This document shows positions 1-64,000 of a stretch of 64,000 nucleotides of DNA, piece by piece. Numbering within the stretch: the stretch's first letter is position 1; each line of letters begins with the position of its first letter. Source of the DNA: Octopus bimaculoides (Eukaryota); NCBI RefSeq assembly GCF_001194135.2, contig NC_068984.1, positions 40,092,852-40,156,851 on the forward strand, written 5' to 3'. The translations under genes and the position numbers were made by a program. A model generated the notes under the pieces. It was given only the letters and a program-made list of their open reading frames with translations, had not been told where the DNA came from and ran no database searches.

Positions 1-319
1 CATGGACAACTGTATGTTGGCTGCTCAAGAGTGGGCAGCAACAAAAAACCTATTTGTATATGCTCCACAAGGGAAAACAAGGAACATAGTTTACAATGAG
101 GTGTTATAATCACAGCAGCAAGAAAGTATGTACATGATCACCTTCTTTTACAAAACTTCATTGACTTTCATATATTTATATTGATATACATATATATACG
201 TGTGTTTGGGTGCGTGTGTGTATATACATCTCTATATATAAAGATGATGCGTAGTCTAGACGGCGTTTTTAGATTTCATTATTCTCTTTAACCCGGGCAA
301 CGCCGGGTATTTCTGCTAG
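1..319 (+). mobile_element. Helitron 3' end: RepHel helicase C-terminus, GC hairpin and CTAG terminus
   Basis: 1-109 translates as HGQLYVGCSRVGS(frameshift)NLFVYAPQGKTRNIVYNEVL*, the PIF1-like Helitron helicase end. Hairpin ACCCGG..CCGGGT at 291-308, then CTAG|T at 316-320. Confidence 0.85.
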
Positions 320-827
320 TTCATAAATAAAGCAGCGTTTAAATGGGGATTTTTTTTTAAATCTTTAAAAATATTTCATTGTTTCCTAAATCATTTGGTT
401 TGCTTTATAAAATTCTATCAATGGTTAATCAGTTATTTTGTTGATTAGACATGAGGATTGAATTACTGATCCAAATGTCTTGATATAAATTCTGAGGGTG
501 GCATTGTGTACACTTCTAAACAAAATATTTATTACTTAGGGTAATTGACAAAAAGTGCCACTCTCATTTTTATGGTTACATTAGTAGCTTTAGAAAGAAT
601 GTTTAATCTACCTTTGGTATTTGTTAAAGCCTTTCTATTATTAATAAGAAAAGTCATCTTTCATTCAGTATCAACAATATAAAAAAAAGTTGAAATATTT
701 GTAATATATTTTGCTACATATTGAATTTTTATGATAGCAACAGAATATGCACACACACACATATGTGTGTTATTTCTTTACTACCCACAAGAGGCTACAC
801 ACAGAGGGGACAAATAAAGACAGACAA

Positions 828-1003
828 ACGGATTAAGTCGATTATATCGACCCCAGTGCGTAACTGGTACTTATTTAATCGACCCCGAAAGGATGAAAGG
901 CAAAGTCGACCTCGGCGGAATTTGAACTCAGAACGTAGCGGCAAACGAAATACCGCTAAGCATTTCGCCCGGCGTGCTAATGTTTCTGCCAGCTCGCCGC
1001 CTT
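828..1003 (-). mobile_element. tRNA-derived SINE, family A (head GGCGGCGAGCTGGCAGAA...GAGTTCAAATTCC)
   Basis: Pol III A/B-box-like head. More diverged copies lie at ~8698-8916, 27467-27600, 36170-36390, 40820-41012, 48985-49195 and 52480-52830. Confidence 0.8.
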
Positions 1004-1025
1004 GTGTGTGTGTGTGTGTGTGTGT

Positions 1026-1279
1026 AGGTGTGGCTGTGTGGTTATGAAGCTTGTTTCCCAGCCATGTGATCTTGGGTTCAGTCTCACTCTGAGGTACCTT
1101 GAGCAAGTGTGATCTACTATAGCTCTGGGTCAACCAAAACCTTGTTAATGAATTTGGTAGACAGAAACTGAAAGAAGTCAGTTGTATTCATATGTATATA
1201 TATCTATTTGTGTGTGTGTGTGTGTCTTTTTGTTTGTGTTTGTCCCCTACCAATACTTGATAACGGTTGTTAGTTTGTT
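1026..1279 (+). mobile_element. tRNA-derived SINE, family B (head GTGGCTGTGTGGT...GGGTTCAGTCCCACT, internal microsatellite), running into a gap
   Basis: Same family as the 13887, 32737 and 46126 copies, opposite strand. Confidence 0.7.
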
Positions 1280-1492
1280 NNNNNNNNNNNNNNNNNNNNN
1301 NNNNNNNNNNNNNNNNNNNNNNNNNNNNNNNNNNNNNNNNNNNNNNNNNNNNNNNNNNNNNNNNNNNNNNNNNNNNNNNNNNNNNNNNNNNNNNNNNNNN
1401 NNNNNNNNNNNNNNNNNNNNNNNNNNNNNNNNNNNNNNNNNNNNNNNNNNNNNNNNNNNNNNNNNNNNNNNNNNNNNNNNNNNNNNNNNNNN
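1280..1492. other. Assembly gap (others at 21502-21974, 26027-26036, 26521-~26986, 37431-37440, 47491-47500, 60544-60612)
   Basis: N runs, mostly abutting microsatellites or repeats. Confidence 0.99.
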
Positions 1493-1954
1493 ATATATTG
1501 TGTATATGTGTGTATATTTATTGTTTTTGAGTTAATCTTAGAGACGGCTTGTCCTTTTAAAATATTCATGTAATCTATAACAATTGCTCATAATTGTAAA
1601 ATTGCATTATTATTGAAAACAGACAATCTCTTTGCCAAGTTAACTCCAAATAAATAAATCATCTGTACATCAGAAAGTGTTTTGCATACTTCTTTGAATA
1701 GTGGTTTTCTTGTAGCTGTGAATATCTAATCTATATCATCCTTGCCATCAACGATTTAACATCTACTTTTACTTGGTGCATGGGTCAGATGGAACTTGTT
1801 GAGATAGATTGCATATGGCAGGTTATACTTGCACAGATTTTCTATGGTTGGACATGTTTGTACAGCTGGTTGAAAGTGAAAGACAGTCTGAATGTCAGTG
1901 ACACTTGCTTACAACTACCAATGTGAGGAGCCTCTTGCATGCGTGTGTGTGTGT

Positions 1955-2031
<77 letters not shown>

Positions 2032-2089
2032 GTAGGTTATATACCTGTTTTTTTTCTGCATATTAAGCTTGGCCATATCCAAGAAGTTA

Positions 2090-2400
2090 CCAGGGTTCTC
2101 TCTTCTTACCTAAATACTAAAACCTCCATCTTTGCTAAGTTTACTTTAAGACCGCTTGGTTCTAGGTGTAGCTTCCATGTTTGGAATTTTCCCTCTAATT
2201 CCTCTACAGATTCAGCTATGAAAACTAGGTCATCAGCATATAGGAGTTTCCATGGATAGTCAGTATTAAACTCCTCTGTTGATGGCCTGTACTATAATTA
2301 TGAATCTTAATGGATCCCTATTTCCATGCTGAATTCATCACTGAAATCATTGAAAACTAGCAATGACTTGAAAATAACATAAATTGATCACCTATGTACT
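2090..2400 (-). mobile_element. RTE-clade LINE reverse transcriptase fragment
   Basis: Minus strand reads YADDLVFIAESVEELEGKFQTWKLHLEPSGLKVNLAKMEVL. Confidence 0.8.
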
Positions 2401-3859
2401 GGAATTTTGGTGAAGGTACATTTTGTCTTGTAATGATAAATGAGCAGAAGTATAATAAAACTACTCTAGGACTTCAGTTCACAAAAAGACATGAAAGTTC
2501 AAACCAGGTAATCAGATATGGTATTTATAGAAAAATCAAATAAGATAATGTTTGACTATAATCTGTAATTGCCATAACATATGGTTTCAGAATGTAAGAA
2601 AAAGATATTAATAGTTAGATTATAAAGTACAATGAGCTTACATGTGAAATATAGACATAGCACATGTTAGTATACATAGTAACAATAGTGACTGAACATT
2701 TAGGGATAAATTTTTATTCATAAAAATACTGGTATATTTTCACTTGGTTAGTAAGATATGGAAACAATGTGGATGTAAGGATTTATGGGAGAGAGAGAGA
2801 AATATATTGGAATTCCAGATTAGTGGTTTTTGCCTGATATTTAACCAGTTACTCTTAAAAGATCAAATGCTAAGATAAAACATAAATGAAAACTACTAAA
2901 AAATGAATTATCTCTTGACTTATAAAATGCATATAAGCAAATATATTCAGGTGCATGCACACACACACACAGACACACACACACACAGATAGATAGATAG
3001 ATAGATAGATAAAAAGTAAAATTCAGTTGTACTAAAAAAATACAGAATCAAAATATTTTACCTTCTGTCTTTGAAGGAATAAATTCAATTTTATGAATAA
3101 AATATTTTTCAATGTTATATTAAAACGTAGCCATATCTAACTGGTAACCACTAAACAAACCATAGTTATTGGTTGTTATATAATTTTAAGCACTTTATTA
3201 GGATAGAATCTTTGATATGCAAGTTACTAATATTAATATTGTAAGCTCTGATTGTGTCTTTATATTCTGGTAGGTTTGGTTTCCATGTTGTATTATGCAT
3301 ATATACAATGGACAGTTGCCATTGGGTATTATATTCATTTATTATTATATTGGTTTCAATCATTGGGCTTCAGCAATGTTGGGGCATTGTTGTCATGGGT
3401 TTCAGTTATTTTCATCAATACTAGGTTTCATATTCTGACACTTATTTCATTAATCTTGTGAGATTCAAATTGCAAAGTGGATATTGGAATAAGTGAAAAT
3501 CACTACATCAGATTAAATATTATGAGGTGTTTCTATTTGAATGTCCCACTTTTGTTTACCTTGTGCTGGCATAAAAAACAAAAACAAAACAACATATGTT
3601 CTGGCACAAATTACACAAACAAGAAAAAGAGTACTTGATATGTTTTGTAAGAATTTTATCCTGTTATTGTAAGCTGGAAACCTCACTTAACATTACTCTG
3701 AGTTTCTCATTTCTGATTTTTGGCCAGCAATGAATGTTTCAATGAATATAATAGCTTTCTCCATATCCATTCCCTGAAAATGCTTAAATATAATTATGGA
3801 TCTTGATTGGTTACTGGGGAGTCGTATTCTTGTATTTGCATGTGAATGTTCGGGTGTAT

Positions 3860-4260
3860 AATGTTTTAGCTGTCAAAGCTGCTTTGTCAAAGTATATCTG
3901 GTTTATTAGGGAAACAACTCACCACCTGTTCAGAATTACTTGATCACTCTCAGAAATGCTCGAGTTTCTGGCCTATAAGTGTACTATCTCCTGTCTCTGC
4001 CTTTTTTACTACTATTATAATGGCCTCTGCTCCTTACAGGTGACTGGGTTCATATCACCTCCATTCATACATTATCTTCTCACTCGTTTTACCTTCTCCT
4101 CATCGCTCTGGTTGTGTCTAAACCACCTTCAGTAACCACTGAGCTCAGTTATTCCTTCCAAAACCATCAGCTCTCTGGAACATCCTATTTACTCATGTTT
4201 TTCCTGTAGGTGTTATTTTGCAATTTTTCAAGAGGAACATTAATGCCATAAATCTTACTC
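3860..4260 (+). mobile_element. Degraded CR1/Jockey-group LINE 3' end (post-RT region)
   Basis: Remnant peptides such as LSLPFYYYYNGLCS; same family as 40260-40760. Confidence 0.5.
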
Positions 4261-4579
4261 ATCTCAGAGGGCCTGTAGATGCCATGTTTGGCACTATACC
4301 TTCCTTCAGACCAAGCAAATAAAAGAAAAAACACAAAAAACAAACTATGTTATTCACAGCCATATCACCATGGAAGTTTCACTTCTAGATTTCATTGTTT
4401 TGCCAAATTGAGAAAATGCAGATCTTGCAGCAAAATTTTTTCCAGCTTAAATCTTGGGTCAGAGTAATAAAATTCTTGCAAACATCCCCACTTCCACACA
4501 CATACATACACACACACACAAAAAAAAATACCTATGTCCTGCTATAAATCACCTTAATACATAATATGAGCACATCTCT

Positions 4580-4780
4580 CATCTATTTTCCCTAGGAAGC
4601 ATAGCACCTTGTCAAAACCCTTCTCCAAGTCATTGAATGCTAGGTATAACAGCTTGGTCTTAGCTAAGAACATCAATAGTTATCACTTAAGGAAGATAAT
4701 ATTTATGGTATCCCATCCTGTAGATATATATCCAGCTGATTAAAACAATCTATGTTTAGAGTCTGATAAGTGTAAAAATA
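4580..4780 (-). mobile_element. RTE RT fragment (YLAFxDLEKAFD motif region)
   Basis: Shares ~190 bp with 6560-6770; the minus strand encodes a degenerate LYLAF.DLEK.FD. Confidence 0.6.
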
Positions 4781-5639
4781 GATAAAAAAAAAACAAAAAA
4801 AAACAGTGAAGCTTTATGATCATCTTTATATTGCAAACTTTTTCTGAAGAAGTCTTGTCATTTTTTGGTTACTCTGCATGTCCATCCAAGCAACACCTTT
4901 ACTTTGTACTGTTTTGGTTACCAGATCAGTGCTCTGTTAGTGCCAGTTCATTTTTACTCTTATTTTGATTCACTTAGGTCATTTTAGATTCATTTTCAAT
5001 CTATTTTGCTTTATTTTACCTTCACCTTTTATAATCAATCTCATTTCCAGTCTATTTTTTAATCAATCTTAGTTTATGATTCTTATATCTCTTTGATTTT
5101 TTATCACATTTTTATTTCATACATTTTTTCGTTAGATAAAATAAATTTTTCATCATATATATTGCCTTTTAGCTTTTATCTTTTACTATTTATTCTTTAC
5201 TCCTCACTCATACTGCTCAGTTTATTCCACCATTGCCTTAATGTATAACATATTTATTCTTGCATATTTTTAAATATGCATCTTTCTATCTAAGTCTTGC
5301 ATTTAAACATGTGTTAGTTTACTCATTGAGCCCATACAAACAAATGTATGTGTAGAGTTAGTTCGGTATGTGTAGTGTGGAAAAGAATGAAAATGTGCAT
5401 ATGAAGATTAAGAAGATGTGAGTGTTTTTGTAGTTTTCTTATTTCTTTTCATTTTTAATATTCCTCACTGCTTTTCTTTTTTTTCCTATTTTTTCTTCAA
5501 CTTTAATCTTCATATGTTCTTATGCACTCTAATAACAATGCAAAAACATATTATATACCCAAATGTTCATAAGCATATTATAAAAATGTAACAATTCCCT
5601 CTCCCCAGCATCTTAGTCAGGATCTAGTTGTATATTAAA

Positions 5640-6038
5640 CAGGGATGTGCCGCCTAGGTAGGCAAGGTAGGTAGTACCCACCTTGAATAAAATAGATCAC
5701 TAGCATCATTTTGCTTTTATGGCAAAATATGCACCTAATTCAATAAAATTATGAAGGTTACTCTGATTACTGTACATAAAATACAAAATATTTTATTTTT
5801 TTGTAGGTTAGGCAGGCATAATTCGCCCCTCCCTTTTGGTCTCAGTATTTAAGCTACGCATAGTAATGCTGTAGTACATGTGCTATGTACACTACTACAT
5901 TTCCTTTACAGGCTATAAAGGCAGAAGTAAATCTGCCTTCAACTCAGTCGTGCGCCTGTAGTTTGCTTATTTTTTGTGTTTTACTTCATAAAAGTCACCA
6001 ACTGCCTACCCTGAGTAATTACTGATGGCACGTGCCTA
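5640..6038. mobile_element. hAT-type non-autonomous element (MITE), 399 bp, 8-bp TSD ATATTAAA
   Basis: Imperfect short TIRs (CAGGGATGTGCC / GGCACGTGCCTA); identical ATATTAAA at 5632-5639 and 6039-6046. Confidence 0.8.
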
Positions 6039-6299
6039 ATATTAAATATTTTGAAAGAACATATTTTATTTGTTGCCTTTACTGTTAACTACTTCTGTTT
6101 ATCAACTCCACTACATATGCAAGTCTTCTCTATTGACCTGGCTGTGGTTCCACTATATCTCTTGTTCATTTATAATAACACACTTAGTATACAGTACAAA
6201 GTTCTTGCTACTTGTCTGAATATGTCTACATCCCTGATGACAGTAGAACCCTGTAATCAAAATCTTTTGTCTTTGCTAGGTTTACTTTGAGTTCTCTCA

Positions 6300-6770
6300 A
6301 TCCTGGTTTTTTTCTTCCATATTTGCAATTTCTCTCATTTGTCAACTTCAGCTATGAAAACTATGTCATTGGTGTACAAGTGGTTGACAGCTGGCAAGCT
6401 CTTCTGTTATGGCCTGGAGGATTATAATAAACAAGATGGGGTTGAGAACTGAATCCTGACAAACATCAAACTGCACATTAAATTTCTCACTTGATGTATT
6501 CCTAACTCTTTGCTGATGGCATCAACAACTTGCATGTCTCTCACCTATTTTACTTTGGGAGCATCAGATCATAGCGCATGGTTCCTGGTCAAAAGCCTTC
6601 TCCAAGTTAATGAATGCTAGGTATAATAGTTTGGTCTTAACTAAGAACATCTCCTATAGTTATCACATGAGGAAGATGGCATTTATGATATCTCATCCTG
6701 TTAATATGTATGTATTCAGTTGATGTGAGCAATCAATGTTTAGAGTCTGATAAGTATAAAGATGTTTCTA
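6300..6770 (-). mobile_element. RTE LINE RT fragment
   Basis: Minus strand: YLAFINLEKAFDQ...QDSVLNPILFIIILQAITEE. Confidence 0.75.
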
Positions 6771-8697
6771 TGACCATGACCCGTATTTCAAGCATTGTAG
6801 ATTGAATGTAGATGTTGATTAAATAAAAATCACTGAAAATGATATATAAATGCGATATGACTGATAGACTAAGTCAATAGTAAAAGTAATGCATAGAAAA
6901 TAGGAATGAAAAGAAAACCAATATGGTTAAGTAGATAAAGAAACCAACTAAAAGTGTGTGAATTTGTGTATGTGTGTGTGTGTGTATACCCTGTGGATAA
7001 AGGTATGACCGAATAGTTAAGGTCTCTGGTTCAATCTTAGTACATGGCATTTTGAACAAGTGTCTTTTATTTTAGATTTTGGCTGACCATGTGAGTGGAA
7101 TTGGATTGATAGAAACTGTGGAAGACTCTTGAATAAGCTGTACCTGTAATTCAAAGGAACAGCCTTGTCATACTATATTGTTGATTCTACTTGACAATTA
7201 TGTCAAAGGACAAATGTCTATAGAATGCTCTACCATTTACACTATAAGATCTTGGAGAATCCAGCTGGCAGTTCAGTCGATCAAACAACTGAAACTCCCA
7301 TTGTTGAAACTGACAGTAATCCATATATTTTTAATTTAATCTATGAATTTGTTCTGAGTGAATATTAAAATGTAAGGATAGTGTACATTGAGTGGAAAGG
7401 AACAGTAAGGTTGGTGTTGGATGTTACATGTTTTAGAGGCAGGTCAAAGAAGATTGAGATTGAAATTTGGCACCATACAGAATTGCAGGACTTATTCTCT
7501 CACTTCACTTAATGTCTGACAAAATTCTGCTGCACCTGGTTTTACATAATTTGAAAAATAGTGACACTAGTATCAAGCTGTATGGGACTTTTCCTTTTCT
7601 TTGGAAACATTGCTGATGCAGGAGAAGGGAAATATGCTGCATGTGAAATTGCTACTTGTTTCAGTTATTAGATTGTGGCCATGCTGGGGCACTAGCTTGA
7701 AAAACTTTCAGTCAAATGAACTGAACCCAGTACTTATTTTTTTCTTTTTCTTTAATCCTGGTACTTATTCTATCAGTCTCTTCACCAAACTGCTAAGTTA
7801 TGGGGATGTAAATACACAAAGACATATACACCCACACACACACCCACACACTGGGCTTCTTTCAGTTTCTGCCTACCAAATCCATTCACAAGGCTTTGGT
7901 TAGCCTGAGGCTATAGTAGAAGACACTTGCCAAAGGTATCACACAGTGGGACTGAACTCAGAACAATGTGATTGGGAAGCAAGCTTCTTACTGCATAACC
8001 ATGCCTGCACCTGTATACATACACACACGCACACGCACACACACACACACACACATACAAACAAACAAACAAACAAACAAACAAACTTGCCCAGGCTTGT
8101 AACATTGGAGAGTAACACTCCAGGTACAGATATATGGTCAGTTTGAACTGATAGCAGTCTTAGAGGATCCAATACTTTGCATGAGATGGGATAATGTAAC
8201 AATATTTGTGGCAGTTTCTTGTCTTTACATCATGTGCCTTTCTTTGTGTATAAAAAGGTTGGATTTGTATTACCTGTGAATGTGTTGTCAGTGTTTCCAA
8301 AGAGCAACAGATATACCAATATCACAGAAAATAACAAACGAACAAAAAATATTAATTCCTAAACTCCATATAAAACATAATTTGTTAAGTCTTTATCTCT
8401 TTTGTAAAGTGTATTACGTTTTTTTTATTTTTGATTAGCAAAGCTACAGCTGGGAATGCTACATTTATAACCACACACCATATCAGCTTTAGCAGAATAA
8501 ACCAACTTCTTTAGCATAACAAGTCAACAGGGAACCCTGATATGGTCACTTAAACTTCCATAAATAGCAGCAACTCTCATTCAAATTACATCCTATTGTC
8601 TTAAATAGGAAGGCATTAGATAGTGTAGTATCAGATAACCATGGTTATAGCTAGATCACCTTGAGATTTAATTCTCACTTCTATATTCAGTTAACAT

Positions 8698-8916
8698 AAG
8701 GTGGTGAGCTGGCATGATTCATTAACATGCTGGGCAAACTGATTCGTGGCATTTCATCCGTCTTTATATTCTGAGTTCAAATTCCTCCAAGGTTGACTTT
8801 GCTTTTCATCCTTATGGGGTTGATAAAATAAGTACCAGTTGAGCACTGGAGGGGGTTGATGTAATTGACTTACCCCCTCCCCCAAACTTGCTGACCTTCT
8901 TCCAAATCTTGAAACC
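8698..8916 (+). mobile_element. tRNA-derived SINE, family A
   Basis: ggtggtgagctggca...gagttcaaattcc...aataagtaccagttgagcactgg, homologous to the 828-1003 copy. Confidence 0.7.
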
Positions 8917-11900
8917 TATATTCAGTTAACATATTCAGTTTAAATTTACTTTCTGTGGTTTCTCTTGACATGGTTCATCAGAGAAAAGATCCTTTCATGA
9001 CATTACTTACCATTATTTTGTGTACAAGCCACGGAATAACTCCTGATATGATTTGTTCTCTAACAATCATGCTATTTATATTTTTCTATTAACATAATGA
9101 TTGTAGGATTCATTTGGGAATATTGAGCATTGGCTCCATATTTTTGAGGTATTCAACAAAAACTGATTTATTATTTCATAGGAAGGGCACCAAGCTGTGA
9201 AAAAAAAATTGAATACATGTGTAAGTATGGGGTGGGGGGAAACTGATGTAAAAACAGAATATAAGATTCTATATTGATTTCTTTTGTCTTTAAGTCTGAT
9301 ATCTGCTGATCAAATTGTTAATAAAGTACATAAATTTTGAAGCATATTGTTTCAAGTATTTATAAAGAATTCAAGGTGAAAGATTATTTGAATAGTTTAT
9401 GTATATTTATGTATCTTTTGCTTGTTTCAGTCATTGGACTGTGGCCATGCTGGGACACCAGCTTGAATTACTTTAGTCAAACAAATTGATGCCAGTATTT
9501 ATTTTCTAAAGTCTGATACTTATTTTATTGGTATCTTTTGCCAAGCTGCTAAGTTACAAATATCATACATATGACATGAACTTCTTTCAGTTTTCTTCTA
9601 TGAAATCCACTAGAGTTTTTTTTTATATTTACAAATGTTTACTTATATAGAAATGAAAGGGAAAAATTGAGAATTTGTAACATTAATGTTGTTTACTTCA
9701 TTCAACTCTGGTAGAGCAGACTTATGATCAAAGGCATTCTAACTATGATTGTCTTGTCTTTTTTTTTCTAGACTGCACTATCCAGTATACTTATAGGGCA
9801 TGATTGAGGAAGTTTTGATTACTCTTTCTAGCAGGTTGAACAACTATATAAATCCTGTCATTCATTTTCTCTTCTATAAGCATTAGTGATGTAAATAAAA
9901 GAAAGTAGTTTGTGAATGGAATTATGAACTTGATTGGTTAAATTCATATTTCTGAACTTCTGTCCATGCCATATATGGGCATCTCCCATGTTAGTGTTAT
10001 CTCAGTTTACGGGATTTCTTGCTTACAGAAATTGATAAGTATGATCACTAATTTTGGGATACAGTGTATAATTTCTCCCTTATGGAAGTTTGGATAACTT
10101 TTAAGAATTTAAAAACTACACTTTCTTAGCTTAAAGGCTACTTCTTGGTGATTTAACTAAAATCAAAGTAGTTAACAGTTTGAAAAACTATAATCACTAT
10201 ACATAGATACATGTGTGTGTGTGTGTGTGTGTATGCACCACTATAAGCACTGACAGAATACAGTGGAATTTTTCACTAACTATATGTGTGTGTGTTTGTT
10301 TATATTTTCTTGGTCATAATGAGTATTTGTATGTCTGTCTGTGTGTTCTTCTGTCTCTCTAAATCAACCTTCACCACCACCATCATCTGTCATCAGTGAC
10401 AACACTACAACCATCAGCACCAAAACTAATACAATCACTGCTATTACCAACCCACCAACTCCTTAATGACTACCAACAGCAGCAACAATAGTATGAACAA
10501 GATAAGCAACTCTGTCTTGAATAAGGCAATCATGTGAGGTAATGTGGTACCATAGTGTATTTTTAAAAGTTGAATGAAATGTCTTTGATGAAATGTCTTT
10601 GATGAAATGTCTTAGGTCAATGAGGATTGACTTGAGACTAAATAGGAACAACAATACAATTAACAAGGGCAATATGACTCTCCACCCCATCCCACCTCCA
10701 CCACTTCTAATAAAAACATCATCCACCATCACCATTATCAATGCCTAAAAAAATTGCAGCTGACACCACTGCCACAACCAATCACCAGCTCTTGAATAAC
10801 CTGCTGGCAACAGCAGTAATTGTATTAGCTTCATAACAATGTCTGTAGCTACATATGTTGCATGTCAACACAACATTGTGTGTGTGTGTGTGTGAAAGAG
10901 AGAGAGAGAGAGTAATGTTTTTATGGTCCAAGTCACTTCTCCCATTTCATCTTATTTTTATTCTTACATCCATTGGAATAAGATAACAATTTTTTGCTCA
11001 CACTAATCAATTCTTTCCTGGTGCTATTTTTTCTAATATATATTTGTTACCAGTGCTGTTGGCCTTACTTAACAATTCAAGATATCTGGAAAGAAGCCAT
11101 CAAGCGGAACAGAAGGTTGTAGTGCAAAAAGAAATCATAAAAGGATTTCACTGGATATTAAACTTGATGCTTTAAAAGGGTTTAATGCAAGAGAAAAACA
11201 TTAGCCATGTTGTCAAAACATCAAAAGCTTGCAAAATCTACAGTGGGAATAATGTGTGAGAATAGAGAAATTATTCCATTAACTGTTCATAAATCTAAAT
11301 GTGATGTTTAAAATGGAACAGCTCTTGAGTGTATGGATCAAGGATCAGACTTGAAATAATGTGCCAAGAAGCATGACTAATAAAAAAATAACCAAATTAT
11401 CATGAGTGTAGAAAAAGGGAGGTGAAATTTTTAATGAAAACCCTCTGTTTGCTAGTAAAGACTAGTTTGAAAGGTTAAAGAGTCATTTAAATTCATAGAA
11501 CAGGAAAATGACTTGGTGGAGCTGCCACTGCTGACACAGAGGGTGCTACTAATTATCCTAAGCTACTGAAAAAAAATATTGCTAAAGGGGGCTACACACC
11601 AGAGCAAGTATACAATGTTGATGAAACTGCATGGCTTGCTAGAACTTTAATTTCTCAAGAAGAAAAATCACCACTGGAATTTAAAGCTTCAAAAATTTGT
11701 CTAATACTTCTGGGAAGAAATGTCATTGGGTTACACGAAGTTTAATTTACCTCAGATTTGGTGTTCAAATAAGAAGGCTTGAATGACCAAGAACCTTTTT
11801 GAAGAGTGGTTTGCAAGCATTTTTTTATCCTGATGTAGAAAGGTGTCAGAGATAATCTTTCTCCCAAAACATTGCTCATTTTGGACTATACACCAATCCA

Positions 11901-12338
11901 TCCAATGAACTTACATGGGCTTTCTGATAATGTGAGAGTAGAATATATCACCAAGAATACAGCTTCTTTGCTACAGCCGATAGAATAAGGTGTGATAGGT
12001 AACTTCAAGGCATATTATCTGAGTTAAGGGATGAAGTAAAACTCTGAAATTTGGTGCTTAGAGAAATATATGGTCAGACTGTAGCTGTGACTTTACAAAT
12101 TTTCCACAAGCAGAAAGTCTATATCAAATTTTAAAAGATATTGTGACACTTGCAAATGATATAAGAAGTCAAAGTAGATAATGTGGTTGGGTTGCTTATT
12201 GTACCATAGAAGTAGATCTAATGAGGAACTGATGCTCTTAGAATAACAACAGTAAGCTGATTATACAGATGACAATATAGAAATTCCATCAACTCCATTT
12301 GAATCCACTGAAAATATATTATTAAAGGTTTGGCTTTA

Positions 12339-13187
12339 CAGGGTGTTTGGGCTAAATAAGTATTTAAAAAAACTGAAAAAAATTATCAATTAGATTATGG
12401 TTGGGAGATAACTGTTTACTGAAAGTAGTCACCCTCAACTTCCATTATGGCCTCAAGACAGCCCTGGAACTTGGTGCATGCATTCCTCACTGTGTTTCTG
12501 GAAAGATCTTCAAATAGTTCCTTGATCTTGGCCATCAGCTTGGCCTTGGTGTTGCAGGCAGGGTGGTTGATGTTTTTCTCAACTATGCCTCATGCATGAT
12601 AATCCATGGGATTACAATTGGGGAAATTAGGAAGCCAGAAATTGGGTTTGGTGAAGTTGACAGCTACTTCTAACTCTTTCCAGAGGTATGGCAAGGAGCC
12701 AAATCCTGCTGCCACACATATGAGTTTCCTACAACAACCCCCTCCAGCCAGGGATTGACCAGAGTCTCCAACAGCTTCACAGAGCCATCTGAAATGAGCA
12801 TAAGGCCCTGTTCATCAGCTGTTGGATAAGTTCCAGCATGTGGATACAATCAGAACACATGTTGTGTCCCTTTCGGAACACCTGTTGTGTCACAGTTTCT
12901 TAGTCTCTGTTGCAGCTGTCCATATCACATCTTACAGCCTTTACAGTGTTTACAGAGCATTGAGCTGTAACCATGATGTTGGCATTTTGATATCTGGTGC
13001 AAATCATCATGATACAGGTAACTCTTTTCCAATATTCGAATTGCTTCCAATCTTCCATGTCAGCTAACTTTTTCGAAGTTACAACTTTAATGTTAATGCT
13101 CCCCAACACTGTTTACCTTTCACAAATACAAGCTATTCCTGAAAAATGGAGGTATCAAAAATCATCATATTTAGCCTGAACACTCTG
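12339..13187 (-). mobile_element. Internally deleted maT/Tc1-mariner element (849 bp) with TIRs and TA TSD, nested in the Tigger
   Basis: TA|CAGGGTGTTTGGGCTAAAT ... ATTTAGCCTGAACACTCTG|TA. The minus strand encodes YVWQQDLAPCHTS...NFWLPNFPNCNPMDY...CNTKAKLMAKIKELFEDL...EAIMEVEGDYFQ*. Confidence 0.85.
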
Positions 13188-13518
13188 TACAAAGAGAGGT
13201 TTGCATGTTTTTGTTGATAACAACTCTCATTGTGAATGTAAAATAAAAATCACAAGAGGATTTTACAAGCTCAGTTCCTACACTGAGCTGTACAAAGAGA
13301 TAATGCACGATAAACACCAAACAATTTTAAATATGTGTTTTACCCCTCAACTACATGTTAATGATAAAGATAGTGTCTGCTGTTATCCTCCCAGTAACTT
13401 TTATTCTGCTATCACCATCCCTCAAATAGTAGTCACCTTTTTTTATGGTAAAAATCTACTCTATTACAATATTACAATTCTTATTTGTTCCTTAACGTGT
13501 TTCTCTTCAAATGTTTTT

Positions 13519-13576
13519 GTGTACATTTTGTACTGTGTACATTTTGTACTGTGTACATTTTGTACTGTGTACATTT
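13519..13576. repeat. 16-bp tandem repeat GTGTACATTTTGTACT x ~3.6
   Basis: Directly visible, inside the Tigger 3' region. Confidence 0.9.
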
Positions 13577-13886
13577 AGAAATTATGTACATAAAGGTGGT
13601 TGTGTTGTTTGTTTTTTGTTGCTGGTAGGTTTTTCTATTTTTTGAGAAAATTTGTCGAAACATATTATCACTTTATAACATGAAAATCAATAGGAAAATT
13701 AATTTTGCTTTACAGGATTTCATGCTACATCAAGTTTTTCAAGAATGCATTACTTCCTTAATGCTGTAGATTCCTGTATTTCATTTAGAATATTGTTAAC
13801 TGCAATTCATAAACTAATCTCAGATTCTAATTTACAAAACAAAATTGTACATAAATTTCATGTGACAAAACTGCAACATTGAAGTA

Positions 13887-14083
13887 TACTCTTTTACTTG
13901 TTTCAGTCATTTGACTGTGGCCATGCTGGAGCACCGCCTTTAGTCTAGAAAATCGACCCCAAGACTTATTCTTTGTAAGCTTAGTACTTATTTTATCGGT
14001 CTCTTTTTGCCGAACCGCTAAGTTACGGGTACGTAAGCACACCGGCATCGGTTGTCAAATGATGGTGGGGGGAACAAACACAA

Positions 14084-14130
<47 letters not shown>

Positions 14131-14247
14131 TACGATGGGCTTCTTTCAGTTTCCGTCTACGAAATCCACTCACAAGGCTTTGGTCGGCCTGAGGCTATAG
14201 TAGAAGACACTTGCCCAAGGTGTCACGCAGTGGGACTGAACCCGGAA
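13887..14247 (-). mobile_element. tRNA-derived SINE, family B, head truncated
   Basis: Near-identical to the 32737 and 46126 copies; internal (TA)/(CA) microsatellite. Confidence 0.85.
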
Positions 14248-15286
14248 CTGTAATTCAATTTATGAGTCATGAAAAATTTATTTACTCTTGATTTTGCTTA
14301 TCATCATCAATAAACAAAAAAATTGTTTTTAATTATTGGTTGTAATTATAAGAAATGCTATTCAATTTAATTACAGTGGGAGATATTAATATTCAGAAAA
14401 AGGTAAAAGGTATTTATCTTAGAAGGAAATTTCACTTGTTTGCTTACTCTTGAAACAGCTTTGACTGTCCTATTTACCCAACCAAGAGAAAACATTTGCA
14501 TTGTTGCTCAGTGAGTGTCGGTTTACTATAGAAAACTGGTAGTTTTGGGTTTATTCATATAACATTGTATCATAATGTGTGTGTGCGTGCTAGCATGTAT
14601 CTGCGTCATTCTTTTCACCACTTTATTCATATCAAACGTTTCCATTAATTAGTGTATATTCATAAAAAGATTTTTTGTGTCCTATATGATATTTAATACA
14701 TAAGAATATCATAATCATCTTTATGGCCTTAAATTTAAGCAGTTGAATGAAACTATTCTCCTAAACATATCTTTTCTTCTTTATAGAGCTAAAGTCTACA
14801 ACCTTCAAACCCCAAACTTCTAATTAGTCCACATGGTGCTTTGCTGTAACTATAGTGATAAAAGAAATCAACATCTCATCATTAAGAAGCATCTATAAAA
14901 TATCGCAATGTTGAAGGAAAGCTCAGAACACCATCATGCATTACATGGCTGTCAAGCTTTCTTGGTTCACAAATTAAAACTGGACTTTCAGGTTCTTTGT
15001 CAAGAGGATCATTGCTATTTTTTTAGGAATCCTCCTCCCCACTTCTCAAAAGTACTTCTGCCAATTAAGTGACTGTATTTGCTACTCTTTTTACTTTTAC
15101 TCTGTAAACAAGCAGTAAAATAATAGCCTCCCGCCACTTGCCTTCCCTTATTGAAATCCTCTGCACTCAGTTGTCAAATACAAAAGCCTCTCTAGTTGCT
15201 GCTACCCAACAACTCATCTTGTTCTTTTAGTAATTACATTGTAATAGTGTGCTTCCAAGCTGGTTCACATTCTCACTAGTCTTTTC

Positions 15287-15324
15287 TGTCCGTCTCTGTC
15301 TGTCTCTGTCTGTCTGTCTGTCTG

Positions 15325-15387
<63 letters not shown>

Positions 15388-15434
15388 GTCTGTCTGTCTC
15401 TGTCTGTCTGTCTCTGTCTCTGTCTCTGTCTGTC

Positions 15435-15488
<54 letters not shown>
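15287..15488. repeat. Compound (TCTG)n/(TC)n microsatellite
   Basis: Directly visible. Confidence 0.95.
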
Positions 15489-15491
<3 letters not shown>

Positions 15492-17200
15492 ATAAAGCGA
15501 AATTTCTCTAACCTTACCAGCTAACAGCCTTAGTGTTTTCTTTCTTTAGTGTGCAACTAATAAGCCAAATTTACTTAGTCTCTGACATCACTCATGAACT
15601 ATCCTTTAACTGGATGAATGTAAAGTTGTTATTCTTTAACAATTTCAGGCATAAAAGAAAAAAACCCTTTTGATAAAAATGCTTCTCTATAGACCTCTCC
15701 TATTTCTCATCTTTTGGAGCAGGAAGTTTCTAGTTAAACTCTATCTGACACATATTCTGTTGATTGTTGGTGTTTTCATGCACATATTTATTGCTGTATT
15801 TCAGCCACATACACACACCTAAGTATATTATGGCACTCATTGCTCCTTGATAGCCTTTTGCACACAGCTTTTCCTCCATATGTAACTAAAATACTTTATG
15901 TTAGATATTCATTATTCTGTGAACAAATCAGTGAGGAAAACCGCCCACTAGCGACATGGCTGTCTCTATTATTCAATAACACTGAAGTAGTCTTTACACA
16001 TCAATAAACTCATTTACAATACTTCACATGTTCTACTCATGAAAAATTCACGACTAAATCCTTTACAAGTGCTTTACAAATGTCAGCTCATACAGTCACA
16101 TACAATCGCACATGTTATGTATTATGTATGTATGGTAAGTAACCTTACATATATAACATAACCAAAACAACATCCAAAAAGCTAGACTTTCTCTTCAGGA
16201 CTAGAAAATACTTCAACTCTGCATAGCTGGTGCCCTACCTAGGATATGGGACATTTTGGCTCAGTTGTTTTGGTGCCACTGATCCATTGCTGACTTTCAG
16301 ACGTTTTACTCTTTTACCCATTCTCTCCTTTCCCTCTCTCCCTCTATTTATGCGTGTAAGTATATTTCTTGATGTATAGGAGGGGATTTATGTCTCTCAT
16401 GTTCAATTAATAAATTGTCCTGTCTCTCTCTCTCTCTCTCTTACTCCCCCTCCTCTCTCTCTCTTACTCCCCCTCCTCTCTCTTTCTCTTACCCCTCCTG
16501 TCTGTATATATAGATTTCTCTGTGTGCGCGTATTTGTGTGTTTGCTTCCAGTGAATAAAAGTACTGTTGCCAAAACATGTTAAATAACCAGTCATCCTTG
16601 CCCAATTACCTGCAGCTCAACAAGTTGCACCCAGTCGTCTCATTCTGTCTTGCCTGAAGGCACATCTGGGTAGTGAGGGATGGTGGTACTACTATACACA
16701 CATGTATTCAAGATTACATTCTGAAAAAGAAAAAAAAAAAAAAGTGGTATCCAGCTGATTGGCAAACCTTCAGTCATTAACATGGTACAAACCATTGGCT
16801 AACTGAAATATTGTGTTATCCTCTTCTTTGAACTAAAGAAAAATTGTTTTCACATTTTTTTGCATTGGTTTAATAGTAGTTATTTACATATAATAATCAA
16901 ATACTGAACTTTTCAGTCACCATTCAGTGTTTCTTTGCTTATTTTATGTCTGTCTTTCTGTATTAGCATGAACTGGATGGACACTTATTTGAGGCAGTGT
17001 TTTACAGTTAGAAGCCCTTCCTCTTGCTCATACTTACTTGTTTTCTAAGTAAGGAATTCTCTATTCCATTAGATTTCAAAAGTGCCAGGTTATGAGATGT
17101 ATTGTTCACTCAGAACATAAATATGACATCACTGTTTTTTCACTCAAACTTTCTCATATAAAAACACAGAAATATCAAAATGCACGTGCACGCACACGCA

Positions 17201-17272
<72 letters not shown>

Positions 17273-19039
17273 TTCTATCCATTAATTCCACTCATAGGCA
17301 TTGGTTGACTTAACTTTTCATCTGTTCCAATCATTGGACTGCAGCCATGCTAAGGCACCTCATTGTATGTTTTTTTCCTTTTAGTTGAACAAATTATCCC
17401 CAATATTTCTTTTTAAAGTCTGGTACTTGTTTTGTTAGGCCCTTTTGCCAAATTGCTAAGTTATTGGGATGTAAACAAACCAATACCAGTTGTCAAGTGA
17501 TGGGCTTCCAAATAATTTCCATCTACCAAATTCACTGACAAGGTATTGGTTGGCCTAGTACTATAGTAGAATATTATGTGGTTGCAAAGTGAGCTTATTA
17601 ACAACACAGCCATATACCTGCACCTCCACAGTGGGGCAGAACACAAAGTCATGTGGTTAAAAAGCAAATTCAATATCTACACAGCCATGCTTGTGCTTTG
17701 TGACTACATTATTTGTTATTGGTATTTATAGTTCTCTAAGATAAGAAATTACCTCAACTACCAGAAACATATGACAAAGCTGTTATCAAATTGTATTACA
17801 AAACTAAGATTAAGGTCTTGTAGGCAGAGAAACTCATCATCATTACTGCAACTCTCTTACAACAAATGTTTATGTTGTATGTTATAGACTTCTTAGAGAA
17901 AACCTACATAAAATCAGCAGGTTGAGGCTCTCTAATTCATAAATATATAATGTAGGTCACATATGTTATTTTGCTGATTAGCTTTTTATTCATATTGCAT
18001 AACTCATTATACCTCTAACCTCATTCTTAATCTCTAAGCAGCTGAAATTAAAATATTTATTTGTATTATTTTTTAAATCTGCTATGGTTCCACATATTCG
18101 TTTAAACCTGACCTTTGCCAATTTCTGTATTGTTGGTATTTGGAAGGATATCCAGCTGTAAAAACTATACCAAAACAGGCCTCACCAGTGCTGGTGTCAT
18201 GTAAAAGGCACTCATTTCTCTCTAAGATGGTTGGTGTTAGGAAGGACATCAAGCCGTAACACCCCTGCCGAAACAGACAGTGAAGCCCGGTGCAGTCTTC
18301 TGCCTTGCCAACCCTTGTCAAACCATCCAACACATGCCAGTATGGAAAATGGATGTTGATGATGATGGACCTTATTTTAAAAAGCATATAAACAAGTAAA
18401 GGTCTTCATTTGCCCATACGTATTTCTTATGTATTAGAATTCTGCAAAAATAGTTGCAGTCCGTTGCCATTTCCTTTGTGAGGTTCAGTGTCTTGATTTC
18501 AAATATCACCACTTTTACCAATGTCTTCCATAATCTTATCCTGCAGGCTTTGTCTATTTAGATTTCTTGGTACTTTTTATCCAAGGCATTCTTCCTATAC
18601 TTCATATGTCTTTATTGGTACAATCTCCTCACTTACATATGGTCTATAAATCATATTTTGTCATTTTATTTTCTAGTATTTAGGTCTTTTGTTTTGAATG
18701 TCCTCATTCATTTCATACAATATTAAAATTTCCAAATCTAGTTCATGCATTATATTCAATTATAGAAAATTGCCTTCATAAGCATTAAGTAATTTTTTTA
18801 TCTCTTGGCAACTTGTTGTCAACTTGTAGTTAAGTGCTACTATTGGCATTTATTGCTTTTATATTGGATGATGGTCAGTGCTGTTTAGCTCCATGTTAGC
18901 CATGATAAATCAAGTCATGATAATCTTGTCTTTTTGTCAGACATATGTATCCAGGTCTACACTGGTCAATGTCTTTATTTAAAGAAGACATGGGTGTGAT
19001 TTGAGGAATATTTGACTGCTATTTCTAGCAGGTTGAATG

Positions 19040-20486
19040 AACATCTAGATACAAGAAAGACGGCCATCATTGACTGCGAACTAAAGAGGCTCAACATAGA
19101 CATTGCTGGACTGCAGGAGACAAGACTCTCCTCAAATGGCAAACTCAAAGAACAGGACTTCACCTTCTTTTGGCAGGGAAGAGATCCAGAGGAACCTCAT
19201 CAGCATGGTGTTGGCTTTGCAGTGAGAAACTCATTACTCTCCTCAATAGAACCACCATCAGGAGGCACTGAGCGTATCCTCTCTCTGTGCTTCTTAAGCT
19301 CTTCTGGCCCAGTACATCTACTGAGCATCTATGCTCCCACTCTCTACAGCTCAGAAGAGACCAAGGACCAGTTCTACAAAGATCTGAACTGTGTCATTAG
19401 AAACACACCAACCAACAAAAACATCTACCTTCTAGGAGATTTTAACGCGTGGGTGGGATCTAACCAGACTCGTGGCCCATTTGTGTTGGATATTTTGGTG
19501 TTGGCAATATGAATGACAATGGTCAGAGACTGCTTGAATTTTGCACATACCATAACCTGTGCACCACCAACACATTCTTTGCTAACAAGCCATTCCACAA
19601 AGCATCTTGGAGACATCCAAGATCTCACCAATGGCATCAATTAGATCTCGTCATCACACGAAGATCCTTTCTGAATTCTGTCCAACTGACCCATAGTTAC
19701 CACAGCGCGGATTGTGACACAGATCATTCACTAATAAGCAGCAGGGTGAGGATTCTGTTTTAAAAAATCCATCACTCCAAGAAAACAGGCTGACCACGCA
19801 TTAACACTGCCAGAACCTCAGACCCTGCACTGTGGAAACGTTTTGCTGTTTCTATCAAGGTTGTCCATCCTCCTCTGCTGAAAGTAGGTGGAATTATATC
19901 CAGGAAGCTTTGTATACCACATCAATAGATACTTTCGGCATGAATGAAAGGCATAACCCAGATCGGTTCAGTGCTAGGCTTTCAGAGTTGGAACCAGTTA
20001 TCAAAACAAAGTGTACAGCTCTGATGCAATACAAGAGTGATTTTTCTATAAGCACACTCAAAGAACTCAGAAAGGCAAGAAGTAAAACCCAACTGACTGC
20101 CAGATGTTGTGCAAATAGGTATTGGCAGGAAATCTGTCAGAGTATTCAGTCAGCTGCTGACAGTGACACCATCTGTGGGATGTATGCCGGTTTGGAGAAG
20201 GCTCTTGGTCCATCCGCAACCAAGTCAGCCCTTCTGAAATCAGCTACTAGAGATCTCATCAAAGACTAAAGCAAGCAAATGGATAGATGGGTGGAGTACT
20301 ACCAGGATCTCTACTCACAGGAGACCACGGTCGCTGAAGCTGCAATCAAGGGTGTCAAGATCTTGCCAGCCATGTGCGAACGTGACAGTCTGCCACCCAT
20401 AGCAGAGCTCACCAAGGCTATTGACTCCCTGGCCAGTGGCAAGGCTCCAGGAAAAAACGGCATCCCCTCAGAGATCATCAAAGCTG
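19040..20486 (+). mobile_element. RTE-clade LINE ORF fragment: APE endonuclease plus linker, truncated before the RT core
   Basis: IDIAGLQETRL, HGVGFAVRNSLL, SIYAPTL, LGDFNA, WRHPRSHQWHQLDLVITRR, SADCDTDHSL, GKAPGKNGIPSEIIK; several frameshifts and stops. Confidence 0.92.
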
Positions 20487-21365
20487 TGCATGTATGACAG
20501 AATGTAAGCATCTTGAGAGAAAAGTTGGGCATAAGAAGCATCAGATGTGGTGTGCAACAAAGATGACTACACTAGTATGGTCATGTGATGTGTATGGATG
20601 AGGACAGCTGTGTAAAAAAAGTGTTGATCTCTAACTGTGGAGGGAACCTGTGGAAGAAGTAGACTCAGGAATACATGGACAAGGTGGTAAAGCATGATCT
20701 TTGAACCTTGGGCCTCACGGAGGTGATAAGTGACCGAGACCTTTGGCATTATGCCATGCTTCAGACGACCCATCAAGCCAAGAGAAATTGTAGTTGTGGC
20801 TGATACTGGTGTCATGTAACTGGCACCAGTGCTGATGGCGTTATAAAAAGTACCCACTACACTCTTGAAGTGGTTGGCTTTAGGAAGGGCATCCAGCTGT
20901 AGAAACCTTGCCAGATTAGATTGGAATCTGGTGCAGCTCTCCATCTTACCAGTTTCAGTTAAACCAACTAACCCATACCAGCATGGAAAGCAGATGCTAA
21001 ATAATGATGTGCTGGTGGCACGTAAAAAGCACCATTTGAACGTGATCATTTCCAGCTTCGCCTTACTGGCACTTGTGCAGGTGGCATGTGAACAAAACAT
21101 TGGCTGACTCCTGTGCAGGTGGCACATAAAAAGCACCATTTGAGTGTGGCCGTTGCCAGTACCGCCGGACTGGCCCTCGTGCCGGTGGCACGTAAAAAGC
21201 TCCCACTACACTCTCAGAGTGGTTGGTGTTAGGAAGGGCATCCAGCTGTAGAAACTTTGCCAGATCAGATTGGAGTCTGGTGTAGCCATCCGCTTCGCCA
21301 GTCCCTAGTCAAATCGACCAACTCATGCTAGCATGGAAAGCAGATGTTAAATGATAATGATGATT
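20485..21365 (+). mobile_element. 3' end of a second RTE family (C-terminal ORF plus duplicated 3'UTR modules ending in a GAT-rich tail)
   Basis: LREKLGIRSIRCGVQQR*LH*YGHV; homologous to 26186-26520. The 3'UTR block (...gttaggaagggcatccagctgtagaaac...gcatggaaagcagatgttaaatgat) recurs across the window. Confidence 0.85.
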
Positions 21366-21441
21366 ATATATACATATATATACATACATGCTTGCACACA
21401 TACTCAAACTCACATACCTGCACACACACACACACATACAC

Positions 21442-21501
<60 letters not shown>

Positions 21502-21975
21502 NNNNNNNNNNNNNNNNNNNNNNNNNNNNNNNNNNNNNNNNNNNNNNNNNNNNNNNNNNNNNNNNNNNNNNNNNNNNNNNNNNNNNNNNNNNNNNNNNNN
21601 NNNNNNNNNNNNNNNNNNNNNNNNNNNNNNNNNNNNNNNNNNNNNNNNNNNNNNNNNNNNNNNNNNNNNNNNNNNNNNNNNNNNNNNNNNNNNNNNNNNN
21701 NNNNNNNNNNNNNNNNNNNNNNNNNNNNNNNNNNNNNNNNNNNNNNNNNNNNNNNNNNNNNNNNNNNNNNNNNNNNNNNNNNNNNNNNNNNNNNNNNNNN
21801 NNNNNNNNNNNNNNNNNNNNNNNNNNNNNNNNNNNNNNNNNNNNNNNNNNNNNNNNNNNNNNNNNNNNNNNNNNNNNNNNNNNNNNNNNNNNNNNNNNNN
21901 NNNNNNNNNNNNNNNNNNNNNNNNNNNNNNNNNNNNNNNNNNNNNNNNNNNNNNNNNNNNNNNNNNNNNNNNNNG

Positions 21976-22015
<40 letters not shown>

Positions 22016-22479
22016 TGAAATTATATTTGTACCTAGGAAAAGGAATCAATAATTATGATCAAGGCATTTTTTTTATTCGGCTATAGGTTTTCAGTAATGT
22101 TCCTTAACTCAGTGACTTGTTTGAGTGACGGTAAAATTTCATCTTCATATGATAATTCTTTAGCAGATTCACTGGTCTGATATCTTGCTGTTATCTTCTG
22201 GTTCCTAGAGTTGAAGTTTGATATTGCTAGCAAAAGCAAATCGCTTATCAATTACACATTGACCCCCGCTACTGAATGCAGTGAACTGTACTTCCCTTCA
22301 TATGATGATGTTGTTGTGTAACCTAAGCTCAGCTCTGATTGAACAAACCTATTACATGTAGGTCATCAGCCAAATGATTATGCACACAGATTTTCATTAT
22401 TTTATTAACATTGCAGTCATGACTAACCCATTTTTTCCAGTGTATTATATCTAGTATAGTTATCCTTTGCTAAGGCCAT

Positions 22480-23600
22480 TGAGTCAGATTTGAAGGTTTG
22501 GTTGTTACTTCTGGCAGGTTTAGATGTCATATAGAGGATCTTTTGTTGGTTGATGTAGCTTTCATATTTGTATAACTGCACCTTGTTCTTGTAATACTTA
22601 TTCATGACTATTTGGATGATTTTTCACAAGTTGTTTCTATATGCAAATAAGGCTTTTTTTAAAAAAATTATTTACAGTTTTTGGTTTTTCTCTCTGGTAC
22701 AGTCCTCTTTGGACACTCACTCTCCCTTGCCAGCTGGACTAGCACCACATTCTTTGACTGGATGTTCTACCTTTTGCTGTTGCAAGTAGTAATTTTTTGT
22801 CATCACAAATCTAAGAGTTCTACCTATTAGGTGATCTGCTATGTGGTCATGGACTTAGGAAGTCTTGGGAGAATGCCTGCACTTTATTTCATGGCTGAAC
22901 TATTTCTGTTTCTTATTTCTTATTGCTTCAGTAATGACATGTTATGTGAAGAACTTTCCATATGGAAGTATTTTTATGCTGGTCTCATGATAATATACCT
23001 AACATAGATAGTAAAATACTGCACCCTAAATTCTTCCAATCCATGTTTTGGGTCCATGTTCTCAAGGTGTAGGTTGCAATTGAGAAAATAAGGATATTAT
23101 ATAGTTTAACTTTGAGTTGCTAGCTGGTATTCCAGATGATGTTTTTTTTAGTCATCCAAACTCTTTAGCTGATAATGAGATCCATCTTTTCATATCTGAT
23201 CCATTTGGTTCAACAGTGCTGAAAAACATAAATTCTATGTTAAGCGCTACTTCAGAACATCCAGTGTAATTGTTTCTTTACTAGGATTTTGTACTTTGTG
23301 CATTTCATTTTATATTCCATCTTCTATATGCATTGTCTAACTGTGTAGTGTATATTTTCAATTTGTCAAAGGTTGTGGATGTAAAGGTTGTGCTATCAGC
23401 TTATCTATATTATCTCTGAGAAGAGAATGTTAATGAATGCCAGACTTTTATCTAAGGTTTTTTTCAGTCTCTCATGACAAATTCTGTTATCTCTGATTGA
23501 GTATTCACATCAAATAAACCTCCTGAAACCCCTGAAACTGCTTTGAAATTGCATAGGAATCAAAATGCTTGATTTGATCTTTTCTATACTGAAGTACCTC
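22480..23600 (-). mobile_element. Heavily degraded RTE-like LINE remnant
   Basis: Patchy peptide similarity to RTE C-terminal regions; boundaries approximate. Confidence 0.35.
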
Positions 23601-23750
23601 AGCTGTGCTTGTGTGTATGTTTGTCTTTATCTTTTTTATTCCCTCCATTTTTAATGACATCTATGCAAATGAATTCAGAGCATTAATATTTGATTTAATG
23701 ATTATTTACTACATGGCTAATACGTAAATTATTTCATTTTATGTTATTAG

Positions 23751-23840
23751 AAAGAACTTCGAGTGTTCATACTTTGGATTCCTTGGATTTTGCCCGATAC
23801 TCTGATGATGGTGAAAGACAAGTTGATGAACGCATGGCAG
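23751..23840 (+). CDS. RELCH: RELCH exon, 90 nt, phase 1-1: RTSSVHTLDSLDFARYSDDGERQVDERMA
   Basis: ttattag acceptor, GCAG|gtaagt donor; matches human STLDSLDFARYSDDGNRETDEKVA. Confidence 0.95.
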
Positions 23841-24255
23841 GTAAGTACTTATAATGCATTGTCATTTAAAAATATTTCACATATGTCTATTTAAACTTCT
23901 AGAAAATCAGAAAAAATCCAGTATTAAAACACCTGATGACAATCGGAAATGAAACTGATTAAAATATAGTGTAGATGTATATATAAAATATTTCATTTTT
24001 AAAGATGAGATTAATCATTTGAAAAATTATAATAATAATGTTAACAACAACTTATTCCAGAAATTTAGAGATCTAAGGGATATACTACATACAGGATGAT
24101 TCTTCTTCAAGCCAGTTTAATTTCAGGTTGAAGCTACTTATGTTACAAAAATGTTTTAGACAGGCATACATATCACCTAGTTTCAGCCCACCCTCCACAC
24201 AAGGCCGATATTATGAATTGTAGTTATTATCTTTATTCTTATTCTATTTACTACT

Positions 24256-24545
24256 GTGAAGGCTCAGTGGTTAGAGCATCAGGCTCACAATCATGATGTA
24301 GTGAGTTCAATTCCTGTACCCGGCTGTGTGTTGTGTTTTTCAGCAAGACACTTTATTTTACATTGCTCCAGTTCATTCAGCTGTAGAATTGAGCTGTTAT
24401 GTCTCAAAGGTGGTGTGGAGAGGGGAGGCTGGTATGCATGGGTGACTGCTGGTCTTCCATAAACAACCTGCCTGGACTTGTGTCTTGGAGGGTAACTTTC
24501 TAGGTGCAATCCCATGGACATTCATTACTGAAGGGGGCTCCATTT
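24256..24545 (+). mobile_element. tRNA-derived SINE, third family
   Basis: Head ggctcagtggttagagcatcaggctcacaatcatgatgtagtgagttcaattcc (A and B boxes), followed by a CAAGACACTT central motif; no tRNA 3' stem. Confidence 0.7.
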
Positions 24546-24789
24546 TATTTACTACTATAAACGTCTGTATAATATGCTACTATGTATGATATGCATTATG
24601 AGTTTTTGGATCTAAATTGTCTTAAAAAAACCTATGATACCATGTATAACACAATGTTGCACAACTGCTATAAAAGTAGATGGTCTACTACAATCCAATA
24701 ATTTAGTTTTTAGTATTTCATTTTATGTTAAATAAATTGTTATAGGATGCTGAACTTTTTTAGACAAGATGACAAAGGACCAAGATACC

Positions 24790-25140
24790 TGGTGCTTTGC
24801 TGTACTCAAGAAGACCCATACTTCCCAGCAGAAGTGTTAAGGCTGCTCCCCCCTGGTGAAGAGGATTGGCCTGCAAGAGTCCTCAGCCGGTGCCATGTAA
24901 AAAGTACTTTTGCTGGTGCAGTGTAAAAGTGCTCATGCCAGTGCCATGTTAAAAGCACCCAATGCACACTGTAAAGTGATTGATGTTAGGAAGGGCATCT
25001 AGCCATAGAAACCAAGCTTGATCAAACTGGAACCTGGTGCAGCTCTCTGGCTTGTCAGCTCTGGTCAAACTGTCTAACCCATGTCAGCATGAAAAATAGA
25101 TGTTAAAAGAGGAGTATGATGATGATGATGATGATGATGA
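24790..25140 (+). mobile_element. 5'-truncated RTE 3' end with (GAT)n tail
   Basis: Same 3'UTR block. Similar copies at 18130-18368, 39900-40223, 43500-43690, 49400-49688, 51140-51338 and 60170-60520. Confidence 0.75.
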
Positions 25141-25728
25141 TTAATAATAATAACAATAATACAGAAATAATCTAAAAAAATTAAAGCCTTATTATATTAT
25201 TGTTTCTCTTAATAAAAATGTAGTCTAATATATATTAAATGCACCACTAATTTTAATGAGGCAAAGTGTTTTATGGCAAATATATTTTGTATTAAAATAA
25301 TTTCTATTACTAATAGATAATGCTGTTTGATAGACATTATCTGCTAGTAGCACTCTGTCTTGATGAGAGGATTAAGTTAAAGTGCTAGTTAATGAGACCA
25401 CCTGATTAGTATTGAGACTATTACAATTTCAAATCTTTTTAAACACTCTACCTATCACTACTATCTGAATTAGATATAGACTTCTTATAAATATTCTTTT
25501 ATTGTACAGACTGTGGTGATATTTTGCTGCTTCGGTGGCCCAAGAGGGATGGGTGTTGAGAAGTAGCAATACAACAAATAGTGGTGGTTTCAAAACTCTT
25601 CCAGAAATTAGTCGAGATCTACTTAAGTATTTTTAATGGCGGTGCCCCAGCATGGCTACGGCCTCAAGTCTGAAACATATAAAAGAATAAAAGAAATGGT
25701 TGAAATTTATTGTACCTTTCACCATACA

Positions 25729-25827
<99 letters not shown>

Positions 25828-25834
25828 TGTGTGT

Positions 25835-25873
<39 letters not shown>

Positions 25874-25904
25874 CATATGTATATATGAGTATATACATAT
25901 ATCA

Positions 25905-26520
25905 TCATAATCATCATCGTCGTTTAATGTCTGCTTTCCATGCTAGCATGGGTTGGATGATTTGACTGAGGACTGATGAACCAGATGGCTACACCAGGCT
26001 CCAATCTGATTTGGCAAGAGTTTCTANNNNNNNNNNCTACACCAGGCTCCAATCTGATTTGGCAAGAGTTTCTACAGCTGGATGCCCTTCCTAACGCCAA
26101 CCACTCAGAGAGTGTAGTGGGTGCTTTTACGTGCCACCGGCACGAAGGCCAGCAGGCGGTACTGGCAATGGCCACGCTCAAAATGGTGTACGAACAGCCA
26201 TGCTTCATGGCAGTGAAACATGGGCTGTAACTGCTGAGGACATGCGTAGGCTCACAAGGAATGAAGCCAGTATGCTCCGATGGATGTGTAATGTCAGTGT
26301 GCATACTAGACAGAGTGTAAGTACCTTGAGAGAAAAGTTGAACCTAAGGAGCATCAGCTGTGGTGTGTAAGAGAGACGTTTGCGCTGGTATGGGCATGTG
26401 GTGAGAATGGATGAGTATAGCTGTGTGAAAAAGTGCCACACCCTAGCAGTTGAGGGAAGCTGTGGAAGAGGTAGGCCCAGGAAGACCTGGGATGAGGTGG
26501 TGAGGCACGACTTTTGAACA
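25905..26520. mobile_element. RTE insertion with internal inversion: 3'UTR and tail on - (25905-26190) joined head-to-head to the C-terminal ORF on + (26186-26520)
   Basis: + strand VRTAMLHGSETWAVTAEDMRRL...WYGHVVRMDE...GRGRPRKTWDEVV; - strand 3'UTR ending in a CAT/GAT tail. Confidence 0.85.
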
Positions 26521-26986
26521 NNNNNNNNNNNNNNNNNNNNNNNNNNNNNNNNNNNNNNNNNNNNNNNNNNNNNNNNNNNNNNNNNNNNNNNNNNNNNNNN
26601 NNNNNNNNNNNNNNNNNNNNNNNNNNNNNNNNNNNNNNNNNNNNNNNNNNNNNNNNNNNNNNNNNNNNNNNNNNNNNNNNNNNNNNNNNNNNNNNNNNNN
26701 NNNNNNNNNNNNNNNNNNNNNNNNNNNNNNNNNNNNNNNNNNNNNNNNNNNNNNNNNNNNNNNNNNNNNNNNNNNNNNNNNNNNNNNNNNNNNNNNNNNN
26801 NNNNNNNNNNNNNNNNNNNNNNNNNNNNNNNNNNNNNNNNNNNNNNNNNNNNNNNNNNNNNNNNNNNNNNNNNNNNNNNNNNNNNNNNNNNNNNNNNNNN
26901 NNNNNNNNNNNNNNNNNNNNNNNNNNNNNNNNNNNNNNNNNNNNNNNNNNNNNNNNNNNNNNNNNNNNNNNNNNNNNNNNNNNNNN

Positions 26987-27032
<46 letters not shown>

Positions 27033-28353
27033 TATGAAACCATTTGTTTTAAATTAGGTTTTGTAGTATTTTGTAATCTGGAGATTCTGATGGTTTTTAG
27101 GAGAGGTTTTCAGACTTAATCCTAATATTTGTCTAATAAAGGTTTATTTAAATTTATTTGAAATGTAGGGATGGTTTAGTTTCCCTTCCTGAAGATAAGT
27201 TATGTTTCATTCTCAATTGTGGCAAACAATGCTCAGTTATCAACATGCTGTTGTAGGATGTGGTCAAGTTTGTTGTTGGTGGGAAGTAGATAAGTAGCAA
27301 GCATTTCAAGGTCCTTAAGAAATGGAAACCTTAATTCAGGAAGTGAAATGGAAATTACTATAAGTAATATTTCAATAAAAGTAAATGTTTTAATGTAAAG
27401 TAACTAATATTGTTGTGCTTTACTTTTTCTCTGTTTAGTTTACACTCTAAATATTACTGAACTCTAAAGGCGGCGAGCCTGCAGAATCGTTAGCATGCTG
27501 GGCAAAATACTTAGTGGCATTTCATCCATCTTTACATTCTGACTTAACCCCTTTCCCAAACCTGTTGGCCTTATGCCAAAATGTGAAACCAGTGTTACTG
27601 AATTCTGATTGCTGTGGAATTTTTCATTATTGTTGTCATTATTACCACCATCATTACCTATGTTAAGCAAATCCCTTTATTCTCCCTCTATAATGAAATA
27701 TTTTTACTTTTCTAAAAAATTCAGTAAAGCGCTAAAGATTAAATTTTGTTAGTCTCTCCATTTATTTTTTTATTCCTCTCTCTTCATCTCATACATGTAC
27801 ACATCATATTGTAATCTAAAATGCTGTGTTGAAATATTCATGTTCTTTCCCAAAGACAAGGAAATGTTGATCAATCAAGTTAATTGGAAATAAACTTCTC
27901 ACTTGTTTTATTTTTAATGTGCATTCTTCTATTATTAATCTATTAGTTCCAATTTCAAATTTACTGTAACCTTAAAAGAGTGTCAAATAAAGTTACACAG
28001 AATATTATTTCCTTTCAATCTTTTATAATCTACCAACAACTGTCTTCATCACAAAGTGAAGGTTGGAGAGCAGTGTAGTTAATTTGTTGCCAGCCTTAAG
28101 ATTTCAGTTAAGTTTCTGATCTGCGAAGGCAGAACAAATAGAAATCATATATCTATATATGAAACTCTTTGTCTTACTATCAGTGTTCTCCTTGATATAA
28201 ATAGTTGTATAACATCTATAGATTTAAGTGATGTTTGGCAGGCCATATGATTGTTATTAAGAAAGATGGGTGGCATTCTCTGTTTAAAGTTTTATGTTCA
28301 AATAGGAACTTCCGAAAAACAGAAAGTAGCAAAATACAGAAAATGAGAAGGTA

Positions 28354-28428
28354 TGGGTGGTGGTGGTGGTGGTGGTGGGGAGAGAGAGAGAGAGAGAGAG
28401 GGAGGGGGGAGAGGGGGGAGAGAGAGAG

Positions 28429-28464
<36 letters not shown>
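28354..28464. repeat. (TGG)n + (GA)n purine-rich microsatellite
   Basis: Directly visible. Confidence 0.95.
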
Positions 28465-30089
28465 GATATGTGGTTAAATACTGGATTGGCTTGGTGAATT
28501 GTGTATTAAACTAGCAGTTCATAGATCTTCAGTTCCAATCCATACTGTTTCATTGTGTCGTTCAGCTTTATGTCTTATTTTCTTTCTCTACTTTGTTGTT
28601 GTTTAGCCCTAGGTCAGCTCTGATCAAGCAGATGCCTGATCAAAAGTGCCCCAGAGAATGAACATGCTGTCTTTTTTTGTGTATAAAGGAAACATTGTTC
28701 AATCTATTCTTCCATTTTTCTAAAATAACTGGATGTGATAGAAAGAGTTTTGGCTATTATTTTCTCAATAACTTTACCCATTTTTCTGCCATCAATACGA
28801 TTATTCCACTTACACTGTTACTTATCTAGAAGAATTTATACCTGTGTTCTTTGCTCACGAGTAACCTGACGGAGATTCCCTTCCATTTTAACTCTTGTAT
28901 ATAGTTGCATCTACTTAGTTCCATTCTAGTAGCCCTACATTTTATTATACATTGTGGCAGTCTTAACGTTTTGCATCTGGCTGGAGTGAGAGAATTTCTA
29001 GTAGTTGCAATGATTGACTAGTTGTTTGGTGTCTAACTACGCCTGGAATGCAGAGAATTAGTGGCAATGCTTGATGCCAGTTGAGAGGTATCCACATCAA
29101 GTTTTTTATAGCTGTATGCTTGTCCTTAATACCAACCACTTGATAGAGTGTACTGGGTGCTTTTTTTTTCACGGAACCAACACTAGCAAAGCCATCAAGT
29201 AATCTGCAAGGCAAGACTATGATGATGTTGGTACAGAATTGAAGGATGTGGTTTTGTGCCAGGTATTGTGAGGTGACTAAAATATGATGGGGGGATAGGG
29301 ACAGATGTCTTACTGCAGAGGAGATACATGGCTACCCCAGCAGGAAAGGGAGTAAGTGTGATGGAAATGAGGTGTCAGGGTATACTTCCAAGGTACAAGA
29401 AGGTGAATAAAGAGGGAATAGGGATTAAGAATTGAGGACGACTGACTGGGTAGGTAGGTTTGTGAAAGTATGAAAGTGGAGTCACAGACAGTAGAGACAA
29501 GGATAGATGTGAATGCAGTGAATGATGAACATAGATGGAGGCATGGTCAGTGATGAACCTCAGCTTGAAGAAATGTAAGGAAAATAGGTGTGGCTCAAGG
29601 AGGAGGCAGTGTTACATAAAGGTAGGTTGGAGAATAACAATATAATAAAATAGTAGACAGATGAGCAATAGGGGGAAGAGGCAAAGTGTGGTGGGGAAAG
29701 AAGAGACACAGTGCCAGAAATGGAGATCAGAGCTACAGAGGGTAGATATAGTGAATTATAAGTGAGGTGGTATTGATGTCAGACATGAAAGTGTGCTCAG
29801 GAGAAAGGGGGAATTTATTGTAAATATATTAGCAAGGGATGGTGCTGTGAGTGCATGATGAGTAGCAACAGAAATGATTCCAAGAAGAATTACTTGTAGC
29901 ACAGAAGGGGGCAAGTAAAATATGTGCATCTGTATCCTCAGACAACCACAGCAGCAGAGGAAACAATGCTGTAGTTAGAATGATGAAGGAGAGATTAGTG
30001 TTACAAAGTTGAGCTGCTGGGAAGGCTTGACAAGTACATATTGGATGTGGGAGCAAAGACATTAAAAATATACTTTTAGGACCTCATTT

Positions 30090-31430
30090 TTGCTGAGATA
30101 GATGGCTCTTCTTGAGACAGGTGAATCACCATTCATCTTGGTCCTTTGTTATCTTGATGAGAATTAACAACCCGAGGTCGGTCTTCACAACTTCATTCCT
30201 CATCTTCCTTGGTCTCTTTCTTCCATGAGTTCCATCCACATGTAGCAATTGATATTTCTTTATGCAGCTGTCCCTGCATGTCACACAACCATACCAGTCT
30301 TCTTTCTTGCAAATTACATCTGATGCCTGTTAAGCCAAATATTTCTCTCATGGCATTTGCACTTTGTTGTACATGATACTGAAATTGCACCTCCAGCAGA
30401 GTATGCTAGCTTCATTTTTTTTTTCAGTCTTCTTTTGCCCTCTGCATTCACAGCCTACATTTTATTATCAAGAAGCATTGCTGTTCATATACAGGCATCA
30501 TACAATCTGTCTTTCACTTTGAGAGAAATTCTTTTTATTACTAACAGAGTTAATAGTTCTCTGAACTTTCTCCTGCTGGTTTGTATTCTAGCAACTATAC
30601 TTTAATAAACATTCTCCTCTACTGTTAATTAGGTCACATAGGTAACAGAAACTGTCTATTAGCTCTAAAGTACCTCCTGGGCATTCAAGGAAATCTATTC
30701 CCCATGCATTTTTAGTGTCTATCACTCCTGTGATCTGTCACAAACAAAATCTACTTTCTCTGCTAAAATTCCTGAGGTTTCACTACACCACTTATATGTC
30801 TGTAGTTTGTACTGGATATACTGTGTGGAATTGCTGTCTATACCTTTTCTACACACTGAATATGGCCATTTTCTTAAAGGGAATAGCATACTGTTTTCCT
30901 GCTTACTGAGACATCAGTCTTTTCTAAGTTAACTTTAAGACCCTTTGATTCCAGGAATTTCTTTGACACCTGGAATTTGTTTTCTAATTCTACTAAAGAT
31001 TCAGTAATAATAACAAGGTCATTAGCATAGGTTAGTTTCCACAAGACACTAGTCTTAAGCTCCTCTCTTATGACCTGGAGGACAATGATAAATTGGAGGG
31101 GAATGGGAGCTGAGCTCTAGTGAACTCCTACCTGCACAGTACTTGTATATGGTTTGGATGGCTCTCATCATCCATTCATCTACTCTTAGCTTCTGCAACA
31201 ATCTCCATATTAGAGAGCAAGGGTACTTGTTTTCTCCAACTCAACAAAGCCAAGTAGAGTGGTTTAATTTTGGCTAAATCTTTTAGAGTTGCATTGCTAA
31301 GAATAGAGCATCAAATTTAATTCTCTTCCTAATTAGTTGGTACATTTGTTGTTCTATTTTCCCCTCGGTAGATTGATTCTTGTAGGCAAAACATGGGCAT
31401 AGAAGAATTCTAAATGAATGCAGTTATAAA
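30090..31430 (-). mobile_element. Degraded RTE LINE: RT core, PHD-like cysteine cluster and C-terminal domain
   Basis: KIKPLYLAL..., FIIVLQVIREELKTSVLWKLTYANDLVIITES...KGLKVNLEKT, KWPYSVCRKG..., GIRCNLQERRLVW. Confidence 0.75.
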
Positions 31431-32736
31431 GATACAAGATGTGGTAAAGTATTTAGTGCTCATTTTGAAGATGATACTCTGTAGGCAAAGTGCTTAGGAG
31501 AAAAGGTAGGTGTTTTGTGTGGCATGTAGCCTTTTAGTTCAGAAGAGCAAGAGCCATTGTAGAGAAGGTACAAGAAAATAAAGTAAGGTTATTGTTTATC
31601 TCGAGGCTATCCTTGTTTGAGTAGGCCTATGATTAAAAGCATTCTAACTATGATCATCCTGTCTTGGCCATATTTAGCTCAAATATTTGACCAGTTTTAT
31701 CTTCAAAACAACTAGATCCGGCCTCTTACACCTACCTGACAATGTCACTCTGAAAATATATGATTACATCATTGAAACCTCAAAGCTATGAGATTATGCA
31801 TTATTAATTCAAAAGAATGTGAATAAATAAGCATTATATTTGATAGTGATTTGAGTGCTAAGGGGTTAATGTAGTCTTTTCTAAGCTGGTGTGGCATGAT
31901 TTGAGGAAAATTTGACTGCTATTTCTATCGTGTTGAGCAATAAGGTAGATGCTCTCTCACTGGCTTGAACAAGTAGGATGTAGTGTATTAGTGGGCTGGT
32001 TGTTATCTTGTACTGATGAGTGAAAGTTGTTTTATCATTTTTTTCTATTTTTATCTTGTTTAGAATCTCTTTTCTATAGCAGTGACACCATCCTTGATAT
32101 GTGACCTGTACTTTAGTGTGTTTTAAACTTTTGTCTTATATAGAATTAGATGTTGCTTGGAGTCGACATCTTTTCTGTTCATGAAGAGAAAGTTTGGCCT
32201 CTGGAGTGCAGGTTTGGCTATGTTATATGGTTGCAGTGATAGAATTGAAGTGTAGCAATTGTTGAAACTGCAGATTTGAATTAGCTGTCAGTTTACACAG
32301 CATTTTAATTCTAAGTTCATAAGTTTTCCTAATTAATTACTTATATTGAATCTGGAAGTGTGCTTCTACTTTGCCGCTGTATTGTTGTTGTTTAGCTATA
32401 TGTCAGTCTTGGTGGAATAAACCTATGATGTAAGCCACAACCATCCTGTCTTTTCAAATATTGTTCAATACAGACTACATTATCCAGTAGTTCCTTTCAT
32501 TTTTAAAAGATGGACGAGCATAATTTGAGAGGTTTAATGACTGTTTTTTTGAAGGTTGAGTAATCACATAAAAGCTCTTTCATCCGGTAATTCGTTAGAT
32601 TAAAGCCCCACATGACTGCAATTTAAATTTAAAATTTCAATAAAGGAAAATGTTTGACTTCAATTTTTTTGATACTGTAATCTGTCATTTTTACTAGTTT
32701 ATATAATGGTTTTACTGAAAGTAATGCATTAGTGGG

Positions 32737-32926
32737 CTCTCTCTTTACTTGTTTCAGTCATTTGACTGCGGCCATGCTGGAGCACCGCCTTTAGTCAAGC
32801 AAATCGACTCCAGGACTTATTCTTTGTAAGCCTAGTACTTATTCTATCGGTCTCTTCTGCTGAACCGCTAAGTTACGGGGGACGTAAATACACCAGCATC
32901 GGTTGTCAAGCAATGTTGGGGGTGGG

Positions 32927-32971
<45 letters not shown>

Positions 32972-33124
32972 TACATATACATATATACGACAGGCTTCTT
33001 TCAGTTTCCGTCTACCAAATCCACTCAAGGCTTTGGTCAGCCCGAGGCTATAGTAGAAGACACTTGCCCAAGGTGCCATGTGGTTGGTAAGCAAGCTACT
33101 TACCACACAGCCACTCCTACGCCT
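32737..33124 (-). mobile_element. tRNA-derived SINE, family B, with part of the head (B-box region) deleted
   Basis: Aligns to the 46126-46539 copy except for a ~25-nt deletion at ggtgccat|gtggttgg. Confidence 0.85.
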
Positions 33125-33534
33125 ATAAGTTTTTTATTAACTGACATATACCATTCAAGTTTCACAGAGTAACCCTTCTTCTGTACAGAGGTACTATTCA
33201 ATAGATTCCATCACAGGTGATACATTTATGTCATCATTGAATTTAACTCCTATCTGCTTTAGAAATATTCAGGTGTGGACTGTTGTGTCTATTTCTTCAT
33301 AGTTACTTTCACCTCATCTGTTTCCTCAAATTGTCCTCCAGTGGACTGAACAGGTGGAAGTCAGAGGACATCAGAACCAGGTTGTAAGAAGGATGGAGGA
33401 CCATTGACCAGCCCAGTTTACTGATTGCCTGATTTGTTGCTAAAGATGTGTGGTTGCACATTGTCATGTTGATTGTTTTAGATTCTTGTTTGGTTTTTTA
33501 ATCCTAATGGCTTCTCTAGCTTTGTGAGTGTCTC

Positions 33535-34211
33535 AGTATACCGTTCACAGTTCACGATACAGTTATGTTCCAGAAGATCAAAAAGAATGATGCCCCACAA
33601 AACAGTCACAAAACAGTCACGATAACTTTCTGTGTTGATTACTGGTTCTTGAACTTCTTAGATCTTGAAAAAGCGGTATGATGTCATTCCATGAACTGAG
33701 CCTACATTTCTAGATCATAAACATACAAACATATTTCATCTCTTGTCACTGAATCTGGAAAAAAGTGTCATTATTGGCTTCAAATGATTCCAGCCAATCA
33801 GAGCAGATTTCCATTCTTCCCTCCTTCAAATCAGGTGTCAGCTGCCAAGGTACCCTCTTTACACACATTTTTCTACACACAAAATCTTCCACCATCTTCT
33901 GTAATGCATTGTGATCACAGTCCAGTTGTGTAGCAAGCTCACTGATTGTGATTGATCTGCCTTTGCAGATCACTTTACCCAATCACTGGCAATACATGTC
34001 AGTGATTGCAGTTAATGGTTTCTCACTTGAATGTCTTGTCTTCAATGCTGGTTTCCTCTTATTTAAGCGTCTTCATCCATCTGCGCACATTGCTCTTGAC
34101 AATGGTGTCAGCCATGTCAACAACCTGTAACCTCCTGTGGATGCCAGACAGCCTGTATCTCTCTTTTGTCAAGAACTCAGTGATGACTTGTTGCTTTTGC
34201 TTAGGAACCAT
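33535..34211 (-). mobile_element. mariner transposase pseudogene, N-terminal two-thirds
   Basis: MVPKQKQQVITEFLTKE...IHRRLQ...NVRRWMK...; RSITISELA...RKMCVKRVPWQLTPDLKEGRMEIC...; VTRDEI (degenerate VTGDETW). Confidence 0.8.
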
Positions 34212-34880
34212 TATTTGTCTGTAATGAAGAACAAGAAGAGTTACTATAGAGAAGTTACTCTATCAGCATTTGCAATTTGAATGACCTTTGCCAATTAATA
34301 CAAAAGTTATGCCCATTTTTGCATTATATTTGGTACAACCACCATATATATAAACAGGTGAAGGTTGGCAACAGGAAGGGTATCCACCTATATAAAATTT
34401 GCCTCCATAAACTTTATCCAACCCATGTAAGCATGGAGAAGTAGACATTAAATGATGGTGATACGTATGAAGTTGTCAAAAAGATCCTCTTGAATGTTAC
34501 TAATTCTTGAGAATAGTGTGAAATTGATAATTACAAATTCTTAAATAATTCTCTTTGCTATTAAGTAACAAAAATAGGTTCCACATCCACTTTGTGATAT
34601 CTGGTTAGTTACAGTAGGGTTAAAATAATTGCTTTAACAAAACAAAAAAGAATTCTATCAGATAATGCATATAAAACAGCAAAATATAAAGAAAATCTGT
34701 ATAAATTAAAATTGTGAACAGCAGCTTTTAATATGACCACAATAACACAAAAGCAAAATTTATCTAATTGAGCTTGAGCCAAAAATGGAAAAACCAGAAC
34801 TACTTTTCTAAACTTTGAAATATGTTTTGACTAAAGCTAGTTTATATATAATATTGTCCTTTCTTTTTTATCTCTTTCAG

Positions 34881-34952
34881 TTCTTGAATTTGAGTTAAGA
34901 AAAGCTCATGAAACTATTAAAGGACTTCGTGCAACTCTTACAAAAGGTGCAA
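34881..34952 (+). CDS. RELCH: RELCH exon, phase 1-1: VLEFELRKAHETIKGLRATLTKGA (alternative donor at 34946)
   Basis: tctctttcag acceptor; matches human VLEFELRKAKETIQALRANLTKAA. Two in-phase GT donors lie 6 nt apart. Confidence 0.9.
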
Positions 34953-35714
34953 GTGAACATTTACTAGTTAACATTTTTTTCAGTTACTTCTCAGCAAGTT
35001 TGAAGAATATATCAGAATGAATCATACATGACAAACCTATATTAACTTTATAAAAGTTAATATAGGTTTAAAGAAATTTATAAAGCTTTTAATTTGAAAT
35101 ATATTTAAAGCAGAATAATTGCATTATTTTTGGTTGTCGAAAGAATTAATTTGATTCAAGATGTATTGAGGATTTGTAAATGTAGTAGAATAAAGTAATT
35201 CAATAAGGTGTTTCAAGAATATGAATAAAAATGGAGATGGATAGTAACATCTTTGTGATTAAAAATTGTGGTTTTGGGTTTGATCCCACTGTGTGGCACC
35301 TTCAGTGAATTTCAGCTATCAAAGCCTTGGATTGTCCAAAGCTTTGTGAGTGAAATTTGGTAGCGGGAAGGTGTACAGAAGCTTGTTGAAAGTAATTTGT
35401 CACCCAGTTTAAAACCACACCTTGTCCTCTCAGATGCTTGTAGTGGAATCCACTGTGTTGCAAGCATTTGAATAGGTCTCTGATCTGAGTATAACTTACT
35501 CTGTTTCTGTCAATTGTATAAGCCCTAAAAAAGGGTGCAAGCACTGCCCTTTCTCCTTTGGGTGAGCAATTTAAAAACAAAAAGAATGTTTAATTTAACT
35601 GGACTGTTTTGTTATTTCTCTTTAAAAGTGTTTTAGTTACATGTTGATTAAACTGTTTAGTTTGTATTTTATTTTTCATTTAGTACTGTGAACGTTGTTT
35701 AATTTTTCCCACAG

Positions 35715-35887
35715 AAACTGAACTTGCCTCTCCAGAACAAGGCCGAGAAGGTTTGATCCCAGGAGGTAAAGAAGAAATTATTAAACTTTTGGAAAAGAAA
35801 GCACTTAACTTTTTAGTTAATGAATATCTGTTGCTCAGTAACTACAAACTCACATCTGTCACATTTTCTGAAGAAAATGGAGATCAG
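35715..35887 (+). CDS. RELCH: RELCH exon with LisH motif: TELASPEQGREGLIPGGKEEIIKLLEKKALNFLVNEYLLLSNYKLTSVTFSEENGDQ
   Basis: tttcccacag acceptor, CAG|gtaata donor; phase 1-0; matches human LEKRALNFLVNEFLLKNNYKLTSITFSDENDDQ. Confidence 0.95.
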
Positions 35888-38557
35888 GTAATAACATTAA
35901 TTTATATGAAAAGTTCAATTTTTATTACTTATTGAAAAATACTATACTTTTAATATTTCATTCAACCTTAACTTCCCTTTATACTCATTATCTTCTCTTA
36001 ACTTTGATTATTATAAGGTTTAGCTATTGAGAGACAAATCTTGAGAGACAATATTTTGAAATAGTTGTAATTTTCACAGTTAGTGCTACTTGGTTAATAT
36101 GTGAAGGATTAAAGTTAAGTGGACTTGGTTATCTCTATTTGTACACATGAATTAACTTTGGTTTCCATTGAGTGGAAGGTTGGTAGAATCATTAGAACAT
36201 TTGAAAAAAATAATCTACTGTGTTTTTATCTATATTTTTTTACATGCTGAGTTTAAATCCTGCTGAGGTCCACTTTGTGTTTCATTCTTTCAGGGTTGAT
36301 AGAAAAAAGTACCAGTCAAATGCTGGGGGTTGGTGGTATTGACTAACCTCTCCCTTCAAAATTGTTGGCTTTGTGTTTAAATGAGAAATAATTATCATAA
36401 AAAAAGATTCTGAATGACATAAACAAAAATAACATCAACTAAAACAATGGCATAAATTTAAACAACATTAACAGAAATTCTAACAATATTTCTTTGCTAG
36501 CATTATAAGCCAAACTTAGGTTGAGTCTAGTCATAAAAAGAAGTATGACAGTGGTGTGCTACAACAAAGTGTGCTTCTTTTTCTGAGAATTCTCTAAGAG
36601 TGGACAAGGTGGAAGGTGATATACCTCTGCTTTGTGAAGGATGGTGGAGATTTTCACTTGCTCTCTGCTAATAGAACCCTAGGTGATATATGACGTAACA
36701 TATACTCCATTCATAGGGATAGAGCATTTGTAAGTGGCTTGGTCTTTAAAACTGAAGACTAAGCATGAAAGCAGACAGAGATGGTTCATTACACATCTAC
36801 TCTTAACACTGGTGCCTCAGTTCATGGCACAATGCAATATGAGGTTTATATTGGTTCTTGGCATATTGTCTCTTTTGCAGCATTGTGCAGGAAGGTGGTG
36901 AGCACCAAGGTGATACAGATTGACACATGGGTGGGAGAAGTCTGCTTAGACAGATAAATCCTGATCATCCACAAAGATCATGGAACAGTTCCAGATCTGC
37001 ATCCCATTGTAGGTGTTGATAGAAAAACAAGATTGGTAGGTCAGCGCTGAAAGGTCAGCTACTATATACATAGCAGTAAGAGCCATTTGAGGGTGTTCTG
37101 CCCACAGGAGCTTGAAAGGTAGAGAAAGTGAGCAACAACTGTGGCAGCAACAACAACATTAGATCACAGAAACTTTTGTTTTTGGAATGCCACCAGTGGC
37201 AGCCCTGAGGAGATCAAAATAAACCACCTTACGTTCAGTACCAGAAGATGACAATCAGAGATCCTCTACCAAGATCACAGTCCAGAGTACTATCCCATCC
37301 TTGCAAGATAAGGATTTGATGAAGTGGTAAACTGTCAAAGACAGTGAGGAGGAAATAAGATAAAGATCTGCCTTAAAAAAAGAAAGTGAAGTGGAAGAGA
37401 TGTGGAGCCTGTCTCTTTTTTTTTTTTTTGNNNNNNNNNNGGGGGGGGGGGAGGCAGAGTATAAATTTCACAATCTTTTGAATAGTTAACAAAGAACTGA
37501 TGAGCAATTTGAAAGAGCTGTTGGCAAAAATGAAAGATAATGTGCCAATTGAAGTTTCAACTATGTAGAACATGTAAGCAATAGACTGCTAATGAGAACC
37601 AAATTGAGTCTGTGAACAGTTGCACCTTAGCTACCAAGAGGATGTGGGCCCTTATTCACTATGACATCTGGGTTGCTCATGGACACATTGAAAGTTTTGT
37701 GTATATGGATATAGAGTACATGGCTGCTGAAAGTGGTCAAAGTCATGAGCTGCTTGATCAAACCCAGGTAGCAACTTCTCACTTGTCTGTGCATGGGTGG
37801 GTTACCATTGTTTTTCTTTAAATTCATTCATTCATATTTACATAATCTATTTCTGTATTATTATCTTATAATATATATGAATAGATTTTATAACATATTT
37901 TATCTCACCTCTTGTTTTTATATAACTTTTTACATCTTCACTTGTCTTCATAATCACTTTTTCTGACACATTGTTTGTATGATTAGGCTCCTATAGAATT
38001 CTTGAGAGGACTTTAGCATACAAATCACTGTTTTGTTTAGCTAAATTGCTGCAAAAAACTTTATCTGTCATGGAAACTGTTATTAACTGATAATTATGTC
38101 ATTAAATTTGAACCAACTTCTTTGAAAATTCCTGTGACATCTGGTTGCTCACAGGCTTTCTTTACATTTAAATGTAATGCTCATTTATTCACATTGTTTT
38201 GATGTGATTGTTCATTTTCATTTTTACAATGACATTGTAGGATAGGTGTGAGAGGCTAGACATGGCTGGATATGATAGGTTTAAATGCAAAAGGGTTAAC
38301 AGTTATTCATTTGTCAGATAACCATCTATTTTTTTGACAAATTTAAAAAAATTCTAAATATTAAATGATTATTAATTAAAACATCTGCTTCAGAAATAGT
38401 ACTTGTTTCTTGAAAATTATTGTACATTTTATATTTGTTTATTTTGCTTGTTACATTAATAATCCCTGTGATTATTGAACTCAATAAGTATAGAACTAGC
38501 AAAAAATATTCACAGAGTATGTATATGTCTATATACACATATATTTTTCATTTGTAG

Positions 38558-38746
38558 GATTTTGAAGATTGGGATGATGTTGGGCTCAATATACCAAAAC
38601 CTCCAAGCTTGTTATATCTGTTCCGAGATTATGGCACTCATGCATTTCCCTCTATAGAAACTTATGATGTTGGTTGTTATGTCAATTTAGAAAATGAACA
38701 TTTAATTGATTTACAAACAAAATGGAAATGTAAAAAAGACAATTTA
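38558..38746 (+). CDS. RELCH: RELCH exon, 189 nt: DFEDWDDVGLNIPKPPSLLYLFRDYG...KKDNL
   Basis: tttgtag acceptor, TTA|gtaagt donor; matches human DFELWDDVGLNIPKPPDLLQLYRDFG. Confidence 0.95.
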
Positions 38747-38856
38747 GTAAGTACTATAAATGAAATTCTCTCATTAAGTATTTCAATGTTTATTGAATTT
38801 AAAAAAAAAAAAAAATTTTCTTTTTTTGTACTAAACTTTTATTAAATTTTCTTCAG

Positions 38857-38939
38857 GAGAGTAAAATTTTTCAATTGGAAAATGAAATTATTGAAATTAA
38901 CAAACAGAAAGATGAATTGATTTTGCAGCTTAATGAATG
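38857..38939 (+). CDS. RELCH: RELCH coiled-coil exon, 83 nt: ESKIFQLENEIIEINKQKDELILQLNE
   Basis: ttttcttcag acceptor after a 110-nt intron, TG|gtgagc donor; phase 0-2; heptad-like pattern at the position of the human coiled coil. Confidence 0.85.
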
Positions 38940-39382
38940 GTGAGCAATTACATATTTTTAATTTCATTTGTTGATTTGTATTTAAAAACTGAATTTGAGA
39001 AGTAAGATTGGGATAGGATTGTGGGTTTAATGTTTTCTGTGGAAAAGTTAAAACTAGGAACTAGAAGATAACAGTTCAGAGTTAGTATAAGGTATATTTG
39101 ACTAACATTATAAATAAAAAAAAAATTGGGGCTACTGATGGTTAACAAATGTTATTAAAGGATGATTAATAGTTAATGTTCTTTGGAACATTAGACATTG
39201 CATTCATTATTTTTAATACATTTTGAGAACATTCAGAAATACATAGCCTTGTTTAGCTAGAACACTACTGCTGTGAAAGAACTGGATTATTGCTGATTAA
39301 TGAAGAGTATAACAAGATTGGTCATTTTTAGAAATAATACATTTCTAAATCTCTCGGAGAGATTTATGCAGTAGTGATACGA

Positions 39383-39760
39383 TGAAATAGTTGTATACTG
39401 TCAGCTTAATGTGACAATCCCATGAAGGGAATAATACTACTGTTGTTTAGACTTAGGAAGCTACACCACTTCCTGTTGGCCTTGACACATTTCCTGTGTC
39501 CTTATGTTTACAAGGGGGAGACAAGCACCTTCACCCAACTAAGCCTGCTCATCAGACTGAGGACGAGCAAAAACTCAGAAACATGTCTCTGGATGCAGAC
39601 TTAGTTGGGTGGAGGTGCTTGTCTCTCCCTTGTAAACATAAGGACACAGGAAATGTGTCAAGGCCGACAGGAAGCGGTGTAGCTTCCTAGGTCTAAACAA
39701 CAGTAGTATTATTCCCTTCATGGGACTGTCACATTAAGTTGACAGCATACAACTACTTCA
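39383..39760. repeat. Fold-back inverted repeat: 166-bp arms (39383-39548 / 39595-39760), 46-bp spacer
   Basis: Arms are reverse complements, with 10 differences counted by eye and no indels. Confidence 0.95.
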
Positions 39761-40193
39761 AGATTGGTCATGTTATTAGTGAATAATACAAGATAGATAA
39801 ATTTATTTGGTTTATTTGAAAAATAATCTGAATATCTCTATATAATAAAAGTTTAGATCTTTTAATCACCATCCTTTAATGTCCATTTTCCATGCTAACA
39901 AGATGTTTGTACTCAAGAAGACCCTGTACTCCACAGCAGAAGTGTTAAGGCCACTCCTTGCAAGAGTCCTGAGCTGGTGCCATGTAAAAAGCACTTGTGC
40001 TGGTGGCAAGTAAAAAGCACTTGTGCTGGTGCCATGTAAAAGTACCCAACACACTCTGTAAAGTGGTTGGTGTGAGGAAGGGCATCCGGCTGTAGAAACC
40101 ATACCAAGTTAGACTGGAGCCTGGTGCAGCTCTCCAGCTTGCCAGCTCTGGTCAAACCAGCTAACCGATGCCAGCATGGATAATGGATGTTAA

Positions 40194-40225
<32 letters not shown>

Positions 40226-40259
40226 AGGTTTAGTCAGGGAAAAGAGCTGCATGCAAGGC

Positions 40260-40760
40260 CTTTGCAGGTTCTCTAAGCCTGGTGAAATTGATGAGGTTGA
40301 GTCCATCTGAAACAAATGCATGAAAAATATTGGTGGTGAGGAAGTTCTGAATAGATGGTACTTTGAAAAGGAAGAATTAGGAAACTGGTTAGTGCATGCC
40401 CAGGGGTAGGAGACGCACAGTATCGGGCATGAAAAGGAGAGTGGGCTTAGATGGTGGTGGTGCTCAATCAGTTGATTCTAAGAAGTAGATGTCATTGTTG
40501 CAGTAATAGAAGAAGCAGAATTACAACACAAAATGTTTGTTGGTTAGAGATTGAAGTGTGTTTGTGGGTAACTTCATGCCAGTCAGTTGGGTAGCTTTTT
40601 TTATATGGTCAAGGATGTTTCTATGAGCAGCAGCAGCAGCAGTAGTAGTCATAGCATTTCAAATGTGGAATTAGTATTCTATTGTGAGTTTCACTTGAGC
40701 TTTGTAGAAGATCAGCACCTGTTGGAAACTGAAGTATTTTCAAGTCCTGAGGTGGAAGAC
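40260..40760 (-). mobile_element. Degraded CR1/Jockey-group LINE 3' region
   Basis: Minus strand FYKAQVKLTIEY..., LQSLTN..., FCFFYYCNN..., related to 3860-4260. Confidence 0.5.
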
Positions 40761-41296
40761 AAGTCTTTAGAATGCAGTTTTTGCTACATTGTGAAAGCTA
40801 TGTTTCTCAAAACTCAAAGCATTAATTACTGGCTTCAAATTTTGGCTCAAGGTCAGCAATTTTGGGGAAGTGGGTAAGTTGCTTATATTGACCCCTGGTA
40901 CTTATTTTATTGAGCCCTAAGGGATGAATGGTTAAAGCTGACCATGGCAGAAATTGAACTCAGAACATAGACAAAGTGCCACTAAGCATTTTACTTGGCA
41001 TGCTCGCCACCTTATAGGTACTAATTATTGATTGTGTTTAAAACGATATACTTTTCTGCTACTAATTATTGAACTATAAATAGGAGTGAATTTTTTCAGC
41101 AGTGAGGAAACTAAAGAATACAAATTTTTGGTGTTTTTACTTTGCTTGATTCTCAGCACAATGGTTAGAGTAAAGTGTGCATTCAAGACTGTGCTCAGTT
41201 GTTCAGTTCCTTAATCATACAGTTGTATCTTCCTGTACTATTTTAAATTTTATCATTATAACTAAATGGATTTATTTATATTTTATTTCTCTGAAG

Positions 41297-41476
41297 GAGG
41301 CAAAATGCTTCATCCCCTGAGAACACATCTATTCCAAACCATTCTAGACAGCTATCCTGTGCGAATTCACACCCAGATCCTGCCAATATTGAAAATGCAG
41401 TCAACACAGTTTTGGATGGCATGAGTGACCAGGGATATTATGAACAGCAGCATTTAAACCCAAATGAAGATGAGAG
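41297..41476 (+). CDS. RELCH: RELCH poorly conserved linker exon, 180 nt, phase 2-2: (W)RQNASSPENTSIPNHSRQLSCANSHPDPANIENAVNTVLDGMSDQGYYEQQHLNPNEDE(R)
   Basis: Open frame between tttctctgaag and AG|gtaata; phases bridge the flanking exons exactly. Little sequence similarity, so the support is positional. Confidence 0.75.
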
Positions 41477-41662
41477 GTAATAAATTATCCTCTAATTAAT
41501 TTGTCATAATCAGGTGGAGGTGTGATTGTGTGGTAAGAGGTTTGCTTCCTAATCACGTTGTTCTAAGTTCAATCACACTGCATGGCAAGTGTCTTCTACT
41601 ATAGCCGTGGGCTGACCAAAGCCTTCTGAGTAGATTTGGGAGACAAAAACTGAAAGAATCTC

Positions 41663-41697
<35 letters not shown>

Positions 41698-42879
41698 ATG
41701 TGTGTGTGTGTGCGTGCATGTGTGCATGTATGTCTGTGTATTACTCCTTGCCTTGGCATCACATGATAGTTGTAAACAAATGTTACCATCATATCAGCAA
41801 CATCCTTTGGTCTTCCTCTATTAAAACATGTTTGATCTTGGGAAAAATTTTTTTATTTGGAAACAGATTAGGGTTGGCCAGAGGAAGGACATCTGTCTAT
41901 TGAAAATCTATCTCAACAAAATTCTGTCCAATCCATGCAAGCATGGAGAGAAGGATGTTAAATCGACGGTGACCACAACAATGCTGATGATAATGACTTC
42001 GCAATTACTTTTGTTTCAAGTTGTTTCAATTTCATATCAATTAATGCTCATTATTATTTTTTTTTTGTCATTATTTTACTCCCATGTGATATTTTTCTTC
42101 TACAATTGTTTCATAATTTACATACATAGTGTCGGAGTTAGTACTTTTGCAGCTGATATCTTATCAACTCTTCTTAATCACTATTTAAAGCTTGGCAAGC
42201 TGAGGGTACAAGGTAATGCCTATATCAAAGGGTTGTTATTCTTTTTTCTAACAATTTTGAATAAGCTGCCTTTCTTTTTATTTTTCTTAGTTCATTTTAT
42301 TTTTAATTTTGTAAATCATACTGTCCAAAAATTATTCAGAACACTCTTTCTGCATGCAAAAACCTAAGCCAACTGATTGGCAAACTTGAATACACTATAT
42401 TGTACTGATGAGATCTATTAAGTGGAAACATGTTCATAGTTACCCCTTGCCTGCATACAAAAATCAGGTTGTCTTTACCATAGTAAATTAACTTTGAGAA
42501 ATTAATTCTTAATTACCTGAAATTATCTTCCCTTGATAGTTGCTAAGAATTGCCACTAGGCTTTTATTTTATTTTTGCAACTGAGGGAAAAATTTTGCTT
42601 ATGAATATTTTGCATTTAGTACCTCACCTCTTAACTGATTTATTCAAATTCATGCTATTTGTTCATTTTATTTTCTTATTATATAAATTATACTGGCCAA
42701 AAATTATTTATAACTGTTTCTTTATGTGTAAATTTTTTTATTGCTAATCAGCAGCTTGGTTGGATTATATTAGATCTCTAATAGATCAAAACATGTCCTT
42801 TGTTGTCCTTTGCTTCTAAGACAAGATCACACATTCCTCTATGCATGTAAATTACTTATTAATTTCTTGAAATTATCTT

Positions 42880-43036
42880 CTTTCTTTTACTTGTTTAAGT
42901 CTTTGGACTGTGGTCATTCTGGGGCACTGCTTTAAAGGGTTTAGTCAAACAAATAAACCCCATTCCCCTTTTTTTTGCTGAACTGTTAAGTTATGGGGCA
43001 TAAACAAACCAACACTGGTTGTCATGCAGTGGTAGT

Positions 43037-43109
<73 letters not shown>

Positions 43110-43275
43110 GACACATGCGTGATGGGCTTTTTTCAGTGACTGTCTATCAAATCCATTCACAAAGCTTTGGTCAGCCCAAGGCTGTAGTAGAGGATATTTG
43201 CCCAATATACCATGCAGTGGGACTGAACCTAAGACCACATTGTTGGGAAGCATGCTTCTAATCACACAGCCTCAC
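42880..43275 (-). mobile_element. Diverged tRNA-derived SINE, family B, with expanded internal (CA)n
   Basis: Homologous to 46126-46539. Other diverged copies at ~7655-8010, 9415-9610, 17310-17690 (-) and 41513-41720 (+). Confidence 0.7.
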
Positions 43276-44037
43276 CTTTTCTTTGAGAGTCTCTAATGGT
43301 TTTCTTTCTCCAACCAAGCAGGAAATTTCAATACATTATATTTTGCTTATAATATTCAGTATTCCTCTCCTCTACAGTGAAACCTGTTCTGCTCTGGTCC
43401 ATTCTCTCATACTTTTACTCATCTTTTGCCTCTCATTTCCTAGCATAAAGTTACCCCTCTGAAGGTTAGTAATCTCACAAACTGTGTGATGGCCTCACTA
43501 GTGTTGGTTATATGAAAAAAAGGCATCCAGTAAGTACTGTAAAGTGGTTGGCATTAAGAAGGGCATCCAGCCATAGAATTCATGCCAAAGCAGATGCTGG
43601 AGCATGATGCAGTTCTCAGGCCCATTGGATACTGTTAAATCTTTCAACGTATGCCAGCATGGAGGATGGATTTTATATGATGATGATGATTTGTTTTGCA
43701 GATTCTTGATGTGAAAATGTGTGTTTGTGTGTTGAAAGAGCTGTTGTATCTTGAGAGGGTTATTTTGCCAATAAGTAACACACAAACACACATTGTATGT
43801 GTTTTCTATAGGCAAAATGAGAAAATGACCCTCTCGAGTTATGCTTTGACACTTCTAGCTGAAAATGTGGAGGCAGACAAATCAGCAATTGTTAACATTT
43901 AATTCTTGAATAATGAATGCTGGTATTTGTCTCATTTAGTGTAAATGAGACAATGTCACAATGGCTAATTTGGGAAATGTTTGATCATTTATGTAACAGT
44001 AAAAATATTTTTTAACCATATAGCATTTTACTTCTAG

Positions 44038-44116
44038 GACTATACCACCGTCATTTGAAAAGGCTTTGCTAGAAACAACATTGAATTTAATAAAAGACCA
44101 TCGAATAGTATCTGAG
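44038..44116 (+). CDS. RELCH: RELCH exon, 79 nt: TIPPSFEKALLETTLNLIKDHRIVSE
   Basis: cttctag acceptor, GAG|gttagt donor; aligns to human KLSPAFHQALLSFCRMSADSRLGYE. Confidence 0.9.
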
Positions 44117-45149
44117 GTTAGTAAAAATTATGTTTATGAAGATAGCATTTAAATTGCTATTAACTATTATTTTTTTTTAAGTTAAATTTTACCACTAAAA
44201 GTTTTTTTATAACCACTGAAACTAAAAGCATTTTTCAGTGATTTATCAGATTTTTGTATTTTATCTTCTCTTAGTATAAAAATATATTTTTGTGTCCATA
44301 TGATCTCACAAGTATTTCAGACAATATTTTATTTACACTTGTAAAAGATATGAGAAATTGTTTAATGCTGAAATAAAATTGAAAGTATTTTGTTTCAAAT
44401 TAATTTATTACAGATCAAGAGATTTGAATGATTTCATCTTTTTAGTCTACTAAGAATTTTCTAATCAATATAATCAATATATTAATGCTGTTTTTAATAT
44501 GTAAATGATTACCGACATGTATTTATTTCAAGATTATACATTGTAAATCTTAAGATTTATTTATTTGATTGTGCTCTTTTTTTCTCTTGTAAAATGTGAG
44601 GATGGTATCCTCATCTAGCTCAATGAGAACCAGTAACAGTTTTGCTGTTTCATTTTGATAAAGCATGACTCTAAATCTATTTGCATTTAGTATCCCATCT
44701 ATTTACCGCCTCTATTAGTTACTTTCTGCCAAATTATATGAAGGTAAAACATTTTCTTAGTTGCTATCCAGTGGAATATTATCAGAAAGTGAGATATTAG
44801 TCTGATTTACATTTTATCATTTTCTTATCAACTGTCTTTCAAGAATTATATAACATTTATTAGACAAAAAACTGTAAATCATTTTGAAGTATTTGTTGTC
44901 TAGCTCTGGTCAACCATAATGAGACAGATCCATGATCAAAGATATCCTAGCCATGTCCATCCCATCTTTATTCTCTCAGATTATATCATCATCCAATGTT
45001 TCTTTTCAAGATGGTAGTGTGTGATTTGATGGAGATTTAGTTGGTATTTCATGCAGATCAAACCAGTGTTGGCTTGTCATTTTTCTGGGTTTCATATGAT
45101 GATCATCGTTATTGGGTTGAACTGCTTGGATTTGCATGACTCTGATCTT

Positions 45150-46010
45150 CTACCTTTCTGTATCTTCAATGGTGTGTGACAATTATTCTCAGTGACATCC
45201 AGTGTTGTCTGTTAACTGATTGGCATTTGTCTTTACAGGATGACCAATGCATTTCAACCATGTTGAGATGTTGAAAGTAGGGTTCACTTACCAGCTCCCC
45301 TGTACTTCTCCAGCAGTGTCCAGCAAAGAGAACCCCTTTTTCTGTAATGGTGTCTGATACTTAAGGAAGCTAATTGTATAATCTTTCTTTTGGTAAGGTG
45401 TTCTTTCTAGGACTTATTCAAATGGTACAAAGCATGTGCATGTAGGTACCATCCAGCATAGTTTCAAGTTTTTTGGTTTGTGTCCAGATGGAAGAGGCAT
45501 AAAGAAATGCAGATTCAACCACTGTGCAGCAGAAGAATTTCCTTTTAAGATCCTCTGAGAGATTAGATTTCCATATAATGTTGAGATTTTTAAGTACTAC
45601 TGAAGCTTTACTGATTTGTATTTCACCATTTGTCTCTGTTATTTGTGTGTTGCTCCTGAGGTATGTGAAAGAATTTACTGGTTTATTGAGTTTTCAGATA
45701 ATGAGGTGTTTGTTACCTTCTAATTCTGATGAATTTTGATTTTCCAGTGTTAATATGGAGACCATTACCTTCTGCAGCATCTTCCAGATAGTAACTAGGG
45801 TAGTGGCTTCTGAAATCTTATCTGACATTAGGGCTAAGTCAACAGTATAATCTCTGTGTGTTACTGCTGAGGCTTGGTATGTGGAACTTCTTGATTTTGT
45901 GAGGGCAATACCAAGTTCCTTGTGCAGAACGAGAAACATCATATAATATTGTTAAATAACATAAACAGTAAGGATATTTTATATTGAACCAATTCAGTGC
46001 AACATTAAAA
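45150..46010 (-). mobile_element. RTE-like LINE RT/thumb fragment
   Basis: RDYTVDLALMSDKISEAT (degenerate DYADD); FTYLRS...IIWKSNLSEDLKRKFF...VESAFLYASSIWTQTKKLETMLDGTY. Confidence 0.7.
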
Positions 46011-46125
46011 TCTCCAAATTAATTGTGTTGGTGTCCTATGAGTAGAAGAAATATTTGTTTCTATTTTAGGGACTGGCCTCTTCCCTTCAGAAGAATGGAG
46101 AAACATAACAAAGTTGTCTTTTAAA

Positions 46126-46539
46126 TACTCTTACTCTTACTCTCTTTTACTCTTTTACTTGTTTCAGTTATTTGACTGCGGCCATGCTAGAGCACCGCCT
46201 TTAGTCGAGCAAATCGACCCCAGGACTTATTCTTTGGATGCCTAGTACTTATTCTATCGGTCTCTTTTGCTGAACCGCGAAGTTACGGGGACTTAAACAC
46301 ACCACCATCGGTTGTCAAGCGATGTTAGGGGGACAAACACAGACACACAAACATATACACACATATACATATATACGACAGGCTTCTTTCAGTTTCCGTC
46401 TACCAAATCCACTCACAAGGCTTTGGTCGGCCCGAGGCTATAGTAGAAGACACTTACCCAAGGTGCCATGCAGTGGGAATGAACCTGGAACCATGTCGTT
46501 GGTAAGCAAGCTACTTACCACACAGCCACTCCTGCGCCT
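46126..46539 (-). mobile_element. Apparently full-length tRNA-derived SINE, family B, with (AGAGTA)n-like tail
   Basis: Complete head aggcgcaggagtggctgtgtggtaagtagc...ggttccaggttcattccc, body and short-repeat tail. Confidence 0.88.
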
Positions 46540-47340
46540 ATAGATTATTATTTCCAAATGTTTTCTTTATTTATGACAAAATTCTTATGATTGCCTCACA
46601 AAATTCTTATGATTTCTTACAAGAAACAAAAATTGTTGGAATGTACATATTTATTTGTTAAGATGATATTTGCAGAAAAATTAGTGATATGAATTTGCTG
46701 CTGCTACTATTGTGAGTTGCCAAGATGGGTGTGGACTAAAAGGGAAGACAGAGAAAAGATAGGAAGATGACGGTGTTTGAATAAACATATCAAATGATAA
46801 AGAATAGAATAAAAAGATTGAGAAGTTGCAAGAAAATAAATATAAATAGTTTGTTGATTTAATAAGTAAATAATCAAATAGTTGGAGAGAAGCTGGTAAA
46901 AGGTCTGGTAGTTTTCCAAAGAATAAAAAGAATGAAAACAGGAATATAAGCTTAAAATATCTATTCAAAAGAAGAAAATGAACTAAATATCTTTTACTAG
47001 ATACATCATACTGTTATGTTTGCATAAATCTTTACTACAATTAGGAAAAATAAAATTTTCACATAGTTCAACAGTAATTTTCACATAATTCAAGTTCTAT
47101 CTATAATCTAGAAATTTTTCTTCCATATTGTATATGTGTCATCTTGTCCTTTGGGATGTTACAATGGAATTTGATTTTCACCAGATTTGTTTTTTATAAT
47201 TACTTATTCATAGACTTTGAGTAATTCTTCTTTTGCTCTGCATCATTAATATACATATTTTCATTTATTTAGTGGATATTACAAATGTCATGGCCCTTGT
47301 AATCAAAATATATTAATGCATATTTTTTTTTTAATTGCAG

Positions 47341-47439
47341 GTATCAAAGATTTCTGATTCAAATTCTGAAACAATTATTCTAATGTTGGCTCGGTGCTTA
47401 CCTCATATAGTTCCACATGTACTCTTGGCTAGGAGAGAG
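47341..47439 (+). CDS. RELCH: RELCH exon, 99 nt: VSKISDSNSETIILMLARCLPHIVPHVLLARRE
   Basis: ttaattgcag acceptor, GAG|gttggt donor; human VSRIADSEKSVMLMLGRCLPHIVPNVLLAKRE. Confidence 0.95.
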
Positions 47440-47967
47440 GTTGGTTATTTTCTTGTTATGCACATGCTCTCTCTCTCTCTCTCTCCCCCCNNNNNNNNNN
47501 CCTCTCTCTCTCTCTCTCATACACATTTTAAATAATTTGGGTAACTCATTTTAAATACTGATTGAAACCTAATATTAATTACTGAAATATGCTTAAGTTT
47601 TGACAATTTATGTGATAGATGTATTGAATTTTCCTTGGAGATGTTAATAGTTTTTGTGTTTGAATTAATGGATAATATATTAGTTACAACTTTCACCAAA
47701 TATTTCACGTTTAATTGGAAACAGTTTTGGCAAAATAGTAAATATGTGGCTGTTTCATACAGAAATAGTGACATATTTGCTATTTTCCCAAAACATTTCA
47801 GTTAATAATCAAATATATGGTAGAAATCATATCTAATGTTTTGAAATAGTCTTGGGAAAATAGCAGATACCTGAGACAGAATTCATTTATTAATTACATA
47901 TAGTAAATCTAAATATCTCATGGTTGTTGTTTTAGGTGTAATTAACATTTCAATTATTAATTTGCAG

Positions 47968-48080
47968 GAGTTAATACCACTCATTTTGTGCACAACTGTG
48001 TTACATCCAGATGTAAAGGAACGGGACAAGCTTCTTAATATTCTTTTTAATCTAATCAAAAAACCCAATGATGATCAAAG
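47968..48080 (+). CDS. RELCH: RELCH exon, 113 nt: ELIPLILCTTVLHPDVKERDKLLNILFNLIKKPNDDQ(R)
   Basis: tttgcag acceptor, AAG|gtaatg donor; human ELIPLILCTACLHPEPKERDQLLHILFNLIKRPDDEQR. Confidence 0.96.
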
Positions 48081-49399
48081 GTAATGTATATTGTACCATC
48101 TTATAAGTGACTGTGGAATGTAAAATCCTTTTTGATAATTAGATATTATATCTATATTTATTTATGCATAAACATGTATAATTGAGATGTAATTTTAAAA
48201 ATAGTCCATTTGGCACTTTTAGAAAATAAAATTAGTGCTAGACTAATTAGCTATTCCTTTTGTGATAATTAATTTCAGTGGGCTAGTTTGAGGTTGTGAG
48301 ATTTTTTTTTGTTTTTGCTCTGGGACATGATAAAACAGTACACTAGTAATGGGAAATGACCTTTCAGCCTTTGACCAATAGTTTCCTTATCCATTCAGCT
48401 ATCATGACTCTCCTACATGTCAATGATGTAAGTATAGATGAACATTAAATAGATTAGAGGATAAATATAGTTACATCATCTTGGCGGGTGCAGAGGGGTT
48501 GGCATGGGATCACCAGTCGGAAGGCATTGGTGAACCTAGTTGGTTTTACACGTGATGATGTCACTGAAACCTCTAACCTGGAAAGACCCCAGCCCCATAA
48601 AGCAGGAACTGAGCTGAGCTGATACATATAGTTAGAACCATAGATAAAGATCAAAATTGTCTTCTCAAAAAGACAACCATACCACCCTGTGTACTAGAAT
48701 TTCTTCAAAGTATTTTGAATTCCTTTACAAAACTAGCTTGATGTGGTTTTGATTCCATGATTATTAATGGTTCAAGATGAAAATTTATATAGTTGATCAG
48801 AATTCTCTCTTAGATTTTCTTTTCTTTAATCTGATTTTTCCTCTTTCTCTACTGATGTTATATCATACGGAAAATTCATGATTGTATTCCTTATCAAAAC
48901 AAAAACAAATTACTAGTGTAGCTGGAGGTTGTTGGTGGTGATCTCTCCTTTTTCATCCTCCTTTTTGTTATTTGGCAAGCTGACAGAATCATTCATGTGT
49001 CAGATAAAATATTTAAAAGCAATTTTTCTGGCTTTTTATGCTCTGAGTTCAAATTCCATTAAGGTTGACTTTGCCTTTCATCCTTTTGAGGTCAATAAAA
49101 ATATTACATTGACTCCAGTCAAACACCAAGGTGGATGTAATTAACTTACCCTACCCCACTGAAATTGTTGGCATTGTGTCAAAATTTGAAGCCATTATTA
49201 TTGTTTAGTAATGATGGGATTATGTGGTAGAGCATATATACTTGCTGCTTTATGGTATCCAAAGTTCAATTAATCACTGATCTCAGTTAAAATTTTGTTA
49301 AAATCAATTTTACATTTCATTTTGGCTAAAACAGATATAAATGAAACTCTTACAGTTGTTGATTCAGGCGAGTATCTTCTCTCCTTACAAAAGAGATTT

Positions 49400-49688
49400 T
49401 TGGCATATAATGGCTCCTGTGCAGGTGACATGTAAAATACACCATTTCGAGCGTGGCTGTTGCCAGTACCTCCTGACTGGCTTTTGTGCCGGTGGCACGT
49501 AAAAGCACCCACTACACTCTTGGAGTGGTTGGCTTTAGGAAGGGCATCCAGCTGTAGAAACTCTGCCAAATCAGATTGGAGCCTGGTGTAGCCATCTGGT
49601 TCACCAGTCCTCAGTCAAATCGCCCAACCCATGCTAGCATGGAAAGCGGACGTTAAACAATGATGATGATGATGATGATGATGATGAT
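49400..49688 (+). mobile_element. Well-preserved RTE 3'UTR copy with (GAT)n tail
   Basis: High similarity to 21137-21365 and to the reverse complement of 25905-26190. Confidence 0.8.
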
Positions 49689-49840
49689 AAAAATATCTTT
49701 ATTATTATTGTAAATTAAAAAGTAGTATCAATTCACCACTCTGCTAAAGGGGAGAAGAAGAGCTTAAAAGTTTCTTTAATTTGCATTTTGTCTGTTGTCA
49801 ACATAAAAATTCAGTAATTTTTATTTCTTTAAATTTTAAG

Positions 49841-49931
49841 GCAAATGATATTAAGAGGATGTGTGGCTTTTGCAAAACATGTTGGTCCTGCACGTCTGGA
49901 AAATGAACTCCTACCACAATGTTGGGAACAG
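49841..49931 (+). CDS. RELCH: RELCH exon, 91 nt: QMILRGCVAFAKHVGPARLENELLPQCWEQ
   Basis: ttttaag acceptor, CAG|gtaaat donor; human QMILTGCVAFARHVGPTRVEAELLPQCWEQ. Confidence 0.96.
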
Positions 49932-52326
49932 GTAAATAATGTAATAATCTTTAATGTGAGAATAGGACAATTATTTCGTTGTTATTACTGAGAGTATAAG
50001 ACAAGGGAACAATGGCCCATAGTTCATAGCTTAAACAGTTTCCACTAAGTATAAACTACTACCACTTCATGGGATAAAAGACTTGTTCTACTTCATTGCA
50101 GAGGAATAAACATAATTCCAAAATAGTGAGAAAGATTGTTCTCAATTTAATAGCTACATATCTCTCTCCTGAAATTTTTTCCTCTCTTTAAAAATGGACA
50201 TGACATGTTTTAAATCATAAATCTTAGGTCACACTCAACACAACAGTGTATGCTCTAACACCATTTTCCCTACTAAAACAGGGTTAATCTTGCAGGATAG
50301 ATGACAGGATTCTCTGATATGCCCTATCCTCTACATCTTTCCTCATTAACACCCTTGCTCAGATTTCCTCCTTCTCCGTCTTTCTCTACGTCTTTCTTGG
50401 TTTTCCTTTCCATCTTCTTCCCTCCACATTTATTTTCATCATTCCTCTCATCCAGTCACTTTCATGCTTCCTTAGTACATAACATTTTCTCCCCATTTCT
50501 CCTCACAACATCCTTCACTATTTCTATTTCCATTATACTCTGCCATTCGGTTCCTGAAACTTCTTCCATGTCCATATCAGTCTGGCCATGTAGTTGTCAA
50601 ATCTGATTCACCTTCTCCAGTCAACATGTCTCCATGTTTACAAACTAGTTTCTTACCAACGTAGGGAGAGTAAAGTGGGAGAGACAATAGTTGCTCAGGA
50701 AGGCGGGTGGATCATCTCCCTACCTTCTGATCTATTGATCTTTCCTCTTTCCTGAGTAACTTCTGTTTTTCCTGCCTTACCCCCTCTCCATATTGGTATT
50801 TCCCATTAACTGCACCACCACCTTTCTTCATCACTCGCTACATTCACCTTTGCCTTCCCATCTCCGACCATCTGTCACTCTCCTCTTTTACTCTTATGAA
50901 ACTACCTCCCTCTTCCTTCCCTTCATCAATCCACTGATCATACCCCCTCTCATGCTCACCTTTTTGTACCTGGAGTGTTTGCTTTGACACCCATTCACTA
51001 CCATCTTCTCCTCAACTACTCTATCTTACCCTTAGTATCCGTGTATCTCCAACACCTGACACAAAACCAATTTTCTCTCTCAAATACATCCCCTCTTACT
51101 GCATTTCTTTTTCCTTTTTCTGCTCTTTTTCTGTCTTGCAAGTCACCTGGTGATCTCATGAGAAAAGCACCCAGTATACACTGTAAAGTGGTTGGTGTTA
51201 GGAAGGGCATCCAGCCATAGAACTATACCACAGCTGACATTGGAACTTGATGCAGTCCTGTGACTCACTGGATCCTATCAAACCATCCAATCCATTCCAG
51301 CATGGGAAATGGGCATTAAATGATGATGATGATGATGACCTCTATCTTCATGCCATTTTCAAGACCCAGTTCAACATTCTTTCCATCTGCATTTCTGCTA
51401 GATTAGTTCTTTTACACCATTACATTTTTAATCTTTTTACACCATTACATATTTAATGAACCCATACAGCATATATTGTGCATTTAACAGAGTTGGTTCC
51501 AGCATGCTACCTGCACACAATACATGGCTACTTCTCTGTTCTTTCTGCATCATTACAGGCTTTACAATTTCCCATCATCTTCATCTTATGATAGCATGTC
51601 TACAATAAAACAGATTGCCATTGGAAAAAGCTACAATTTCATTATTTTGCAATTCATTTTCTTTATATTATAATATATTTCCTTATATTTTATTCCTTGT
51701 ATTATGTACATGAAGGCTCATTGTTATATTAGTTAGACAGGATGAGGATGATTATAGAGATAATTGGTGTTGTGTATCCCCAATTGGTCCTGAACAAGCA
51801 GACCTATGATCAAAGGTTTTCTGGTGTGACTATCCCATCTTTTTGTATATCTAGGACTACATTATCCAGTACTTCCTTCCATTTTCAAGACAGTAGAATA
51901 TGATTCGATGGATATTCAGCTCCTACTTTTAGCAAGTCAAGTGACCATATAGAGGTTTACTCATGATGGTGGTGGCGACTGAAGTGGCAGTGATGGCAAT
52001 CATGATTATGCCAATCACTATGTTTTTGATGGTCATTTAACTTTGCTCATCATGAAAGGACAATTGAGAATATCCATTCTTCTTTGTAGGCTAGGATGAG
52101 ATGAAGAAGCAGGGTTTATATAATTGCTGGAATGACAGAAAAATGTTACAAGATGCGTGCATATATAATTATTAACCATGAGTTTTGCATCATCTCTTCT
52201 TCTTCTTCTTTGTCTTCGTCTTGTAGTAGTAGTAGTTTAAAATGTACTTTCATTTGACAATTTTTTCCCCATGTTTTATGTCAATCCTTTTCAAGAAATG
52301 ATTTCATCTAATGTCTTTTCTTTCAG

Positions 52327-52398
52327 ATTAGTCATAAATACTCAGAACGAAGACTCCTTGTTGCTGAAGCATGTGGTGCGCTGGCTTCATATCTTCCG
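52327..52398 (+). CDS. RELCH: RELCH exon, 72 nt: ISHKYSERRLLVAEACGALASYLP
   Basis: ttttctttcag acceptor, CCG|gtatat donor; human INHKYPERRLLVAESCGALAPYLP. Confidence 0.96.
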
Positions 52399-52599
52399 GT
52401 ATATATTTAATTAATACGTATAGATGGTTGTGAGAGAGCATGTGTGTGGAGTGGCTTTGATTAATACTCTAGAGCAGTGAGTTTCTGAGGTCCATTATCT
52501 ATGTTCAAAATTTAAAAAGACTATAATGAAAGATCAATAAGTTCTTACAATAACTAGCATATTTATCTTTAATATGTTCCAGCAGATTTTACGTTCTGA

Positions 52600-52674
52600 G
52601 AGGTTGACTTTGCCGAGGTTGACTTTGCCGAGGTTGACTTTGCCGAGGTTGACTTTGCTGAGGTTGACTTTGCT
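52600..52674. repeat. 15-bp tandem repeat GAGGTTGACTTTGCC x5 inside a family A SINE
   Basis: Directly visible. Confidence 0.92.
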
Positions 52675-53734
52675 CTTCATCCTTTTGGGGGTTGATAAAA
52701 TAAATACCAATTGGGTCCCACCCATGCCAGCATGGAAGGTGGATGTTAAATGATAATGATGAGCAGTGGGGTCAATATAATCTACTACCCACCTCCACCA
52801 AAATTGCTGACTGTGTGCCAAAATTTGAAACCAATATGTTCTGGCAGATTCAAACATGAATATGTGAATTGCTGTTGTGTTTGTCACAGGAGAACAACTT
52901 CTCCTTCACAAAAAATGTGTGTTCATAACACCCTCAACCGACTTAGTGTAAAGGACTCTGGCATAACTAGTGTTTCAACATTGTTGTGTCTCATCAGCCA
53001 AAGGCACCTTAGATGAATGAATCTGACAAGAGTTTGAATGTCTTGTTTGTAATTTCAGCAGATAAACTTTTACTGATGTACACTGATACCTGCCAACTGG
53101 TGATATATCACCCTATGCATGGTGAACAGCAAGAATCTTTGACAGAATATGGCAGCAAATAGCAATCCTCAAATCTGCTGGAATGTATTAAGAATAAGTT
53201 TACAAGTCATCATTTTGATTCCTTGTATTCACCATGCATATGATGATTTAATAATTACTTAGTTACACATTTACACATACATTTACACATACCTCTGAAC
53301 TGAGAGATGAATCTGAGAAAACTAGTGTTTTGTTTTTTAATATAACCAGTTTATTGAGTATACAGACCTTTTAAAATCTTGGGAGTCTGTGGGGAAAATC
53401 CATTTAAATAAAAGGGTCTTTGAAATGTAAAGGTTTAAAATCACTACTCTAGAAAAAGTAATAACATTACAATTTACCATATTGCTCTACTTATAAATCT
53501 TGAAAACTTAACTGTATGTAAGATAATTTTGTTTAATTCAGTTGGCTCTGGCGGGTTTCTTTTTAATTTATATTTCTTAATGTTTTTGGGAATAAGCATC
53601 ACAACTTCATATTTTCCCCCTCCACCTGTAAACCTTGATGTATTATGGCAACGTAAAAAATCATTTTATTCATATAATTTACATATAGTCCAATTGTAAA
53701 AAATTATTATCTCTTTTTTTTCTGTCCATTGCAG

Positions 53735-53875
53735 AATGAAATTCGTAGTTCTCTTGTGTTGTCCATGTTGCAACAGATGTTGACTGAGGACAAGGATGAA
53801 GCTGTTCGAGAGGCTGTAGTGAAAAGTCTAGGAATTCTTTTTAGTTTTATCTGTGATACTGATAAATATGGTCAG
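53735..53875 (+). CDS. RELCH: RELCH HEAT exon, 141 nt: NEIRSSLVLSMLQQMLTEDKDEAVREAVVKSLGILFSFICDTDKYGQ
   Basis: ccattgcag acceptor, CAG|gtatgc donor; human KEIRSSLVLSMLQQMLMEDKADLVREAVIKSLG. Confidence 0.96.
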
Positions 53876-54751
53876 GTATGCCAACCATTATTTTATTTGT
53901 TTCTATATTTTATAAGTTCTAACATCTTCATCATCATCAACATTGTCATCATCATCATCATCATCTAGTGTCTATTTTTCGATGCTTGCATGGATCAGAT
54001 TGAGTTTTTCAAAGCAGATTTTCCATGACCGGATGCTCTTCTTGTCACCAACCCTCACCTGTTTCCAAGCAAGGTAATATTTCCCTATGGCCAGACATCT
54101 AGAAACAAACTTGTAAGAAGTGTTCTGTATTTTTTAAAAATTAATTATTACCAAGTAGAATAAGATATAATGATAAAACAAAAATGAAATAGCATTTTTT
54201 GTTTTGGGAAATTATATTTCCTCTGCAAAATAATTTTGAAATTAAAGTTCACAGACTAGCTCTATTCAACATGTCAGATGTGAGGCAAGCTACAAGTCAA
54301 ATGAAAAATGAAATCAGTTACATGAAAGTCAAATATTTTGTTCATTCATTGGAATGGCTGTACTTGGAATAATTCTTAACATCACTAGCCATTTAACAAA
54401 ATGCTTGAAAATATGTGTGATTTTTGAAAACATTAAAGTTTATTCTATTCATTGCTTTATTGTTACTGAGTAGAGAATTCAAGAAGGACACCAAATACTT
54501 AGCTGATTCATCTTTTAGATTTTGGAATATTAATGTAAGGAATTTATGTGAAAGCTTTCTATTTAGATGACTTGGAAGCTATTATCTTCTAAAATATTTT
54601 GCTAATCAAATTGGTTTTGGCATTTCAAAAAATTAATATAATATTCATTTAAATTACAAATCAGACTAATTTCTGTATGTGAACTCTTGTTTTCAGTTTA
54701 TTAAACTTTAAAAAAAAAAATGCTTATTTAAATTTGACTTTTATATTTCAG

Positions 54752-54916
54752 GGTTTTGAACTGCTGAAAATTTCCCTAAATGATGATTCTGAGAAAGTGT
54801 GCTGTGCAGCTCGTCAAGTGTTTCTGCCATCTTTTGCTTTGTGGGCTGTACATCTCCACAAGCTGGAGTATGAATTGCTCCACTCTTTCCTGCGAGAACT
54901 GGAGGACCTAGTTAAG
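54752..54916 (+). CDS. RELCH: RELCH HEAT exon: GFELLKISLNDDSEKVCCAARQVFLPSFALWAVHLHKLEYELLHSFLRELEDLVK (3' end uncertain: GC donor after 54916 or GT after 54910)
   Basis: tatttcag acceptor; gap-free alignment to human GFELLLSALGDPSERVVSATHQVFLPAYAAW...KIEKLLR. Confidence 0.9.
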
Positions 54917-56511
54917 GCACTTCCTTCTTTCTGCTTTTCTGCTTTATGCTTAGCTCTACAGACTCAACTTCCACTTTCCTTAAAACACATAATTTACTTA
55001 GAAACTTTTGGGTTGACTTTTAATTAATTATTTTTTTAGTTTTATTTAATTAAAATTCTGAAGTTAGAACATTGTTTTCCGTTATTTCAATTTTCATTCA
55101 TTTTCACTACTCAAATTTAATCAACTCTTGTAACTCATCTAATAATTAACAACTAAACATTTATTCAAATAAGTGGATGTTAAATGACGATAATGATATT
55201 AGAATAACATAAAATGCCACAACATGGCTCCAATCATTGTATTTCTAATTGTTCATATAATTTCTTAAGACAGCATTCATACTAAGGAGTCACTTCAAAA
55301 TTACTTTCGAACCTTGGGAGATCCTGTCTGATGATTGTAGCTGGAATTTTTGTCAGACGTTAAAATATGCAGAAGCAACTTGATATCATTTCCATACAGC
55401 TGTGAGGTTTGAGATTTGCATGGACAACTTACAGTGTTATTAGTTATTTGGTAAATAAAATGGAAGTACATGGAGTATATTGTGAGGAGGAGTGTGGGGA
55501 GAAAATAGGAAATGATAAAATAACCATAAAGTAAGAACTATCTGGAAAAAGATGATGCAACACACTAACAAGAAGGAAACCTTTAGATATTGAACCAAGA
55601 AACAAACAAGTGGTACTGACTAGATACAGTGAGGAATGGAAAATTGCAGAGCATATGTTCTATGTGCTGTTAGGGGACAAATATATGAAGTAAATATGAG
55701 ATAATGATAAGGGGTAACTAAGCAATAAAATGTTAAAAATAGAATTGCCTTCTAAAATGTGATAGTAAAAAATAGTAAATGAAATTCAACTGATTTTTTA
55801 AAAATATGGCTTTTAAACACAGGAAAAGCGATATAACTTGACAAATGTTAGGTTCTAAGAATAACAAAACAAAAAAAAACATTAAGTTCTGAGGATATTA
55901 TTTTCCCAGAAATCTGTATTAATAAGAGATTATGTCTGGAGATTATTAGATGTATGTATGTGTTCATCCATTGGAAACTTATAGAAATGTTTGTATGCAT
56001 CAAAAACCACTTCTGTTCATGCAAAAGGTTCTAAGAGAGAAATCGTTATCCCAGAATTCTAAAAATCATTGGGGGGGTGCCATTTTTGGTGTGTCTTGGA
56101 TAATGACATTACTGGTAGTATCCATTTCCACTTCACTGATCCATGTGAAGATCTATGCTCAGCTCTCATGCTCATGAGATGCACAAGGTGTATAATGTCA
56201 CTGTAGATAACCTGTGCCTCCCCATTGTAGTGTTGTCCTTTGATAAGATATGTTAGTCTATTTAAGTGTCTTAGACAATTTTTAACTGAATTAACTCTTT
56301 TTAAACATATTAACATTTTTATATTTCAAATTTTCATTTTGGATGTAGGTAAGTAATAGATCAACCCTAAATTTTCTATGTTAATATGTGTAACATTTTA
56401 AATTCATAGTATTTGGATCTAACAATAAGTACTATATCTAATTTAAATATCTTACTCACACAGTTTTAACCTGTGGTGGTGTGTTAAACCTATAATCATG
56501 CATTAATGCAC

Positions 56512-56545
<34 letters not shown>

Positions 56546-56772
56546 GGGTTTAGTTCACTGGTGATCTAAATGAATACGTGTGTTGAGTAAGTGCTATAAT
56601 TGGTCATCCGTTAGGTTCCAAGTTCACGTCTGAGGCTGGAGCTAAGGATCTGTATTAGGCTTCCAAGTTAGCAGGTATATATTATATTAGAGGAAAAAGG
56701 ACAACAAAAACCAAGGCAGGATAGGTATCTCAAGTTATTTAGAATGTTTAATTAGGGTAAGGTGAATTTGAA

Positions 56773-56848
56773 GTCTTACAGCTGTTTCTGTGATATCCCA
56801 AGTGATAGGCTAGCATGTCCATACACTGGGTGATCCGTCATCAGAGAC
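56773..56848 (-). ncRNA. Minimal type I hammerhead ribozyme motif, copy 1
   Basis: Minus strand: GUCU-CUGAUGA-[cggaucaccca..26 nt..ugggauaucaca]-GAAAC-AGCU-GUA|AGAC. Palindromic stem III loop; stem II partly mismatched. Confidence 0.75.
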
Positions 56849-58117
56849 AAGGTGAGTATGTATGAAAGTCCTAGACAGGGAAATTCACAGTCTATAATGA
56901 ATAAAATAGTAGATAGAAGAATAAAGAGTAAAGCAGTAGATAGAAGAGGATAGACAGGAAAATAAAGTTCACAGTTCATCTTCCAGAGGGTATGGAGATT
57001 GGTCCATACTTCTATGAAGGTATAGCCTCTTAGGTATAATCCCGGGTAAATCCAGGCAGTATTTTGAATGTTGTGTTCATGTTGAAGGAATAGAATTAAG
57101 TGGTTAACTAGCATGAAAATGGTCCACATGGGTATATAGAGTGCAAAAGACAGTCATCATGAGAGACAGATATGGCTTGTGAGAGAGTGAATAGATGAGA
57201 GAAGGGAGAAAAGAAAGGAATGGGATAGGTGTGGGAAAGAATGAATGAGGGTGAGAGTAAAATAAAATTTTAAAAAATCAAAAAAAATAAAATGCCAGTA
57301 TTATTCTTCGTAAAGGTTGGTTAGGGGTGAGAGATCAGGCATTAAGGTTTTAGTAAAGTGGAGGAGGAAGGCATTTATGTCTATTAATTAAATAGGTTTG
57401 GTGTGGTCAGAAAAATAATTTAGTTCATTGGTCAGTAGGGATAGCTAAAAATAGAACCTAGCTTAAGGGAGTATATATAGGATAAAATACAATTAACAGG
57501 ATAAAGGATTGAAATTAAAGAATAAAAATTAAAAAAGGTTATAGATTAAAAGAATAAAAATTAGAAAAATGGAAAAAGATTATTGCAGCTAGCTAGCTTT
57601 TAAGATATCTAACTGACCCTTATGAAGAATAATGCTGGCATCTTATTTTTATTTTTGATTTTTTGATTTTTAAAAAAAAATATTTTATTAAAAAATTTTT
57701 TTAATTTTATTCTCGCCCTCATTCTGTCCCACACCTATCCCATTCCTTTCTTTTCTCTCTTTCCCCTCTCTTCTCTATTCACTCACAACCTATATCTGTC
57801 TATCATGACGTCTGTCTTTCTCACTCTATATACCCACATGGAGCATTTTCATGCTCACTAACCACTTAATTCTATCCCTTCAACATGAATGCAACATTCA
57901 AAATACTGCCTGGATTTACCTGGAATTATACCTAAGGGCCTATACCTTCATGGAAGTACGAACCAACCTCCATACCCTCTGAAAAAGATGAACTGTGAAC
58001 TTATTCTCTTGTCTGTATTCTTCTATCTACTGCTTTACTCTTTATTCTTCTATCTACTATTTTATTCCTTGTAGACTGTGTATTTCCCTGTCTAGAACTT
58101 TCATACATACTCACCTT

Positions 58118-58193
58118 GTCTCTGATGATGGAATACCCAGTGTACGGACATGCTAGCCTAAAGCTTGGGATATTCCAGAAACAACTGTAAGAC
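58118..58193 (+). ncRNA. Minimal type I hammerhead ribozyme motif, copy 2 (sense to RELCH pre-mRNA)
   Basis: GUCU(58118-21)-CUGAUGA(58122-28)-stem II UGGAAUACCCA/UGGGAUAUUCCA-GAAA(58178-81)-C-AACU-GUA(58187-89)|AGAC. Stem I GUCU/AGAC; predicted cut after 58189. Confidence 0.8.
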
Positions 58194-59172
58194 TTCAAAT
58201 TCACCTTACCCTAACTAAATATTCTAAATGACTTGAGATAGCTGTTCTGCCTTGGTTTTTGTTGTTCTTTTTCCTCTAATATAAATATATGTATATATAT
58301 ATCTGTATACGTACACAACAGGTTTCTGCACAGTGTCAGTCTATCAAATTCTATTCACATGGTATTAATCAAACCAAAGTGATTGTAGAAGAGCCATGCT
58401 TGTTCCTATTTGTGAAGTTTATATAGAGAATGGATAGTATTTAAGTCCTTGTTAATAATTGTATTCATTTGAGTTTAATAAATGGAAATTTCAATTAGTG
58501 TAGCCAATTGTTAACACAGAACTGACTATATTGAAGTCTGGTTTAATCAACTAGTTTTACAACTCATTAACATATGGAGGACACTACTGTATTTTTCAAG
58601 TGAACAAACATGAAGAAGAAAGACAATCAAAGTGTAAGTTCAGCCTAATCTGGGCAAGGGTCAAATAGTTTTACTTTTGAAATTTGACCAATGAACCCAA
58701 ACCAAATAAAAACAAAATTAAAAAAGTAAAAAACATGTACGAACAAAAAAGCTAGCTGTATCTGTTTTTTTTTTTCACTTTCACCTGTTAAAAGTTCTGT
58801 TATACATTTTACAAAAGAAATTTTAAAGTCCAGTGGACTTCATCACTGCTTTGCATTATTATTTATTATATTAATTTATTGTTAGCATCCATTTAATATT
58901 TCACAATATAGTGTTAACATTAATATTTTTCTTCATTTATTAGAATTTTTCTTTATTATTATTTTGGCCTATTCTTATTATGAAAGTAAAAAGAAATTTA
59001 TAACACTTGACAAATTTTTTTCCAAAAGGAAAATGACTTGTTGTTAGTAAATTAGTTTTCATAATTTTCATTATTTTAAAGTTCATGATAAATGGAAGTT
59101 GAGTCTTTTCTAGTTTAGAGATAGATACGTAACCACTATTTTTAGTTTAAATTCTGAGCTTACATTTTGCAG

Positions 59173-59214
59173 GCTAAAGGTTTGCTGATAGAAGCTACAT
59201 CATTGGAAAATCAG
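59173..59214 (+). CDS. RELCH: Candidate 42-nt RELCH exon, phase 0-0: AKGLLIEATSLENQ
   Basis: tacattttgcag acceptor, CAG|gttttt donor, open and in phase with the previous exon; only weak similarity to human EGEHGLDEHK. Confidence 0.5.
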
Positions 59215-59647
59215 GTTTTTATATTTATTGTGGGATATTTTTAAATTCCTTTAATACAAGGTTTTTGTTCCTCTACATTTTTTCATGAGCCTGGTGGTGG
59301 GTATTTGCTTTAATCTTCTCACCGTTTATTTTTCTCCATTTTGTGTCAGCTCATAATTTTTGCATATTTTCTCAGTATTTATGTTTTGCTATAATTGTTT
59401 TTCATTAAAAAAATTTTTTTTTTTTATTCAGTTATAGCACATAGCTACAAAATTATGCTATTAAAGAAGTAATTTAATTTTTAAAAAATCAGGTTAGATC
59501 AAATTGATAAAGATTGGAACATGGAATTTTGAAATTTCTCAGTTCTTATAGATATTTACCAAAGTTATTTTGTTCACATAACTTTAAGCTCCAACATGTA
59601 GATATTGATTAATCAAGGAATCCCAATACACACACGCACACACACAC

Positions 59648-59822
59648 TTTATTTGTTGGTTAACAAGGCGACCAATGGTTTCATGTGAAGGGATGTTCAC
59701 AATTGTTCAAGTATACCAGATGGAAGTGTTGGTACTCGTAACACTACCATGTGGCATGCTTGAACAATTTTGAAGATCTCTTCACATGAAACCATTGGTT
59801 ACCTTGTTAACCCACAAATAAA
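59648..59822. repeat. Near-perfect palindrome: 83-bp arms, 9-nt loop (MITE-like fold-back)
   Basis: 59648-59730 is the reverse complement of 59740-59822, with ~10 mismatches. Confidence 0.93.
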
Positions 59823-59883
59823 GAATATCTATCCACTAATGCAGCATTGAGCACCCATTCTCACTGTTTGATATTAGCGGACG

Positions 59884-59921
<38 letters not shown>

Positions 59922-62900
59922 TATTTATTTTATTTTACTTATTTCAGTCATTAGATGGTGGCCATGCTGTCCTCTTCATCGATTTAACTGCTACTTTTTT
60001 TTAAGCTTGAATTGGAAACAGGTAAAGGTTGGTGACAGGAAGGATATCCAGCTATAGAAAACCTATCTCAATAAGCTCTGTCCAACTCAAGCCAAGTAAC
60101 ATATATGAACACTGACAACCCATGCAACTTATGCCAGCATGGAAATTGGATGTATGATGATGATATTTATATGTAAATGCTGGTGTCACATGACTGACAC
60201 CTGTGCTGGTGACACGTAAAATGTACCCTTTGAACATTGGGCCTCTCAGTGGCAATGATAAGTGACTGAGACCATTTGGCAATACGTCATGCTTGAGAAG
60301 ACCCAACAAGCCAAGTGAAATCATAGTTATGGCTGATGCTGGTGTCACATAAAAAAAACACCCATTACACTCTTCGAGTGGTTGGCATTAAGAAGGGCAT
60401 CCAACCATAGAAACCATGCCAAATCAGATTGGAACCTGGTGCAGCCCTCCAGCTTACCAGTTTCAGTCAAACCATCTAACCCATGTCAGCATAGATAGCT
60501 GATGCTAAATAATGATGATGGTATGTTGTCATTGCCAGCAGCTNNNNNNNNNNNNNNNNNNNNNNNNNNNNNNNNNNNNNNNNNNNNNNNNNNNNNNNNN
60601 NNNNNNNNNNNNCCTTGTTCTATTCCGCACATTCCTCCTGGATCTGACTGCAATGGAACATTATATTCATAGTGCTTTTTTCCCTTTGGGAACCACATAA
60701 AGTTACATGCAGAACAACTGATTTTCTTAACTCAGTCTATTAAGCAGCACTCTTGTGGGAATCTTCCTGATTTTAGCTAATAGAGAAATCCTTCAGTAGT
60801 TCTTGCATTCATTCTTATTACCCTTATTGTATATAGGGTGGATGCTAGCAGCCTTCCAGTCCTGTAGGATAACATCATCTTCCCAAGATTTCATCATCAA
60901 TTGCTGGATCAGTTGAATGATCGGTCGATGCACCCAGAATTGTGATGTAGTTTGCTTAAAGCATTGTAGAATATTTAGAAAGTCTATGTATTTTAAAAGG
61001 CTATAGCTATGCAGTTCGAATGCTAACTATCAATAGTAGCAATAACAAAGATATTGGCCTATTACCGTAGTAATATTTAATTAGTCCTGGACTTTCAGGT
61101 AAAATACCTTTTTTACAAAGGTATTAAGAAAGATAAAAATATCTGAATCATTTTATACATCTATTAGGTTGGCATTAGGTTTATACATCTATTAGGTTAT
61201 TGTATCTATCTACCTGTGTGTGTGTTACAGAAAAATTCCTTTTAACTGGCACACCATTGTGTTAGTGTTTGTGTGTATTACTCAAATTGTTAAGGATAGA
61301 CATGAAAGATAAACACAGTAAAAGTTCTTGGAATTATTTATTCTAAAATTCCCTTCTTCACTTTTACCAATTTTCACTTGCTTTGTTTTATTTTTTGCAT
61401 TTTTTCATGTGGCTTTCCAAAAAAAATTTTTTCATTCATTTATTGTTTGAGTTCTTGTTCACTGGGAAATTGTTTCCCCTCCAAATGTACATTGCTTTAA
61501 ATATTCAATAAACACATTTTTCTTGATTTTAAAAACAAACATCGAACATCTTTTATCTTATGCATCCCACCACCATTTTTTTCTTTAAATCAATATCTTT
61601 CATAAGGAAGGCAGCACTTCTCTGAGATGGATAATTTTCAATATAATTTTGAAATGCTTGATAGATATATCATTCATAATATTCTTTTGATTGTAATATA
61701 GATAGCAAGCAACATTTAAATAAAATTCAAATTATTCTCTCTTGCTACTCACTCATCTTCTCTTTATCTTCCTGTATCTTTTAAAATTTCTTTCTGACAA
61801 GAAAAGAAAGAAGTAGAGACTTTGATTTATATGTCTTTTAGGATGAAAAAAAAATCTTTTTGAAGTAGGCTTGTTGCCAAAAAGAAAAGGGGAAGAAATG
61901 TTCCCCCTGTCTGTGAAACATCTGCTTAACTAAGTATTAGGTAAATGGGTGACAGCATATTCAATGCATGAAGTATTAGAATGCTAAAGTAAAATATGGT
62001 GGAAGAAAGAATAGTCTACAGCTAATATTTTTTGCATTTTTTTTCCTGCCAAATATAAAAGATTATTTTGGATATATTTTTGGTGCCATCAGTAAAACAC
62101 TTCCATACTGAAACATGGTGAAAAGGTAGTGAATAAATTGCTTAATAAAAATATAGAAATGTGTATTTTTATCATCAAAAGATGGAATTGTTTACAAATT
62201 AAATAACTGAGATGTTTTTCACACAGTAGATGATATGTTGATGGATGACAGAATATCTTATGAAAAGAGCAGACTCCTTACAAAGAGTGAACACCAAACT
62301 GCTGTACAAATGAGAAAATATTCTGTTTCTTGGTTAACAGTGAAATATTTATATCTGTATTTTTGTATGGATGTGATATTGATATTTGATGTAATAGTTT
62401 TTATAATACATAGTAATAGCTTCTATTTCTCTTATATATAGTCTGGCTCCACAGTCATAGAGAAAAGATAAAATTCTAAACATTTGCACATTTTTATGCT
62501 CATTTTCCAATTGAGGAGCACTTTTTCTTTATCTCTAATCATGAATTTTTTTTTTTTTTTAAATTAAAAAATATTGTTTTGAAACAAAGAAAAATGTGTT
62601 TTAATTAAAATCTTTTAACACCTAGAATGAATTGAGATTTACACATAAATTGTAGACACGTGTCTCTTAATTAAGGACCTTCATCTATCTTAAATATCTT
62701 GTAATTATTGCTCACAGGTAGACAGTAAGTATCAGAAAGAGGTTTATATAAGAATGAGACTAAAAATTGACATGTTTCTTCAATGCTAACTGCTGTAAAG
62801 TAAATTTATTAGAGTTATAATTCGTTAAAAAAATGTAACATATTCTAGCAATGATACAAATCAAATTATTTTGAGAGGATGTTGATGAAGGAAATAGACA

Positions 62901-64000
62901 TCAAGAAAAATCAAGGAAATGACAAAACAATAACAATAATTGTTATAATGGTAACAGTGGTTATAATGATATTTAACCCCAAAAAGAGGAAAACTTTTGC
63001 TTTCTGATTTACAACTTCATCTTTTGGCACCTAAAGATTTTAAACTTTGGTTGATCATCAAAGTACAAGATATTGATAAAATTCTTACACTACTGTGTCT
63101 TGTAATAGTATCACTTCTTCTGAATTTGTTGCTATGTGTCTGAGTAAATGATTAAAATTCTTTAAATATATTTTAATTAAAATTTCAAATGTAGTTCTGT
63201 ATTTATCAAAATTCCAAAATTGTTAGCCTCATGCTACAAATAAATATATTGTTTTACATTTAAAATTGTTTATAGTAATAATGTGATTTATAAGAATATT
63301 ATAATGTTTATAGTCATATGATCTAATGATATCTGATTACCATTGTAATTATTGAAGTCATATTAGTTTGTGATACTTCTATTGCCTTTGTATTCTTTGG
63401 TGTGTATCAGTTTTTTTTAGCAAATTTAGTGGTAAAGGATGAAACATAAGAATTATTTATTTATTTAATTATTGATTGATCGACCATTTATAAAGTTTTC
63501 TAATTTGTACATTTTTATTAGAAGAACCAGTACCTTTTAAATATTTAAAGAAAATAGATCTTTTCCAATTGTAAAATGTGAGAAGACAAAACTTTATTGA
63601 TCATTTACTTCAAAGGATTTATAAAATTCATTTTGGCTTAAGTTTCACCTGTCTGCTTTTCAACCAGAGTGATTGCATAAGCTGCTAGATAAAACTTAAA
63701 GTCCCAGTTAAATAAAATATTATTCTAGATATGACTCGATTTTCCATATACTGAGTCTCCTCTTCAGTAAATATTCTGTTGTTATTTTGGGGGTTTGCTT
63801 AAGCTTTAATTAACATTCTCAAAGAACTTATATTTTGATAAAGATATTTTATTTAAAATGATCTTTCAGTTATGATAATTGTGATTTCTATAATTTTAGT
63901 AATATTTACATTTAAATGTTGTTTTGAAAACGGTGATGATTGCATGTAATGCAATATGTAATAAAATTTGCAAGACTTTTTTGTTAGGTATTCCTATATT

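What the first reader, a model, noticed from the sequence alone, without database searches (positions are those of the whole stretch)
58118..58193. Hammerhead ribozyme on the sense strand of a RELCH intron
Seen: all conserved hammerhead core elements in type I order: stem I GUCU/AGAC, CUGAUGA, an 11-bp stem II with one bulge, GAAA, a 2-bp stem III and a GUA cleavage triplet. Established: minimal type I hammerheads with a very short stem III occur in Penelope-like elements and animal non-LTR retrozymes and cleave best as dimers; conserved intronic hammerheads are known in amniote genes such as RECK. Inference: RELCH pre-mRNA could be cut after nt 58189, ~1 kb upstream of the candidate 42-nt exon. 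Stem II is unusually long, with a 26-nt cap that can form two small sub-hairpins.
Basis: partly seen in the sequence, partly recalled or inferred. Interest (0 to 1): 0.9.

Follow-up and report, generated by a model that had tools for sequence, protein, structure and literature searches.

The report
Transposon-borne hammerhead-like motif, probably inert
The hammerhead-ribozyme consensus is really in the sequence, but it lies in one arm of a 1.6-kb inverted pair of decayed mobile-element copies inside a RELCH intron, so it is most likely a relic of a Penelope-type transposon ribozyme (or a chance look-alike) and not a device that cuts the RELCH transcript.

Summary
It is the only descriptor match in the window. 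Chance expectation is 0.067 matches per window with a loose descriptor and 0.003 with stem II of at least 7 bp.

The support stops there. No Rfam hammerhead model matches, even at E<=10. The hammerhead fold makes up 0.7% of the isolated RNA ensemble. The 10.1-11.1 pair is U-A, not G-C.

The motif lies 101 nt from the outer end of the right arm of an inverted repeat (arms 56677-57324 and 57609-58290). The left arm carries a copy with a broken stem II and no compensatory changes. A paralogous copy from a sister species, also in a head-to-head inverted pair, lacks the core (G at positions 9 and 15.1, no GUA).

Equal 5' truncation of both arms, outward 3' ends and microsatellite flanks fit a Penelope-like element insertion. 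Those elements carry minimal hammerheads near their 3' ends.

In the RELCH pre-mRNA the two arms would pair into a duplex of about 650 bp that buries the motif. Cleavage of RELCH RNA is therefore unlikely. This is an ordinary finding of low interest.

The parts
58118..58193 (+). Hammerhead-like motif, type I order, in the right arm. Stem I 58118-58121/58190-58193; CUGAUGA 58122-58128; stem II 58129-58139/58166-58177; cap 58140-58165; GAAA 58178-58181; stem III 58181-58182/58187-58188; A17 = 58189.
   Evidence: only descriptor hit in the window; the hammerhead-constrained fold is -15.2 kcal/mol against an MFE of -16.9, and makes up 0.7% of the ensemble.
56773..56848 (-). Sister copy of the motif in the left arm. 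The core, stem I, stem III and GUA are identical. The lower part of stem II is broken (C.A, G.A, A.C, U.U, C.A). Loop III is CAGCUG, a palindrome.
   Evidence: It shows 10 differences in 76 nt, none compensatory. The hammerhead fold makes up 3e-9 of the ensemble. The helix III self-duplex is -11.1 kcal/mol.
57609..58290 (+). Right arm of the inverted repeat: a 5'-truncated copy of a dispersed repeat, with its 3' end at about 58290.
   Evidence: The family also occurs in a sister species (L004).
56677..57324 (-). Left arm of the inverted repeat: the same repeat in the opposite orientation, with its 3' end at about 56677.
   Evidence: Identity is 83.7% over 688 aligned columns and 91% in the outer 284 nt.
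57325..57608 (.). 284-nt spacer between the inner (5') ends of the two arms.
58291..58320 (.). (TA)-rich stretch abutting the 3' end of the right arm. A short TATATA lies at the 3' end of the left arm, and a (TA)14 run at 56514-56542.
   Evidence: In L004 the same terminus ...TTTTTCCTYTAA is followed by CACACA.
54749..54916 (+). Nearest upstream RELCH exon, given for context. It shows that the motif is on the sense strand of the gene.

Best explanation
The motif is a passenger of a mobile element, not a host device.

A 1.6-kb insertion in a RELCH intron consists of two 5'-truncated copies of one dispersed repeat. They are joined head to head, with the 5' ends at the centre and the 3' ends pointing outward next to (TA)-rich DNA. 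This is the layout that Penelope-like elements (PLEs) leave behind. Their enzyme nicks both target strands and extends cDNA from each, and PLEs or their non-autonomous derivatives carry a minimal type I hammerhead near the 3' end.

The hammerhead-like sequence 101 nt from each outer end is therefore most likely the remnant of such a PLE-type minimal hammerhead. In the element's own tandem transcripts such a ribozyme would have acted as a dimer through a palindromic helix III.

In its present place it is inert, for three reasons. The left copy has lost stem II. The right copy has a non-palindromic helix III and no sense partner. In the RELCH pre-mRNA the right arm is zipped onto the already transcribed left arm as a duplex of about 650 bp.

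Shown: the motif, the inverted repeat, the paralogous copy, and the lack of conservation and of model support. Inferred: the PLE origin, the dimer mechanism, and inactivity in vivo.
For: - The motif is complete and is the only descriptor match in the window. Chance expectation is 0.003-0.067 per window.
- Inverted repeat: arms 56677-57324 and 57609-58290 with a 284-nt spacer.
- The repeat is dispersed. L004/L005, from a sister species whose RELCH intron is 85% identical to the window, carry a paralogous copy. It is 76% identical, has different flanks, and is again a head-to-head inverted pair, truncated at a different point (about 410 nt from the 3' end against about 680 nt here). It shares the 3' terminus ...TTTTTCCTYTAA followed by a microsatellite.
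- Literature on PLE insertions: they are 5'-truncated, often have an inverted 5'-truncated copy adjacent, carry the hammerhead near the 3' end or in the pLTR, and prefer microsatellite targets such as (TA)n (PMC8557442). A PLE protein cleaves and extends both DNA strands (PMC11167929).
- Literature on PLE minimal hammerheads: helix I of 4-5 bp, a large helix II, a tiny palindromic helix III, pairs of motifs on opposite strands, and very low activity that appears only as dimers (PMC4209133; PMC6765202).
- Helix III is palindromic in the left copy (-11.1 kcal/mol) but not in the right copy (-1.0 kcal/mol).
- The fold of 56650-58320 pairs 70 of 76 motif nt, and 594 of 682 right-arm nt, with the left arm.
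Against: - No reverse transcriptase or GIY-YIG reading frame lies in or near the repeat. The only Pfam hits on window ORFs are the endonuclease domains of an unrelated non-LTR element near 19 kb. The PLE assignment therefore rests on insertion architecture alone.
- The 10.1-11.1 pair is U-A. If the U is instead read as the usual extra nucleotide after A9, an extra A sits between C11.1 and G12. PLE hammerheads keep G10.1-C11.1.
- Stem II (11 bp plus a 26-nt cap) is far longer than the 6-8 bp described for PLE hammerheads.
- No Rfam hammerhead model matches.
- The one reliably alignable outgroup copy (L004_a) has CUGAUGG, GAAG and no GUA. The motif region is the least conserved part of the element (66-68% identity against 82-84% upstream).
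- Between the two arms, five stem II pairs differ on one side only and none is compensated.
Confidence: 0.55

Rival explanations
1. Chance look-alike. The repeat family carries a long hairpin (the 'stem II' plus its cap) for reasons of its own, for example a 3' stem-loop recognised by a reverse transcriptase. In this one lineage the flanking bases happen to spell CUGAUGA, GAAA and GUA. On this reading there never was a ribozyme.
For: - The outgroup copy L004_a keeps the 5' flank and the upper hairpin (GUGUAUGG...CCUAUCAC) but has G at position 9, G at 15.1 and no U16.1.
- The motif region evolves faster than the rest of the element.
- The A-U fourth pair of stem II in the right copy is a derived C-to-T change.
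- There is no covariation and no Rfam match at E<=10.
- 10.1-11.1 is U-A.
- Loose descriptor hits occur about once per 0.4-1 Mb of sequence, so a scan of many windows will meet good chance matches.
Against: - A match with stem II >=7 bp is expected only 0.003 times per window.
- It falls in exactly the kind of element (head-to-head 5'-truncated copies, microsatellite target) and at the position (about 100 nt from the 3' end) where real hammerheads are known.
- Core, stem I and stem III (23 nt) carry none of the 10 differences between the arms.
Confidence: 0.33
2. One reading: an active sense-strand intronic hammerhead that cuts RELCH pre-mRNA after 58189 and so affects RELCH expression or splicing.
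For: - All core nucleotides and three helices are present on the sense strand.
- Stem II is part of the MFE of the isolated RNA.
Against: - There is only one sense copy, so no dimer partner, and helix III is not self-complementary.
- The hammerhead fold is 0.7% of the monomer ensemble.
- The 3' strand of stem I competes with CUUAC at 58205-58210.
- The motif is buried in a hairpin of -979 kcal/mol with the upstream arm.
- It is no more conserved than its flanks (86.8% against 92.3%).
- PLE-type hammerheads show very low or protein-dependent activity even as dimers.
- Retrozyme-type hammerheads are depleted from introns, which suggests that active ones are selected against there (bioRxiv 10.64898/2026.07.22.740005 abstract).
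Confidence: 0.04
3. The inverted repeat is not a retroelement insertion. It is instead a foldback or long-terminal-inverted-repeat DNA transposon, or a local inverted duplication at a (TA)n tract. The hammerhead-like motif would then be an accident of its arm sequence.
For: - Two long arms have AT-rich termini, and TA-rich DNA lies on both sides.
- No coding capacity was found.
Against: - In the second locus (L004) the arms are truncated at a different internal point, while the outer terminus of the arm that reaches the 3' end (arm a) is the same. The other arm (b) stops matching the family 173 nt out. This is the pattern of 5' truncation, not of internal deletion between fixed inverted termini.
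- The terminus is followed by different microsatellites at different loci.
Confidence: 0.08

Closest known systems
Minimal type I hammerheads of Penelope-like elements (min-HHRs; Cervera & de la Pena 2014, PMC4209133)
   Same: - Type I order, a 4-bp open helix I, a long helix II and a 2-bp helix III with a 4-nt loop (palindromic in the sister copy).
- Two motifs on opposite strands close together.
- Located near the 3' end of 5'-truncated copies that lie head to head and abut microsatellite DNA.
   Different: - U-A instead of G10.1-C11.1 (or an extra A before G12).
- Stem II of 11 bp with a 26-nt cap, against 6-8 bp.
- Loop III is not palindromic in the sense copy.
- No RT/GIY-YIG ORF was found.
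- The only outgroup copy lacks the core, and no family-wide covariation could be shown.
Animal non-LTR retrozymes (Cervera & de la Pena 2020, PMC7229834; Li et al. 2026 preprint)
   Same: A type I hammerhead with a short helix III in a non-coding, apparently non-autonomous repeat. Retrozymes are proposed to derive from PLE pLTRs.
   Different: Retrozymes are direct tandem repeats of about 170-400 nt, each with a hammerhead. Here there are two inverted copies of about 650 nt and no direct tandem. Retrozymes are reported to be depleted from introns.
Conserved intronic hammerheads of amniotes (HH9 in RECK, HH10; Rfam RF02275 and RF02277)
   Same: A sense-strand position inside an intron of a protein-coding gene, and type I topology.
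   Different: - Those are single-copy and ultraconserved, and fold as monomers with loop-loop contacts (from my own knowledge of de la Pena & Garcia-Robles 2010).
- This motif matches neither Rfam model, is transposon-borne, and is not conserved even between its two copies.
Long inverted-repeat (hairpin) RNAs formed by paired transposon copies in introns
   Same: Two inverted copies 284 nt apart, predicted to form a duplex of about 650 bp in the pre-mRNA.
   Different: No evidence here for editing or small-RNA production. This concerns a consequence of the insertion, not the motif itself.

Membership tests
Hammerhead ribozyme (any type) | Invariant core: C3 U4 G5 A6 N7 G8 A9, G12 A13 A14, A15.1-U16.1, H17 | tested here: met
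   All are present at 58122-58128, 58178-58181 and 58188-58189, and also in the left-arm copy.
Hammerhead ribozyme (any type) | Three helices closing on the core | tested here: met
   In the right copy helix I has 4 bp, helix II 11 bp with one bulge, and helix III 2 bp. In the left copy helix II is broken.
Hammerhead ribozyme (any type) | G10.1-C11.1 pair next to the core | tested here: not met
   The pair is U58129-A58177. If U is read as an inserted base, G-C follows, but then an extra A precedes G12.
Hammerhead ribozyme (any type) | Match to a curated covariance model (Rfam Hammerhead_1, _3, _II, HH9, HH10) | tested here: not met
   No match at gathering score in the window. None at E<=10 in 58000-58300.
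Hammerhead ribozyme (any type) | Helices supported by compensatory changes among relatives | tested here: not met
   Right arm against left arm: 5 stem II pairs changed on one side and 0 compensated. L004_a lacks the 3' strand of stem II. Only 3 usable copies were available, so the test is weak.
Hammerhead ribozyme (any type) | Self-cleavage 3' of H17 | not testable with these tools
   This needs in vitro transcription or RNA-end mapping.
PLE minimal hammerhead | Short helix I (4-5 bp) without a defined loop, and a large helix II | tested here: met
   Helix I has 4 bp and cannot be extended. Helix II has 11 bp, longer than the 6-8 bp described.
PLE minimal hammerhead | Palindromic 15.2-16.2 and loop 3 (dimer formation) | tested here: inconclusive
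   Right copy ACAACUGU, self-duplex -1.0 kcal/mol. Left copy ACAGCUGU, perfect palindrome, -11.1 kcal/mol.
PLE minimal hammerhead | Lies in the pLTR or 3' region of an element with an RT + GIY-YIG ORF | tested here: inconclusive
   No such ORF lies in the repeat or the window. The copies are 5'-truncated, so the ORF would not be expected. Full-length copies could not be searched because the source genome is not in any available collection.
PLE minimal hammerhead | PLE insertion architecture: 5' truncation, adjacent inverted 5'-truncated copy, microsatellite target | tested here: met
   The window locus and the independent locus L004 both show it. The definition comes from PMC8557442 and PMC11167929.
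Non-LTR retrozyme | Direct tandem repeats of about 170-400 nt, one hammerhead per unit | tested here: not met
   There are only two copies, they are inverted, and no direct repeat of the motif exists.
Amniote conserved intronic hammerheads (HH9/HH10) | Sequence and structure match to the family, and single-copy orthologous conservation | tested here: not met
   No Rfam match. The motif is part of a dispersed repeat. Orthologous conservation could not be tested because the sister-species contigs end at 56519.

The most novel reading that the evidence does not exclude
The sense-strand copy might be a still-active minimal hammerhead whose activity is gated by the inverted repeat. It would be masked while the two arms are paired, and freed to cut RELCH pre-mRNA at 58189/58190 when the duplex is unwound or edited. 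That would be a transposon-derived conditional ribozyme in an intron.
Probability: 0.03. Interest if true: 0.6.

Novelty: new member of a known kind. Interest (0 to 1): 0.15.

Why it matters
If the main reading is right, this is one more decayed copy among the thousands of transposon-borne minimal hammerheads already described in animal genomes. It says nothing new about RELCH.

Its main value is as a caution. A perfect consensus match in an intron should be checked for repeat context and for a nearby inverted partner before a host function is proposed.

The 1.6-kb inverted repeat may matter more to the gene than the motif does. It should form a long double-stranded RNA in the pre-mRNA.

Tried and rejected
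- **Rfam.** I scanned the whole window at gathering score and 58000-58300 at E<=10. There were no hammerhead hits, only two chance hits (sR52, HOXA11-AS1_6).
- **Protein-route search for more family copies through spurious ORFs.** The 125-aa ORF across the left arm gave nothing in the word-indexed search. It gave one hit (P0046) in the exhaustive representative search. A profile of all translated copies again found only P0046. The family sample therefore stayed at two loci.
- **DNA pattern scans.** GGANNACCCAGTGTAYGGA gave 55 metagenome hits and 1 viral-contig hit. All of them match only the pattern itself.
- **Orthologous intron from relatives.** Sister-species contigs L001/L002 stop at the (TA)n tract at 56519, before the repeat. 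In L003, from a more distant relative, only exons align.
- **Naming the source organism.** Searches for the run and assembly accessions in papers and exact look-ups of two window ORFs gave nothing usable. The window has 34% G+C and CpG observed/expected of 0.20.
- **L004_b as a second outgroup.** Its alignment over the motif is unreliable (score 23), so I did not use it to infer ancestral core states.
- **Retrozyme reading.** Rejected because there is no direct tandem repeat.
- **tRNA-derived SINE.** No tRNA-like sequence was found.

Full report
**1. The observation**

The 76 bases at 58118-58193 (+) read GUCU CUGAUGA UGGAAUACCCA [26 nt] UGGGAUAUUCCA GAAA CAACUG UA AGAC.
- helix I of 4 bp;
- the C3-A9 box;
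- helix II of 11 bp with one bulged A;
- G12-A14;
- helix III of two pairs (A15.1-U16.1, C15.2-G16.2) closed by AACU;
- A17 at 58189, which puts the predicted cut between 58189 and 58190.

A descriptor I wrote (CUGANGA, helix II >=4, GAAA, U-H, helix I >=4, 0-1 extra base after A9) finds this site and nothing else on either strand.

**2. Is it more than chance?**

- In 1500 dinucleotide-preserving shuffles of the window the descriptor gave 0.067 hits per window, 0.031 with helix II >=5 and 0.0033 with helix II >=7.
- The match is therefore unlikely for this window taken alone. A gigabase genome should still hold on the order of a hundred equally good accidents, so the motif cannot carry the claim by itself.
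- No Rfam hammerhead family matches at gathering score, or at E<=10 when only 301 bases are searched.
- The isolated RNA is no more stable than its shuffles (z = -1.1 and -0.5).
- The hammerhead-compatible fold is -15.2 kcal/mol against an MFE of -16.9, which is 0.7% of the ensemble.
- The pair that abuts the core is U-A and not the highly conserved G10.1-C11.1.

**3. Surroundings**

The motif is not in unique intronic DNA. It sits in the right arm of a large inverted repeat:
- arms at 56677-57324 and 57609-58290, with a 284-nt spacer;
- 83.7% identity over the whole arms and 91% in the outer 284 nt.

The left arm carries the same motif on the minus strand at 56773-56848. The cut site lies 101 nt from the outer end of the arm. 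Each arm has its 3' end pointing outward and abuts TA-rich simple sequence.

RELCH exons lie on the + strand at 49845-49934, 52318-52401, 53729-53875 and 54749-54916.

**4. Comparison of the two arms**

Ten of the 76 positions differ (86.8% identity), against 92.3% in the 208 flanking positions of the same ungapped register (Fisher p = 0.17).
- Five differences hit stem II pairs on one side only, and none is compensated.
- Four are in the cap and one is in loop III.
- In the left copy the lower stem II reads C.A, G-C, G.A, A.C, U.U, C.A, A-U, and the hammerhead fold is 3e-9 of the ensemble.
- The left copy has CAGCUG in helix III, a perfect palindrome (self-duplex -11.1 kcal/mol). The right copy has CAACUG (-1.0 kcal/mol).

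So neither present copy combines a sound stem II with a dimer-competent helix III. The 23 positions of core, helix I and helix III carry no difference. Given the local rate this is only a weak hint of constraint (P about 0.04-0.16, my own estimate).

**5. The repeat family**

A 125-aa accidental ORF across the left arm found one relative, P0046, among 1.84 billion representative proteins. Its contigs, L004 and L005, come from the same sequencing project as L001/L002, whose RELCH intron is 85% identical to the window. They therefore come from a sister species.

L004 holds a paralogous copy with unrelated flanks:
- 703-1111 (-) matches 58279-57874 at 76% identity;
- 1233-1395 (+) matches 57899-58059;
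- these again form a head-to-head inverted pair (arms 922-1094 and 1223-1395).

In L004 the arms are truncated about 410 nt from the 3' end, against about 680 nt in the window. The arm that reaches its 3' end has the same terminus ...TTTTTCCTYTAA, followed by CACACA in L004 and by TA repeats in the window. The same 3' end, variable 5' truncation, microsatellite junctions and inverted pairs at two independent loci are the marks of a retroelement. They do not fit a fixed-arm DNA transposon.

**6. What the outgroup says about the motif**

In L004_a the homologous stretch reads ...GUCUCCUGAUGGUGGAAAACCCAGUGUAUGGAGACGUUAACCUAUCACUCACAGAAUCCCAGAAGGCAUCCAAGGAU....
- Position 9 is G, position 15.1 is G and U16.1 is A.
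- The UGGG strand of stem II is absent.
- There is no GUA and no helix I.

Identity to the window copies is 66-68% over the motif, against 82-84% in the 166 columns upstream. The motif is therefore the least conserved part of the element.

Using L004_a to polarise the differences between the arms:
- most disruptions of stem II in the left copy are derived;
- the A-U fourth pair of stem II in the right copy is also derived (C to T);
- so is the right copy's AAAGC in the cap;
- the left copy's palindrome appears to be derived too.

The ancestor of the two arms thus had the full core and 10 of 11 stem II pairs. Whether the family as a whole had a hammerhead cannot be decided from one outgroup. 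A dead copy 17-33% diverged is expected to have lost several of the 13 core bases either way. L004_b does not align reliably over the motif, and I did not use it.

**7. Most likely nature**

Published PLE biology fits the architecture closely.
- PLE insertions are strongly 5'-truncated. They often have an inverted 5'-truncated copy immediately adjacent. They carry the hammerhead in the pLTR, near the 3' end, and favour microsatellite targets such as (TA)n (PMC8557442).
- A purified PLE protein cleaves and extends both strands of its target, unlike R2 or L1 (PMC11167929). I infer that priming from both strands would give exactly this product: two copies with outward 3' ends and inward truncated 5' ends.
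- PLE minimal hammerheads have a 4-5 bp helix I without a defined loop, a large helix II and a tiny palindromic helix III. They occur as pairs on opposite strands and cleave poorly, only as dimers or with protein (PMC4209133; PMC6765202; PMC11167929).

I therefore rate 'relic of a PLE-type minimal hammerhead carried by a truncated, inverted PLE-type insertion' as the best explanation, at 0.55.

The points against are:
- the missing RT/GIY-YIG ORF;
- the U-A closing pair;
- the very long stem II;
- the lack of the core in L004_a.

These keep 'chance look-alike on a transposon hairpin' a serious rival at 0.33.

**8. Does it cut RELCH RNA?**

Very probably not.
- The transcript contains one sense copy only, since the other copy is antisense. 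The dimer that such hammerheads need cannot form in cis, and the sense copy's helix III is not self-complementary.
- The left arm is transcribed first. In the MFE of 56650-58320 (-979 kcal/mol), 594 of 682 right-arm bases, including 70 of the 76 motif bases, pair with the left arm. The helix would already be zipping when the motif emerges from the polymerase; that last point is inference.
- In the isolated RNA, GUAAG at the cut site prefers CUUAC at 58205-58210 over helix I.
- A 2026 preprint reports that retrozyme hammerheads are depleted from introns, which is consistent with selection against active ones there.

**9. Novelty and verdict**

If real, the motif is a new but ordinary member of a known and very abundant kind. 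If not, it is an accident. Interest is 0.15.

The decisive work is a genome-wide census of the repeat and a cleavage test of monomer, dimer and whole-hairpin transcripts. None of these could be run here, because the source genome is not in any searchable collection.

Noticed in passing
window 56677-58290: The two inverted arms should fold into an imperfect RNA duplex of about 650 bp with a 284-nt loop in the RELCH pre-mRNA (MFE -979 kcal/mol for 56650-58320). That makes it a candidate substrate for RNA editing or small-RNA production. It may matter more for the gene than the hammerhead-like motif does.
   Followed up: partly
window 58012-58065 and 56894-56947: Each arm contains a 27-nt unit duplicated in tandem (TCTGTATTCTTCTATCTACTGCTTTAC / TCTTTATTCTTCTATCTACTATTTTAT, 85% alike).
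   Followed up: no
window 58128-58190: A9, the next U and the first G of stem II spell AUG. The frame runs for 20 codons (MEYPVYGHASLKLGIFQKQL) and stops at the UAA formed by U16.1, A17 and A1.1, that is, across the predicted cut site. In the Anolis PLE 'PAc' the element's ORF also starts at the beginning of stem II (PMC11167929). Here it is probably a coincidence.
   Followed up: no
window 58187-58192: The cleavage triplet and the 3' strand of helix I read GUAAGA, which also resembles a 5' splice-site core. I did not test whether it is used.
   Followed up: no
L004 922-1395 (sister-species contig, SRR11869391): A paralogous copy of the same repeat is again arranged as a head-to-head inverted pair, with shorter arms (173 nt, 77% complementary, 128-nt spacer). 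One arm stops matching the family after 173 nt and continues into a 17-nt tandem repeat (AAAACCCCTTAGAATAA x3).
   Followed up: partly
window 20846-21367, 24936-25149, 25901-26190, 40021-40224, 43543-43690, 49400-49700, 51163-51338, 60337-60520: A short interspersed repeat of about 200-260 nt occurs at least nine times in the window at 71-86% identity. Its accidental translation contains ...LQLDALPKANHFKSVVG.... ARAGORN finds no tRNA-like sequence in the window.
   Followed up: partly
window 19000-20266 (+): Remnant of a non-LTR retrotransposon. The ORFs match the apurinic-type endonuclease domain (Pfam Exo_endo_phos, E = 2.6e-7; Exo_endo_phos_2, weak).
   Followed up: partly
whole window: G+C is 34% and CpG observed/expected is 0.20. 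There are very many microsatellites: (CA)n at several places, (TA)n at 56514-56542 and near 27000, and a GACA/GA-rich array at 15230-15545. There are seven runs of N (1280-1492, 21502-21974, 26027-26036, 26521-26986, 37431-37440, 47491-47500, 60544-60612). The source organism could not be named. Its RELCH exons are about 60-75% identical to fish RELCH.
   Followed up: partly
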